Shown piece after piece: positions 1 to 45,990 of a stretch of DNA of 45,990 nucleotides (its first letter is position 1; the number at the start of each line of letters is the position of its first letter). Under the pieces are notes generated by a model, which ran no database searches, was not told the origin of the DNA, and saw only the letters and a program-made list of their open reading frames with translations. Made by a program: the position numbers and the translations under genes. The DNA is from Candidatus Aenigmatarchaeota archaeon. GTDB taxonomy: Archaea; Aenigmatarchaeota; Aenigmatarchaeia; Aenigmatarchaeales; Aenigmatarchaeaceae. The stretch is from the NCBI GenBank assembly GCA_016933455.1, contig JAFGAZ010000009.1, positions 1-45,990 on the forward strand, written 5' to 3'.

Positions 1-2690
1 GTTCCTGCATCGTCTTCTGTGAAGTTGGCATACCAGAAATATGTCTCATTGACGCAGTGCGTACAGTTTGTTGGTGTCATGTTGTAGCATTCGTCCAAAA
101 CATCCTCGCAGTTCTGCCATGCACCAGAACCTTGCTTTAGCTGAAGCACTATTGTCTCGTTGTTATAATCTCCTGATGTCGCGTTCACAGAAAAGTTCCA
201 GTTTATGCGGTCCCAAAGATCCGATATGGGCGTTATAGTCTTGTTGCTAAATTCTCTGAACGGTGATACATAGAAAAGCCAGCCCCTTTCAGCATCTTCC
301 AAAGTCGAGTTTGTATAGTATCCACTCTTGTTTACAAACATTGAAGCGTTGTAGAATTGCACTGGCGTGTCTATGTCTGTCTGCCAGTTGCACTGGTATG
401 CGTTTGCACCTATCAATGTCGACTGGCCGCAGTCATATCCGCTTGTTAAAGTGTCGTTTGCATAGTACTTGACTTCTTCATAGCCTGCTGTAGTGTTTAG
501 CCTTAATGCGTCTTCACAGTCGTCATAGCTGTAACCAAGGAAGGTCATGGCTCCAAGCTGTGTCACGTTTGTCGAGCCGTCTGGGTTGTTTAGAGTTATT
601 AGTATGTTTCCTTTTACGGAGATGTTTCTGTACAAGTAATCGGAGCTGGTATTTTGGTAGTAGCAAGAAAGTTCCGAGTCGTTAATTTCTGCCTTCCACT
701 GCTGCTCCCTTACCTGGAATTTTGGCGCACCTGCGTACTCGTCAAGGCATGTTGGATTAAAGTAGAAGTTGGAATAACCCGTGCTGTTGGTTTCATTGAC
801 AAAGTTGCTGTCAGAGTAGTATGTAACTGTTGTGTTACCTGTTGTTACAGAATACTTTATGGGGAAGTTCGCCATGTTCGTTCCGTTGTAGTTTGTTGCC
901 CTAAACACCAGCAAGTCTGTTTGGTCACCCAGTCTGTTGGCAGTCGAGTTGTGACCCTCTTCATAATTCAGATATATTGTGTCCTTTGTTATGGTAAAGC
1001 TCTGAGGAGTTGTTGAATTTGTCGAAAGGTTGTTGTTTGTTGCATTAAAGAAGAAATATTTTGTGCCAATGTCTGGGCAGTCAAAGTAATTTGTCCAGTT
1101 TAGAGTTTGAAGGCCACCTTCCCCTATGTCGTACGTCATACTGTCTATGAAAGTCCAAGGGCCTATTGCGCTGTCTCCTACCCAAAGGAAAACATCGACG
1201 TCGTTAATTCCTGTTGTGCTAACAGTTGTGTTGAATGTGAAAGGCGTTCCTCCCCACTGAGCTGATGAGGGGTCTTGCGTTATGTCGTCAAGGTATATTT
1301 TTATGTCAGGCTCCAAGTCAACGTAGAATGACTGCTCAGTTGTTTGGTTTTCAAGGTAGCTTGTTGTGTGATTGTACATCCTGAACTGGTAGTACCAAGT
1401 TCCTGCGTCGTCCTCTGTAAAGTTCCTGTACCAGAAGTATGTCTGGTTTATGCAGTTCGTGCATGTTGTGGAAGTTTGAGCCTCGCATTCAGTGCATTCA
1501 GAGTAGCTTCCGCTTCCCTTTCTTAGATAAAGCGTTATGTTCATCTGGTCCGAATTTCCAGATGTCGCATTCACAGAAAAGTTCCAGTTTATGTTGCTAA
1601 AGTACGCAGAATCAGGATTGACTGTTGCGTTATAGAACATTCTTTGCGGCTCTAGGTAGAATACGTCCTGGTCAAGCGAGATGTCATTGTTATAGTAGTT
1701 TTTGCTAGAGTTTATGGTAACATTGTACCAACCCGTTGGATAGCTTATGTCTGTGTCTATTGAGCATTCGCCGGCTGCTGAAGCTATGCACCAGTACTCT
1801 GTTCCTTCGTTAGACATTGTTATGTTTATTGTAGAGTCCGCAGTTCTGCTATTTCCACAATCATCAATGACAGTAGCGCTAAAGTCTATTGTCTGTCCTT
1901 GTGTAAAGTTAGAGCTTCCGTCTGGATCGTTTAGTGTATTGTATAGCGTTCCCATCAAAGTAAAGTTTGATGGATTTGTATTGTTGTTTTGAACACAAGC
2001 GTCTGTTTGTGTTCCTCCCCCCCAGTGGTGCACACCGAGATAATATTTGCTTTCGTCTTCACACCATCCAGCGTTCGTGAATATCTGTGACAAGTGACCT
2101 GTGCTGTTTGTGCTTGTCAAAAAACTTGTGTTCTGGTCAAATGCATAAGTTGAGACCCATATCTTTCCCGATTGTCCTCCATCATAACTTTGGTTATCTT
2201 TGTCATAAACCCTTACAACAAACTGTGTCGTGTCGGTTCTGTTTATAATAGAACTTTCTGTGGGAGTTAGATTTGTTACGTCTACATAGTCTTTGACCGG
2301 TGTGAAGTATATGTTTCCATAAGTGTAATATGTATCGTCTGTTCCTCCTGCATAATCAGAAGCATTGAATTTGTAATATTTAGCAGCTCCAAGAACCCCT
2401 AGGTCGTTTGAGTATGCGTCATAAATCGTTCCGCCACTACAGAGGAATTTTTGTGTTATGTTTGTCATGTTTCCATAAGAGTCATTCATCGGGCCTGTAA
2501 CATTGTTAGAGCCTCCCATCACAAATCCTGTTCCTGCTGTTGGCGTGTACCAAAGGCTTACGTTTGTCGTGTCTCTTTGTGGATCAGTGACATTAACTGA
2601 GAAGTTGAATGTTGTTCCCCATCCAGCAGAGAACCCAGATTCGGTATCGTTGACAACAGGTTCTATTAGTTCTGGCTCAGATTCTATCCA
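1..2690 (-). repeat. Two diverged copies of a ~1.39-kb (~460 aa) intragenic repeat; boundaries approximate
   Basis: 175-207 vs 1561-1593 match at 32/33 nt (INWNFSVNATS). 1-70 vs 1399-1468 both encode C..C.N.TYFWY.NFTEDDAGT (offset 1398). LNNPDGSTNVTQ/LNDPDGSSNFTQ and TNSTG also recur. Confidence 0.85.
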
Positions 2691-4583
2691 ACACCATGTG
2701 TAGTTTATCGTATATACGTCTGTTACTATTTTTTGGTTAGCTCCTCCAGCTCCAGAAGCCATAACTTCGATAGAATAATAATCTGATGCATTATAACCAC
2801 TTGTCAAAGTTAAACTACCTTCACAAGTGTTGGGAGCTGTGTTGCTTCCGCATTCCCATTGAGGTCCAAAGTAATCACCTGGAGGTACCTGTGTCCAGTT
2901 TCTGGCACTGTATCTTGCGTTTGTAAAAGATGCTGAATTGGGGTCAAGATTTCTTTGTGTTGTATTTGCAACTTTCACCCAACCCTGGTCTGTTCCACCA
3001 GCCTTTGTACCTGCGTTCATGTATCTTATGAAAACGCTTATGTTAGATATGTAACAGTTAAGAACACCAGGACATGGTTGAAGGTCTGGATATGTCCAGT
3101 TGTAGTGTTCATAAGTAACAGATCCGGCTCCTACGGCACCCCACTGTACGGCGTTGGTAAACTTTTGACATGTATAACCTGGCGGGTCGTATGCATATGC
3201 TACCTGATCTCCGAAGGTGAATTGCAAAGTAGCATAACCTGATTTTATCATATTGTTTGTCAAATAAGCAGTTTCGTTACACGAATAGTTCTCGATTAAA
3301 AGATGCTCTATTTCCAAAGAATCGTTTTGTGATAAATCGGAATAGTTATAGACATTACCAGAAAAATCAATTAGTTTAAGTGAATTGCGCAAAGAAATTT
3401 CTCCGCACATTATATCAATGAATTTCATTTCATTGAATGTTTCTGTTGTATCTTTTAGGAACTCGGTCCAACTAGCGTTTGTCGAGTTTATTGTTAGATT
3501 AGCTGTTCCAAAAGTCTCAAATGCTACTATCCAATCGTCCGCATCCTTAAGATATGTGTATGGATTCAAAACCTCTATAGAAACCTCAAAGATTTGCTCT
3601 GAGAGGTGCGGAACATTCCATTTTAGCTTGTCAATAAGACCGTCCTGATCAATGTCAAGCATGCTAAGATTGTACATTTCATCTTCTGTTACATCTATTC
3701 TCTGGTCGTCGCTTATCCAGTATAATTTTATCGAATTTTCAGGGAAATTTCCTATATCAGTCGATGCTGGGACGTTGAAATAGTGCAAAGGTGAGCTTAC
3801 ATTAACCAATTTCTTGTATTGACCAAGAGGAATTTCGCTTATTATTGGTGATTCGGTATAGTATTCAAGTTCATATTCCTTACTTTCATCTGCTTTGAGC
3901 TCTTCTTTCAAACTTTTTTCTTCGATTTTTAGTGATTTTTTGGTCTCTTTTTCCAAAAGGCTTACGTTGAAAGCGCTTTCAGGTATTTCCAGATCAATGT
4001 CGGTTAGAACAATTTCATCTAATTTGTTTGTTACCTTGAATTTTTTGACCCATTTCACAGGTTTTCCAATTTCTATTTCTTCATGTCCGCTTTCCAGAAT
4101 TTCTAATTCAAAAGATTCGGAGTCAATTGAAAAATCAGCTTCTTTACCTAAATCTATCAAATTCAGATGAGATTCAGTCGGATTCAGATAATTTCCACCT
4201 GAAAATACTGCCTTGATAGTGCCGTTGAAAGGAAGCGGAAAGTCAATAATACCATCTGAATTGGTGGTATCAGAATAAAGGGGAGTTTCATTCAAAAAGA
4301 AATCAATTCTTTGATTGGGAATCGCAGTCCCGTTGTCCATTAAAAGAACAGCCTTCATAAGGCCGTCGTCTATAGAAAGAGAAATAGAGGTGTTGGCCAT
4401 CACCTCTATTAAGAACGTGAATTCCTGGGAAGTTAAATCAGGCATGCCCAGATAATTGCCTGTTATTGGCGTGGAATTGGTCCAGTTCATTGTGACATTT
4501 GTGGCAAAAACAACTGCAGATGTTATTATGACCAGCAGAGGCACAAGCAGCTGGCTTTGTCCTGATTTGGCACTACTCTTCAT
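1..4583 (-). CDS. Giant secreted/surface protein, >1527 aa, 3' end outside window; Asn/Thr/Cys-rich with ~460-aa tandem macro-repeats of probable Ig-like beta domains
   Basis: Manual translation from ATG at 4583 (MKSSAKSGQSQLLVPLLVIITSAVVFATNVT...) stays open in one frame to the window edge (...YFWYANFTEDDAG). N-terminal hydrophobic segment, many N-x-S/T sequons, a DIDQDG Ca-binding-like motif. Start overlaps the upstream stop by 11 nt. Absent from the ORF track because no stop lies in the window. Confidence 0.9.
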   Translation of the reverse strand, partial: MKSSAKSGQSQLLVPLLVIITSAVVFATNVTMNWTNSTPITGNYLGMPDLTSQEFTFLIEVMANTSISLSIDDGLMKAVLLMDNGTAIPNQRIDFFLNETPLYSDTTNSDGIIDFPLPFNGTIKAVFSGGNYLNPTESHLNLIDLGKEADFSIDSESFELEILESGHEEIEIGKPVKWVKKFKVTNKLDEIVLTDIDLEIPESAFNVSLLEKETKKSLKIEEKSLKEELKADESKEYELEYYTESPIISEIPLGQYKKLVNVSSPLHYFNVPASTDIGNFPENSIKLYWISDDQRIDVTEDEMYNLSMLDIDQDGLIDKLKWNVPHLSEQIFEVSIEVLNPYTYLKDADDWIVAFETFGTANLTINSTNASWTEFLKDTTETFNEMKFIDIMCGEISLRNSLKLIDFSGNVYNYSDLSQNDSLEIEHLLIENYSCNETAYLTNNMIKSGYATLQFTFGDQVAYAYDPPGYTCQKFTNAVQWGAVGAGSVTYEHYNWTYPDLQPCPGVLNCYISNISVFIRYMNAGTKAGGTDQGWVKVANTTQRNLDPNSASFTNARYSARNWTQVPPGDYFGPQWECGSNTAPNTCEGSLTLTSGYNASDYYSIEVMASGAGGANQKIVTDVYTINYTWCWIESEPELIEPVVNDTESGFSAGWGTTFNFSVNVTDPQRDTTNVSLWYTPTAGTGFVMGGSNNVTGPMNDSYGNMTNITQKFLCSGGTIYDAYSNDLGVLGAAKYYKFNASDYAGGTDDTYYTYGNIYFTPVKDYVDVTNLTPTESSIINRTDTTQFVVRVYDKDNQSYDGGQSGKIWVSTYAFDQNTSFLTSTNSTGHLSQIFTNAGWCEDESKYYLGVHHWGGGTQTDACVQNNNTNPSNFTLMGTLYNTLNDPDGSSNFTQGQTIDFSATVIDDCGNSRTADSTINITMSNEGTEYWCIASAAGECSIDTDISYPTGWYNVTINSSKNYYNNDISLDQDVFYLEPQRMFYNATVNPDSAYFSNINWNFSVNATSGNSDQMNITLYLRKGSGSYSECTECEAQTSTTCTNCINQTYFWYRNFTEDDAGTWYYQFRMYNHTTSYLENQTTEQSFYVDLEPDIKIYLDDITQDPSSAQWGGTPFTFNTTVSTTGINDVDVFLWVGDSAIGPWTFIDSMTYDIGEGGLQTLNWTNYFDCPDIGTKYFFFNATNNNLSTNSTTPQSFTITKDTIYLNYEEGHNSTANRLGDQTDLLVFRATNYNGTNMANFPIKYSVTTGNTTVTYYSDSNFVNETNSTGYSNFYFNPTCLDEYAGAPKFQVREQQWKAEINDSELSCYYQNTSSDYLYRNISVKGNILITLNNPDGSTNVTQLGAMTFLGYSYDDCEDALRLNTTAGYEEVKYYANDTLTSGYDCGQSTLIGANAYQCNWQTDIDTPVQFYNASMFVNKSGYYTNSTLEDAERGWLFYVSPFREFSNKTITPISDLWDRINWNFSVNATSGDYNNETIVLQLKQGSGAWQNCEDVLDECYNMTPTNCTHCVNETYFWYANFTEDDAG

Positions 4584-5625
4584 AATCCACCACAACTTTT
4601 ATGCTGTTCACACCGATTTCCGACATATTCGTGATAACCCCTATCTCCGAGATGCAAGAGCTGGCGTTCATGTCGCCGCATGTTTCTATGGCATTGCCAG
4701 AAACTATCTCAAAGCCGACTGGAAGCAGCCATTTCACAAGAACATTCTTGGCATAAGCATTGCTTGATACAACCGCTGTGATTGATATCAGCTCCCCTCG
4801 GGTTATTCTCTGCGGATATGTCATGTCAACATCGAACACTGGTTTTATCGGATCTATAGATGTGCCGTTTAGCATGTCCTCGATGTCGATTGTTTGGTTT
4901 TGATCCTCTGTTTCGTTCGAAACATTGGTTTGCGTCGCATTGTCTGTATCATTTGCAGTGAAATTGACATCTTGCGACGTGTTTGTGTCATTGACAAAGG
5001 TGTCATTTGCCTCTGTCTCGTTAAAATCGGTGACGTTTTCCGTCAAAAAAGTTGTGTTAAAAGTGCTGTTTTCGCTGTTATTTTGCGTTTCTGAGCTTTC
5101 GTTAGTACTATCGACACTTCCGACAGTTTCCGTAAGGTTTTGAATTGTCGGCGGTTCGACAGTAGTATTTTGGGTATCGTTTGACCCTACCGTGTCGTTG
5201 AAAAAAGCGCTCAGATCCGACACGTTTGATGTGCTTGTTGTGGGGCTTGTGTTTATGTTCGATGTGTTTGTCGCATTCATGGTGCTGTTTGCGTATGCTA
5301 TGATGGCTGTCTGGCTTACAAGAAGGGTCAGTATCACAACAGACACCAAGAACTTTAGTCTGGCTGCTCCCTTTCTCTTCTTTTTGAGCCTTTCTATTAG
5401 CCTGCTGCCCTCTGCGCTATTCTTTATTTCCTGCTTTAGGTAGCACAGCTTTGCTGCCCCAACATCTCGCTGGAAGACTATTCCTTCCTTTGTTAGCTCA
5501 TTGATGTATTTTCTGCATGTGTGTCGATGCAGGCCCGATATACTTGCCAGAGAAAGAAGTGTCAAGCCTTCTGGATTTGCCATCAAGGCTTCAATTATGT
5601 ATTTTATAGGGTCCTTGCTAACCAT
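4573..5625 (-). CDS. Membrane-anchored winged-HTH protein: N-terminal wHTH, one TM helix, Asn/Thr-rich linker, C-terminal Ig/CARDB-like domain
   Basis: PEGLTLLSLASISGLHRHTCRKYINELTKEGIV (HTH), basic stretch KKKRKG, TM FLVSVVILTLLVSQTAIIAYA, sequon-rich stalk, and the segment YPQRITRGELISITAVV...KNVLVKWLLPVGFEIVSG. Confidence 0.8.
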   Translation of the reverse strand: MVSKDPIKYIIEALMANPEGLTLLSLASISGLHRHTCRKYINELTKEGIVFQRDVGAAKLCYLKQEIKNSAEGSRLIERLKKKRKGAARLKFLVSVVILTLLVSQTAIIAYANSTMNATNTSNINTSPTTSTSNVSDLSAFFNDTVGSNDTQNTTVEPPTIQNLTETVGSVDSTNESSETQNNSENSTFNTTFLTENVTDFNETEANDTFVNDTNTSQDVNFTANDTDNATQTNVSNETEDQNQTIDIEDMLNGTSIDPIKPVFDVDMTYPQRITRGELISITAVVSSNAYAKNVLVKWLLPVGFEIVSGNAIETCGDMNASSCISEIGVITNMSEIGVNSIKVVVDYEE

Positions 5626-6195
5626 CGAATATCACATATACAATATTGTACAATCTTTTGGCCAAAGATTTTGTAATCATAATCTTTCTGTCGACGGTAT
5701 TATATGCAGTAAAGAGCGTTTTTCGTCAAAAAATCGACAAGTCGAGAAAAAATCAACTGTCGAAAAATTTTATATATCCCAAATTGAAAGAATATATATC
5801 ATGTTCAAATCTGTTTTCAAGTCGAAAGATGATGAGAAGGAAAATCTAAGAAAAATCGTCAAGCTTCTCGACATGCGATATGCCCAGATGGCAATAGAGA
5901 TTGAGAGATTGAAGAATTTAGGGCAGAAAATCGACAGAATAGAGGCCAAAGTGCTTAATATAGATGACACTATTTCTTCGACAGGTATAAAGCTACAGCA
6001 AAGAACTATTGCCGTCAAGACAAAGGAAGCAATACGCATGATACTGCAAAAGTACAATGAGATAACACCTGCTCAATTGAGCAAACTAATCAAACTGTCG
6101 AGAACAAGGTGCAACGAGTATTTGAAGCAGATGGAAGACGAGGGCACAATGATGTCAAGGGTAGATAGTCGAAAAAAGTTCTATAGTCTTCGACA
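5111..6195. repeat. Dispersed TCGACA/TGTCGA motif array
   Basis: 11 exact copies: 5111, 5156, 5734, 5868, 5931, 5978, 6190 (forward) and 5522, 5689, 5758, 6096 (reverse). Additional GTCGA at 5741, 5821, 6168 and several CCGACA variants. Confidence 0.65.
5639..5777. promoter_or_regulatory. Divergent promoter region with palindromes and TATA box
   Basis: Perfect palindrome TACAATATTGTA (5639-5650); imperfect inverted repeat TACAATCTTTTGG/CCAAAGATTTTGTA (5649-5675); TTTTATATAT (5768-5777) preceded by an A-rich BRE-like run, ~25 nt before ATG 5801. Confidence 0.6.
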
Positions 6196-6199
6196 ATAG
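5801..6199 (+). CDS. Soluble coiled-coil + C-terminal winged-HTH DNA-binding protein (132 aa)
   Basis: Start moved to ATG 5801 downstream of the TATA box. Heptad-like N-half; HTH ITPAQLSKLIKLSRTRCNEYLKQMEDEG; wing RVDSRKKFYSL. Confidence 0.8.
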   Translation: MFKSVFKSKDDEKENLRKIVKLLDMRYAQMAIEIERLKNLGQKIDRIEAKVLNIDDTISSTGIKLQQRTIAVKTKEAIRMILQKYNEITPAQLSKLIKLSRTRCNEYLKQMEDEGTMMSRVDSRKKFYSLRQ

Positions 6200-6261
6200 G
6201 TCCGACACATTAGAATTGCTCTTATCTATAGAAGAAAACAATATTCTCAGTTGGTATAAAA

Positions 6262-6573
6262 TCAGAACTTGTTAAGCCAGTCCAGTATTTCCCTGCCCTT
6301 TGCCTTCAAGGAAGGCGAAATAAAGCTGCTAGTAGCATCATTTAGGTTCATTTCTATGCTTTCTAGCTTTAGCATGACTGGTGCTTTTTTTGCCCTGTTT
6401 CTCATAAGTTCAGCTCCTAGTATCATGAAATTCACAAGAAACAGCATTACTGTGATTTCCAGGCTAGGCTGTGTGAATAGCTGTATTACTGACACTAGCG
6501 CAACAAGGCCAAAAGCAACCCAAAAGTACTTCATAGAACTAATTGTAGTAAAAGCTTTAAGAATCTTCCTCAT
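6262..6573 (-). CDS. Small two-TM membrane protein, unknown function
   Basis: Two hydrophobic segments, short soluble tail; overlaps the upstream gene end. Confidence 0.7.
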   Translation of the reverse strand: MRKILKAFTTISSMKYFWVAFGLVALVSVIQLFTQPSLEITVMLFLVNFMILGAELMRNRAKKAPVMLKLESIEMNLNDATSSFISPSLKAKGREILDWLNKF

Positions 6574-7021
6574 CCGTATAGATAAGCTCTCCTAGTGAGA
6601 AGGATTCGCCTTTTTTCTTGTTTTCAAAGTCGTTCATCTTGTCTTTTATGCCAGACATCGAGTCCACCATGCCGTTGCCGAACTTTACTATTCTTTCCTC
6701 AAGGTCCAATGTCTTTTTGGAAAGCCTTTCAAGAAGGTAGGTCACACTCTCGTCATGCTTTTGAAGCTTTGTTTCCAGTGCAGAATTGTCAACTTTGGCT
6801 GATATGTCAGAGCACTTTTTGTCTATTGAGTCAAGCTTTTCTGAAAAGTTGTTTCCAGCTCCGCCTGATTTTCCATTCAACTGCACGCTGGCAGCAAGCA
6901 CAAAAAAGTCCACTATTAGCATTATCATCAAAGATTCCAAAACCCAGTAGCCAAACAACTGCACTGCTGTTAAAAGCAGTGTAAATGCTGTTACTAGCAA
7001 AAACAGTTTGGATAAATGCAT
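6557..7021 (-). CDS. Two-TM membrane protein with coiled-coil C-terminus, unknown function
   Basis: Two N-terminal TM segments, then a heptad-like charged region. Confidence 0.75.
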   Translation of the reverse strand: MHLSKLFLLVTAFTLLLTAVQLFGYWVLESLMIMLIVDFFVLAASVQLNGKSGGAGNNFSEKLDSIDKKCSDISAKVDNSALETKLQKHDESVTYLLERLSKKTLDLEERIVKFGNGMVDSMSGIKDKMNDFENKKKGESFSLGELIYTDEEDS

Positions 7022-7052
7022 ATCTATTATGTGACAGAAAAAGATTTAAGCA

Positions 7053-7352
7053 TTATTTTATCTGCTCGTCCCACTTTCCCTCGTCTATTTCAGCCTGTAT
7101 TTCCTTGGGTTTCTTGTTTTCTATATAGACTCCGGAACTGACGCAGAATGCAACTGTCTGCTTTACAGCGCTTTTTAGCTTCTCTGTTTTCATGTCTTTC
7201 ATCTTCTCTTTTGCTATCTTAACTATCTGCGCAAAGGATAGGCTTTCCTTGAACTCTTCCTTTACCTCTTCCTTTTCATAGACGTTAAAAGGCGCTTTAG
7301 CCAGCTTCTTTACATTCAGTTCTTTTCTCACCAATTCGGTCGTTGTTGCCAT
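7053..7352 (-). CDS. rpl11: Ribosomal protein uL11, C-terminal domain only (99 aa)
   Basis: LSFAQIVKIAKEK...LKSAVKQTVAFCVSSGVYIENKKPKEIQAEIDEGKWDE matches the archaeal L11 C-domain; canonical position after spt5. Confidence 0.8.
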   Translation of the reverse strand: MATTTELVRKELNVKKLAKAPFNVYEKEEVKEEFKESLSFAQIVKIAKEKMKDMKTEKLKSAVKQTVAFCVSSGVYIENKKPKEIQAEIDEGKWDEQIK

Positions 7353-7357
7353 AATTA

Positions 7358-7801
7358 TCACTTTTGCTCTATTGCCTCGATTACTTTTACTGATTCTATG
7401 GGGACTGTTATGGGTATGGGTATTGCTGCCTCAAGGAGCTCTATTGTGACCTCCTCCTTGGCCTCGTCGACCCTTGTCACCTTGCCCTTTTCATTCTTGA
7501 AAGGACCTGATGTTACCTCTATCACATCCCCGCGGTTTACCTTTATCTCTATTTTCTTTGTCTCTAAAAAGTTTTTAAGCTGTTCTATTTTGACTTCCTT
7601 TTTGATTATGCCCTTGACATGGGGAACTGCCTTTACCACTTCATCTATTGCTTCCTCTTCCCCTTCCACAAAAATATAACCCTTTAGCTCTCCTGGATGG
7701 AAAAGCGTTTTTATGTTAAGGGAGCTGCTCTTGGTCTTGCTCACCAAAGCGTCGACTACAGCGTTCTCCCTTCCAACAGTTGTTCTGACCGTATATATCA
7801 T
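7358..7801 (-). CDS. spt5: Transcription elongation factor Spt5/NusG
   Basis: VRTTVGRE, LKGYIFVE, KOW motif GDVIEVTSGPFK, TIELLEAAIPIPITV. Confidence 0.95.
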   Translation of the reverse strand: MIYTVRTTVGRENAVVDALVSKTKSSSLNIKTLFHPGELKGYIFVEGEEEAIDEVVKAVPHVKGIIKKEVKIEQLKNFLETKKIEIKVNRGDVIEVTSGPFKNEKGKVTRVDEAKEEVTIELLEAAIPIPITVPIESVKVIEAIEQK

Positions 7802-7806
7802 CAATA

Positions 7807-8040
7807 TCACAAAACCCTAACTAAGAAATACAGCAGGAATATTATAAAGCCTATTGCTCCAAGCAATGCCATGCCCATTCCTGTTATTTTCGCAGTGCTG
7901 ATGAACTCGTCCTTTTCAGGCTTTCTGGCAATGTCCACTACTCTCTTGTAGTTGCTTAATTTTGCCTTTAGCTTTGAGCCAATGCCTGGGCCCTTTGGCT
8001 TGCTTACTTTTTCCTTTTTTTGCTGTTCAGAATTTTCCAT
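7807..8040 (-). CDS. secE: Protein translocase SecE/Sec61-gamma
   Basis: YKRVVDIARKPEKDEF...GMALLGAIGFII; lies between ftsZ and spt5. Confidence 0.93.
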   Translation of the reverse strand: MENSEQQKKEKVSKPKGPGIGSKLKAKLSNYKRVVDIARKPEKDEFISTAKITGMGMALLGAIGFIIFLLYFLVRVL

Positions 8041-8093
8041 CAAAGCACCTAGAATAAAACTATGTAAAGAACATTATTTAAATGCTTTTGTTT

Positions 8094-9173
8094 TCAAACG
8101 AACTCTATGCCAAGTATCTTTCCTATCTGCTGCTGCTTTTCTGGTGAAAAGAATTCGCCTGTTCCGTAGAGCTGGTTTGGCTTTACCCCTGTTACTATGA
8201 TAAGGGTTCTTACCATGTCGCCAAGGTCCTTTTCTATCTGGGCTCCCCAGATTATCTTGGCATCGTTTGATATCTTTGCGGATATTGCCTCTACTATTTC
8301 CTGGCACTCTTTGATTGTAACGTCAGATCCTCCAGAGACATTGACCAACGCTCCGCATGCTCCCTCTATGTCAACATCAAGCAGCGGGTTGTTTAGGGCC
8401 TTTTCTACTGCCTCAACAGCCCTGTTTTCCGTGTTGGATTCCCCAAGACCTATCATTGCAAGGCCCCCTGTTGACATCACGGCCTTTATGTCCGCAAAAT
8501 CAAGGTTAACAAGGCCAGGCTTTGTCACAAGCTCTGTTACGCCCTTTACAGCGTTAACCAAAATCTCGTCGCATATCTTGAATGCAGTTACAATAGAAAC
8601 ATCAGGAACAACTTCCAACAATTTGTCATTTGGTATTACAATAAGAGTGTCAACATTCTTTTCCAATTCGTCAAGGCCGTATCTTGCGTTTTCCATCCTA
8701 CATTTGCCTTCCATTGTGAATGGAAGCGTAATAACGCCCACTGTTAATATTCCCAGCTTTTTGGCAATCTCGGCAATCACAGGCGAAGCGCCTGTTCCTG
8801 TTCCTCCACCAAGACCGCATGTTATGAAAACCATGTCAGCTCCCTGCAAGGCGTCTTTGATCATTTCCCTGCTTTCCCTTGCGGATTCCCCGCCTACCTT
8901 TGGGTCAGCTCCTGCCCCAAGGCCCCTTGTCAAATCCTTTCCCAGAAGAATCTTTTCATCAGCGTCAGTGTATAGAAGATCCTGGGCATCTGTGTTGGCT
9001 GCTATAACCTCTGCACCGACAATTCCTACCTGCATCATCCTAGAAAGCGTGTTGTTGCCAGCTCCGCCCACACCAACTACCTTGATGACGGCTTTTCTGG
9101 TTTCAAGCAGCTTTCTTAAATCCTCGTCAGTTTCAGAAATTTTTTCCCTTCCGTTTATGTTTCTCACAGCCAT
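8094..9173 (-). CDS. ftsZ: Cell division protein FtsZ (FtsZ1-type locus)
   Basis: IKVVGVGGAGNN, GLGGGTGTG tubulin signature, NLDFAD. Confidence 0.98.
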   Translation of the reverse strand: MAVRNINGREKISETDEDLRKLLETRKAVIKVVGVGGAGNNTLSRMMQVGIVGAEVIAANTDAQDLLYTDADEKILLGKDLTRGLGAGADPKVGGESARESREMIKDALQGADMVFITCGLGGGTGTGASPVIAEIAKKLGILTVGVITLPFTMEGKCRMENARYGLDELEKNVDTLIVIPNDKLLEVVPDVSIVTAFKICDEILVNAVKGVTELVTKPGLVNLDFADIKAVMSTGGLAMIGLGESNTENRAVEAVEKALNNPLLDVDIEGACGALVNVSGGSDVTIKECQEIVEAISAKISNDAKIIWGAQIEKDLGDMVRTLIIVTGVKPNQLYGTGEFFSPEKQQQIGKILGIEFV

Positions 9174-9274
9174 TAAAAACCCTTACAATATGATTGACAT
9201 GTTAAATTTTTATAATTAATTGTGATTGTTATAAACTTAGATATAATTAAATAGCTTTGGAAGAAAAGAGAATT

Positions 9275-9628
9275 ATGACTGATGTTTTAATTCTTGGTGT
9301 ACAACGAGTACAAAACGAAGGCGTCTTAAAATGCCCATTTGTACCATTTGATTCTAACATAGCTATATCCTGTATGGTCGAGACAAAAAAAGGTATAGGT
9401 TTGGCCAATTCGATCGATGTGCAATATCAATTTTTGCTAAAAGGAAACCCCGGAGGCAAATGCCCCTACCAAAATAATATAGAAAAGCTTGGAGACGTTT
9501 CTGGCAAAGAGATAGAGCAAAAAATATGCAAACCCATTTGCGAGCATTATGCAAGCGCCTATGAAAGAGGAGCCTTTCCATTAGACACGGAAAAAAATAA
9601 AGAAAATGTTTATTTTATGAAAGTTTAG
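9275..9628 (+). CDS. Hypothetical Cys-containing protein
   Basis: Fills the gap between ftsZ and slyD; CPF...C...CPY...CKPICEH. Confidence 0.6.
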   Translation: MTDVLILGVQRVQNEGVLKCPFVPFDSNIAISCMVETKKGIGLANSIDVQYQFLLKGNPGGKCPYQNNIEKLGDVSGKEIEQKICKPICEHYASAYERGAFPLDTEKNKENVYFMKV

Positions 9629-9635
9629 AAAAATT

Positions 9636-10256
9636 CTATTGTGCCTGAGTAGGCTTGTCATACGTCTCAATGTATCTAACCTTGTCAAATTCAAGAAGCG
9701 TTGTTGCGTCGTTTGCTATTCTTCTCTTGACTATCGGGCTTACCATGGGAGGCACGTCAATGTCTAGCTGCTTTTCGTTTATTGTTATCTTCATCTTTGC
9801 AGTATCGATTTTTGTGTACATGTTAAACAAGGCAATTATCTTTTCCTCGACCTTGTCTATCTTTTCATTGATTTCCAAGTCATACACAATTGTCTTGCCT
9901 GCCAGCGGGTGGTTAAAGTCAACCTTGACCCTTCCGCCTGAAACAGAAAGCACCTTGCCCCTCATCCTGTCGGCCTCGACAAACATGCCTGGCGTTGGCT
10001 TTGTGCCGTGCTTTCTGAATTCTGCAATAGAAATCAGCTTGATTAGATTAAAGTCCCTTTGTCCAAAAGCGTTCTCGGGAGCAACCTCGATTGTCTTCTT
10101 GTCACCGACATTCATTGCTTTCAAAGGCTCTTCTAGTCCCTTTAGCAGATACCCTTCCCTTACCACCATGGGCACCTTTTCAGCCTTGTCTATTTGCTGC
10201 CCGGTCTCCTTGACCTTTGCAGAATAGCTCACAACTGCGAAATCTTTGTCTTGCAT
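9636..10256 (-). CDS. slyD: FKBP-type peptidyl-prolyl isomerase (long archaeal SlyD type)
   Basis: GLEEPL..MNVGDKK, PENAFG.RD, GGRVKVDFNHPLAGKTI. Confidence 0.93.
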   Translation of the reverse strand: MQDKDFAVVSYSAKVKETGQQIDKAEKVPMVVREGYLLKGLEEPLKAMNVGDKKTIEVAPENAFGQRDFNLIKLISIAEFRKHGTKPTPGMFVEADRMRGKVLSVSGGRVKVDFNHPLAGKTIVYDLEINEKIDKVEEKIIALFNMYTKIDTAKMKITINEKQLDIDVPPMVSPIVKRRIANDATTLLEFDKVRYIETYDKPTQAQ

Positions 10257-10307
10257 GTCATTAATTGTCAGAAGTTCTTTATATATTTATAACCTCAATT
10301 ATAAATC

Positions 10308-11060
10308 ATGGAAATAAATGAGTTCTGTTCCATGCTTCAAGAGAGCAAGCAATTCGATGATTTGGAGATAAGAATTGTCAGGTCAATGCTAAAGCTTACC
10401 AACCGCGACCTTGTCAAGGCTTCTGCCAATGTAATAGCATCAGAGGCCGGCATGTCTGTTACCAATGCTTACAAGTATCTTTACTCTCTAGAAAGAAAGG
10501 GGCTTGTCGAGTCGGGCCAGGACAAGAACAAAGTTTTCTGGCTTTCAAGGTCGATAAACCCTTTTCCCAGGATAATGAGCTATGTTTCCAAGGATTATCT
10601 TAGGTTAAAGGACCTTTTTGTCAAGCTCGAAAAGTTATATGACGAGTACATTGACTTTAGGGGCAAGAGCATCTGGCAGGAAGAGAAGGCATACGAGCAA
10701 TACGAGGGCGACTTTGTAAGAAGAGCTGCCTTTATTTTCGATGTTGCCAAGAGCGAGATTCTAATTACAACCAAAAAATTCTTTGATGACATTGTGCTGC
10801 TTGAGGCAATCAAGCGTGCCATTGAAAGGGGAGTTAAGATCAGAGTCATTGCCTCTGAAATGTTCCCGCCAATGATAGAAAAGCTAAGGAAAATAAACAT
10901 TGACATGAGGCTTGGACGGGCAATGCCGTACATAATAATTGCGGACGAAAAGCACGGCATGACAATGGACGAGAATGAAAAGGGAATCTGGTTCCTAAAC
11001 TGCCAGACTGATTACAAGGACAAGTTCGAGCAGTTTTGGGAAAAGGCTCAGGCAATTTGA
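10308..11060 (+). CDS. TrmB-family transcriptional regulator
   Basis: N-terminal HTH (YKYLYSLERKGLV); C-terminal PLD-like effector domain (AKSEILI, AIERGVKIRVI). Confidence 0.8.
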   Translation: MEINEFCSMLQESKQFDDLEIRIVRSMLKLTNRDLVKASANVIASEAGMSVTNAYKYLYSLERKGLVESGQDKNKVFWLSRSINPFPRIMSYVSKDYLRLKDLFVKLEKLYDEYIDFRGKSIWQEEKAYEQYEGDFVRRAAFIFDVAKSEILITTKKFFDDIVLLEAIKRAIERGVKIRVIASEMFPPMIEKLRKINIDMRLGRAMPYIIIADEKHGMTMDENEKGIWFLNCQTDYKDKFEQFWEKAQAI

Positions 11061-11071
11061 AGGTTTCTAAC

Positions 11072-11356
11072 ATGAGAGAAAAATTTACTGCTGAAGAGGC
11101 AAAGCTTATTGGAGAGCAACTAGGAGTTGACTGGACAAAGTTCGATGTCGAGCAGTTTCGAATGGGAATGGATGTTGAGCTTGAGCATGGAAAAGTGGAT
11201 CCTAATACAAATGTTTCTGACGACGACCCTCTGACAACAGGAAAAATAACTCTTGCACATCTAAACGAGTTCCCTGACTATTATACGAGGCTCTATAAGA
11301 TGGAGCATGAGGCAGAAGCTTTCTGGGAAAACAAAGATAAAACGGAATCAGAATGA
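11072..11356 (+). CDS. DUF5661-like protein
   Basis: FDVEQFRMGMDVELEHG...TGKITLAHLNEFPDYYTRL..ME. Confidence 0.8.
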   Translation: MREKFTAEEAKLIGEQLGVDWTKFDVEQFRMGMDVELEHGKVDPNTNVSDDDPLTTGKITLAHLNEFPDYYTRLYKMEHEAEAFWENKDKTESE

Positions 11357-12012
11357 GAATAACAAAATATCCGCAGTCATGCATTCTAATTGAAATTGAA
11401 AACAAGAAAATTCTGGTAGATCCCGGAAGATACTGTTACGGGGAAAATTTTAAACCTGAAGACTGGAAAGACATAGATGTATTATTGTTGACGCATGGAC
11501 ATACTGACCATTGCTCGCCGGATGCTGTTAAAACAATATACGAGAACAACAAGCCAAAAATTATAGGAAGCAAATGGGTAGGAGAAATTCTTTCAGAAAT
11601 AGATGTTCCTCATGTTATTATATTTCCTGGTCAAGAAGAAGTATTTGAAAAATTTTCGATAGAGGCTGTCAAAGCTTTGCATGGAGAAAGTCCTGTAATG
11701 TCTAGTAGCCCTAAAGAGACTGTTGGTTTTTTGATAAAATCAGAAAAGATTTTGTATCACTGTTCGGACACGCTTTACATGAAAGACAAACCAAATGCTG
11801 ATATAGTTTTTGTTCCAATATCCAACAGTACGATAACGATGGGACCAAAAGAAGCTGCAATTTTTGTAAATGAGATTAATCCTGAGATTGCCATTCCTTT
11901 CCATTACAACAGCCCGAAGTTCCCAATGGACCCGAAGAATTTTGTTGACGAGATGAAGGGTTCTGGTATTGAAGTCAAAGTTCTTGAAAATAAAGAAACA
12001 ATATTATTCTAG
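11353..12012 (+). CDS. Metallo-beta-lactamase-fold hydrolase
   Basis: LVDPG, THGHTDH, YHCSDT, PFHY. Confidence 0.9.
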   Translation: MRITKYPQSCILIEIENKKILVDPGRYCYGENFKPEDWKDIDVLLLTHGHTDHCSPDAVKTIYENNKPKIIGSKWVGEILSEIDVPHVIIFPGQEEVFEKFSIEAVKALHGESPVMSSSPKETVGFLIKSEKILYHCSDTLYMKDKPNADIVFVPISNSTITMGPKEAAIFVNEINPEIAIPFHYNSPKFPMDPKNFVDEMKGSGIEVKVLENKETILF

Positions 12013-12018
12013 AAAGAA

Positions 12019-12633
12019 TCAAATAATTTTATTTTCTGTTATAAAATTTTTTACAGTCTCAAATATTTTTTTATGTCCATCTTTGTTTGGATGCAAACCG
12101 TCTTCTAATAATTTTTTATAATCTGATGTGAGCCATTCTTCCAATATTCTTACAAAAGGAACATTATTCTCTTCACAAAGAGATTTCAATATTCCATTGT
12201 ATTCCTTGATGTTAGAGTTTTTGTAAGTTGCCATACCTTCCCAAGGTTGAGTCATATCCTCATCTACAGGAGTCAAACCAAGAAAAATAAATCTTTTTGA
12301 GAGATTTTTTGATATACCTATAATTTCTTTTATATTTTCTCTGAAATTTTCTTTTTTGACCCAGAAATCGTTTTTCTCTACAGTTATCGCGGAATCATTA
12401 AGACCTATTTGAAAAATAATTATTACATCATGTTTCTTTTTTCTCTGTAAAACCTCAAATTCTAGTCTTTCTACCAAGTCTTCTGTTGTATTCCCAGAAA
12501 CACCTAAATTATAGAAAGGATGAATTAGTTCTTCGTCTAAATAAAGATTCTTTAATTTTTCTACCCATCCACCGTTTTTATCATAGTAGCCCCAAGTAAT
12601 ACTGTCCCCAAACACAAGAATTCTCAAACCCAT
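12019..12633 (-). CDS. SGNH/GDSL hydrolase
   Basis: FGDSITWG, NLGVSGNT, IGLND, DGLHPN. Confidence 0.92.
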   Translation of the reverse strand: MGLRILVFGDSITWGYYDKNGGWVEKLKNLYLDEELIHPFYNLGVSGNTTEDLVERLEFEVLQRKKKHDVIIIFQIGLNDSAITVEKNDFWVKKENFRENIKEIIGISKNLSKRFIFLGLTPVDEDMTQPWEGMATYKNSNIKEYNGILKSLCEENNVPFVRILEEWLTSDYKKLLEDGLHPNKDGHKKIFETVKNFITENKII

Positions 12634-12662
12634 GATAATAATAAAATATTTTGATTAATAAA

Positions 12663-13097
12663 CTAAACCCAAATACATCTTCTTGCGTTCTGTGCTTTTT
12701 CTTGTGCTTCCAAAATATTTTCTGAATGTTTCTTGTTAAGACCAACTTCCTCGAATCTTGCCATACCCAATCTTACCATCTCTTTGTTGACAAGCATATC
12801 TTCTACATACACATATCTCAAAAGCCTGCCGTAATCATCAGTATCCTGCCTATCCTTTTCGAGCATTACTTTTTTGTACAGTACCAGCTCTTGCAATAAT
12901 TCCTTTGATTCTTTGTAGCATTCCTCGTTTTTTTCCGGGGCGTTTATGCCAATAAGCCTTATGGAAGCGTATCCTATCTTTATTGTGTCGCCGTCTATGA
13001 CATCTGTTACTCTTTGTTCTTTATACTGCTCCATATAATTGGTGACAACAAACGCTATTGCAAGAATTATGAAAAATATTTTGATGGATTTCTTCAC
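12663..13097 (-). CDS. Membrane-anchored thermonuclease (SNase family)
   Basis: N-terminal TM; VIDGDTI, IRLIGINAPE, DDYGRLLRYVY. Confidence 0.93.
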   Translation of the reverse strand: MKKSIKIFFIILAIAFVVTNYMEQYKEQRVTDVIDGDTIKIGYASIRLIGINAPEKNEECYKESKELLQELVLYKKVMLEKDRQDTDDYGRLLRYVYVEDMLVNKEMVRLGMARFEEVGLNKKHSENILEAQEKAQNARRCIWV

Positions 13098-13179
13098 AGC
13101 AATAATTTTTGTTTATATTGCTTAGAGAAAATTCACCACCCAGGGAAGTAATTAATAATCCTCTAGATTATAGATAATT

Positions 13180-13572
13180 ATGAAATACGAGATGGCTGAA
13201 GACATCCAGGTTGTTATGAGGGATGTCATTGAAAGGCTTGGAATGTGCCATGTGAAAACCGACAGGGTTGTTTGCATACGAAGCTATGGCTCCAAGAGCA
13301 AAAGGATACTTGCCAGAATCCAGGGGCTTTCAAAGATAATGCAAAAGGCAATGCAGACAAAGGCGTTCTATGCCATTGAGTTTATTTCCGAGAACTTTGA
13401 CAAGCTTGACGACGATGAAAAAACGAAAACAGTCATACACGAGCTAATGCACATACCCAAGTGCTTTGGTGGGGGCTTTAGAAACCACAGACCGTATGTC
13501 ACAAAAAGAAAGGTTGAAAAAGTTTTTAGCGATTACAAAAAACTAGTCCATCAAAATTCCAGGTTTTCCTGA
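13180..13572 (+). CDS. Putative zinc metallopeptidase
   Basis: VIHELMHIP (HExxH), FGGGFRNH. Confidence 0.8.
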   Translation: MKYEMAEDIQVVMRDVIERLGMCHVKTDRVVCIRSYGSKSKRILARIQGLSKIMQKAMQTKAFYAIEFISENFDKLDDDEKTKTVIHELMHIPKCFGGGFRNHRPYVTKRKVEKVFSDYKKLVHQNSRFS

Positions 13573-16374
13573 TTCTGCCACAATGGCTTTGGGGTTTTTG
13601 GATTTTTCGGCATCAACTATTTCTACTGCGCATCCAAATTCCTTTTCCATGAAAGCCTTTGATGCACTCAGAACCTTTAGCTCGCTTTCCGAAGTCATAA
13701 ATATTTCTTCTGTAGGCCTTCTTTTAATTAGTTTTTTGTAGTAATTTGCTATCTGTTTTTCCTTGCCTGGGTGATTCTTTATTATTTCCTTTAGTGGTGT
13801 TTTCGTTAAAACAGCGTCGTATATCTCGTGCTTCCATTTGGGCGCGACAAATATTGTTACCTTTTGAGGATTTTCTATTTTTGCTAGCCTCTTTACCTCT
13901 TCTATGTCCTTGACAACCTCGTCAACATAAGTTTCCGCTGCCTCAACTTCTGGCCTTATTTTCGACTCGTCGTATTCGGGCCATTTTTCTGTGCTGACAA
14001 AACCATCTTCGCCTGAAAGTTGCCACAGTTCTTCTGCAATGTGCGGAACAACAGGGCTTATCAGTTTTATCCAGTCGGTTATAATGTAGCAGTAAAGCGC
14101 CTTCAGTTCTTCATCACTTAGTGTTTGTTTGGCCTTCTTTACCATGTTCACCATTTCATAGAATACAAGACCGTCATAATCCTTGAGCCTCATATCTTTC
14201 AATCTAAAAGTGGCATCTCTTTTTATCCTGTTGAACTTGGAAAGATACAGGTTGCTCACTTTGCCTTGTCTTCTGTTTTTCATCCCCTCTTCTATCATGG
14301 AATATAATTTTTCGATATTCTTCTTTGCATTCTCGGCATCAGAATCCTTCCAGTCAAATGTTCCTGAAACTTTGGCTGCCTGAGTTAGATAGAATCTGAA
14401 AACATCTGCTCCATACTTTTCCTTGACATGCAAAAGCGTTACGACATTTCCCTTGCTTTTTGACATCTTTTCCCCGCCGCTTACCACAAGTCCGCCGAAG
14501 CTGACGAACTTGGGCCAGTATTTTTCTGGCAAAAGACCCGCGTGCGCGAAAATCATGAACGAAAGATGGTTTGACAAGTGTAGCACAAACGTGTGCCTTT
14601 GGTCCACAGGCATCCAGTACTCAAAGCTCTTTCTCATCTCTTCAAGGACATTCTTTTCTATGTTTGTGCTTTCCGATACCTTTGATGTATTTCCTTTACC
14701 CAGATAAACATAGTCAAAAAAGTCATGATTCAGACTTTCTGCCTTTATTTTGTGTTTTCTTATCAGATGGTTTATAGTGTAGAGTGTCATGTATATTGTG
14801 GAATCTGAAAGCGACTCTATCATCCAATCCTTGTCAAAAGGCAGTTGTGTTCCAAGACCTCTTTTCCTTGCGCATGGCCTTTTGTCAAGCCAGTCGAAAA
14901 CGTCCATGAACTGCTTTCTTGTTGTTTCAGGTTCGAGTTTCATGCTTTCAAGGCATTTGTATGCCTTGTCTTTCCATCCCTTTGCGTTAAAGTCCAAGAA
15001 CCACTGGTTCTCCATTACAGCAACAATTATCTCCCCTCCACCTCTTGAAACAGCTTTTCTTGAGGTCTCGTATAGTATCTCGGCATCGCCTTTCTCTATC
15101 ATGTCTTTTTTCATTTCCTCTTTTGCGTCTGTTACTTTTTTTCCTGCATAGGGCCCGCATACATCAAGAAGAATTCCTGTATGAAAGCCCTCCTTGTAGA
15201 CTTCCTGTGTTAGCTTTTCCAATCTGTCGTCGTCCTGATTTTTTATTTTCTCCTTTTCAACGACTTTGACTGCGGCTTGGGTTCCGTACTTGGCCGTCTT
15301 TATTATAGGTATTATCTCAATTGACCTGACATTTTCTATGTCAAGCTTGTATTTTTCCATTTCCTTTTTGTTTTCCTGAAGTTCCTTTAGCGCTATGTAG
15401 TCGTATGGCGCGTCAGAAGGCACGCATGTGACTATTCCCGTACCCCTTTCCGGGTCAACAAATCTTCCTGGCAGAATTATTATTTTCCTGTTTATTGCAG
15501 GAGCTGTGGCATACTCTCCAAGTAATTTTTCCTTTGTTTTGCCCAAGTCTTCCACGTCCTTTCTCTGGTGCTTTAGCTTGAATATGGCCTCCTTGCTTAG
15601 AATCCATGTTTCGTTTCCAACCTTTGCCTCGTGGTACTTTGTTTCCGGATTTACCCAAAGGTTTGTCTGGCCGAAAACAGTTTCAGGCCTTAGTGTTGCT
15701 GCTACAAGAAACTTGTCGTTGAACTTGAATTTTAGAATCGTGAATTCCTGCTTCTCGACAGGGTTTGAATCGGCGTCCTGGATGTCGTCTTCTCCCATGG
15801 CGCTCTCGTCTTTTGGCGAATACAAAACAGGATAAGCCCCCCTTATCAGGTAGCCCAAATCCTTATAGTTCTGGAACTGCCACGTGACCATTTTCTGATG
15901 CTCCATATCGCCTGATGTAAAGCTCCTTCTCCAGTCTACCCCAAGACCCAGTTTTTTGTACTCGTCCACCATCTTTGGTATGAAATAGTCTACTATCTTT
16001 TGCGGATCCTCAAAGGACTTTACAATGTCCTTCACTTTTTGTTCATTTTTCTCGTATGCCGAGACATAACCCTCATATAGCTTTATTTTCTTCTTGTTGC
16101 CGTTCTTTATCGCAGCCGAGATGCCCAAAACAGGGGTTCCTGTTATGTGAAATGATAAAGGAAACATCACGTTAAAGCCCTGCATTCTCTTGAATCTGCA
16201 GACAACGTCGCTTTCCACAGCAGCCCTGCCGTGTCCCAGATGAAGGCTTCCCGAGATGTAGGGATAAGGCGTTGTAAAGAAAAGCTTCTCTTTTTTTGTA
16301 TCAACGTCTACCTCGAATATTCTTTCCTCTTCCCACTTCTTTTCCCACTTTTTCTCGATTGCATTTATATCCAT
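13543..16374 (-). CDS. leuS: Leucine--tRNA ligase (archaeal type)
   Basis: PYPYISGSLHLGH, AATLRPET, GTGIVTCVPSDAPYDY (CP1), IESLSDSTIY, KMSKSKGN; SD AGGTGA. Confidence 0.96.
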   Translation of the reverse strand: MDINAIEKKWEKKWEEERIFEVDVDTKKEKLFFTTPYPYISGSLHLGHGRAAVESDVVCRFKRMQGFNVMFPLSFHITGTPVLGISAAIKNGNKKKIKLYEGYVSAYEKNEQKVKDIVKSFEDPQKIVDYFIPKMVDEYKKLGLGVDWRRSFTSGDMEHQKMVTWQFQNYKDLGYLIRGAYPVLYSPKDESAMGEDDIQDADSNPVEKQEFTILKFKFNDKFLVAATLRPETVFGQTNLWVNPETKYHEAKVGNETWILSKEAIFKLKHQRKDVEDLGKTKEKLLGEYATAPAINRKIIILPGRFVDPERGTGIVTCVPSDAPYDYIALKELQENKKEMEKYKLDIENVRSIEIIPIIKTAKYGTQAAVKVVEKEKIKNQDDDRLEKLTQEVYKEGFHTGILLDVCGPYAGKKVTDAKEEMKKDMIEKGDAEILYETSRKAVSRGGGEIIVAVMENQWFLDFNAKGWKDKAYKCLESMKLEPETTRKQFMDVFDWLDKRPCARKRGLGTQLPFDKDWMIESLSDSTIYMTLYTINHLIRKHKIKAESLNHDFFDYVYLGKGNTSKVSESTNIEKNVLEEMRKSFEYWMPVDQRHTFVLHLSNHLSFMIFAHAGLLPEKYWPKFVSFGGLVVSGGEKMSKSKGNVVTLLHVKEKYGADVFRFYLTQAAKVSGTFDWKDSDAENAKKNIEKLYSMIEEGMKNRRQGKVSNLYLSKFNRIKRDATFRLKDMRLKDYDGLVFYEMVNMVKKAKQTLSDEELKALYCYIITDWIKLISPVVPHIAEELWQLSGEDGFVSTEKWPEYDESKIRPEVEAAETYVDEVVKDIEEVKRLAKIENPQKVTIFVAPKWKHEIYDAVLTKTPLKEIIKNHPGKEKQIANYYKKLIKRRPTEEIFMTSESELKVLSASKAFMEKEFGCAVEIVDAEKSKNPKAIVAESGKPGILMD

Positions 16375-16438
16375 TCATATCACCTTTTGAGGTCTGTTAA
16401 TCATATATTTAAATTGTATAAATAAATTAAATGAATAT

Positions 16439-16547
16439 GCTTCCGTAGCTCAGTTTGGATAGAGCACTTGACTTCTAAACTTGTTTAGAAGATCTGATTC
16501 AAGATGAAGAAATCAAGGGGTCGCGGGTTCAAATCCCGTCGGAAGCG
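16439..16547 (+). tRNA. tRNA-Arg(UCU) with ~34-nt intron at 37/38 (16478-16511)
   Basis: Acceptor GCTTCCG/CGGAAGC; D-arm GCTC/GAGC; anticodon stem CTTGA/TCAAG with CT-TCT-A; T-arm GCGGG-TTCAAAT-CCCGT; central BHB helix CTTC/GAAG; no encoded CCA. Confidence 0.92.
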
Positions 16548-16550
16548 CTT

Positions 16551-16736
16551 CTATATTATTCCGCCGGCTATTGCAATAAGTCCTGTCAAAATCAGGTATA
16601 CTGCAATCAGGTATGATATGATGTTCGGCTTCCAGAGTATCAAAAGACCAAAGATTATGCTCATTATGCCGAATGATGCTGATATCTGCCTTGCGCCCTC
16701 GTTTAGAAGAAACATTCCGAGTATGTCGCCTATCAT
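16551..16736 (-). CDS. Small membrane protein (DUF3096-like)
   Basis: IIFGLLILWKPNIISYLIAVYLILTGL. Confidence 0.65.
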   Translation of the reverse strand: MIGDILGMFLLNEGARQISASFGIMSIIFGLLILWKPNIISYLIAVYLILTGLIAIAGGII

Positions 16737-16815
16737 AATATAATAATGCCTTTCTAGATATTTATTCTAAATTTTTCTGTGAAAAAGATAAAAAGATTTC
16801 AAACGTATTATTAAC

Positions 16816-17091
16816 ATGTCTTACGTATTCGAATTTTTTGGTAATAAAGAAACAGCCGAGGTTTTTGAATATCTTTCAGAGCTTAAAAAGCCTAGAACTA
16901 TTGGACAGATTAGTGTTAGTTTGGATATTTCTCAAAACAAAGTTGAACAATCGATAAAAACATTAGAAGAAAAAAATCTGATAAAACAACGTGGAAGTTT
17001 CGGTCCTATGCATAACACAGTCCTTTATGGAGTAACAAGTAAGAGTCTGGAAGCTTACAATGCTTTGGAAAGTCTAAGAAAGGTTCTTTAG
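16816..17091 (+). CDS. Small winged-HTH protein
   Basis: TIGQISVSLDISQNKVEQSIKTLEEKNLI. Confidence 0.7.
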   Translation: MSYVFEFFGNKETAEVFEYLSELKKPRTIGQISVSLDISQNKVEQSIKTLEEKNLIKQRGSFGPMHNTVLYGVTSKSLEAYNALESLRKVL

Positions 17092-17151
17092 ACGTTTTTT
17101 CTGTCTTGCGTCAATTTTTATATTTGCGATAAACAAAATAATCTCTATAAT

Positions 17152-17916
17152 ATGTCTAAAATAATCTCGGTAATATCCGGAAAAGGCGGGGTCGGCAAGA
17201 CCACGCTTGTCTCGAATCTTGGCTCTGCCCTAACAAAGCATGGGAAAAGCGTAGTTGTCATAGACGGCAATGTGACAACCCCTAACCTGAGCCTGCATTT
17301 GGGAATACCTTTCTATCCTGTTACTTTGCATGACGCCCTAAGAAACAACATGCCAATAGAGTCTGCAGTTTACAACCATCATTCTGGCATGAGAGTAATA
17401 CCAGCTTCTCTTTCTATCGACTCGATGGAAGGAATCGATTTGGACAGGATGGACGAGGCAATATCTGGTCTTATCGGCAGCGCGGATATTGTTATCATAG
17501 ATTCCGCGGCAGGCCTTGGCAAAGAGGCAATGGCCGCAATGAATGCGGCAGATGACCTTTTGATTGTGACAAATCCTGACCTGCCTTCTGTCACAGACGC
17601 TCTCAAGACCATAAAGATAGCTCAAAACAGCCGCAAGAACGTGATGGGCGTTGTGGTAAACAGGGTGCGGGGCCTAAAGCACGAGATGTCGATAGAAGAA
17701 ATAAAGATGATGCTCGAGGTTCCAATAGTCTCTCTTGTGCCAGAAGACCTTTCTGTTCCCAAGTCAATTGCAAGAAAAGTTCCGGTTGTGCACCACAAAC
17801 CCAAGAGCAAGTCTTCTGTCGAGTTCCAGAAGCTGGCACTTAAGATAATGGGCGAGCCGTGGAGAAAGATAGAAAAGCGCGCATGGTGGGAAAGGCTGTT
17901 TTTTTGGACTGACTAG
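17152..17916 (+). CDS. minD: MinD-family ATPase
   Basis: Deviant Walker A SGKGGVGKTT, IIDSAAGLG, C-terminal amphipathic WWERLFF. Confidence 0.93.
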   Translation: MSKIISVISGKGGVGKTTLVSNLGSALTKHGKSVVVIDGNVTTPNLSLHLGIPFYPVTLHDALRNNMPIESAVYNHHSGMRVIPASLSIDSMEGIDLDRMDEAISGLIGSADIVIIDSAAGLGKEAMAAMNAADDLLIVTNPDLPSVTDALKTIKIAQNSRKNVMGVVVNRVRGLKHEMSIEEIKMMLEVPIVSLVPEDLSVPKSIARKVPVVHHKPKSKSSVEFQKLALKIMGEPWRKIEKRAWWERLFFWTD

Positions 17917-18515
17917 TCTTTCATAACTTTTTTGAAGAAATCGGTTGTCGCCTTTCTAAAGCTTTCGTGCTTTCTTTCCGATATTTCTATTATGTCGTCT
18001 AGGAAAAGGCACGGTATTATCACCATTATCAGATAAAGCAATAATCCAAAGCCTAAAGAAGAAACAATGTAGCCTTCGACGAACTGCGGATTTGTCGGAA
18101 TGGCCATTGGAATCGTGACACTAAAATCTATGTAATACCTCTCGTTGCTTAGCGGATAGAAAAGAGGGATGCCGTCACCGCTGTTTATGCCTATCCCGCT
18201 GCCGTATATGGGATACGAGAAAAGGTCAACCAATAGGTGGCCTGACATGAAGATTAGCAGCAGCAAAAAGAATCCCTTTTTGTACTTGTCGAGCTTTAGA
18301 TGAAAAGACAAGCAAACCAAAGCAATCGGGACAATAAGTGTTATGAATATGTTATGAAACAATGCCCTGTACTGGTCAAGGTAGATGAAATGATCAATGT
18401 CTATTAAAACAGAAAAAAACGCTGCTGCCAGAATGGTCTTTATCTGGTGCTTGATGTTTAGCCTTGCTGCAAGTGCTGCCAGAATCGGCATCACAAAGTG
18501 AAACAAGCTGTCCAT
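17913..18515 (-). CDS. Membrane metal-dependent hydrolase (YdjM-like)
   Basis: DIDH, RALFHN, GHLLVDL, GIPLFYP; multiple TMs. Confidence 0.78.
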   Translation of the reverse strand: MDSLFHFVMPILAALAARLNIKHQIKTILAAAFFSVLIDIDHFIYLDQYRALFHNIFITLIVPIALVCLSFHLKLDKYKKGFFLLLLIFMSGHLLVDLFSYPIYGSGIGINSGDGIPLFYPLSNERYYIDFSVTIPMAIPTNPQFVEGYIVSSLGFGLLLYLIMVIIPCLFLDDIIEISERKHESFRKATTDFFKKVMKD

Positions 18516-20120
18516 CTAACCTATCTCCATCTCAAAAGCTATGACCGGCTTTTCAAGCTTCCAGTTCTCCAAAATCTCAGGTCTTATTTCCCCGAAAAAG
18601 CCGATTGCCTTTTCACCCGCAACAATTTCCCCTGCCCTGGAATCAATAAAGCTCGGATGATTTGTTTCTTGTATCTTGTAGTCAATTCCCATGTAGCTTA
18701 AGACGTTTTCGACAATGGATTTTATTTCTGTTAGGTTGGCCGCATCATGAGATACGATTCCAGCCAGCTTTTTTACCATCCTTATTCTTGTTTCCTTTGT
18801 CTCGTCAAGAATTATGCAGTTGCCTATTTCGAAAAGCCTTTGAGGATACTCCCTGTGCATGTTGTTTGTTAGGTTTCTGACAAGCGATGGCAAAAGCCAT
18901 GTCCTGCAAATTGTGTATTCGCTGGAAACCGGGTTTGATATCTCGGCTGCCTTGCCTTGCAATAGCATCTTGGAAAAGTTGCTTTCCTCGTTTGTCAAAA
19001 CAAAGTTGAGAATTTCCTGGAAGCCAAGGCCCATCATCATGTCCCTTGACTTGGATATTAGTTTTGAAAGCTCGCTCCTGTTGCCTATTGTGGGAAGCTT
19101 TGGAAGTATGGGCTCGATGTTGTTGTAGCCGTAGCCTATTGCAACATCTTCTATTATGTCGACAAGATGCAAAATGGACGTCCTGTAAGGCGGTATGGCA
19201 ATGTTCATCTTGCCTCCCCTTTGCTTGGAAACGCCGTACCTCATCCTTTCAAGAATGTCAGCTATCTCGTTTTCGGAAAGGCCCAGTCCCAAAATCTTGT
19301 CAATGTTTTCCACTTCAGCTGGAAAGTCCTTCGGGGTCAGGTCCGGCGTTCTTTTCTTGTCAATGTTTACTGTTTCTATTGTGCCTCCCCTTTCTGTTAT
19401 GTTGCAGACCATTATGTTGATTGCCTCGCTAACAGCCTTCTCGTCTGTTCCTGTCACGTCAATGAAAAGGTTGTTTGTCCCGACTGTCACTCTTGTTCTT
19501 TCCGAGTTGATAATCGGCGGGAAGCTTATCACTCCCTCCTTGTCGTAGAGCATGGGCCTTGTTTTTCCAACAAGATGCGCAAAGCCGATTCCCTTGGGAT
19601 GCTGCGTTAGTATCTGGTCAACGTCCATTTCCTGCGTTCCGCCCAGGGGAGTGAATGTTTCGTTCTCGACATCAGCATACCTTAACGGCGGCACTATCTT
19701 GTCATAGTCGTGAACGCCAATGGCAACCTTCTTTCTTTCCCTGCCGATTGTATCATGAAGCTTTTCTTGTATCTGCATAAGGCTCTTTACCAGTTCGTCT
19801 GTTAGGTCAACGCCCTTTATTATTGCGCAAGCAATGTGCGGCCTTGCTTGGGGATTTTCCGTTTTGACAACTACTTTGGAATCCTTTATGTCGTATTTTC
19901 TTATTCCCTTCTCTAGGCCAAGAAATCCCTTTACCTCCCTTGCAACTCCCTCGACCGAGAACATGTCCGGCCTGTCGGCATGCAGCTCGCACTTTATTGT
20001 TTCTTCCTCGAACTCCGGCTCGAGCTTTACTAGGAACAACAGTTCTTCTAGTTCCTCGTCTGGAATATCCTTTCCTATCAAGTTAAGCAAGTCGTTTTTA
20101 CTGAATTCTATTACAACCAT
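18516..20120 (-). CDS. pheT: Phenylalanine--tRNA ligase beta subunit
   Basis: DRPDMFSVEGVAR, QEKLHDTIGRERKKVAIGVHD, SFPPIINS, DIIEDVAIGYGYNN. Confidence 0.96.
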   Translation of the reverse strand: MVVIEFSKNDLLNLIGKDIPDEELEELLFLVKLEPEFEEETIKCELHADRPDMFSVEGVAREVKGFLGLEKGIRKYDIKDSKVVVKTENPQARPHIACAIIKGVDLTDELVKSLMQIQEKLHDTIGRERKKVAIGVHDYDKIVPPLRYADVENETFTPLGGTQEMDVDQILTQHPKGIGFAHLVGKTRPMLYDKEGVISFPPIINSERTRVTVGTNNLFIDVTGTDEKAVSEAINIMVCNITERGGTIETVNIDKKRTPDLTPKDFPAEVENIDKILGLGLSENEIADILERMRYGVSKQRGGKMNIAIPPYRTSILHLVDIIEDVAIGYGYNNIEPILPKLPTIGNRSELSKLISKSRDMMMGLGFQEILNFVLTNEESNFSKMLLQGKAAEISNPVSSEYTICRTWLLPSLVRNLTNNMHREYPQRLFEIGNCIILDETKETRIRMVKKLAGIVSHDAANLTEIKSIVENVLSYMGIDYKIQETNHPSFIDSRAGEIVAGEKAIGFFGEIRPEILENWKLEKPVIAFEMEIG

Positions 20121-20121
20121 T

Positions 20122-21465
20122 TCATTTCACCATCGGTACGTTCCTTAAAAATTCCAAATCATCAGAATAAAGCATCCTGATATCGCTAATACCCAGCTTT
20201 ATCATTGCAAGTCTTGCGATTCCAAGGCCCCATGCCAGAACTTGACAGTTGTTTATGCCAAGGGGTTTTAGAACTTCAGGCCTAAACATTCCTGCCCCTC
20301 CAAGCTCTAGCCACTTGCCGTTCATTTTGCCGAACAGTTCAACAGAAGGCTCTGTGAACGGGAAAAATCCGGGCTTGTACTTTACGTCCTGAACGCCGAC
20401 TGTTTCAGCAATCTCCTTTAGGAAGCCAAGAAGATGGCTAAGCGTTAGATTCTCCCCAACAACAATGCCCTCGCACTGCGGGAACTCCATCAAATGGCTT
20501 GCGTCTATCATGTCTGTTCTAAAGTTCCTGTCAATTATGAAATACTTGCCCGGCTTGTCGCCGACATTAAACAACGTTCTTGCTGATACCGGCGTCGTGT
20601 GGGATCTCATAATAAGCCTGCTCGCCTCTTCCTTGCTCCATGTTCCTCCCCAGCCCGTTGAATCCGTTATCCATCCTCCCTCGTGTGTTGCCTTGACCTT
20701 TGCAACCAGGTTCTCGTCTGGCAGGTCGCCTTTGGTTGGATTCTTTAAAACGAAAACATCCTTGATGCCCCTTGCCGGGTGGTCCTGAGGCATGAACAAA
20801 GCATCAGAGTTCCAAAAGAATGTCTCAACCATGGGCCCGTTCATCTCCTCAAAGCCAAGGCCTATTAGCTTTTCTCTCATGTCGTCTAAAAACTGGGCGT
20901 ATGGCTGCTTTTTCCCGCCGTATACTTTCGGGGCAGGCGCGTTTACATCGTACTTTCTAAAAGTAGCATTCTTCCATGAGCCTGACTTTATCATGTCTGG
21001 GGTTAGCTGAGCTATCTCGGATATCTGGACATTGTTTACTGTAACGCTTTCGTTTCTTCTAAAGAAGCTAATTATCTTCTCCCACAAAGACATCTCGTTC
21101 TTTTTTTCTTTTGCAATGTTTTGCGTTTCAGTTTCCTTTGCTTCGAAAATAAGGTTTCTTTTGAGAAGCGTTCTTGTTGCATTTTCATCTGCTTTGCCGT
21201 TCTTGTCGATTTCTTCCAATGACCTTTCCATTTCCGTTTTTTCATTGGCAGCTTTCTTGCCGGTCTCTGTAACCTTGACTATTTTGTCTTGGATTTCTAT
21301 CCAGGCGTTCCTCTTGGCCCAGCCTATTGCTATTCCTGTTTTCTGGTCTTTTGGAACTTGGTCTAGAGGCTTTTCTTCGCCTATTATTCTAAGCAGCTGC
21401 TTTTCTGGCAGCCCGTTTTTCAGATACTCTCTTCCCTCTTCAGTAAGCTTGTACATATCATTCAC
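20122..21465 (-). CDS. pheS: Phenylalanine--tRNA ligase alpha subunit
   Basis: FWNSDALFMPQDHPAR, FFPFTEPS, ELGGAGMFRPEV, WGLGIARLAM. Confidence 0.96.
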   Translation of the reverse strand: MNDMYKLTEEGREYLKNGLPEKQLLRIIGEEKPLDQVPKDQKTGIAIGWAKRNAWIEIQDKIVKVTETGKKAANEKTEMERSLEEIDKNGKADENATRTLLKRNLIFEAKETETQNIAKEKKNEMSLWEKIISFFRRNESVTVNNVQISEIAQLTPDMIKSGSWKNATFRKYDVNAPAPKVYGGKKQPYAQFLDDMREKLIGLGFEEMNGPMVETFFWNSDALFMPQDHPARGIKDVFVLKNPTKGDLPDENLVAKVKATHEGGWITDSTGWGGTWSKEEASRLIMRSHTTPVSARTLFNVGDKPGKYFIIDRNFRTDMIDASHLMEFPQCEGIVVGENLTLSHLLGFLKEIAETVGVQDVKYKPGFFPFTEPSVELFGKMNGKWLELGGAGMFRPEVLKPLGINNCQVLAWGLGIARLAMIKLGISDIRMLYSDDLEFLRNVPMVK

Positions 21466-22561
21466 ACTCGAACTCTAGTATGTTTAGTTTGCTTATGTTC
21501 CTTTTGGCATTTTCGAATTTGTCGTTAAAGTCTATCATGAATTTTTTCATAATGTCAGCAGCTTTCTTCTTACAACCACCGCACATTATCTTTCCGCTTT
21601 TGCAGTCTTTGAAGATTTTGTCAAGCTCCTTGTCATCTTCTATTAGATGCTGTTTGAATAGTTCGAATACCACACACTCTTCAGGCTTGCCGCCCACTTT
21701 TTTCTGCTCTTCTATTGTGTCGCATCCACCAGTCTTTGCCTTCATTATCTTCTTTGCCACCTTTTCAGGATCCTCGGGTATTGATATGAAGCTGTTTGGC
21801 TTGCTCTTGCTCATCTTCATGCTGCCGTCAAGGCTTGGGGTAAATTTGTGATATGTAGCAGACGGCGGTATGAAATCCACCTTCTTATATCTTCTAACAA
21901 CATCCCTTGTTGCTCTAAGGTGCGGGGATTGGTCTGACCCGACTGGAACAACCACTGGCTGCACTTTGTCGAACTGCGGAAACAGAATGTCTGATATCTG
22001 AGTTAAAGATGAGATTATCTTTGGCGCGCTAGGCTCTCCGTATAGAGCCCTGTACTCGTTTAGCGTCAGTCTTGGAGAAAGCTCAACAGACATGTCCCTT
22101 ACTTTCTTGTTTTTTGACTGGAAGTAGAACACTGTCTTTTTCGGATTAAGGCCTAGGGCAATGTATGCCGGAATGTAGAATTCAAGAGCCCTTTTCTTTG
22201 CCTCGTCAAGAGGCACGTCTCTTGTAGCCAAGGACTCGAGGTCGGCCACCAAGACGAACGTCTTTCCTCCCTGCTCTTGGAAGTATTTCACCATCTCTAT
22301 TACCATCTTTGTTCCAAGATGCAGCTTTTCAGAAGACGGCATTATACCTGTGAGTATGGCAAAATCTTTCTTCTTTTTTATAGCGTCTACTATTCTTCCA
22401 AGGTCTTGATGTCCGAACACAACAAGCCTTCGCATGAGTCTGTTGGGATTTGGTAGCTTGCTTAGTATCTTTTTATCGAACGGTTCCATCCCATAGTTCT
22501 CTATTATTTTGTTGTAATCGTCTATCAAAACTGAGCCCCAAGGATCTATTCTTTCAGCCAT
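21458..22561 (-). CDS. trpS: Tryptophan--tRNA ligase
   Basis: IDPWG, TGIMPS..LHLG, VPVGSDQSPH, KMSKS, CGGCKK. Confidence 0.95.
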   Translation of the reverse strand: MAERIDPWGSVLIDDYNKIIENYGMEPFDKKILSKLPNPNRLMRRLVVFGHQDLGRIVDAIKKKKDFAILTGIMPSSEKLHLGTKMVIEMVKYFQEQGGKTFVLVADLESLATRDVPLDEAKKRALEFYIPAYIALGLNPKKTVFYFQSKNKKVRDMSVELSPRLTLNEYRALYGEPSAPKIISSLTQISDILFPQFDKVQPVVVPVGSDQSPHLRATRDVVRRYKKVDFIPPSATYHKFTPSLDGSMKMSKSKPNSFISIPEDPEKVAKKIMKAKTGGCDTIEEQKKVGGKPEECVVFELFKQHLIEDDKELDKIFKDCKSGKIMCGGCKKKAADIMKKFMIDFNDKFENAKRNISKLNILEFECE

Positions 22562-22703
22562 TTACTCACCCTTAAGATATAGATAACTCTCCTTATCTTT
22601 ATTAATATTTTCAGAACTAGCGAAATCTTCTAAATAAATTGGAGTCGGTCCCATTCCATGTAATCGCCTTGACAATAATTGTTCTTCTAAGAATATAAAA
22701 TTT

Positions 22704-23105
22704 TCACATAGCAAGATTTACAAGGTCACCTGTCGTGTCAATTTTTTCTTTAGTTTCTCTGTTGTAAACAGTGTCCGTTATAGCTCTAGTGATGTATTCC
22801 TCTAGAAAATTTCTTGCTATTGGATCAGGTACCAAACTTTCTAACACCAAGTCTATTTTTTTGCCGCGTTTAAGGTCTTGATGCGTTCCTTCATGAATTT
22901 TTGCATGATAAAGAGGATTTCCTACTTTAGGATATTTAATGTTTTTATTGTAAAATATCAAGTCTATCGGATATGCTGGTATATACATCGCTTCTTCTTC
23001 CATACCTTCAACATCATAACAGACAAGGGCCCTTCTTTTTTTCCCATTTGACATTTCATATTCTTCTATTCTGCAATTATCCTTGTCTATTTGCAGGTTT
23101 TTCAT
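22704..23105 (-). CDS. Hypothetical protein with HExxH motif, possibly truncated by frameshift
   Basis: KIHEGTH...EEYITRAIT zincin-like pattern; AT-rich. Confidence 0.55.
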   Translation of the reverse strand: MKNLQIDKDNCRIEEYEMSNGKKRRALVCYDVEGMEEEAMYIPAYPIDLIFYNKNIKYPKVGNPLYHAKIHEGTHQDLKRGKKIDLVLESLVPDPIARNFLEEYITRAITDTVYNRETKEKIDTTGDLVNLAM

Positions 23106-23151
23106 AAGAACGTTATGAAATTTTAAACTTAAATTACTTTATTATACAGAA

Positions 23152-23961
23152 CTAGACAAAATCATCGAGCTTTGATTTGCCAAGATTTTCAAACTTTTCC
23201 ATTGCCTTCTCAACATGCCTAACCAAAACCTTTGGTGCGTTCTCGTTGTTTGCAAGCTCGCCTGCTGTTTTCATCAAGACAAGGCCAGTTCTGATGTCTC
23301 TTGCATCGTATGCCTTTCTCATAACCATCTCCGATGCGTCATAGTCCCAAGAGTTCGGGGCAAAGGCATAGTTTTGCCTTTCGAACAATATCTGCCTTGT
23401 CTCCTCAAAGTTGTAAGGCCTAAACTCCACCTTTTCTAGAAGCATCCTTGATAGAAGGCGGCTGTCCATTTTGGTAACGATGTCTTTTATGTTGGTTATC
23501 AGAAATACGGTTTTGTAGGGGACGTCCTCTAGTATCCTGTAGAGAAAGTCATAGTCCTTTGCCTTGTCAAGCTCGTCAAAGGCGAAAACAACGCCGTCGT
23601 ACTTGCCAAGCCTTTCAATGATCCTGTCAAACAATTCGTCTGAGAATATCTTTTCCGTGAGCCTAATGTCCATCTTCCTGGCTATCTCGCTAATTATCTT
23701 GGTGCTGGTGTCTCGTTTCCAGCAGTTGATGTATATGGGCATTATGTTGTCTGTGTTTTCCAAAAGCTCCCTTAGAATGTACTTTGTGCATGCGGTCTTG
23801 CCAATACCGGAAGGGCCTGATATCAGAAGGTTGCTGCCAGACCTTCCCTCGAAAATAGGCTTTATGCACTCTGCCAGATACTTGTGCTGCTCTTCTCTGA
23901 ACTTGAGAAGCTTGGGAAGGAATGTCTGCTCAAGAACAGCCGGGTTTACAAACAAACTCAT
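23152..23961 (-). CDS. cdc6: Orc1/Cdc6-family AAA+ ATPase, short form (269 aa)
   Basis: FLPKLLKFREEQ, GPSGIGKT, YINCW, FDELD, FRPYNFEETRQILFER, RDIRTG. Start set to ATG 23961 because the longer ORF overlaps the divergent gene. Confidence 0.88.
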   Translation of the reverse strand: MSLFVNPAVLEQTFLPKLLKFREEQHKYLAECIKPIFEGRSGSNLLISGPSGIGKTACTKYILRELLENTDNIMPIYINCWKRDTSTKIISEIARKMDIRLTEKIFSDELFDRIIERLGKYDGVVFAFDELDKAKDYDFLYRILEDVPYKTVFLITNIKDIVTKMDSRLLSRMLLEKVEFRPYNFEETRQILFERQNYAFAPNSWDYDASEMVMRKAYDARDIRTGLVLMKTAGELANNENAPKVLVRHVEKAMEKFENLGKSKLDDFV

Positions 23962-24067
23962 AATAGATAGTTGCCCTGGCACTATTAAAAAATTTATTTG
24001 ACATGCGTTGTAACAACCACTGAGAGTAGGAAAAAATCTAGATACATATTTTCGGTCCAATAATAGC

Positions 24068-24643
24068 ATGTTCTTTCGAAAGAGCAGACTTGAAAGTACG
24101 CTTTCAAAGCTTGAGCCGTTGGATCTTGACGGGTTCCTAGAGGTTGAAGGTCTAAAGGGAAAAATAGCGTCGGACAAGCTTAGGTATAAGGACGGGACTG
24201 CAGTGTCTTGTCTCAACTATGCCCAAGCCCAATTGTTAACAAAGAAGCTTAGTAATAATTCAAGTAAGGTAAGACTTCCGACCCTAAGGGAGGACTTTTT
24301 TGCTTTTAGGAACCTGGATGAAAGCTACAGAAACTCTGTTTTTTCATGCCCTTTCGAATGGAAGGCCGAGTACCTTGACGGCAGCTTCCTTATTACAAAC
24401 CCGGATGTAGAAAAGGTCAGGAACCAAAGGCAGTACGACTTTCGAGGGGATTTTAGAATACTTGGCAATCTCCCAAAAGAGGGAAGGCAAGTTAAATGGC
24501 TTGGCATAAAAAGAGATCATTATGACAGGGCAGCAATAGTTAGGGGCTATGACTATGACAAGAACGGCAAGGTTTATGCAGCCTACATGATGCCCCCTCT
24601 TTCCAATGACTGCATAGGCATCAGGCTGTTTTTGGAAGAGTAA
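24068..24643 (+). CDS. Hypothetical protein with FGE/CLec-fold-like motifs
   Basis: RLPTLRE, FEW, IVRG and C-terminal IGIRL occur in the order typical of FGE-type CLec domains. Confidence 0.6.
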   Translation: MFFRKSRLESTLSKLEPLDLDGFLEVEGLKGKIASDKLRYKDGTAVSCLNYAQAQLLTKKLSNNSSKVRLPTLREDFFAFRNLDESYRNSVFSCPFEWKAEYLDGSFLITNPDVEKVRNQRQYDFRGDFRILGNLPKEGRQVKWLGIKRDHYDRAAIVRGYDYDKNGKVYAAYMMPPLSNDCIGIRLFLEE

Positions 24644-24694
24644 TAAATACTTTTTTCTAAATATAGATATAAATTGAAATTACCAATGATTTGT

Positions 24695-26185
24695 ATGGAG
24701 AATGAAAACAAAAATAAACTTACAATAGAAGACCTTACAACCTTTTGCAAGAGAAAGGGGTTTGTGTTTAGGTCCTCGGAGATATACGGGGGCGTATCAG
24801 GTTTCTGGGACTTTGGTCCTTTGGGCGTTGAGCTATACAACAACATAAAGGCAGATTTCTGGAAGTTCTTTGTGCACGACAAGGAGAACATGACAGGAAT
24901 CGATGCAAGCATAATATCGCACCCTAAAACATGGGAGGCTTCCGGCCATCTTGATGTTTTTAGCGATGTTGCTGTTGTTTGCAAAAAGTGCAAAAAGGCA
25001 ACAAAAATAGACAAGTCGGAGCTTGAAGACAAGAGCATAAGATGCGAGTGCGGCGGGGAATACGATGTCCAGGGGGAATTCAAACTGATGTTTAAGACAA
25101 GCATAGGCGCTCTAAAGCCTGAGGATGCTTACATGAGGCCTGAAACCGCCCAGGGCATGTTTCTTGATTTTCTAAGCGTGTGCGACACCACAAGGCTAAA
25201 GCTGCCGTTTGGCATAGCGCAGGTCGGCAAGTGTTTTAGAAACGAGATAGCTCCAAGGGACTTTTTGTTTAGGAGCAGGGAGTTTACAATTGGCGAATTG
25301 GAGTTTTTCACTCATCCTGAAAACGACGACTGCCCTTTGCTTGACGAATCTCATTTGGATCTGAAGCTAAGGCTTTTGGATGCAAAGACGCAGGACGAAG
25401 GAAAAGACAATCTTGTTGAAACAACGATTCGCAAGATGCTTGAAGAAAAGAAGATGAGCAACTGGCATGCCTACTGGCTTGCTGAGCAGCTTTTATGGTT
25501 TAGAAGCTTGGGTCTTTTGGGCAAGATAAAGGTAAGAGAGCACATGAAAAAGGAATTATCTCATTATTCCTCTGCAACATTCGACATGGACTATGAGTAT
25601 CCTTTTGGCAGCAATGAGATTGCTGGAAACGCCAACAGGGGGCAGTACGACCTAACGCAGCATGCAAAGTTCTCTAATGAGAAGATGTCCATATTCGACG
25701 AGGTGACAAAAAAAAGGGTTGTGCCAAGCGTCATCGAGCCTACATTCGGCATAGACAGGGTTTTTCTTGCTCTGCTGTGCCAGGGTTATTGTTTCGATGA
25801 GAAAAGAAACAACATTGTTCTAAAGCTTCCCCCGAGGCTTGCGCCTGTCAAGGTTGCGGTTTTTCCAATAATAAAAAAGGAAGCCTACCAGAAAATGGCA
25901 AGGGATATTTTCAACGAACTAAGAAAGGATTTCAATGTTACATACGATGCTTCGGGCAGCGTTGGAAGAAGGTACGCTAGAAACGATGAAAACGGAACGC
26001 CCATGTGCATCACAGTGGACGCAGACAGCACTGAAGACAATGCTGTCACCATAAGGTGGAGAGACAACGCCGAGCAGGTTAGGGTTTCCAAAGAGAACAT
26101 CCGAGAGATAGTAAGAAAGGTTATTGTTGACGGGGAAGATCTCTTCAAGTTTGGTAGCAAGGTTAATACGCGCGTCAAGGATTAA
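24695..26185 (+). CDS. glyS: Glycine--tRNA ligase (class IIa homodimeric)
   Basis: EIYGGVSGFWDFGPLG, MRPETAQG, FRNEIAPR.FLFRSREF, VIEPTFGIDR. Confidence 0.96.
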   Translation: MENENKNKLTIEDLTTFCKRKGFVFRSSEIYGGVSGFWDFGPLGVELYNNIKADFWKFFVHDKENMTGIDASIISHPKTWEASGHLDVFSDVAVVCKKCKKATKIDKSELEDKSIRCECGGEYDVQGEFKLMFKTSIGALKPEDAYMRPETAQGMFLDFLSVCDTTRLKLPFGIAQVGKCFRNEIAPRDFLFRSREFTIGELEFFTHPENDDCPLLDESHLDLKLRLLDAKTQDEGKDNLVETTIRKMLEEKKMSNWHAYWLAEQLLWFRSLGLLGKIKVREHMKKELSHYSSATFDMDYEYPFGSNEIAGNANRGQYDLTQHAKFSNEKMSIFDEVTKKRVVPSVIEPTFGIDRVFLALLCQGYCFDEKRNNIVLKLPPRLAPVKVAVFPIIKKEAYQKMARDIFNELRKDFNVTYDASGSVGRRYARNDENGTPMCITVDADSTEDNAVTIRWRDNAEQVRVSKENIREIVRKVIVDGEDLFKFGSKVNTRVKD

Positions 26186-26190
26186 TTCTT

Positions 26191-26808
26191 ATGAAATATA
26201 GATGGTTTGCTTTTCAGCTTGTAGCTTTGTGTGTCATAGTTTTCTTTTTGAAATACAGTGATTTTATTTTAATTGATGAGTACGTTTTGGTTTCTGCAGA
26301 TGTTCTTGCAAAGCCGTGGACCTTGGTTACAAGCATCTTTCTCCACGGAAGCTTTGAGCACCTTTTCTACAACATGTTCGCCCTTGGGCTTTTTGGCTCA
26401 TTGTTAGAGAAGATAATAGGAAGCAAAAAGTTTCTTTTGCTGTTTTTTGTTTCAGGAATAGTTTCCGGTATAGGCAGCGTTTTCTTCTATGACGCTGCAA
26501 TAGGAGCTTCAGGAGCAATATTCGGAGTGCTTGGAGCGCTTGGCGCCCTTAGACCAAAAATGACTGTCTATGTTTCATACATTCCCATGCCAATGGCTGT
26601 TGCGGTGATTCTTTGGGCAGCTGGCGATCTGATGGGGCTTTTCATGCCGTCAAATGTTGCAAACGCAGCGCACCTTTTTGGCTTGGCGTTCGGATTGCTT
26701 GTGGGTTTATTCTTAAGAAATAAATACGCAGAAAACATGTCTAAAAGAAGAATGCTTCCTTATGTTAGCGAAGAAAGGTTCGAGGAATGGGAAGACGACT
26801 ATATGTAA
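26191..26808 (+). CDS. Rhomboid intramembrane serine protease
   Basis: PWTLVTSIFLH, HLFYNM, GASGAIFG, AHLFG. Confidence 0.93.
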   Translation: MKYRWFAFQLVALCVIVFFLKYSDFILIDEYVLVSADVLAKPWTLVTSIFLHGSFEHLFYNMFALGLFGSLLEKIIGSKKFLLLFFVSGIVSGIGSVFFYDAAIGASGAIFGVLGALGALRPKMTVYVSYIPMPMAVAVILWAAGDLMGLFMPSNVANAAHLFGLAFGLLVGLFLRNKYAENMSKRRMLPYVSEERFEEWEDDYM

Positions 26809-27072
26809 TCAGTTTCTAAAAATTTCCATTATCTCGCTTTTAACGTCAAAGAAATGTCTTTTGGTTTCTATTTCTATTAATCCCAAAGCCTTGAACTTGA
26901 TTAAAGCATTGTCCATTTCTGATATGATTTCATTTGATTGTTCTCTGGGGTATTCTATATGCACTATTCTGTTTTCAGGTATAGGGACATTTAGTGTGTA
27001 TTTTGGTATTGCTATGCTTTCCGCGGTTCTTTTGACTTCAGACCATAATTTTTCAGAACAACAGTAATCCAT
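26809..27072 (-). CDS. Hypothetical protein (87 aa)
   Basis: ATG-initiated ORF exactly filling the gap; no motif recognised. Confidence 0.5.
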   Translation of the reverse strand: MDYCCSEKLWSEVKRTAESIAIPKYTLNVPIPENRIVHIEYPREQSNEIISEMDNALIKFKALGLIEIETKRHFFDVKSEIMEIFRN

Positions 27073-27102
27073 ACAAGTATAGGCAAAGAAAATTTCTTAT
27101 AT

Positions 27103-27243
27103 CTATCTTACCCTTATCTTTAGCTTCCTTCTGCAGAACTTGCAAAGCTTCTGGTTGACTCCCTTCCACTTGACATTGGTTAGCCTTCCTACTTCCTTTA
27201 CTGACTTTTTGCATTTATCACAAATAACTTGAATGAGAATCAC
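27103..27243 (-). CDS. Small basic Zn-ribbon peptide (~43-46 aa), not in ORF track
   Basis: (M)ILIQVICDKCKKSVKEVGRLTNVKWKGVNQKLCKFCRRKLKIRVR; two CxxC; AGGTGA SD 12 nt after the upstream stop. Confidence 0.65.
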   Translation of the reverse strand: MILIQVICDKCKKSVKEVGRLTNVKWKGVNQKLCKFCRRKLKIRVR

Positions 27244-27254
27244 CTTTCAATATC

Positions 27255-28397
27255 TTATCTTAGCAACTTTTTAAATCTTAACATCTCTTTTAGCCTGTCT
27301 CTCTTGCTTTTCTTGTTCTTTATCACTATCTTCTCTAGCTTGTCTAAAGCCTCGTCCACTGCTGACCTAAAGTCCCAAGCATAAGACTTTGTAACGTAAA
27401 AGCCCCTTTCCGAGCTAAGCCTTGCCCTTATGGAATACTTTACCCTGCCTTTTCTTTCGTATCTTTTCACGTGCAAAAAAAGAAAGGGATTTTTCACTAT
27501 CTTGGAGAGCTTTTCCATGCTGTCATTTAGCATCCTGTTTATCGTGCTCATTACAAAGTCGTCCTCTTCTTCAAGGCCGCTTATCTGGTATGATGGTCCC
27601 TTTGGATTTAGGCTTGATACATAGTATTCCAAAAGGTCTTTTTCTGTGACAACGCCTATCGGCGAATTGTTTTCAGAAACAATAACCCCGTCCGTGTCGT
27701 ACTTTCTCATCAGGTTTATGGATTCGCTAAGGGGAGTTTTCTTGTCTACTGATGTTGGGCGCTTGTTCATCACAGTCGATACAAGAATGTCTCTTGTTGT
27801 TAGCTTTTCAGCTGACATGGAGTAAAAGTTCATCCTTTCGCTTGGCTTTACTGCCCTTAGCAAGTCGAATATTGTGACAACGCCTACAATCTTCTTTTTA
27901 GAATCAACAACAGGCAGCCTTGAAATGTTCTTTTCTCTCATCAGAAATCTGGCTGTTCCTATGTCGTCTTCGTGGTATATTGTCTCGGCTTTTGACATCA
28001 CTGTCTCTGCCTTTGCCTGCCTAAAGGCCTTGCTTTTTGATGCCGCGTCAACTATGTCGCTAAGCGATATGATGCCTACTACGACCTTATTGTCAAGAAC
28101 AGGCAATGCCCTAAGGCCTGTTCTTAGAATCTTTTGCGCTGCCTCTTCTATTTCTTGGTCTGGTCGTATAGTTGCAGGCATGTGACCCATTACGGTTCTT
28201 ACCTTTATTCTGGTCGGGTCTGATATTTCCCTGCCAGCTATTTGTTTTGAGTATACTATTCCCTCTAGTTTGTTGTTTTCAAGCACCAGAACTTCCCTAA
28301 AGCAGTTCTTTTCTATTAATGACAATACGTCAGACACGCTGTCGTTAGGTTTGACGTATTTCAAATCCTTTGACATTATTTCGTTTACTTTCATCAT
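27255..28397 (-). CDS. Four-CBS-domain protein with C-terminal HPF/RaiA-like domain (putative ribosome hibernation factor)
   Basis: Repeated CBS motifs (LPVLD..VVGIISLSDI; LPVVD..IVGVVTIFDLL); tail LHVKRY...YSIRARL...AWDFRSAVDEALDKLEK. Confidence 0.8.
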   Translation of the reverse strand: MMKVNEIMSKDLKYVKPNDSVSDVLSLIEKNCFREVLVLENNKLEGIVYSKQIAGREISDPTRIKVRTVMGHMPATIRPDQEIEEAAQKILRTGLRALPVLDNKVVVGIISLSDIVDAASKSKAFRQAKAETVMSKAETIYHEDDIGTARFLMREKNISRLPVVDSKKKIVGVVTIFDLLRAVKPSERMNFYSMSAEKLTTRDILVSTVMNKRPTSVDKKTPLSESINLMRKYDTDGVIVSENNSPIGVVTEKDLLEYYVSSLNPKGPSYQISGLEEEDDFVMSTINRMLNDSMEKLSKIVKNPFLFLHVKRYERKGRVKYSIRARLSSERGFYVTKSYAWDFRSAVDEALDKLEKIVIKNKKSKRDRLKEMLRFKKLLR

Positions 28398-28399
28398 GA

Positions 28400-28948
28400 T
28401 CACGGACTAAGATAATTGATATTGTAATAAGTGACGTCGTTTTCGTTGTCAACTATTGCCCAAAGCATGCTGGACCTTATGTTGTGCGCAAGTCTTACTG
28501 CCCTTGAAAGCTCCTGGAAAGAGCAGGCATAGTCTTCTGGAACGCAGAAAACTATCCACTTTGTGTGCTCGTGCGGAGCCTTGGGACCTTTCTTTACCGG
28601 CTTTATGCCCCTGTCATACACCCTAAAATCGCAGCCGAACTTGAAGCCTGTTCTTACAGGAAGGCCTCTTTCTCTCATGTCCTTGTATACAATGTAGCGT
28701 ACAACAAACCTCGGGTCTATTTTCTGGGCCTGCTTGTAGAGCTTCTTCATCGTGACTTTTTTCTTGTTTTCAAAAAGCTCTATTCTTCCCTTTTCAAGAA
28801 GAAAGGCAGTTTCAACCAAAGAAAGCTCAAGGCCGTCTTCTATTAGTTCTCCAAACCAGCTCTCGTTAAAGAGCCTGTTGGCATCGTCCTTGTTCCAAAC
28901 AACAGACTTGTTTTCGCTAAGTTCAGCTTTGGCTATTTTCTTGGGCAT
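28400..28948 (-). CDS. endA: tRNA-intron endonuclease, single-unit (182 aa)
   Basis: LSLVETAFL, VYKDMRERG..VRTGFKFGCDFRVY, VRLAHNIR, AIVD...VTYY. Confidence 0.9.
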   Translation of the reverse strand: MPKKIAKAELSENKSVVWNKDDANRLFNESWFGELIEDGLELSLVETAFLLEKGRIELFENKKKVTMKKLYKQAQKIDPRFVVRYIVYKDMRERGLPVRTGFKFGCDFRVYDRGIKPVKKGPKAPHEHTKWIVFCVPEDYACSFQELSRAVRLAHNIRSSMLWAIVDNENDVTYYNINYLSP

Positions 28949-28987
28949 ATAATCACTTTATCATTATCCTATTTAAATTCTACGAGT

Positions 28988-29533
28988 CTACAACCTGATT
29001 CCCTTTGCCATCATGTTTATCTTGCAACTCTCGCAGAAATACTTTTGCTTTGAGTCGATGTCCCCGACCGAAGGGGAAAAGTTCATCACGCATTCCCTGT
29101 TGTCGCAGTGGTGAAGTCCCAGGTGGTGGCCCACCTCATGTATTACTTCCTTTGTAGCCCTTTCTGCTAGCAGGTTAAGGTTCGGAGTCTCGTCATAGAA
29201 CTCAGGCCTCATTCTCGCTATCGAAACAATAAAGCAGCTTATTGTCGGGTTCTCTAGGCTGAAGACAAAGCTCAAGCCCTTGAAGTAAAGGTCAGAGTCT
29301 ATTAGCATTATAGTGGGAATGTTTTTGTCTATGAACTTTACTGCTGACTCGTTGGCAAGCTTTGTTAGTATGACCTCGGCGTTGTGCTGCTTTCTCCAGC
29401 GGTTGAACGAATCTTCCGGCACGGAAAGCTTTGGCATCACGCGCGACTTTATGTTGATGTTCTCAAGCTCGTTTTGCACAGTGTCAAGCACTCTCTGAGG
29501 TATAATGCTTATTGGCACTATACGTAGAAACAT
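28988..29533 (-). CDS. amzA: Archaemetzincin zinc protease
   Basis: KEVIHEVGHHLGLHHCDNRECVMNFS...FCESC. Confidence 0.92.
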   Translation of the reverse strand: MFLRIVPISIIPQRVLDTVQNELENINIKSRVMPKLSVPEDSFNRWRKQHNAEVILTKLANESAVKFIDKNIPTIMLIDSDLYFKGLSFVFSLENPTISCFIVSIARMRPEFYDETPNLNLLAERATKEVIHEVGHHLGLHHCDNRECVMNFSPSVGDIDSKQKYFCESCKINMMAKGIRL

Positions 29534-29564
29534 ATTAGATAATTGGTTAATTGTGTTAAAAAAT

Positions 29565-29831
29565 CTAATTTTTTCTTGATTCTAACTGATTTTCTATTTC
29601 AACCTTCTCTCCGTTTATATATTTTACAATAATCGGATATAATTTTTCCATGAAATCTGGGAAAATTTTGTTTGCTGATACCACAAAATTCATATCCTCT
29701 TTTGTAAGACTTTTATCGTTTTCCCAGAACCTATCCACGATTTCGTCAAGTTCGAGCCAGATTTCTTCCGTCCCTTCCTTTCTTATGTATTGTTCTATTT
29801 CTTCCGAGTTTTTGAATCTCATACAAACCAC
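29565..29831 (-). CDS. Hypothetical acidic protein (start uncertain)
   Basis: ORF fills the gap downstream of tRNA-Phe; E/K-rich composition. Confidence 0.5.
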   Translation of the reverse strand: MVCMRFKNSEEIEQYIRKEGTEEIWLELDEIVDRFWENDKSLTKEDMNFVVSANKIFPDFMEKLYPIIVKYINGEKVEIENQLESRKN

Positions 29832-29842
29832 GAAAAGTAGAG

Positions 29843-29916
29843 TGGGACAGGCGTGATTTGAACACGCGACATCACGATCTTCAGTCGTGCGCTCTCCCAG
29901 GCTGAGCTACTGCCCC
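29843..29916 (-). tRNA. tRNA-Phe(GAA), no intron
   Basis: GGGGCAG/CTGTCCC acceptor; CACGA-CT-GAA-GA-TCGTG; GCGTG-TTCAAAT-CACGC. Confidence 0.96.
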
Positions 29917-30057
29917 ATACAACTGATAAAGGGATAATAATATTTAAGCTTTTTAATGTCGATATGGGGCTAAAATAAGAAGGAAAGACAAAGAAAAAAG
30001 GAAGTTAAAACAAGTCAACGACCGTCATCTTTGCATCGGGTCAAAAATCACAAATCA

Positions 30058-30159
30058 TTATTTTTTCTTTTTCTTTGTAGACTTCTTTGCTGTCTTTTTC
30101 TTGGTTGTCTTTTTCTTTGTTACTTTTTTCTTTGTTGTCTTCTTTTTCTTTGCTGGCAT
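30058..30159 (-). CDS. 33-aa lysine-rich peptide (histone H1/protamine-like), not in ORF track
   Basis: MPAKKKKTTKKKVTKKKTTKKKTAKKSTKKKKK; SD GAGGTG; upstream TTTTATATAT at ~30235-30244; TAATGA double stop. Confidence 0.8.
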   Translation of the reverse strand: MPAKKKKTTKKKVTKKKTTKKKTAKKSTKKKKK

Positions 30160-30281
30160 TTTTTACACCTCATTTTTTTTCGAAAAATATCACGAATAAT
30201 TTTTTTTATTCGTAATTAAGAATAACATTTCCCGATATATAAAATTATGTCTGAATTTTTTATGAAAAAAATTCCAAAGAA

Positions 30282-31364
30282 CTAGATTATCCAATCTTTT
30301 TTCTTTATTTTTTCCGGTATGTACTCATCCGATATGAAAGATATGCCCTTGGAAGATAGGGCTGCTAGTTCCACTTTGCCGTTTATTTGCTTCATGAGCT
30401 GGAACTGCCTTTTCCATTCCTTGTGATCCTTGAACCAGTCGTACTTTCCCATATCCTTCAATCTCTTGGCGTCAACTTCCTTGAACTTGATTATGTGCTT
30501 CTTTAAATCAAAGTTTTCTATGTCATCTCCTGTGAGACCTAGGAACCTTGCATTGGGTATTGTAAGCCTGTCTGAAATGTGTGCTAGAGAAATTGAACCG
30601 AATTTCAAAACAGAGTAGATGTAAAATCCCCAAGGGTCAAAGTCTGTTAGAACATACACGGGCAGCTTGTGCTCTACGTTGAGTCTTTGCAAAAGCCTTC
30701 TAACTCCTCTTGTTGACTGGCCCTGCGACGACATGATTATGCAGTTGAGCCTCTTCCACACCTTATCCTCGTGCAGCCTTTCCCATTCTGCAGCCTTTTC
30801 CATGTATATGACAAACTCTGCGTCAACACTCTTGAACTCTATTTCCTCGACGTTTGACGGTATTGACCATCCGCCTGAACCAAGCTTTGCCCAGTTCACA
30901 AGGTCTCCCTTGTCTTTAACTACAACATTGCCTGCAACGGAGCCCATCTTGTTGGCATTGATGTGAAGCTGCTCTCTTGAAAGAGATGTTATTAGTTCCA
31001 AATCCTCTATTGCCTTGTTGGAATCTTCTTGCTGGTCAACAAGGTCGATGTTGGTTCCTGGCAGAGTTCTTTTTATCCTGTAGTAGACTTCTCTGAGGCT
31101 CAGGTGCTTTTGCACTTCCACAAGCTCCTTGGCAGTGGCTGCTGCCTCTATTGTCTGGACGAACTTTTTGATGTGGGAAATGTTAAAGAAATGTCTCTTT
31201 GACGTGTTGTTTCCAAGGGTCAGTATGTTTTGCTTCTTGTCAAATATCGTGTTTGAAAGAGACCTTACAGGTATTTCCAAGGAGGGGTTTTTGTTTTGCT
31301 CTATTTCCTTGACTAGGTCCTTTCCCATTTTCTCGAGCTTTTGCGCAGACGTGTTCTTTTTCAT
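30282..31364 (-). CDS. top6A: DNA topoisomerase VI subunit A
   Basis: SLREVYY, QEDSNKAIEDLE, YMEKAA, TDFDPWGFYI, KVELAAL. Confidence 0.95.
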   Translation of the reverse strand: MKKNTSAQKLEKMGKDLVKEIEQNKNPSLEIPVRSLSNTIFDKKQNILTLGNNTSKRHFFNISHIKKFVQTIEAAATAKELVEVQKHLSLREVYYRIKRTLPGTNIDLVDQQEDSNKAIEDLELITSLSREQLHINANKMGSVAGNVVVKDKGDLVNWAKLGSGGWSIPSNVEEIEFKSVDAEFVIYMEKAAEWERLHEDKVWKRLNCIIMSSQGQSTRGVRRLLQRLNVEHKLPVYVLTDFDPWGFYIYSVLKFGSISLAHISDRLTIPNARFLGLTGDDIENFDLKKHIIKFKEVDAKRLKDMGKYDWFKDHKEWKRQFQLMKQINGKVELAALSSKGISFISDEYIPEKIKKKDWII

Positions 31365-32914
31365 TTTTTCTCACCCTTCTCCTCTTTCTTTAAGAAACCC
31401 TCAAGGCCCTTTATTATCTTTTCCTTCTTTTCACCCGAAAGCTTTGACAGGCTTTCTGCAACCTCGGGTATGTATCTTTCAAACATGTTCTGTCTCATCT
31501 CTATTTCCTTGTTTCTTTTCTTCTTTGATATGAAAATCTTGAGCTTTCTTCCGGCATCCTGCAAAGCCAGCTTTATTTCCTTTATTATTTCAGGATACGA
31601 AGCAATGGCTTGCTTTCCTTCGGACGTGAAAGGCACCCATACGGATGCAAAATGCACCAGTATCAAAAGAGGCCCGTTTGGCATAGAACCTTGCGATTGC
31701 TGCAGGCCGTATCTTCTCCAGTCAAGACTCTTGACAGCATCTGTTATTGCGCAGTCACCATTGTGATACATCAACGGGACCTTGTTTGCAAATCGTAGAA
31801 GCTCTGCAGAGTTTTTTGCGTTAAGATCCCCCCCGTACGCAAGCCCCACCTCAACAGCAAAAGGCCTTCCCTTGTAGACAGTTGGCGACCTTGCTATTGA
31901 AACGAAATGCTCTCCTTGTATTTCTTTTTTTAGACCTTTTTCAATCAAGGACTCTCCCAGCTGGGAAAGGCAGTCAGTGGAAGGCGCGATAAGCTTTACT
32001 TTTTGCATTGAGTTGTGCAAGTTGACAATGTCTTGGTGCCTTAGTTCAGAGGGCTTTGTCTTATTTTCTATCTTGGCAAGCTTTAGTATCTGGTCGGCTG
32101 ATGAGCTTCCCACCCTGCAAAAGTTCTTTCTCAAAAAGACGCTCATGTTCAAATCTTTCGATGTTCTTGCCATTCTTCTTAGTATGCCAAGCTCAACTCC
32201 GTGCGGATGGGGCTTTATTTCCTTTGGTAGGTTGGGCATTTCCTTTGTTGCCCTCTCAAACACTGTCTTGCCGTTTGGGCCGTTGTAAATTATCTTGGCA
32301 TAAGGGTTCATTATTGCTGTCTGCTTTAGGTACTCTGGTATGGACTGGCCCTTTTCAACATACCTTCCCTCTATCTCAAGCTCTATCTTTATGCCGTGCC
32401 AGCCTTTTAGGTTCTTTTCTTTTTTTGTAGATATTATGTTTGGCTGGTTCCTGACAACGTCTATTGTCATGTCAAGCTCTATAATGTCCTTTCCTGTGCT
32501 TGACGTGAGCTTTGCGGTCTTGCCTGTTGTCAGCTGTGAATATAATATGGCTCCTGCAACACCGATGCCTTGCGTTCCTCTTGCCTGCCTGAGCCTGTGG
32601 AACTTGCTGCCGTAGAGGAACTTGCCGAATGCCAAATGCAGCTTCTCTTCCACAATTCCGGGGCCGTTGTCCTCGACTCTTATCATGTACTTATTGTCTT
32701 CTGTTGGCTTTACTGTGACTTTTATGTCAGGCAGAATTCCTGCTTCCTCGCATGCGTCTATCGAATTGTCCACAAGCTCCTTTATGACGGTGAGCATTGA
32801 TTTTGTGGTGTTCTCATAGCCCAGAAGGTGCCTGTTTTTTTCAAAGAACTCGGCAATAGAAATTTCCTTTAGGTTCTTTGAAAGTTCCTGTGCGTCTTGA
32901 GTCTTTTTGGCCAT
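31361..32914 (-). CDS. top6B: DNA topoisomerase VI subunit B
   Basis: EFFEKNRHLLG, KELVDNSIDACEE, EDNGPGI, RGTQGIG, LRFANKVPL, VPFTSEGK. Confidence 0.96.
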   Translation of the reverse strand: MAKKTQDAQELSKNLKEISIAEFFEKNRHLLGYENTTKSMLTVIKELVDNSIDACEEAGILPDIKVTVKPTEDNKYMIRVEDNGPGIVEEKLHLAFGKFLYGSKFHRLRQARGTQGIGVAGAILYSQLTTGKTAKLTSSTGKDIIELDMTIDVVRNQPNIISTKKEKNLKGWHGIKIELEIEGRYVEKGQSIPEYLKQTAIMNPYAKIIYNGPNGKTVFERATKEMPNLPKEIKPHPHGVELGILRRMARTSKDLNMSVFLRKNFCRVGSSSADQILKLAKIENKTKPSELRHQDIVNLHNSMQKVKLIAPSTDCLSQLGESLIEKGLKKEIQGEHFVSIARSPTVYKGRPFAVEVGLAYGGDLNAKNSAELLRFANKVPLMYHNGDCAITDAVKSLDWRRYGLQQSQGSMPNGPLLILVHFASVWVPFTSEGKQAIASYPEIIKEIKLALQDAGRKLKIFISKKKRNKEIEMRQNMFERYIPEVAESLSKLSGEKKEKIIKGLEGFLKKEEKGEKK

Positions 32915-33075
32915 CTTATCACTTGATTCAATTTATTTCGGATTTGTTACTTTTAAAGTTTTTTTGTCTCTAGAAGTAATTCTTTGCTTTCTATTAGATA
33001 TACACGTGCTTTGTATAAATTTGTTTTGAGTAAAAAACAAGGCTTTAATAAAATTCGAAAATAACAATCTAATTA

Positions 33076-33606
33076 ATGATGGGAATACTAGAAACGCTTT
33101 TGGTTCCAAAAGACAGGGTGGGCGTGATAAAGGACACTCCCGTTACTCAAAGAATTGAGAAAGACCTAGGCGTGAAACTAAAATTTGACGACAACCTGCT
33201 TAAGATAACTGGCGAGGACGGTCTTAACATTTTCCAGGCAAAGACAATATGCAAGGCCATAGCAAGAGGCTTTGTCCCAAAAAAGGCATTCAAGCTTTTC
33301 AAAGAGGAAAACGTCTTGGACATTGTCGAGCTCTCTGGCATGAAGGACAACAAGATAAAGCTCATAAGGTCAAGGATGATCGGGACCAATGGCAAGACCA
33401 GAAGGATGATAGAGCGCTTTAGTGGCTGCTCGGTTTCTGTTTACGGCAAGACCATATCAATAATCGGCAAGTACGAGCAAAGCGTTATAGCCAAAGAAGC
33501 TGTCAACATGATATTAAGAGGCTCAAAGCACTCCAAGGTATACGGCTTCTTGCAGCAGGCAAAGAACGAATCATCTGCTGCCTCTAAGCTTGACCAGCTT
33601 GTCTAA
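33076..33606 (+). CDS. KH-domain pre-rRNA processing protein (Dim2/Pno1)
   Basis: KAIARGF, RMIGTNGKTRR, SVYGKTISIIG, GSKHSKVY. Confidence 0.9.
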   Translation: MMGILETLLVPKDRVGVIKDTPVTQRIEKDLGVKLKFDDNLLKITGEDGLNIFQAKTICKAIARGFVPKKAFKLFKEENVLDIVELSGMKDNKIKLIRSRMIGTNGKTRRMIERFSGCSVSVYGKTISIIGKYEQSVIAKEAVNMILRGSKHSKVYGFLQQAKNESSAASKLDQLV

Positions 33607-33861
33607 GGCCTTTGTTAGCATTTTCTTCTTATAGTCCTCTATGTTCATGTGCCAGTAAACGTTGGCCCTTGATATCTTTCTTTTTTTGGCCCTTCCCTTT
33701 TTGCACAAGGAGTCCATTTTTTTCTTCATGGTCTCTAGGGTGTCTGGCTTTATCGGTATCTTTTCTAGCTTTAGAATGTCAGAAGGTGTGCACGGGGAAT
33801 TTGTCAGAATAAGCAATTCAAGCTTTTCGTCTTGTGGATAGTCGTGTATTCTTTTCGGCAA
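33571..33861 (-). CDS. Hypothetical basic protein, probable wHTH
   Basis: TTG start after AGTGA; MDSLCKKGRAKKRKISRANVYW wing-like segment. Confidence 0.55.
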   Translation of the reverse strand: MPKRIHDYPQDEKLELLILTNSPCTPSDILKLEKIPIKPDTLETMKKKMDSLCKKGRAKKRKISRANVYWHMNIEDYKKKMLTKALDKLVKLRGSR

Positions 33862-33900
33862 TTAATCACTAGAAATAATTGGGGTTTGAAATAAAAAAAG

Positions 33901-34206
33901 TCAGACTAGAACGTCTAGTGATATCTTCTTTAGAAAGCCCTTTCTTTGCAGCCACAGAGCCTGGGCCTTGGAATACTTCCATATGACATCAGCTCTCTCA
34001 TCAGCCTGAACTATCCATGGCTTTATCAAAACAAGGTTGCCCGGCTTTAGCCAGAGCCTTCTTCTCATGCGCCCTGGTATTCTACACACTCTGGAGTTGC
34101 CGTCATTGCAGCTAACTTCCATTCTGCCACCGCCCAAAAGAGCCATCACAATTCCGATTATTTCGTCGTCTTTTGGCGTTCTTACTCTTATTACCTCTTC
34201 TTCCAT
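33901..34206 (-). CDS. eif1a: Translation initiation factor aIF-1A
   Basis: LLGGGRMEVSCNDG..RVCRIPGRMRRRLW, DVIWKY. Confidence 0.95.
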   Translation of the reverse strand: MEEEVIRVRTPKDDEIIGIVMALLGGGRMEVSCNDGNSRVCRIPGRMRRRLWLKPGNLVLIKPWIVQADERADVIWKYSKAQALWLQRKGFLKKISLDVLV

Positions 34207-34213
34207 TCAATCA

Positions 34214-34846
34214 CTAAATCCTTACTACAATTATGCTCCTATAAATATCTTTCCCTTCCTTTTTGGTTACAATCCTAAAGCTTTTCTTTATTTTCGCCTT
34301 AAATCTCCTCTTCATTGCAACAGCCATGCTGTTTGCAAAGTTCTTGTCTGTAAGGTAAACGTCAAAGCCGTTCTTTCTCTGGTCAGCCCTGTAGCTCTTT
34401 TTTTCTTTAACCATAACGTCGACCATAAAGTTCATGGCCTCTTCCGATTTTCCTCTTAGCTGCATTATGGCCTCATAGTAGCCTCCGGAATCCCTTGCGC
34501 AAGAGGGGCAAACTATCTTGTTTATCTTAAGTTTTATAACATGCCTTTCTTTTTTTGGTTTTTTGCAGTCTTCCAAAAAGCCCTTGGCGTCTATTGTTAT
34601 GTCTTCGTCAACGCCTATTTTGAGGCTGACATTTTGGCCCATAATTTTTATTTTGTCCTTTAACACGTCCTTTATTGTTATTTCCATCCACCTGTTTCTG
34701 TGCCTTACCTTGTCGCACCTGCTGCACATCTTTATCTGCAATTCCTTGGGCACCTTGACTAACTGGTACTTTTTGTTGTAGCAGTCCTCGCAGTAGCCCT
34801 CTACCAAATCGTTGGTTTTCTTGCCGCAAACAAAGCAAAACTTCAT
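34214..34846 (-). CDS. nmd3: NMD3-family ribosome biogenesis protein
   Basis: Four CxxC pairs, GYYEAIMQLR; ATG overlaps the upstream TGA (ATGA). Confidence 0.88.
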   Translation of the reverse strand: MKFCFVCGKKTNDLVEGYCEDCYNKKYQLVKVPKELQIKMCSRCDKVRHRNRWMEITIKDVLKDKIKIMGQNVSLKIGVDEDITIDAKGFLEDCKKPKKERHVIKLKINKIVCPSCARDSGGYYEAIMQLRGKSEEAMNFMVDVMVKEKKSYRADQRKNGFDVYLTDKNFANSMAVAMKRRFKAKIKKSFRIVTKKEGKDIYRSIIVVRI

Positions 34847-35967
34847 AGCACGTACCATAATGTTATCTCCAGTTCGGAAACCTCTGTCATGTCACAGCAC
34901 TGCGAAAAGAAGGACGAAACTGTTGTTGTTTCCCTTGTGGTGTAGACGCCCTTGGCAATCCATTCGTCGTTTCTTGATATTATCGCAGCTTTCAAAAGGC
35001 TTTTGTACTCGTCGCTTGGTTCAAAGTCTGATATCCAAATAGCGTTTTTGTTAGAAGCCATTGATGCCGCGCTTCCTGAAGGTCCCAATATCTTATTGCC
35101 CTCTACATCATTTAAATCAGAAAAATCCTCGAATATGAAGCCTGTTCTCGCTGCTTGTATTATAGCTTCTCCGGAATTGTAATCAAAGCTTTTCACCTTG
35201 AACGTGTTTCCATTTATGACAAACTCTTCTCCTGTGTTCAAGAAGCTTAGAACTTCTGTTCCTCTTGTTATGTTTATGTAAGAATTTCTGTATATTACGT
35301 TCCACGCATCCCCCCAAAGATACCAAATGCTGTTAACATCAAAGCCTATGCCCATGAAATACTTTTCAACATCCTCTAAAGACGGGTCGTATGTTACGAA
35401 CTTGTTCGGGTTCGAAACGCTGCCTGATGGCTGCAGGCCAAATATTTCGTTAAAGTCCGCGTTGTCATTCGAATAAGTTGCATTTATGCCCAAGACCACG
35501 CCGCCGTTGTCAAGGTAGTTTTTTATGTTTTCCTTTTCAGCTGTGTACCCCGTGTAGTTTACAAGGACTATCGCATCAAAATCAGGTATGCCGTTTTCTA
35601 TGTGATAATTCTGGACATCGAAAACAATGTACCTCCCGTTAACATATGCGGGCGTTAGGATGCTTTGCAGATATCCGCATGAAAGTTCGGTGCAGCCCAC
35701 GGTTATATTTGTTTTAGGGGAACCCAAAACTCTTATGCCATATCCCACGTTAGCAGGCTTTACCTTTTCAATGCCGGTGAAATCCGTTTCAAGAACTTTT
35801 AAAAAATTGTCATCGTTGTTTAGATAGTCTATTATGTTGTTTCCAACTGCCACAAGATCTGCATTGTTCCAGTTCTGCTTGACCCTTATGGCAAAGAACG
35901 CGCTTAGTATCACAACTATGAGAATTGATGCTACAGCAATTTCCAACAGATAAACAAACCCTTTCAT
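34843..35967 (-). CDS. Large minor pilin-like protein (class III signal)
   Basis: MKG|FVYLLEIAVASILIVVIL. Confidence 0.75.
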   Translation of the reverse strand: MKGFVYLLEIAVASILIVVILSAFFAIRVKQNWNNADLVAVGNNIIDYLNNDDNFLKVLETDFTGIEKVKPANVGYGIRVLGSPKTNITVGCTELSCGYLQSILTPAYVNGRYIVFDVQNYHIENGIPDFDAIVLVNYTGYTAEKENIKNYLDNGGVVLGINATYSNDNADFNEIFGLQPSGSVSNPNKFVTYDPSLEDVEKYFMGIGFDVNSIWYLWGDAWNVIYRNSYINITRGTEVLSFLNTGEEFVINGNTFKVKSFDYNSGEAIIQAARTGFIFEDFSDLNDVEGNKILGPSGSAASMASNKNAIWISDFEPSDEYKSLLKAAIISRNDEWIAKGVYTTRETTTVSSFFSQCCDMTEVSELEITLWYVL

Positions 35968-35968
35968 G

Positions 35969-36421
35969 CTACCAAAACTCCAGCGTCACGTTGCCATAAT
36001 CCCCGTCTATGTCAACGTGCCTTGTTTCTATTGTTGAGGGTGAGTCGAGCATATCATAGCCGCAAAAAAGAATAAGGTCTGACGAATCATATATTCTCAG
36101 CCTATAGCTTCCTAGGTCAAAATCATCTAGAAGATTGCAGTTGTCATAAAGAGCATCTATCTTGATTCTTGATAATTCGAGTGTGCCTGTTGCAAGTCCT
36201 ACTCTTCTAGTGCTCCATATGTTAACATTCCAGTTACTCGGGCTGCCAGGGTCTTCTGTTAAAATAGTTATTACATTTAGAGCCTTTGATTTTAGTATGT
36301 CTGATCTTGAATCGCTAAGTAGGTTTCGAAAAGTTATGTTGGTCTGATTCACTATGAAAATAAGTATTATAGCAAATATGAGTATTCCTGCAACGAATTC
36401 TATTCTCATCTGACCTTTCAT
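35969..36421 (-). CDS. Minor pilin-like protein (class III signal)
   Basis: MKG|QMRIEFVAGILIFAII (E at +5); PGSPSNW. Confidence 0.8.
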   Translation of the reverse strand: MKGQMRIEFVAGILIFAIILIFIVNQTNITFRNLLSDSRSDILKSKALNVITILTEDPGSPSNWNVNIWSTRRVGLATGTLELSRIKIDALYDNCNLLDDFDLGSYRLRIYDSSDLILFCGYDMLDSPSTIETRHVDIDGDYGNVTLEFW

Positions 36422-36426
36422 TCAAA

Positions 36427-37386
36427 TCACAATATCGTAAGTATGACTATTAGCGAAAAGAAGCCTGTAACAGACATTATTATGCTATGCTTTACGCCGG
36501 CTGAAACCGAGCCTTCTCCTATCTGACCTGCCACAAGTCCTGAGAATATTCCCTGCACAACTGCCATCAAGACAAACAATGCGTTGTAGTAGCAAGAGCC
36601 TCCTTGCTCGAATCCTACCATGCTGCAAAGGCCAGAAAATATCGGACAGTTTATGCACTGGATATCGTTTAGGCCCTCGCATTGCTTGCATGGGTCCTCG
36701 AAAGCGAATATCCCTCCTATTCCCCCGGCTGACTGGCTTTCTGTTCCTATGTTTAGAAGAGGTATTAGTGTTTGGGACAAACCAATGACTATGCCTATGA
36801 ATATGAAATATATCGCATACATGATGAACGTGTGCTGGGATGTTACTGACTGCCTTTCTTTTTCAGCCTCCTTTATGGCCGTTATGTCAGAGGCAGTTGA
36901 TTCCATTGTCCTGCCGATGTCGCCTCCTGAAACGTAAGTTTCGTTTATTATGCTAACAACTCTTGTTGTAAGCTTTGACTTTTTCATTCTTTCCGCAAAG
37001 TTGGCAAAAACGTCCTGTACCCTTATGCCCCAGGAGAGCTGGTTGTATACTTTCTTTATTTCCGGGGACAGCTTGCCATAGTCCACCTTGGAGGCTTGTC
37101 TTAGGGATTCGTGAAGCGTCAGGCCCACCTTTTGCGATTCTGCAAGATCCAAAAGGAAAATTGGCAGCTGGTCCTCGATTGCCCTGATCTTGGCGTACTC
37201 GAAATAAGAAATCAAGGCAAATGGGGCAATGCCGACTATCACTCCGAGCACAACAAGATTTAGCATGGCTGCGCTGAACTGGTAGAGCGCAAGGCCCAAT
37301 GTTATTAGTATTGCTGCGGCTACCAAAGGCAAATTCTTTGGCTTTGTTATTTCCTCTAGTATTTTGTTTTTCTTTTGCTTTTTCAT
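36427..37386 (-). CDS. Type IV pilus membrane platform protein (TadC/T2SSF)
   Basis: IEDQLPIFLLDLAE, DYGKLSPEI..QLSWG, QGIFSGLVAG...GVKH. Confidence 0.9.
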   Translation of the reverse strand: MKKQKKNKILEEITKPKNLPLVAAAILITLGLALYQFSAAMLNLVVLGVIVGIAPFALISYFEYAKIRAIEDQLPIFLLDLAESQKVGLTLHESLRQASKVDYGKLSPEIKKVYNQLSWGIRVQDVFANFAERMKKSKLTTRVVSIINETYVSGGDIGRTMESTASDITAIKEAEKERQSVTSQHTFIMYAIYFIFIGIVIGLSQTLIPLLNIGTESQSAGGIGGIFAFEDPCKQCEGLNDIQCINCPIFSGLCSMVGFEQGGSCYYNALFVLMAVVQGIFSGLVAGQIGEGSVSAGVKHSIIMSVTGFFSLIVILTIL

Positions 37387-37390
37387 CAAA

Positions 37391-38269
37391 TCACGCTGAA
37401 GGGGATATTGTCTTGACTAGTAAAATGAAGCCCACTGACACAAACGGCAGTATCAAAAATATTACTGCGAACTGCAAAAACATCATGGAAAGGCTCGATG
37501 TGCCTCCTATTATGGACATAAGCGCTGTCATTATTATGAAAAATATCGAGCCTATCAAAACAACTGTCAGATAAACCTCGATTAGCATAGAAAGCGTTCT
37601 CGAGTATTTCTCAAGACTTCTTCTGTACTCTGCTATGAAAAGCCTTGACTTTTCATGAAGATAGTTTCCCACGTTGCCCCCGCTTGAGAGCATTGTCTCA
37701 AGACCCCACAAGAGTTCCTTTAGTTCCTCTGACGGCGTTCTGCTTGCGGTTTTTCTTATGGCCTCGACAAGCTCCATGCCGAATGCCTCGACATCGCGGT
37801 ATATCTTGCCCATCTCTTGTGATATTTCTCCATAGTCCTTGAACTCAGACATTACCTTAAACATTGTTATAGGGGGTGCGCCCGATGTTGCTATTGTTGC
37901 CATGTAGGTTGTTGCAAACGACAAAGAAGAGTCAATGTTCTTCTTTCTTCTTCCTGCGGCCATGCTAGGGTATGTGTAGAACAAAAAGAACTGCACTATC
38001 AGTATGACGACAGTCATTGTGAAAGAAAGCAAAAAAGCATTGATGGCATCATGCAAAAGCAGAGATGTTATTATGACTATCGACGGAAACTCTATGATAA
38101 AGGTTCCAAGTATTACCAGAAACATTATGTAGACGTATTCCTGAAGGCTAAGCCCGATGTTTGCCCTTATCAAATCTGGCTTTATGCTATCGAAATAATT
38201 GATAAAAGGCTCAAGGCTCCTTCCAAAGAACTTGAAGGAAAGCTGCTTGAGCTGTTGCCATATGTCCAT
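37391..38269 (-). CDS. Type IV pilus membrane platform protein (TadB/T2SSF)
   Basis: RRKKNIDSSLSFATTYM..IATSG, YGEISQE, RTPSEELKELL. Confidence 0.9.
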   Translation of the reverse strand: MDIWQQLKQLSFKFFGRSLEPFINYFDSIKPDLIRANIGLSLQEYVYIMFLVILGTFIIEFPSIVIITSLLLHDAINAFLLSFTMTVVILIVQFFLFYTYPSMAAGRRKKNIDSSLSFATTYMATIATSGAPPITMFKVMSEFKDYGEISQEMGKIYRDVEAFGMELVEAIRKTASRTPSEELKELLWGLETMLSSGGNVGNYLHEKSRLFIAEYRRSLEKYSRTLSMLIEVYLTVVLIGSIFFIIMTALMSIIGGTSSLSMMFLQFAVIFLILPFVSVGFILLVKTISPSA

Positions 38270-38273
38270 CTTA

Positions 38274-40019
38274 TCATCTAATCTCGTCTAATAGATCCTG
38301 TTCCCTTGTATAGTAGAGTTTTATTATTTTTGCTACATCGATGTAATCGCTTATCTTGTTGTCGACCATCCATTTCATGACCCTTGTCCTGTTTTCTATC
38401 TGCTTGTCGATTGCGCTTTGCTTTATGCCAAACTGCATGCTTATCTTTTCCAAAACATTTGACTTGTTGACCTGCTTGTAGCCGTCGTTTACAGGGTCCC
38501 ACTTGAAGACCTCGTTTACAATTGGTATGTTCTTGTCTCGGTCAAATCCCAAAACTTCATATATGCTCTTTATTCTTCTTATGTAGCTTTGGCCGTATTT
38601 CATTCTCACAACAAAAACCACAATGTCTAGTGTTTCAATCAAGGATGCAGGCAGTTCTATTGGGGGAGTTGTTAGCCTGTCTATTAGCCTTTCCATAGAA
38701 TCGGCGTGTATTGTTGACATGCTCGGGTGTCCTGTTGCTATTTGCTGGAACAATACGTAGGCTTCCTTTCCTCTGACTTCTCCTACTATAAGATAATCGG
38801 GTCTTTGTCTTAGCGATTCCCTGAGCAAATCAAACAAGTCGACTTCTCCAATCTTTTTGCCTTCTACCTCGGTTATTGCGGTTCTTGCAACGCCCGGCAC
38901 CCAGTGGGGGTGTGGCAAAACAAGCTCAGCAGTGTCCTCTATTGAGACTATCTTAAGTTCAGGCCTTATGAAGAGCGACATGGCATTAAGTATTGTGGTC
39001 TTGCCTGTTGCAACGCCCCCGCTCACTAGAACCGACCTGCCGTGCTCAACCGCAAGCCAAAGATACGCTGCTATCTTCGGATCCATTGACTTGAAATTTA
39101 TGAGATTAACAGGCGTTAGCGGCTTTTTGGTGAACTTTCTTATGGTAAAGTTGCTTCCCTTTCTTGCAATGTCTGTTCCAAGCGTTGCCTGGACTCTTGA
39201 ACCGTCCGGCAGGCTGCCGCCTATCAGAGGATTTGCTATTGATATGTTCTTGCCGCATCTTTGCGCTACCTTGCTTACAAATGTGTCTAGTTCCTCTTTG
39301 TCGTCAAACACAACATTGGTTCTTATGCTTCCAATTATAGGATTCCTGTGGAACACGTAAAGTGGGATTCCAACACCGTCGCACGATATGTCCTCTATGT
39401 TGGGGTCTTGCATTAGAGCCTCTATCTTGTCTAGCCCCACAAAGTCTCGCTGTATGTAGTAGAAAATATCCTTCCTTTTGCTTGGAGGCAATTCTGCTGC
39501 CATCAGCTCTATTGTGTCCTCGAACTTTTTGAGCAAAAAACCCTTTGCCTCCCCCTTTCTTAGCGAGGTAAAATCCACATCGAGTTTTTCTATCAAATTA
39601 AGCTTTATGTTGTTTAGGAGTTTCTTTTCCTCGTCAGAAAGAATAGGCTCTTGCAGATAATAGACAAGACCGGTTTCTCTTCTGCTCCACTTTATGTTGG
39701 CGCTAGCAAAGGGAGTCCTGTCGCTTGAGGGTATTAGAGTATATACTATGTTTATGCCTTTGATGTCAATCTCAGGTTCTCTTACATTCACGGTTGTTCT
39801 TTCAAGTATTGATGAGCTTTTTTCATCTTCCTCTAATTTTTTAGCTTCAAGTTTCTCAACGTTTATTGCTGGTGCTTGCATAGGATATGGTATATAGTCT
39901 TTTGGCATGCCATAGCGCTCTTTCTTTTTCTGGTTTTCCAGCTCCTTGTAGCCTATGACAGCTTTTGAGAAAACTTTGTAGAGGTTTATCCTTTTTGGTG
40001 AACTGTGAAGCCTTATCAT
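38274..40019 (-). CDS. Type II/IV secretion (pilus assembly) ATPase
   Basis: DPNIEDISCDG, LPDGSRVQ, FTIRKF, GGVATGKTT, SIEDTAEL, LRQRPDYLIVGEVRG, TGH...TIHA. Confidence 0.95.
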   Translation of the reverse strand: MIRLHSSPKRINLYKVFSKAVIGYKELENQKKKERYGMPKDYIPYPMQAPAINVEKLEAKKLEEDEKSSSILERTTVNVREPEIDIKGINIVYTLIPSSDRTPFASANIKWSRRETGLVYYLQEPILSDEEKKLLNNIKLNLIEKLDVDFTSLRKGEAKGFLLKKFEDTIELMAAELPPSKRKDIFYYIQRDFVGLDKIEALMQDPNIEDISCDGVGIPLYVFHRNPIIGSIRTNVVFDDKEELDTFVSKVAQRCGKNISIANPLIGGSLPDGSRVQATLGTDIARKGSNFTIRKFTKKPLTPVNLINFKSMDPKIAAYLWLAVEHGRSVLVSGGVATGKTTILNAMSLFIRPELKIVSIEDTAELVLPHPHWVPGVARTAITEVEGKKIGEVDLFDLLRESLRQRPDYLIVGEVRGKEAYVLFQQIATGHPSMSTIHADSMERLIDRLTTPPIELPASLIETLDIVVFVVRMKYGQSYIRRIKSIYEVLGFDRDKNIPIVNEVFKWDPVNDGYKQVNKSNVLEKISMQFGIKQSAIDKQIENRTRVMKWMVDNKISDYIDVAKIIKLYYTREQDLLDEIR

Positions 40020-40438
40020 TCTAAATCAATCTCCCCGTTTTCAGCAGTAACTTTGATGCTTCCGCTGCTGCTGTATATTATATTGTTTTTTATTTCAATA
40101 TTAAAGTTGTATGAAGTCAGTGCAACGCCAATGTCGCTGCCTTCTATGCAGTCAAGCCTCAAAAAATTGTTCAAAATAGTGACAGTGTATATGCAGTTGG
40201 ATAGCTTTTCGGGTATATCCAAGTCGTAGCTTATTTTAGTGTTGGTATTTTCAGAAGTCTCATAAAGCCTTATTGCTGTCCCTAATATCATATGACCCGT
40301 CATTTCAAGCTGGTACTGTGTTGTGTGATCTTCGTATTGCACAATCATGTCCGAAAATATGTAGTATACCGAAACAATCAGGACAAGGCCGATGACAAAG
40401 AACATTACGTATTCTAGTGTCAGATACTGGCCCTTCAT
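40016..40438 (-). CDS. Minor pilin-like protein (class III signal)
   Basis: MKG|QYLTLEYVMFFVIGLVLI. Confidence 0.8.
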   Translation of the reverse strand: MKGQYLTLEYVMFFVIGLVLIVSVYYIFSDMIVQYEDHTTQYQLEMTGHMILGTAIRLYETSENTNTKISYDLDIPEKLSNCIYTVTILNNFLRLDCIEGSDIGVALTSYNFNIEIKNNIIYSSSGSIKVTAENGEIDLE

Positions 40439-40447
40439 AAGAGATAA

Positions 40448-40954
40448 TTACATGAAAGTTACTTTTATTTGAATCTTCTTTGTTGTAGCTTCTGTTATTG
40501 TTTCGCCTTTTTCAATTCTTATGTAGCTTGGTGTGTCAAGGCTTGAGCCTTCTGTAAAGAAGAATATGTTGTACTCTGCTTGAGGGGGGTATATTATTTG
40601 CAAAATAAGCTCGCTTCCTTCTTTTCTCTCCCTTATGTAAGAGCTGCCTTCTGATATGTTAACCCAGTTTTCCTGTATTTCTATCGAAAGGGGCGTTCTT
40701 ATTTCCAAGACGTTTGTCTCCTTTATTTCGGCTGTTCCCTGCACAGAGAACTCTATCTCCTTTTTCCCCCCGAATTTTATTACATTCGAAATGCCATCGT
40801 CGATATCCTTTGCCAACTTTTCAGCTGCTTCTAGCTTGGTAAAGTCCATGTTGTCCTCGAATATCTCCCTGCCCCAGATGGTGGCTGTTGAGAAAAGCGC
40901 TATGCCGATTAAAAACAGCAAAACAAAGACTATTGCTTCTGCCTGACCTTTCAT
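40448..40954 (-). CDS. Minor pilin-like protein (class III signal)
   Basis: MKG|QAEAIVFVLLFLIGIALF. Confidence 0.78.
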   Translation of the reverse strand: MKGQAEAIVFVLLFLIGIALFSTATIWGREIFEDNMDFTKLEAAEKLAKDIDDGISNVIKFGGKKEIEFSVQGTAEIKETNVLEIRTPLSIEIQENWVNISEGSSYIRERKEGSELILQIIYPPQAEYNIFFFTEGSSLDTPSYIRIEKGETITEATTKKIQIKVTFM

Positions 40955-40989
40955 TATAGATACATTCGCATTTCCGAATATATAGATTA

Positions 40990-41025
40990 AATAAAAAAGA
41001 AATTAGAAAAATTAAGAAAAAACAA
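40990..41025 (-). terminator. T-rich archaeal terminator after major pilin
   Basis: Three T5-T6 runs on the minus strand just after the stop. Confidence 0.5.
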
Positions 41026-41034
41026 TTCACGTTG

Positions 41035-41442
41035 CTACTCTAGAGTCTTTGATAAGCCTGCTCCTGATTCTATGACTACTCTGAGCGTCTGACCATCTGT
41101 ACATGCAGGACCCGTGAATGTTGCTGATTGTCCTGATGCAATTGATGCAACACCACCGGATACAGTTATTGTTCGAACAGTTCCGTCTACGAAAGCCTGA
41201 ACATTTGCTGTTGTCAGATTCGCTGTTCCCGTGTTCATTATTGTGAACTGGAGTGGTGTACAAGATGCAGATATTATTGAGAAACTCTTTGACATCTGGT
41301 CTGTAGAATGCTCAATGTTCTCTCCTGCACCTTCCATTAGGTCTGTAGCCATTGATGTGAACCAGGTGTAAGCCAATGCAGCCATAGCAACGACTATCAT
41401 TAAAATCAAAATAACTGCGATTACAGCGCTTACTCCCTTCAT
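41035..41442 (-). CDS. Probable major type IV pilin
   Basis: MKG|VSAVIAVILILMIVVAMAALAYTWF; SD GAGGTG; own TATA (~41505-41516); Cys pair. Confidence 0.9.
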   Translation of the reverse strand: MKGVSAVIAVILILMIVVAMAALAYTWFTSMATDLMEGAGENIEHSTDQMSKSFSIISASCTPLQFTIMNTGTANLTTANVQAFVDGTVRTITVSGGVASIASGQSATFTGPACTDGQTLRVVIESGAGLSKTLE

Positions 41443-41518
41443 TTTTTCACCTCATTTATTTTTTCAATATACTTCCTTATATAACTGAAATTCACATTCC
41501 CAGTATATAATTATAACG

Positions 41519-42016
41519 TTACTGCCTTGTTTCCCTTTTCATCCTAACGCTTGGGTAGGATGACAAAAGTTCTGAAACTGGCGTGCCCCTTTTCATCTTC
41601 CTGCCCATGACATCCAATTTGTCTATCATGGACTGGTTGGTTTCTAGTATCCTTTGGTTTTGCTCAACCATCTTCTTTAGCTCGTCTGTTACCGGTCTCA
41701 TAAGCTCAGGGCCAGGGGTCGTCATCTCCTCTTTGCCTGCAGCTTCTATAAGCGAGATAAAGTTCTTCATCAAGCTTGTCATTTCGTCTATCTTGCCAGG
41801 CATCTTGGCTAGTTCGTTCCTAAGTTCCACATTAGCCTGTATCACGTCGTTTACAATCTTCTGGTTGCTTCGAATAAGCTCTATTATCTGGTTTATCAAA
41901 GACTGCAATTGCGGAACAGCGCTGGAACTTTCAATTGCATCCAGTCTTTTCTCCATTCTCTTTAACGGAGTGACTGGTATTATTTCATACGCGTCATCAG
42001 AACGTTCGTCTGGCAT
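41519..42016 (-). CDS. Coiled-coil hypothetical protein
   Basis: YEIIPVTPLKRMEKRL followed by long heptad repeats. Confidence 0.75.
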   Translation of the reverse strand: MPDERSDDAYEIIPVTPLKRMEKRLDAIESSSAVPQLQSLINQIIELIRSNQKIVNDVIQANVELRNELAKMPGKIDEMTSLMKNFISLIEAAGKEEMTTPGPELMRPVTDELKKMVEQNQRILETNQSMIDKLDVMGRKMKRGTPVSELLSSYPSVRMKRETRQ

Positions 42017-42078
42017 AAAGATAGTTTTACGAAACCGATATATAAATGTTTAAGAAAAAAAGAAAGAAATTTGGGGGC

Positions 42079-43734
42079 TTAGAAGCCGCCCATTCCAGGA
42101 GGCATGCCCGGTGGCATACCTGCTGGCATTCCGCCCTTGTCTAGCTTGCCAGCGGAGATTATGTCGTCTATTCTTAGTATCATCTCTGCTGCCTCGGAAG
42201 CCGAGTTTATGGCCTGCGTCTTTATCTTCAAAGGCTCGATAACTCCCAGTTCCTTCATATCAACTATCTTTCCTGTGTAGACATTGACACCAGCAGTCTT
42301 TAGACCGCTGTCGTGTGCATTTCTTATCTCGACTAAAATGTCTATCGGGTCAAGGCCTGCGTTTTCAGCTAGGGTTCTTGGGATTATCTCCATGGCCTCT
42401 GCAAAGGAAAGTATTGCCAGCTGCTCTCTTCCAGAGAAGCTTTGTGCAAATTCCTTGAGACCCTTGGCAACCGCTTCTTCAGGAGAACCTCCCCCTGCAA
42501 CAACTTTGCCTATTTCCAAAGCGGAGATAACAGCTCCAACAGCGTCTTCAATGGCTCTGTCGACTTCGTCAACTACGTGCTCTGTGCTTCCTCTGACAAG
42601 TATTGAAACTGCTTTGGGGTTTTTGCACTCTCTGACAAACACCATCTGCTCACCTGCTATCTTTCTTTCCTCAACAAGGCCTGCGGACCCGAGGTCGTTT
42701 ACAGAAAGGTCGGATATGTTTGAAACAATCCTTGCCCCTGTTGCCTTTGACAGTTTCTCCATGTCGGATTTTTTCACCCTTCTTGCTGTCATAATGCCTT
42801 TCTTTGCAAGGAAATGCTGTGCAACATCGTCTATGCCCTTTTGGCAAAACAGCACGTTGCAGTCAGATGACACTATCTTTTCCACCATGTCTCTTAGTAT
42901 CTTCTCTTCCTGGTCAAGATATCCCTGCAACTGGTTTGGCGAAGTTATCTGTATTTGCGCATCGGTTTCAGTTTTCTCTATTTCCAAAGCCGCATCAAGC
43001 AAGGCGATTTTTGCATACTTTACTTTTTTTGGCATTCCTGGATGCACAACTTCCTTGTCGATTATAACGCCTTTTATGAGTTCAGTGTCTTCTGCAGAGC
43101 CTCCCTGCTTCTTTTCCCTTTTGATGCTTTCCTTGTCTATTTCCATCTTGCCGTCAACTTGCTCCATTACAGTTCTTATTGCGTCTACTGTTATTTTGGA
43201 TAGGTGCTCTGAAGCCCTTTCAGCGCTTTTTCCAGTCATTGAGGTTGTGGCTATCTTCTTTAGTATCTCAACATCGTCTGATGTCACTTTTTCAGATATG
43301 CTTTCTAGTATTTTCAAGGCCTTTTCCCTTGCCAGCTTGTAACCCTTTGTTATCACAGTAGGGTGGATGTTTTGCTCTAAAAGCTCCTCCGCCTTCTTTA
43401 GCAATTCGCCTGCAATAACTGCTGCTGTTGTTGTGCCGTCCCCCACTTCCTCGTTTTGGGTCTTGGCAACCTCAACTAACATCTTGGCTGCTGGATGCTC
43501 TAGCTGCATTTCCTCAAGAATTGTCACTCCATCGTTTGTTATCACAATGTCACCCATGTTGTCCACGAGCATTTTGTCCATGCCCTTTGGGCCTAGGGTT
43601 GTTCTTACTGCGTCTGCCACTGCTTTGGCAGCTGCTATGTTTGTGTACTGGGCTCCTTTGCCTAGAGTTCTTAGCGTTCCTTCAGGCAAAACCAGAATGG
43701 GCTGTCCGCCCCCTTGCATTTGATTGTTCATCAT
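42079..43734 (-). CDS. thsA: Thermosome (group II chaperonin) subunit
   Basis: [28 protein letters not shown]-rich tail; SD GAGGTG. Confidence 0.97.
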
Positions 43735-43833
43735 TTTTTTCACCTCGTATTTTATTCGATAAATATGTGTATGTAAGTATATCTCAAATCTATTTAAAAC
43801 TTTAATAAAAGAAGGAAAAAAAGAGTATGAATT

Positions 43834-44118
43834 CTAAAGCTTTTTCTTCATACTCTTTGCAATAACAAAAGCCACCAGCATGATCACTAGGAAGCTGACC
43901 AATGCGTCCAAAAAGTGGCCTATCTTGAATGTTGACAGGCCTATTGTCACTGCTGCTTCGGCGTCTAGACCAATATATGGCACATATAGGGGGCTTATTA
44001 TGTCTGCCACCAAAGCGTCTATTAGCGTTTTAGCTGCGAAACCGATTATCAAACCTAGTGCAACTGATACTATGTTTTGTTTTTTCACAAAATCCATGAA
44101 TTCTTTTAGTATTCCCAT
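43834..44118 (-). CDS. mscL: Large-conductance mechanosensitive channel (short)
   Basis: LKEFMDF..QNIVSVALGLIIG, LVADIISP, GHFLDALVSFLVI. Confidence 0.85.
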   Translation of the reverse strand: MGILKEFMDFVKKQNIVSVALGLIIGFAAKTLIDALVADIISPLYVPYIGLDAEAAVTIGLSTFKIGHFLDALVSFLVIMLVAFVIAKSMKKKL

Positions 44119-44155
44119 TAAATTACCTAAGAAATATTACGTCAAAAGCTCCATA

Positions 44156-44983
44156 TTAACGCTTTCTTTTCTGCATTTTTTTGGCGTGTATATAGCCCTT
44201 TCTCAAGAAAGAGGGTATTGTTGGTATTATATTCTCTTTTTCGAACTCTTTCTTGATTGCTTGCGTTAGCCTTGACTTGATGAATTCCTCGTTTTTAGGC
44301 TCGTTTATCCAGAAAAGGCATTCTATTTCCGTTGTCCATTCGTTGCTTCTCACAATGAACCTTATCTCCCTTTTTCTTTTCACATCAAAAACAACGTTCT
44401 TGTCGCTTCTTAGTACTTTTTCCATTACTTTCTTTGCCTTGTCTGTGTCAGAAGTATAGTCTATCATAAAAGTTATGGCGGATACAGATTCGCTGCTGCC
44501 TCCAGTGAGATTTATGACCTTTTCCTTTATTATCAAGGAATTGGGAATTATTATGTCGTTCTTGTCGTATGTTGTCAGCTTGGTCGACCTTAGGCTTATG
44601 TCGCTAACAACGCCTGTCGTGTCTCCTATCTTGATCACATCGTCTATCTTGTATATTTTTTCAGCTGTTATTATTATTCCTGAGACCCAGTTCGAGACAA
44701 TGTCTTGAAGGCCAAAGCCCAAAACTATTGCTCCAACACCAAGACCTGTTGCAATACCTGTGATATCAATGCTGAAAATCGAAAGTATAAGGAAAAAAGC
44801 TATTAGGTAAACTATTATTGACAACACCCTTTTCAGAGGTATTATGACGCTTCTTTTTTCACCCCTTTTTATCATTGGCTTTATTAGGTTTCTTTCAAAG
44901 AACTTTACTATAATGTATGCCGATACTATCACCAAAATCGATTGGAGAATATTTATCGGTGTTAGCATGTCGTAGATAGCCAT
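44156..44983 (-). CDS. mscS: Small-conductance mechanosensitive channel
   Basis: GVGAIVLGFGLQDIVSNWVSG, GVVSDISLRST, IIPNS. Confidence 0.92.
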   Translation of the reverse strand: MAIYDMLTPINILQSILVIVSAYIIVKFFERNLIKPMIKRGEKRSVIIPLKRVLSIIVYLIAFFLILSIFSIDITGIATGLGVGAIVLGFGLQDIVSNWVSGIIITAEKIYKIDDVIKIGDTTGVVSDISLRSTKLTTYDKNDIIIPNSLIIKEKVINLTGGSSESVSAITFMIDYTSDTDKAKKVMEKVLRSDKNVVFDVKRKREIRFIVRSNEWTTEIECLFWINEPKNEEFIKSRLTQAIKKEFEKENIIPTIPSFLRKGYIHAKKMQKRKR

Positions 44984-45022
44984 TAATAATCAGCCTGTTA
45001 TCTAAATTTGTTTTTGTAATTA

Positions 45023-45916
45023 TTAAATTGCCCTTTTGGCCTTTTTTATTAGGTCCTTTTTTTCCATTTGCTCTAGTTCCTTTTTTTGGACAACTGGTAT
45101 GCCGTGCAGCTCATCTTCATCTGTCTTGTTGGTTATGACAACTGCTGGCTTTTTCACCAGCCTGATAAAGTCGCTTAGATCCGCCGCATGCTTTACCATC
45201 TTTTTCTTGTCTATTTCTATGTTGGAAATTACAAGAGTTTTTTCCTTGGCAAAGACATTGAAAGGCGCCTGCTTTACAAAGTCTGTTTTGAAGCCTATCT
45301 TTTCCAGATTTCTGCCTATGCTTTTTTCGATATTGCTTGCAGGCTTTCCGTGACTGTCATAGCTTTTGAAAACATCTGTTTTGGTTATAATTTTTTTATC
45401 CAGTATTTGTTCTAGCCTTTCTGCGATATCTAGCATCATTCGAAGCTGCTTTTTCTCGTGCTCGTATATGGCCTTTTTGTTTATGCCAACAGCTTCCGCA
45501 AGCTCTCTTTGGCTCAAGCCCTTGTTTTTTCTAGAGTCCTTTAGAACGTCCGAGTCGATTTCCACATACAAGCCCCCACGGTCCCTGTAGACCCTTGGGT
45601 ATATTGAGTTGCAAATTAGGTCCTCGAAAGTTTCAATGGACATTGCAGGCAAATCATACCTTTCATACACTATGCCCTGCTTTAGCTTATCCCTTGTTGT
45701 GTGAGAAGCTATTAGCATCGGGTGCGCGTCCAGGTTGTTTGATATTATCTTTAGGTTTCTTGCCTGCTCTTGCTGGAAGGAGTCGACGTTAAGCAGCGTC
45801 TTGATTAAAAGCAGAACATTCTTTTGTGCAGCAATGTCAAAGCACCCGCGATACTCGCAAGTGGCATAGTCGCTTCTTTCCAGGAACAATTTGACCTCCT
45901 GCTTGACATTAAACAT
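45023..45916 (-). CDS. Conserved archaeal XRE-HTH transcriptional regulator (COG1395-like)
   Basis: CFDIAA..LLLIKTLLNVD, DRGGLYVEID, GLSQRELAEAVGINKKAIYEHE, APFNVFA. Confidence 0.85.
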   Translation of the reverse strand: MFNVKQEVKLFLERSDYATCEYRGCFDIAAQKNVLLLIKTLLNVDSFQQEQARNLKIISNNLDAHPMLIASHTTRDKLKQGIVYERYDLPAMSIETFEDLICNSIYPRVYRDRGGLYVEIDSDVLKDSRKNKGLSQRELAEAVGINKKAIYEHEKKQLRMMLDIAERLEQILDKKIITKTDVFKSYDSHGKPASNIEKSIGRNLEKIGFKTDFVKQAPFNVFAKEKTLVISNIEIDKKKMVKHAADLSDFIRLVKKPAVVITNKTDEDELHGIPVVQKKELEQMEKKDLIKKAKRAI

Positions 45917-45952
45917 ATTTTTAAATTGCTGAAGACAAAATAAATCCTTAAT

Positions 45953-45990
45953 GGGCGGGTAGCTTAGCCTGGCAGAGCGCCAGTCTTATA
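45953..45990 (+). tRNA. 5' half of a tRNA, apparent anticodon UAU (tRNA-Ile), cut by the window end
   Basis: GGGCGGG-TA-GCTT-AGCCTGGCA-GAGC-G-CCAGT-CT-TAT-A; TTTTTAAA TATA-like box ~30 nt upstream. Confidence 0.75.

Follow-up and report, generated by a model that had tools for sequence, protein, structure and literature searches.

Transmembrane transcription regulators (TTRs) join a predicted DNA-binding domain and at least one membrane helix in the same protein (PMC10269533). The bacterial ToxR, TcpP and CadC belong to this group, as do ArnR/ArnR1 of Sulfolobus (PMC10269533). A further archaeal case is arCOG00381, a membrane-bound regulator found beside predicted major pilins in halobacterial type IV pilus loci (PMC4858521). 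Giant proteins of the SPEARE type have been described in Nanohaloarchaeota (PMC6642349, PMC10266531), and relatives of their cytoplasmic part were reported in Aenigmarchaeota by Hamm et al. (PMC6642349); the main texts of these two papers make no mention of HTH regulators.

SPEARE-type giant proteins are leading candidates for DPANN host attachment and exploitation, and in the Aenigmatarchaeota lineage one such giant gene fills about 4% of a genome of 0.7–0.8 Mb. To our knowledge, nothing is known about the control of SPEARE-type gene expression. Membrane-tethered factors such as RseA/sigma-E (with RseP) and pro-sigma-K (with SpoIVFB) are freed by regulated intramembrane proteolysis, and site-2 proteases cut single-pass proteins whose N-terminus lies inside the cell. 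Here we describe two regulator genes, A and B, at the head of a giant gene in a window (the whole stretch of DNA that was analysed, 45,990 nt) from the 0.69 Mb genome of a symbiont-type organism, Candidatus Aenigmatarchaeota archaeon.

A divergent regulator pair ahead of a giant gene

Genes A and B are transcribed divergently from a short spacer (Table 1). The mechanically called open reading frame (ORF) of gene B begins further upstream, at a TTG at 5501. On the other side, the A stop codon (4573–4575) lies beyond the ATG of the giant gene (4581–4583); by coordinates, five relatives have the same 11-nt overlap and a sixth overlaps by 8 nt, a layout that suggests translational coupling. Among 60 relatives, all nine matches to B at E ≤ 1e-19 had an A homologue as their divergent neighbour. 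In eight of these nine loci A is followed by a giant ORF (1,667 to >6,400 codons), and in the ninth the contig stops inside A, hence the giant ORF comes next wherever the contig continues. Four weaker B matches in the relatives (G042, G046, G054, G057) had no A match on the same contig. Across the phylum, B was found in 136 of 371 genomes. The initial annotation, made from the letters of the window, had proposed a head-to-head pair tied to a giant gene, with the stop of A overlapping the giant gene's start. Both parts of that proposal held up, and synteny supports the pair as a conserved unit linked to the giant gene. Pfam recognised no family in the two small membrane/coiled-coil ORFs at 6262–7021.

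The giant gene runs off the contig, and Pfam detected no family in its first 1527 residues, which carry 78 sequons. A piece on another contig of the same genome terminates in a NEW3 domain, a membrane helix and a HerA/DUF87 ATPase (DUF87 33.6, HerA_C 30.1, both above their cut-offs). Judging by similarity to a complete relative, the two pieces would be parts of one giant gene. That relative, of 10,205 aa, has NEW3, a membrane helix and DUF87 (29.8 bits versus 23.2), with a cytoplasmic HerA/VirB4-like ATPase after the C-terminal membrane helix. Compared against the PDB, the ATPase of the giant protein matched HerA-like chains (E down to 2e-6). The 736-aa and 508-aa ORFs downstream of giant genes gave no Pfam family. 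Like the nanohaloarchaeal SPEARE proteins, the giant protein starts with an N-terminal signal and an Ig-like ectodomain of thousands of residues, and continues past a C-terminal membrane helix into a cytoplasmic P-loop ATPase of the VirB4/HerA type and a coiled coil at its end. On this architecture, and on the statement on Aenigmarchaeota in PMC6642349, we place the giant gene in the SPEARE type.

Table 1. Positions of the genes, protein parts and control elements discussed in the text (window coordinates unless another contig is given).
Feature	Residues	Position	Strand	Remarks
Giant gene, 5' part		3..4583	-	1527 codons, runs off contig
Giant gene, likely 3' part		C11:68277-80978		4233 codons, same genome, other contig
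Overlap of A stop and giant gene start		4573..4583	-	11 nt
Gene A		4573..5625	-	350 aa, membrane-anchored winged-helix protein
A Ig-like beta-sandwich	264-349	4579..4836	-	AlphaFold2 pLDDT >90
A stalk, disordered	113-260	4846..5289	-	25 N-glycosylation sequons, length varies among relatives
A single membrane helix	92-110	5296..5352	-	basic patch KKKRKG ahead
A winged helix (HTH_24), cytoplasmic	6-63	5437..5610	-	AlphaFold2 pLDDT >90
A/B spacer		5626-5800		175 bp, genes divergent
Dyad ATATACAATATTGTACAA		5636..5653	.	family TTGTAC-N6-GTACAA operator (predicted), 10 nt upstream of A start codon
Short palindrome TTTGGCCAAA		5657..5666	.	second palindrome, from spacer alignment
GTCGA/TCGAC box array		5690..5763	.	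5690-5695, 5734-5738, 5741-5745, 5759-5763
TTTTATATAT TATA-like box		5768..5777	+	conserved, about 24 nt upstream of B ATG
Gene B		5801..6199	+	132 aa from ATG at 5801, soluble regulator

Two winged-helix proteins and their predicted operators

Residues 10–50 of protein A match Pfam HTH_24 (PF13412; 24.0 bits against a curated cut-off of 21.9). The AlphaFold2 model, built from a 33-row alignment, has four parts, including one long helix at residues 70–114 and disorder at 115–255. Foldseek matched the winged helix to MarR/ArsR-type regulators, and in the family alignment the recognition helix keeps H33-R34-H35-T36, K39 and Y40 invariant. The sole strongly hydrophobic 19-mer of the protein coincides with the membrane helix. 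It is preceded by eight K/R in 15 residues and followed by none in 15, hence the N-terminus should be intracellular; around it, the family alignment conserves R/K-x-G and then x-x-Q-L-K-L. Nearly all of the N-x-S/T sequons (27 in the whole protein) fall in the stalk. The Ig domain gave a weak bMG10 match in Pfam and TRAP, macroglobulin and adhesin folds in Foldseek, which are generic beta-sandwiches, and in relatives it matches NEW3/NPCBM_assoc and DUF11. A winged helix, a membrane helix, a sequon-rich stalk and an Ig-like domain had been read in this order from the sequence alone, and the AlphaFold2 model, the hydrophobicity and the sequon counts agree with that reading, the N-terminus modelling as a winged helix (pLDDT >90) placed inside the cell.

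Protein B matches HTH_24 at residues 81–115 (30.4 bits, cut-off 21.9) and is modelled by AlphaFold2 as a helix at 3–61, which is probably a dimerising coiled coil, followed by a three-helix HTH at 72–114 and a poorly modelled wing. Its winged helix carries the invariant motif K-L-S-R-T-R-C-N-E-Y-L. A Foldseek search with the B model returned nothing significant, the top row being an Lrp/AsnC-type HTH (E 0.31). The initial annotation had called the HTHs of A and B similar and pointed to a shared motif. The similarity stands insofar as both are HTH_24 domains, but BLASTP of A against B gave no match, profile–profile comparison of the winged helices reached 34% probability (E 4.3e-4, 25% identity), and within the A family C37 of the motif varies and its EG is mostly AG. 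The two winged helices thus appear to be related at the family level only. Recent duplication was considered as the origin of the pair and rejected, given the blank BLASTP and the weak profile match. Complex prediction with residues 1–92 of A and B scored 0.01 against a mark of 0.32 and is uninformative either way.

The A/B spacer can be aligned over three genera and contains invariant blocks. The dyad lies between an A/T-rich promoter stretch and the A start codon, and has two mismatches to the family pattern, both in the left half and both shared with the closest relative. As a 16-mer it is unique in its own genome at ≤2 mismatches, and the spaced dyad pattern, at a looseness of two left-half mismatches, has 15 sites in the genome. 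The short palindrome next to it remains a palindrome through changes in relatives (CTGGCCAG, CCGGCCGG, AGTCTAGACT). GTCGA/TCGAC boxes number five in the spacer against 0.24 expected, and the last directly touches the TATA-like box, which from its position and conservation would be the promoter of B. The spacer is the densest GTCGA cluster of the genome; the other clusters found in a genome-wide search were weaker (4–5 boxes), hence no regulon can be defined.

To compare operators with domains, 38 B loci were collected, of which 35 were informative; two with B at the contig end (L061, L070) and one with another gene upstream (L083) were set aside. With ≤2 mismatches allowed over 12 fixed positions, all 21 loci with an A-type winged helix have the dyad, 152–185 nt upstream of B, and none of the 14 B loci without one do; elsewhere in the surveyed loci it matched seven times in 321,841 nt. 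Every informative locus (35 of 35) has GTCGA/TCGAC boxes upstream of B, and 34 have at least two. The Ig protein carries the A-type winged helix in 12 loci and the giant protein does so in eight; of the 14 loci that lack this domain, at least 11 retain both the Ig protein and the giant gene. On the B tree, presence of the domain takes four changes, at least two of them forced by well-supported branches. A single tight clade (support 100/100) contains all three architectures, and within it the dyad is missing only from the member without the winged helix. In a distant relative an altered recognition helix comes with an altered dyad (TGGACAtataTGTCCA), and the GTCGA boxes are kept.

Because the dyad tracks the A-type domain and the boxes accompany every type of locus, we infer that the A winged helix binds the dyad and B the GTCGA boxes, an assignment based on co-occurrence among related genomes with about 2–4 independent changes. 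Paralogous loci have free-standing winged-helix genes ahead of a second giant gene. Neither dyad nor GTCGA boxes were found before such paralogues in L034, L035 and contig C18 of this genome, so A-type domains need not use the dyad. The dyad was also considered as a site of B and rejected, being absent from every B locus that lacks the A-type domain. The A-type domain is optional and mobile, occurring on the Ig protein, on the giant protein or not at all.

Proposed product-coupled control and alternative readings

We consider it likely that A, B and their operators form a dedicated control module of the SPEARE-type giant membrane-protein operon in Aenigmatarchaeota, and this module probably sets the amount of a very costly giant surface protein. 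B would be the constant soluble regulator, acting at GTCGA boxes that flank both divergent promoters, and A would add a second regulator domain that not every locus has and that is physically part of the exported product. The cytoplasmic winged helix of A precedes the membrane helix of a small Ig-like surface protein, itself translated together with the giant protein, and would occupy the TTGTAC-N6-GTACAA dyad at A's own promoter. Each round of product would put one copy of the DNA-binding domain into the membrane, hence occupancy of the dyad would report the amount of product and feed it back onto transcription of the roughly 30-kb operon. In the eight loci that carry the winged helix on the giant protein, the coupling is to that product itself. 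Archaeal repressors usually sit between promoter and start codon. As the dyad takes this position, A most likely acts as a repressor, although this is a guess from the position of the site.

The initial annotation had favoured either a ToxR/CadC-like signalling module or a DNA-to-envelope tether. As a sensor, A would stay in the membrane while its Ig ectodomain sensed an outside cue such as host contact, altering dimerisation and DNA binding. The topology fits (a single membrane helix between an internal DNA-binding domain and a folded external one), the dyad operator requires a dimer, and transmembrane regulators are common in archaea (PMC10269533). We nevertheless think this quite unlikely, as the ectodomain is not constant: the giant protein takes the place of the Ig protein in eight loci and the winged helix is gone from 14, at least 11 of which keep the Ig protein, so the extracellular part is interchangeable. 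No sensor-domain family matches A, the Ig domain matching only generic beta-sandwiches, and the 140-residue disordered stalk between membrane and Ig domain would be a poor conduit for a conformational signal. A Pfam scan of A at E ≤ 1 gave HTH_24, HTH_IclR, HTH_11, MarR_2 and HTH_36, and no Trans_reg_C. The analogy with ToxR/CadC was therefore not borne out, A having an HTH_24 rather than an OmpR-type domain and no dedicated sensor domain. An optional and mobile domain speaks against external sensing in the manner of ToxR and in favour of product-coupled feedback. Alternatively, A might serve mainly to anchor the 30-kb gene's promoter to the membrane rather than to set its rate, so that transcription stays coupled in space to the translation and export of a protein of roughly 10,000 residues. 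A is membrane-anchored, would bind a single site at its own operon, and is first in that operon and translationally coupled to a giant gene whose product also has a cytoplasmic HerA/FtsK-superfamily ATPase. However, 14 loci have the giant protein and no A-type domain, and others have free winged helices, so tethering is dispensable; a specific dyad at A's own promoter, placed where archaeal repressors usually sit, suits a regulator better, and we regard the tether as very improbable.

It is possible, if doubtful, that cleavage frees the winged helix of A from its anchor and that it then works as a soluble repressor. A class III (prepilin-type) signal peptidase could make the cut at the conserved G ahead of the membrane helix; a site-2-type intramembrane protease is the other candidate. 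Cleavage would then report product export or processing to the promoter. The giant proteins and most Ig proteins start with a basic leader, G/A, Q-[STA]-[QE]-[ILV]-L and a hydrophobic helix. These N-termini resemble the MKG-Q pilin-like ORFs of a type IV pilus-like locus in the window (34843–41442), although they are also compatible with a standard Sec signal peptide and its A-x-A-like site, the reading given to a published nanohaloarchaeal giant protein (PMC10266531). Distant A homologues retain G-Q-x-Q-L-L right behind the winged helix, whereas A of the window has G-A-A-R-L-K and not G-Q. The genome encodes a Peptidase_A24 prepilin peptidase on contig C20 (46.8 bits, over the cut-off). TIGR02537 and Pilin_N miss the giant, Ig and A sequences, but this is a weak test, since four of the five pilin-like ORFs of the window also fail (TIGR02537 matches one of the five). 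In paralogous loci, winged helices of this family also stand alone (about 65–70 aa), which indicates that the domain can work untethered. A Peptidase_M50 gene adjoins the paralogous winged-helix locus in three of three genomes examined, yet the winged helices there are already free. In three of three fused forms tested, an intein-like (Hint) match below threshold lies close to the membrane on its outer side. We think it unlikely that the A winged helix is an oversized cleavable leader, with prepilin peptidase freeing one repressor per subunit processed. If it were, a sequence-specific repressor would be set free inside the cell, as prepilin peptidase cuts on the cytoplasmic face, and the export or processing flux of its own products would meter transcription of a 30-kb SPEARE-type gene for a protein of roughly 10,000 residues. 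A literature search found no archaeal signal peptidase that frees a transcription factor in such a way.

Product-coupled control would make the locus a compact, testable circuit of two small DNA-binding domains and two operator types within about 175 bp, conserved across the phylum. With a regulator domain that occurs free, on an accessory surface protein and on the giant protein, these three states amount to a natural experiment on tying a transcription factor to its own exported product.

Comparison with described systems

The locus had been thought not to be a described archaeal system. This holds for the A/B regulatory pair, on which our literature search found no paper, but not for its components, as both TTRs and SPEARE proteins have been described (PMC10269533, PMC6642349, PMC10266531). 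By its predicted features (HTH_24 at 24.0 bits, a winged helix modelled at pLDDT >90 and a membrane helix at residues 92–110), A has the architecture of a TTR, joining a DNA-binding domain to a membrane helix with the N-terminus inside. TTRs often control surface structures, some of them with partner proteins (PMC10269533), and the A/B pair would resemble them in this. Unlike ToxR and CadC, A has an Lrp/MarR-like HTH_24 and no recognised sensor domain; moreover, its DNA-binding domain can be present or absent, added to either a structural surface protein or the giant protein itself, and A has a constant soluble partner regulator, B, with a putative operator set of its own.

Similarly to arCOG00381, A is an archaeal membrane-associated regulator beside surface genes that it presumably controls. 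In contrast to A, which has no such Pfam match, arCOG00381 belongs to pfam11748, and the account in PMC4858521 describes no fusion of it to a structural protein. Like RseA and pro-sigma-K, A is a single-pass protein with its N-terminus inside, and an M50 protease gene adjoins the paralogous locus. Unlike RseA, A is itself a DNA-binding protein and not an anti-sigma factor, and its cleavage is only putative.

Gene layout and predicted folds

Gene A, encoding a membrane-anchored winged-helix protein with an Ig-like domain, and gene B, encoding a soluble winged-helix protein, diverge from a 175-bp spacer, positions 5626–5800, on contig C17 (45,990 bases) of a 694 kb genome (21 contigs, 89% complete). 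HTH_24 was detected in both proteins above the Pfam cut-off. The AlphaFold2 model of A, built on a 33-row alignment, comprises a confident winged helix (residues 6–63), a single long helix (residues 70–114), a disordered stalk (residues 115–255) and a confident beta-sandwich (residues 264–349). Foldseek matches to the N-terminus were MarR/ArsR-type regulators, those to the C-terminus were generic Ig-like sandwiches (TRAP subunits, macroglobulin domains and an adhesin domain), and Pfam NEW3 and DUF11 matches were found in more distant A homologues. The sole hydrophobic segment of A (residues 92–110) has eight K/R residues ahead of it and none behind, hence the winged helix should lie on the cytoplasmic side. 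The stalk holds 25 of the 27 sequons. In the model of B, a helix of 60 residues leads into a three-helix HTH.

The stop codon of A and the ATG of the giant gene overlap by 11 nt. All elements of the divergent winged-helix pair that the initial annotation placed at the head of the giant gene were recovered, namely the genes, HTHs, membrane helix, stalk, Ig-like fold and stop/start overlap. The two HTHs had also been called similar, which holds only at the family level (hhalign of the winged helices, 34% probability, E 4.3e-4); BLASTP of A against B found no match, and two positions of the motif listed as shared are not conserved within the A family.

The giant ORF exits the contig at position 3 and its 1527 codons in the window have no Pfam match. 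In a same-family relative the orthologous ORF is complete (10,205 residues). It opens with a hydrophobic N-terminal start, K-G-Y-S-G-Q-S-Q-L-L-I-P, and continues through a huge ectodomain to NEW3 and a single membrane helix, beyond which lie a P-loop domain in the cytoplasm that matches DUF87/HerA and a coiled-coil tail. The final 4233 codons of a gene of this kind occupy one end of contig C11 in the window's own genome, with NEW3, membrane helix and DUF87/HerA_C in the same order, both DUF87 and HerA_C over their cut-offs, and matches to HerA-like PDB chains (E down to 2e-6). We infer that the 5′ part on C17 and the 3′ part on C11 belong to one giant gene. Contig C20 carries another giant gene, a paralogue at least 4349 codons long, with a MinD/ParA-like ATPase gene downstream of it (locus L048). 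This ATPase gene recurs beside the system at other loci (L032, L033 and L082–L086), and in distant lineages it is found immediately after B or convergent to B.

Coordinates of the features discussed, on the window unless another contig is named
Feature	Position	Strand	Remarks
Gene A	4573–5625	minus	350 residues
Dyad	5636–5653		two mismatches, in the left half, same in nearest relative
GGCC-centred palindrome	5657–5666		between dyad and A/T-rich stretch; from spacer alignment
Gene B	5801–6199	plus	132 residues, counted from ATG
Small ORF	6262–6573	minus	N-terminal membrane helix, coiled-coil tail
Small ORF	6557–7021	minus	N-terminal membrane helix, coiled-coil tail
Ribosomal protein L11 gene	7053–7361	minus	102 codons
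TrmB-family regulator	10308–11060	plus	TrmB HTH and Regulator_TrmB domain; PLD-like match weak
Type IV pilus-like locus	34843–41442	minus	T2SSE ATPase, two polytopic membrane ORFs, five small ORFs
T2SSE ATPase	38274–40019	minus	within type IV pilus-like locus
Second A-type winged helix (L002)	contig C18, 3–200	minus	cut by contig end
Peptidase_M50 gene (L002)	contig C18, 724–1281	plus	185 aa

Among the neighbouring genes, the two small ORFs matched no Pfam family and are convergent with B; at least five relatives have them in this same position between B and L11. The L11 gene encodes the C-terminal RNA-binding domain only, its counterparts at the same position in relatives have 166–168 codons, and Ribosomal_L11_N had no match anywhere in the genome (89% complete); this reflects loss of the N-terminal domain or an assembly fault. 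The TrmB-family regulator adjoins the FtsZ block, a position conserved in relatives. The five small ORFs of the pilus-like locus start with MKG-Q, MKG-V or MKG-F.

Architectures of the locus

Each of the nine B matches at E ≤ 1e-19 among 60 relatives faces an A homologue in head-to-head orientation, with a giant ORF after A wherever the contig goes on. Weaker B matches in three genomes (G047, G051 and G055) were likewise divergent from an A-like winged helix, and four more (G042, G046, G054 and G057) had no A match on the same contig. By sequence identity to the closest relative (93% vs 68%), B is much better conserved than A.

At E ≤ 1e-5, B was present in 136 of the 371 genomes of the phylum. 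We sorted 38 B loci from genome contigs by architecture, eight being the same records as relatives already examined. Twelve resembled the window, in that the giant gene is preceded by an Ig protein carrying the winged helix and membrane helix. In eight loci these two elements are instead built into the start of the giant ORF, and one further locus is a degraded copy of this form. No A-type winged helix was present in 14 loci, and in 11 clear cases among them the gene ahead of the giant gene encodes a membrane-Ig protein with a short leader. The other three were uninformative, since B lies at the edge of the contig or a different gene is found upstream. In three genomes, paralogous loci carry one or two free-standing winged-helix genes (approximately 65–70 aa), then a membrane-Ig protein and a second giant gene. 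The A-type domain can be fused to the Ig protein, fused to the giant protein, free-standing or missing, hence it is optional and mobile, whereas the constant parts of the locus are B, the Ig protein and the giant gene.

Candidate operators in the A/B spacer

The spacer could be aligned across three genera and contains invariant blocks. These include an 18-bp dyad (TTGTAC-N6-GTACAA) approximately 10 nt upstream of the A start, a short GGCC-centred palindrome which keeps its symmetry despite base changes in relatives (TTGGCCAA, CTGGCCAG, CCGGCCGG and AGTCTAGACT), and at least three GTCGA/TCGAC boxes, the last adjoining a TATA-like box approximately 24 nt upstream of the B start. With up to two mismatches allowed over the 12 fixed positions, all 21 loci carrying an A-type winged helix have the dyad 152–185 nt upstream of B, and none of the 14 lacking the domain does, against a background of seven matches in 321,841 nt elsewhere in the loci. 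GTCGA boxes occur in every architecture, and those of the window lie within 5690–5763.

When the A-type domain is mapped onto a maximum-likelihood tree of B, its distribution requires four changes, and well-supported branches force at least two of them. A single clade (support 100/100) contains all three architectures, and the dyad is missing only in the member without the A-type domain, where a collapsed TGTACGTACA remains. Where the recognition helix differs, in one distant relative, TGGACAtataTGTCCA replaces the dyad and the GTCGA boxes are unchanged. The window's 16-mer dyad has a single site in its genome at ≤2 mismatches (a looser spaced pattern has 15), and the spacer is the genome's densest GTCGA cluster (five words observed, 0.24 expected). 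The co-occurrence of these elements among related genomes suggests that the dyad is a putative site of the A winged helix and the GTCGA boxes a putative site of B. The same A/B/dyad arrangement was also seen on a contig labelled Candidatus Thorarchaeota (L054); this bin label is probably wrong, as the locus groups with Aenigmatarchaeota loci on the B tree.

Regulatory readings and known systems

The initial annotation likened A to ToxR/CadC-type regulators, with its ectodomain sensing outside the cell. This fits poorly, because the outside part is swapped or missing from locus to locus, a recognised sensor domain was not found in A, and the 140-residue disordered stalk separates the Ig domain from the membrane. 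The DNA-binding domain is also of another type, which, with the missing sensor domain, places A outside the ToxR/CadC family. A may act while tethered or after release; cleavage after the winged helix would free a domain of approximately 90 residues, near the size of the free-standing paralogues. Giant proteins and most Ig proteins begin with a basic leader, G/A, Q-[STA]-[QE]-[ILV]-L and a hydrophobic helix, pilin-like ORFs of the pilus-like locus have similar MKG-Q starts, a prepilin peptidase is encoded in the genome, and distant A homologues keep G-Q-x-Q-L-L directly behind the winged helix. However, A in the window reads G-A-A-R-L-K rather than G-Q, an ordinary Sec signal also fits the same N-termini, and curated pilin N-terminus profiles gave no match; four of the five local pilin-like ORFs fail them too, the archaeal profile matching one. 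Two other observations relate to processing. A gene for Peptidase_M50 (site-2 protease family) adjoins the paralogous winged-helix locus in three of three genomes, lying approximately 500 nt upstream of the second A-type winged helix in the window's genome (L002) and recurring in two others (L034 and L035). All three fused forms tested (L057, L067 and L077) had sub-threshold Pfam Intein_splicing matches (16–27 bits, cut-off 35.8) at approximately residues 250–410, just outside the membrane helix of these winged-helix-bearing giant proteins.

Most simply, the pair would exert negative feedback on an operon that is very expensive to express. B is most likely the core regulator, acting on both divergent promoters, and A a second input stoichiometrically tied to the product. 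Made first, from the message shared with the product, A would go into the membrane together with the surface proteins and recognise a site that separates its own promoter from its start codon.

The view that this is not a described archaeal system stands for the regulators: we found no literature report of a soluble and a product-fused regulator paired with two operator sets before a SPEARE-type gene, and HTH terms had no matches in the main texts of both SPEARE papers (PMC6642349, PMC10266531). It does not extend to the components. Transmembrane transcription regulators are reported to be common in archaea, and A is one by the definition used there (PMC10269533). The giant gene is also of an already known kind, sharing its domain plan with the SPEARE proteins of Nanohaloarchaeota, in which a signal peptide and approximately 75 Ig-like domains precede a membrane helix, a VirB4/TraG-like ATPase in the cytosol and, at the end, a coiled coil (PMC10266531); relatives of their cytoplasmic part have been noted in Aenigmarchaeota (PMC6642349). 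The locus makes the regulation of such DPANN giant proteins directly testable.
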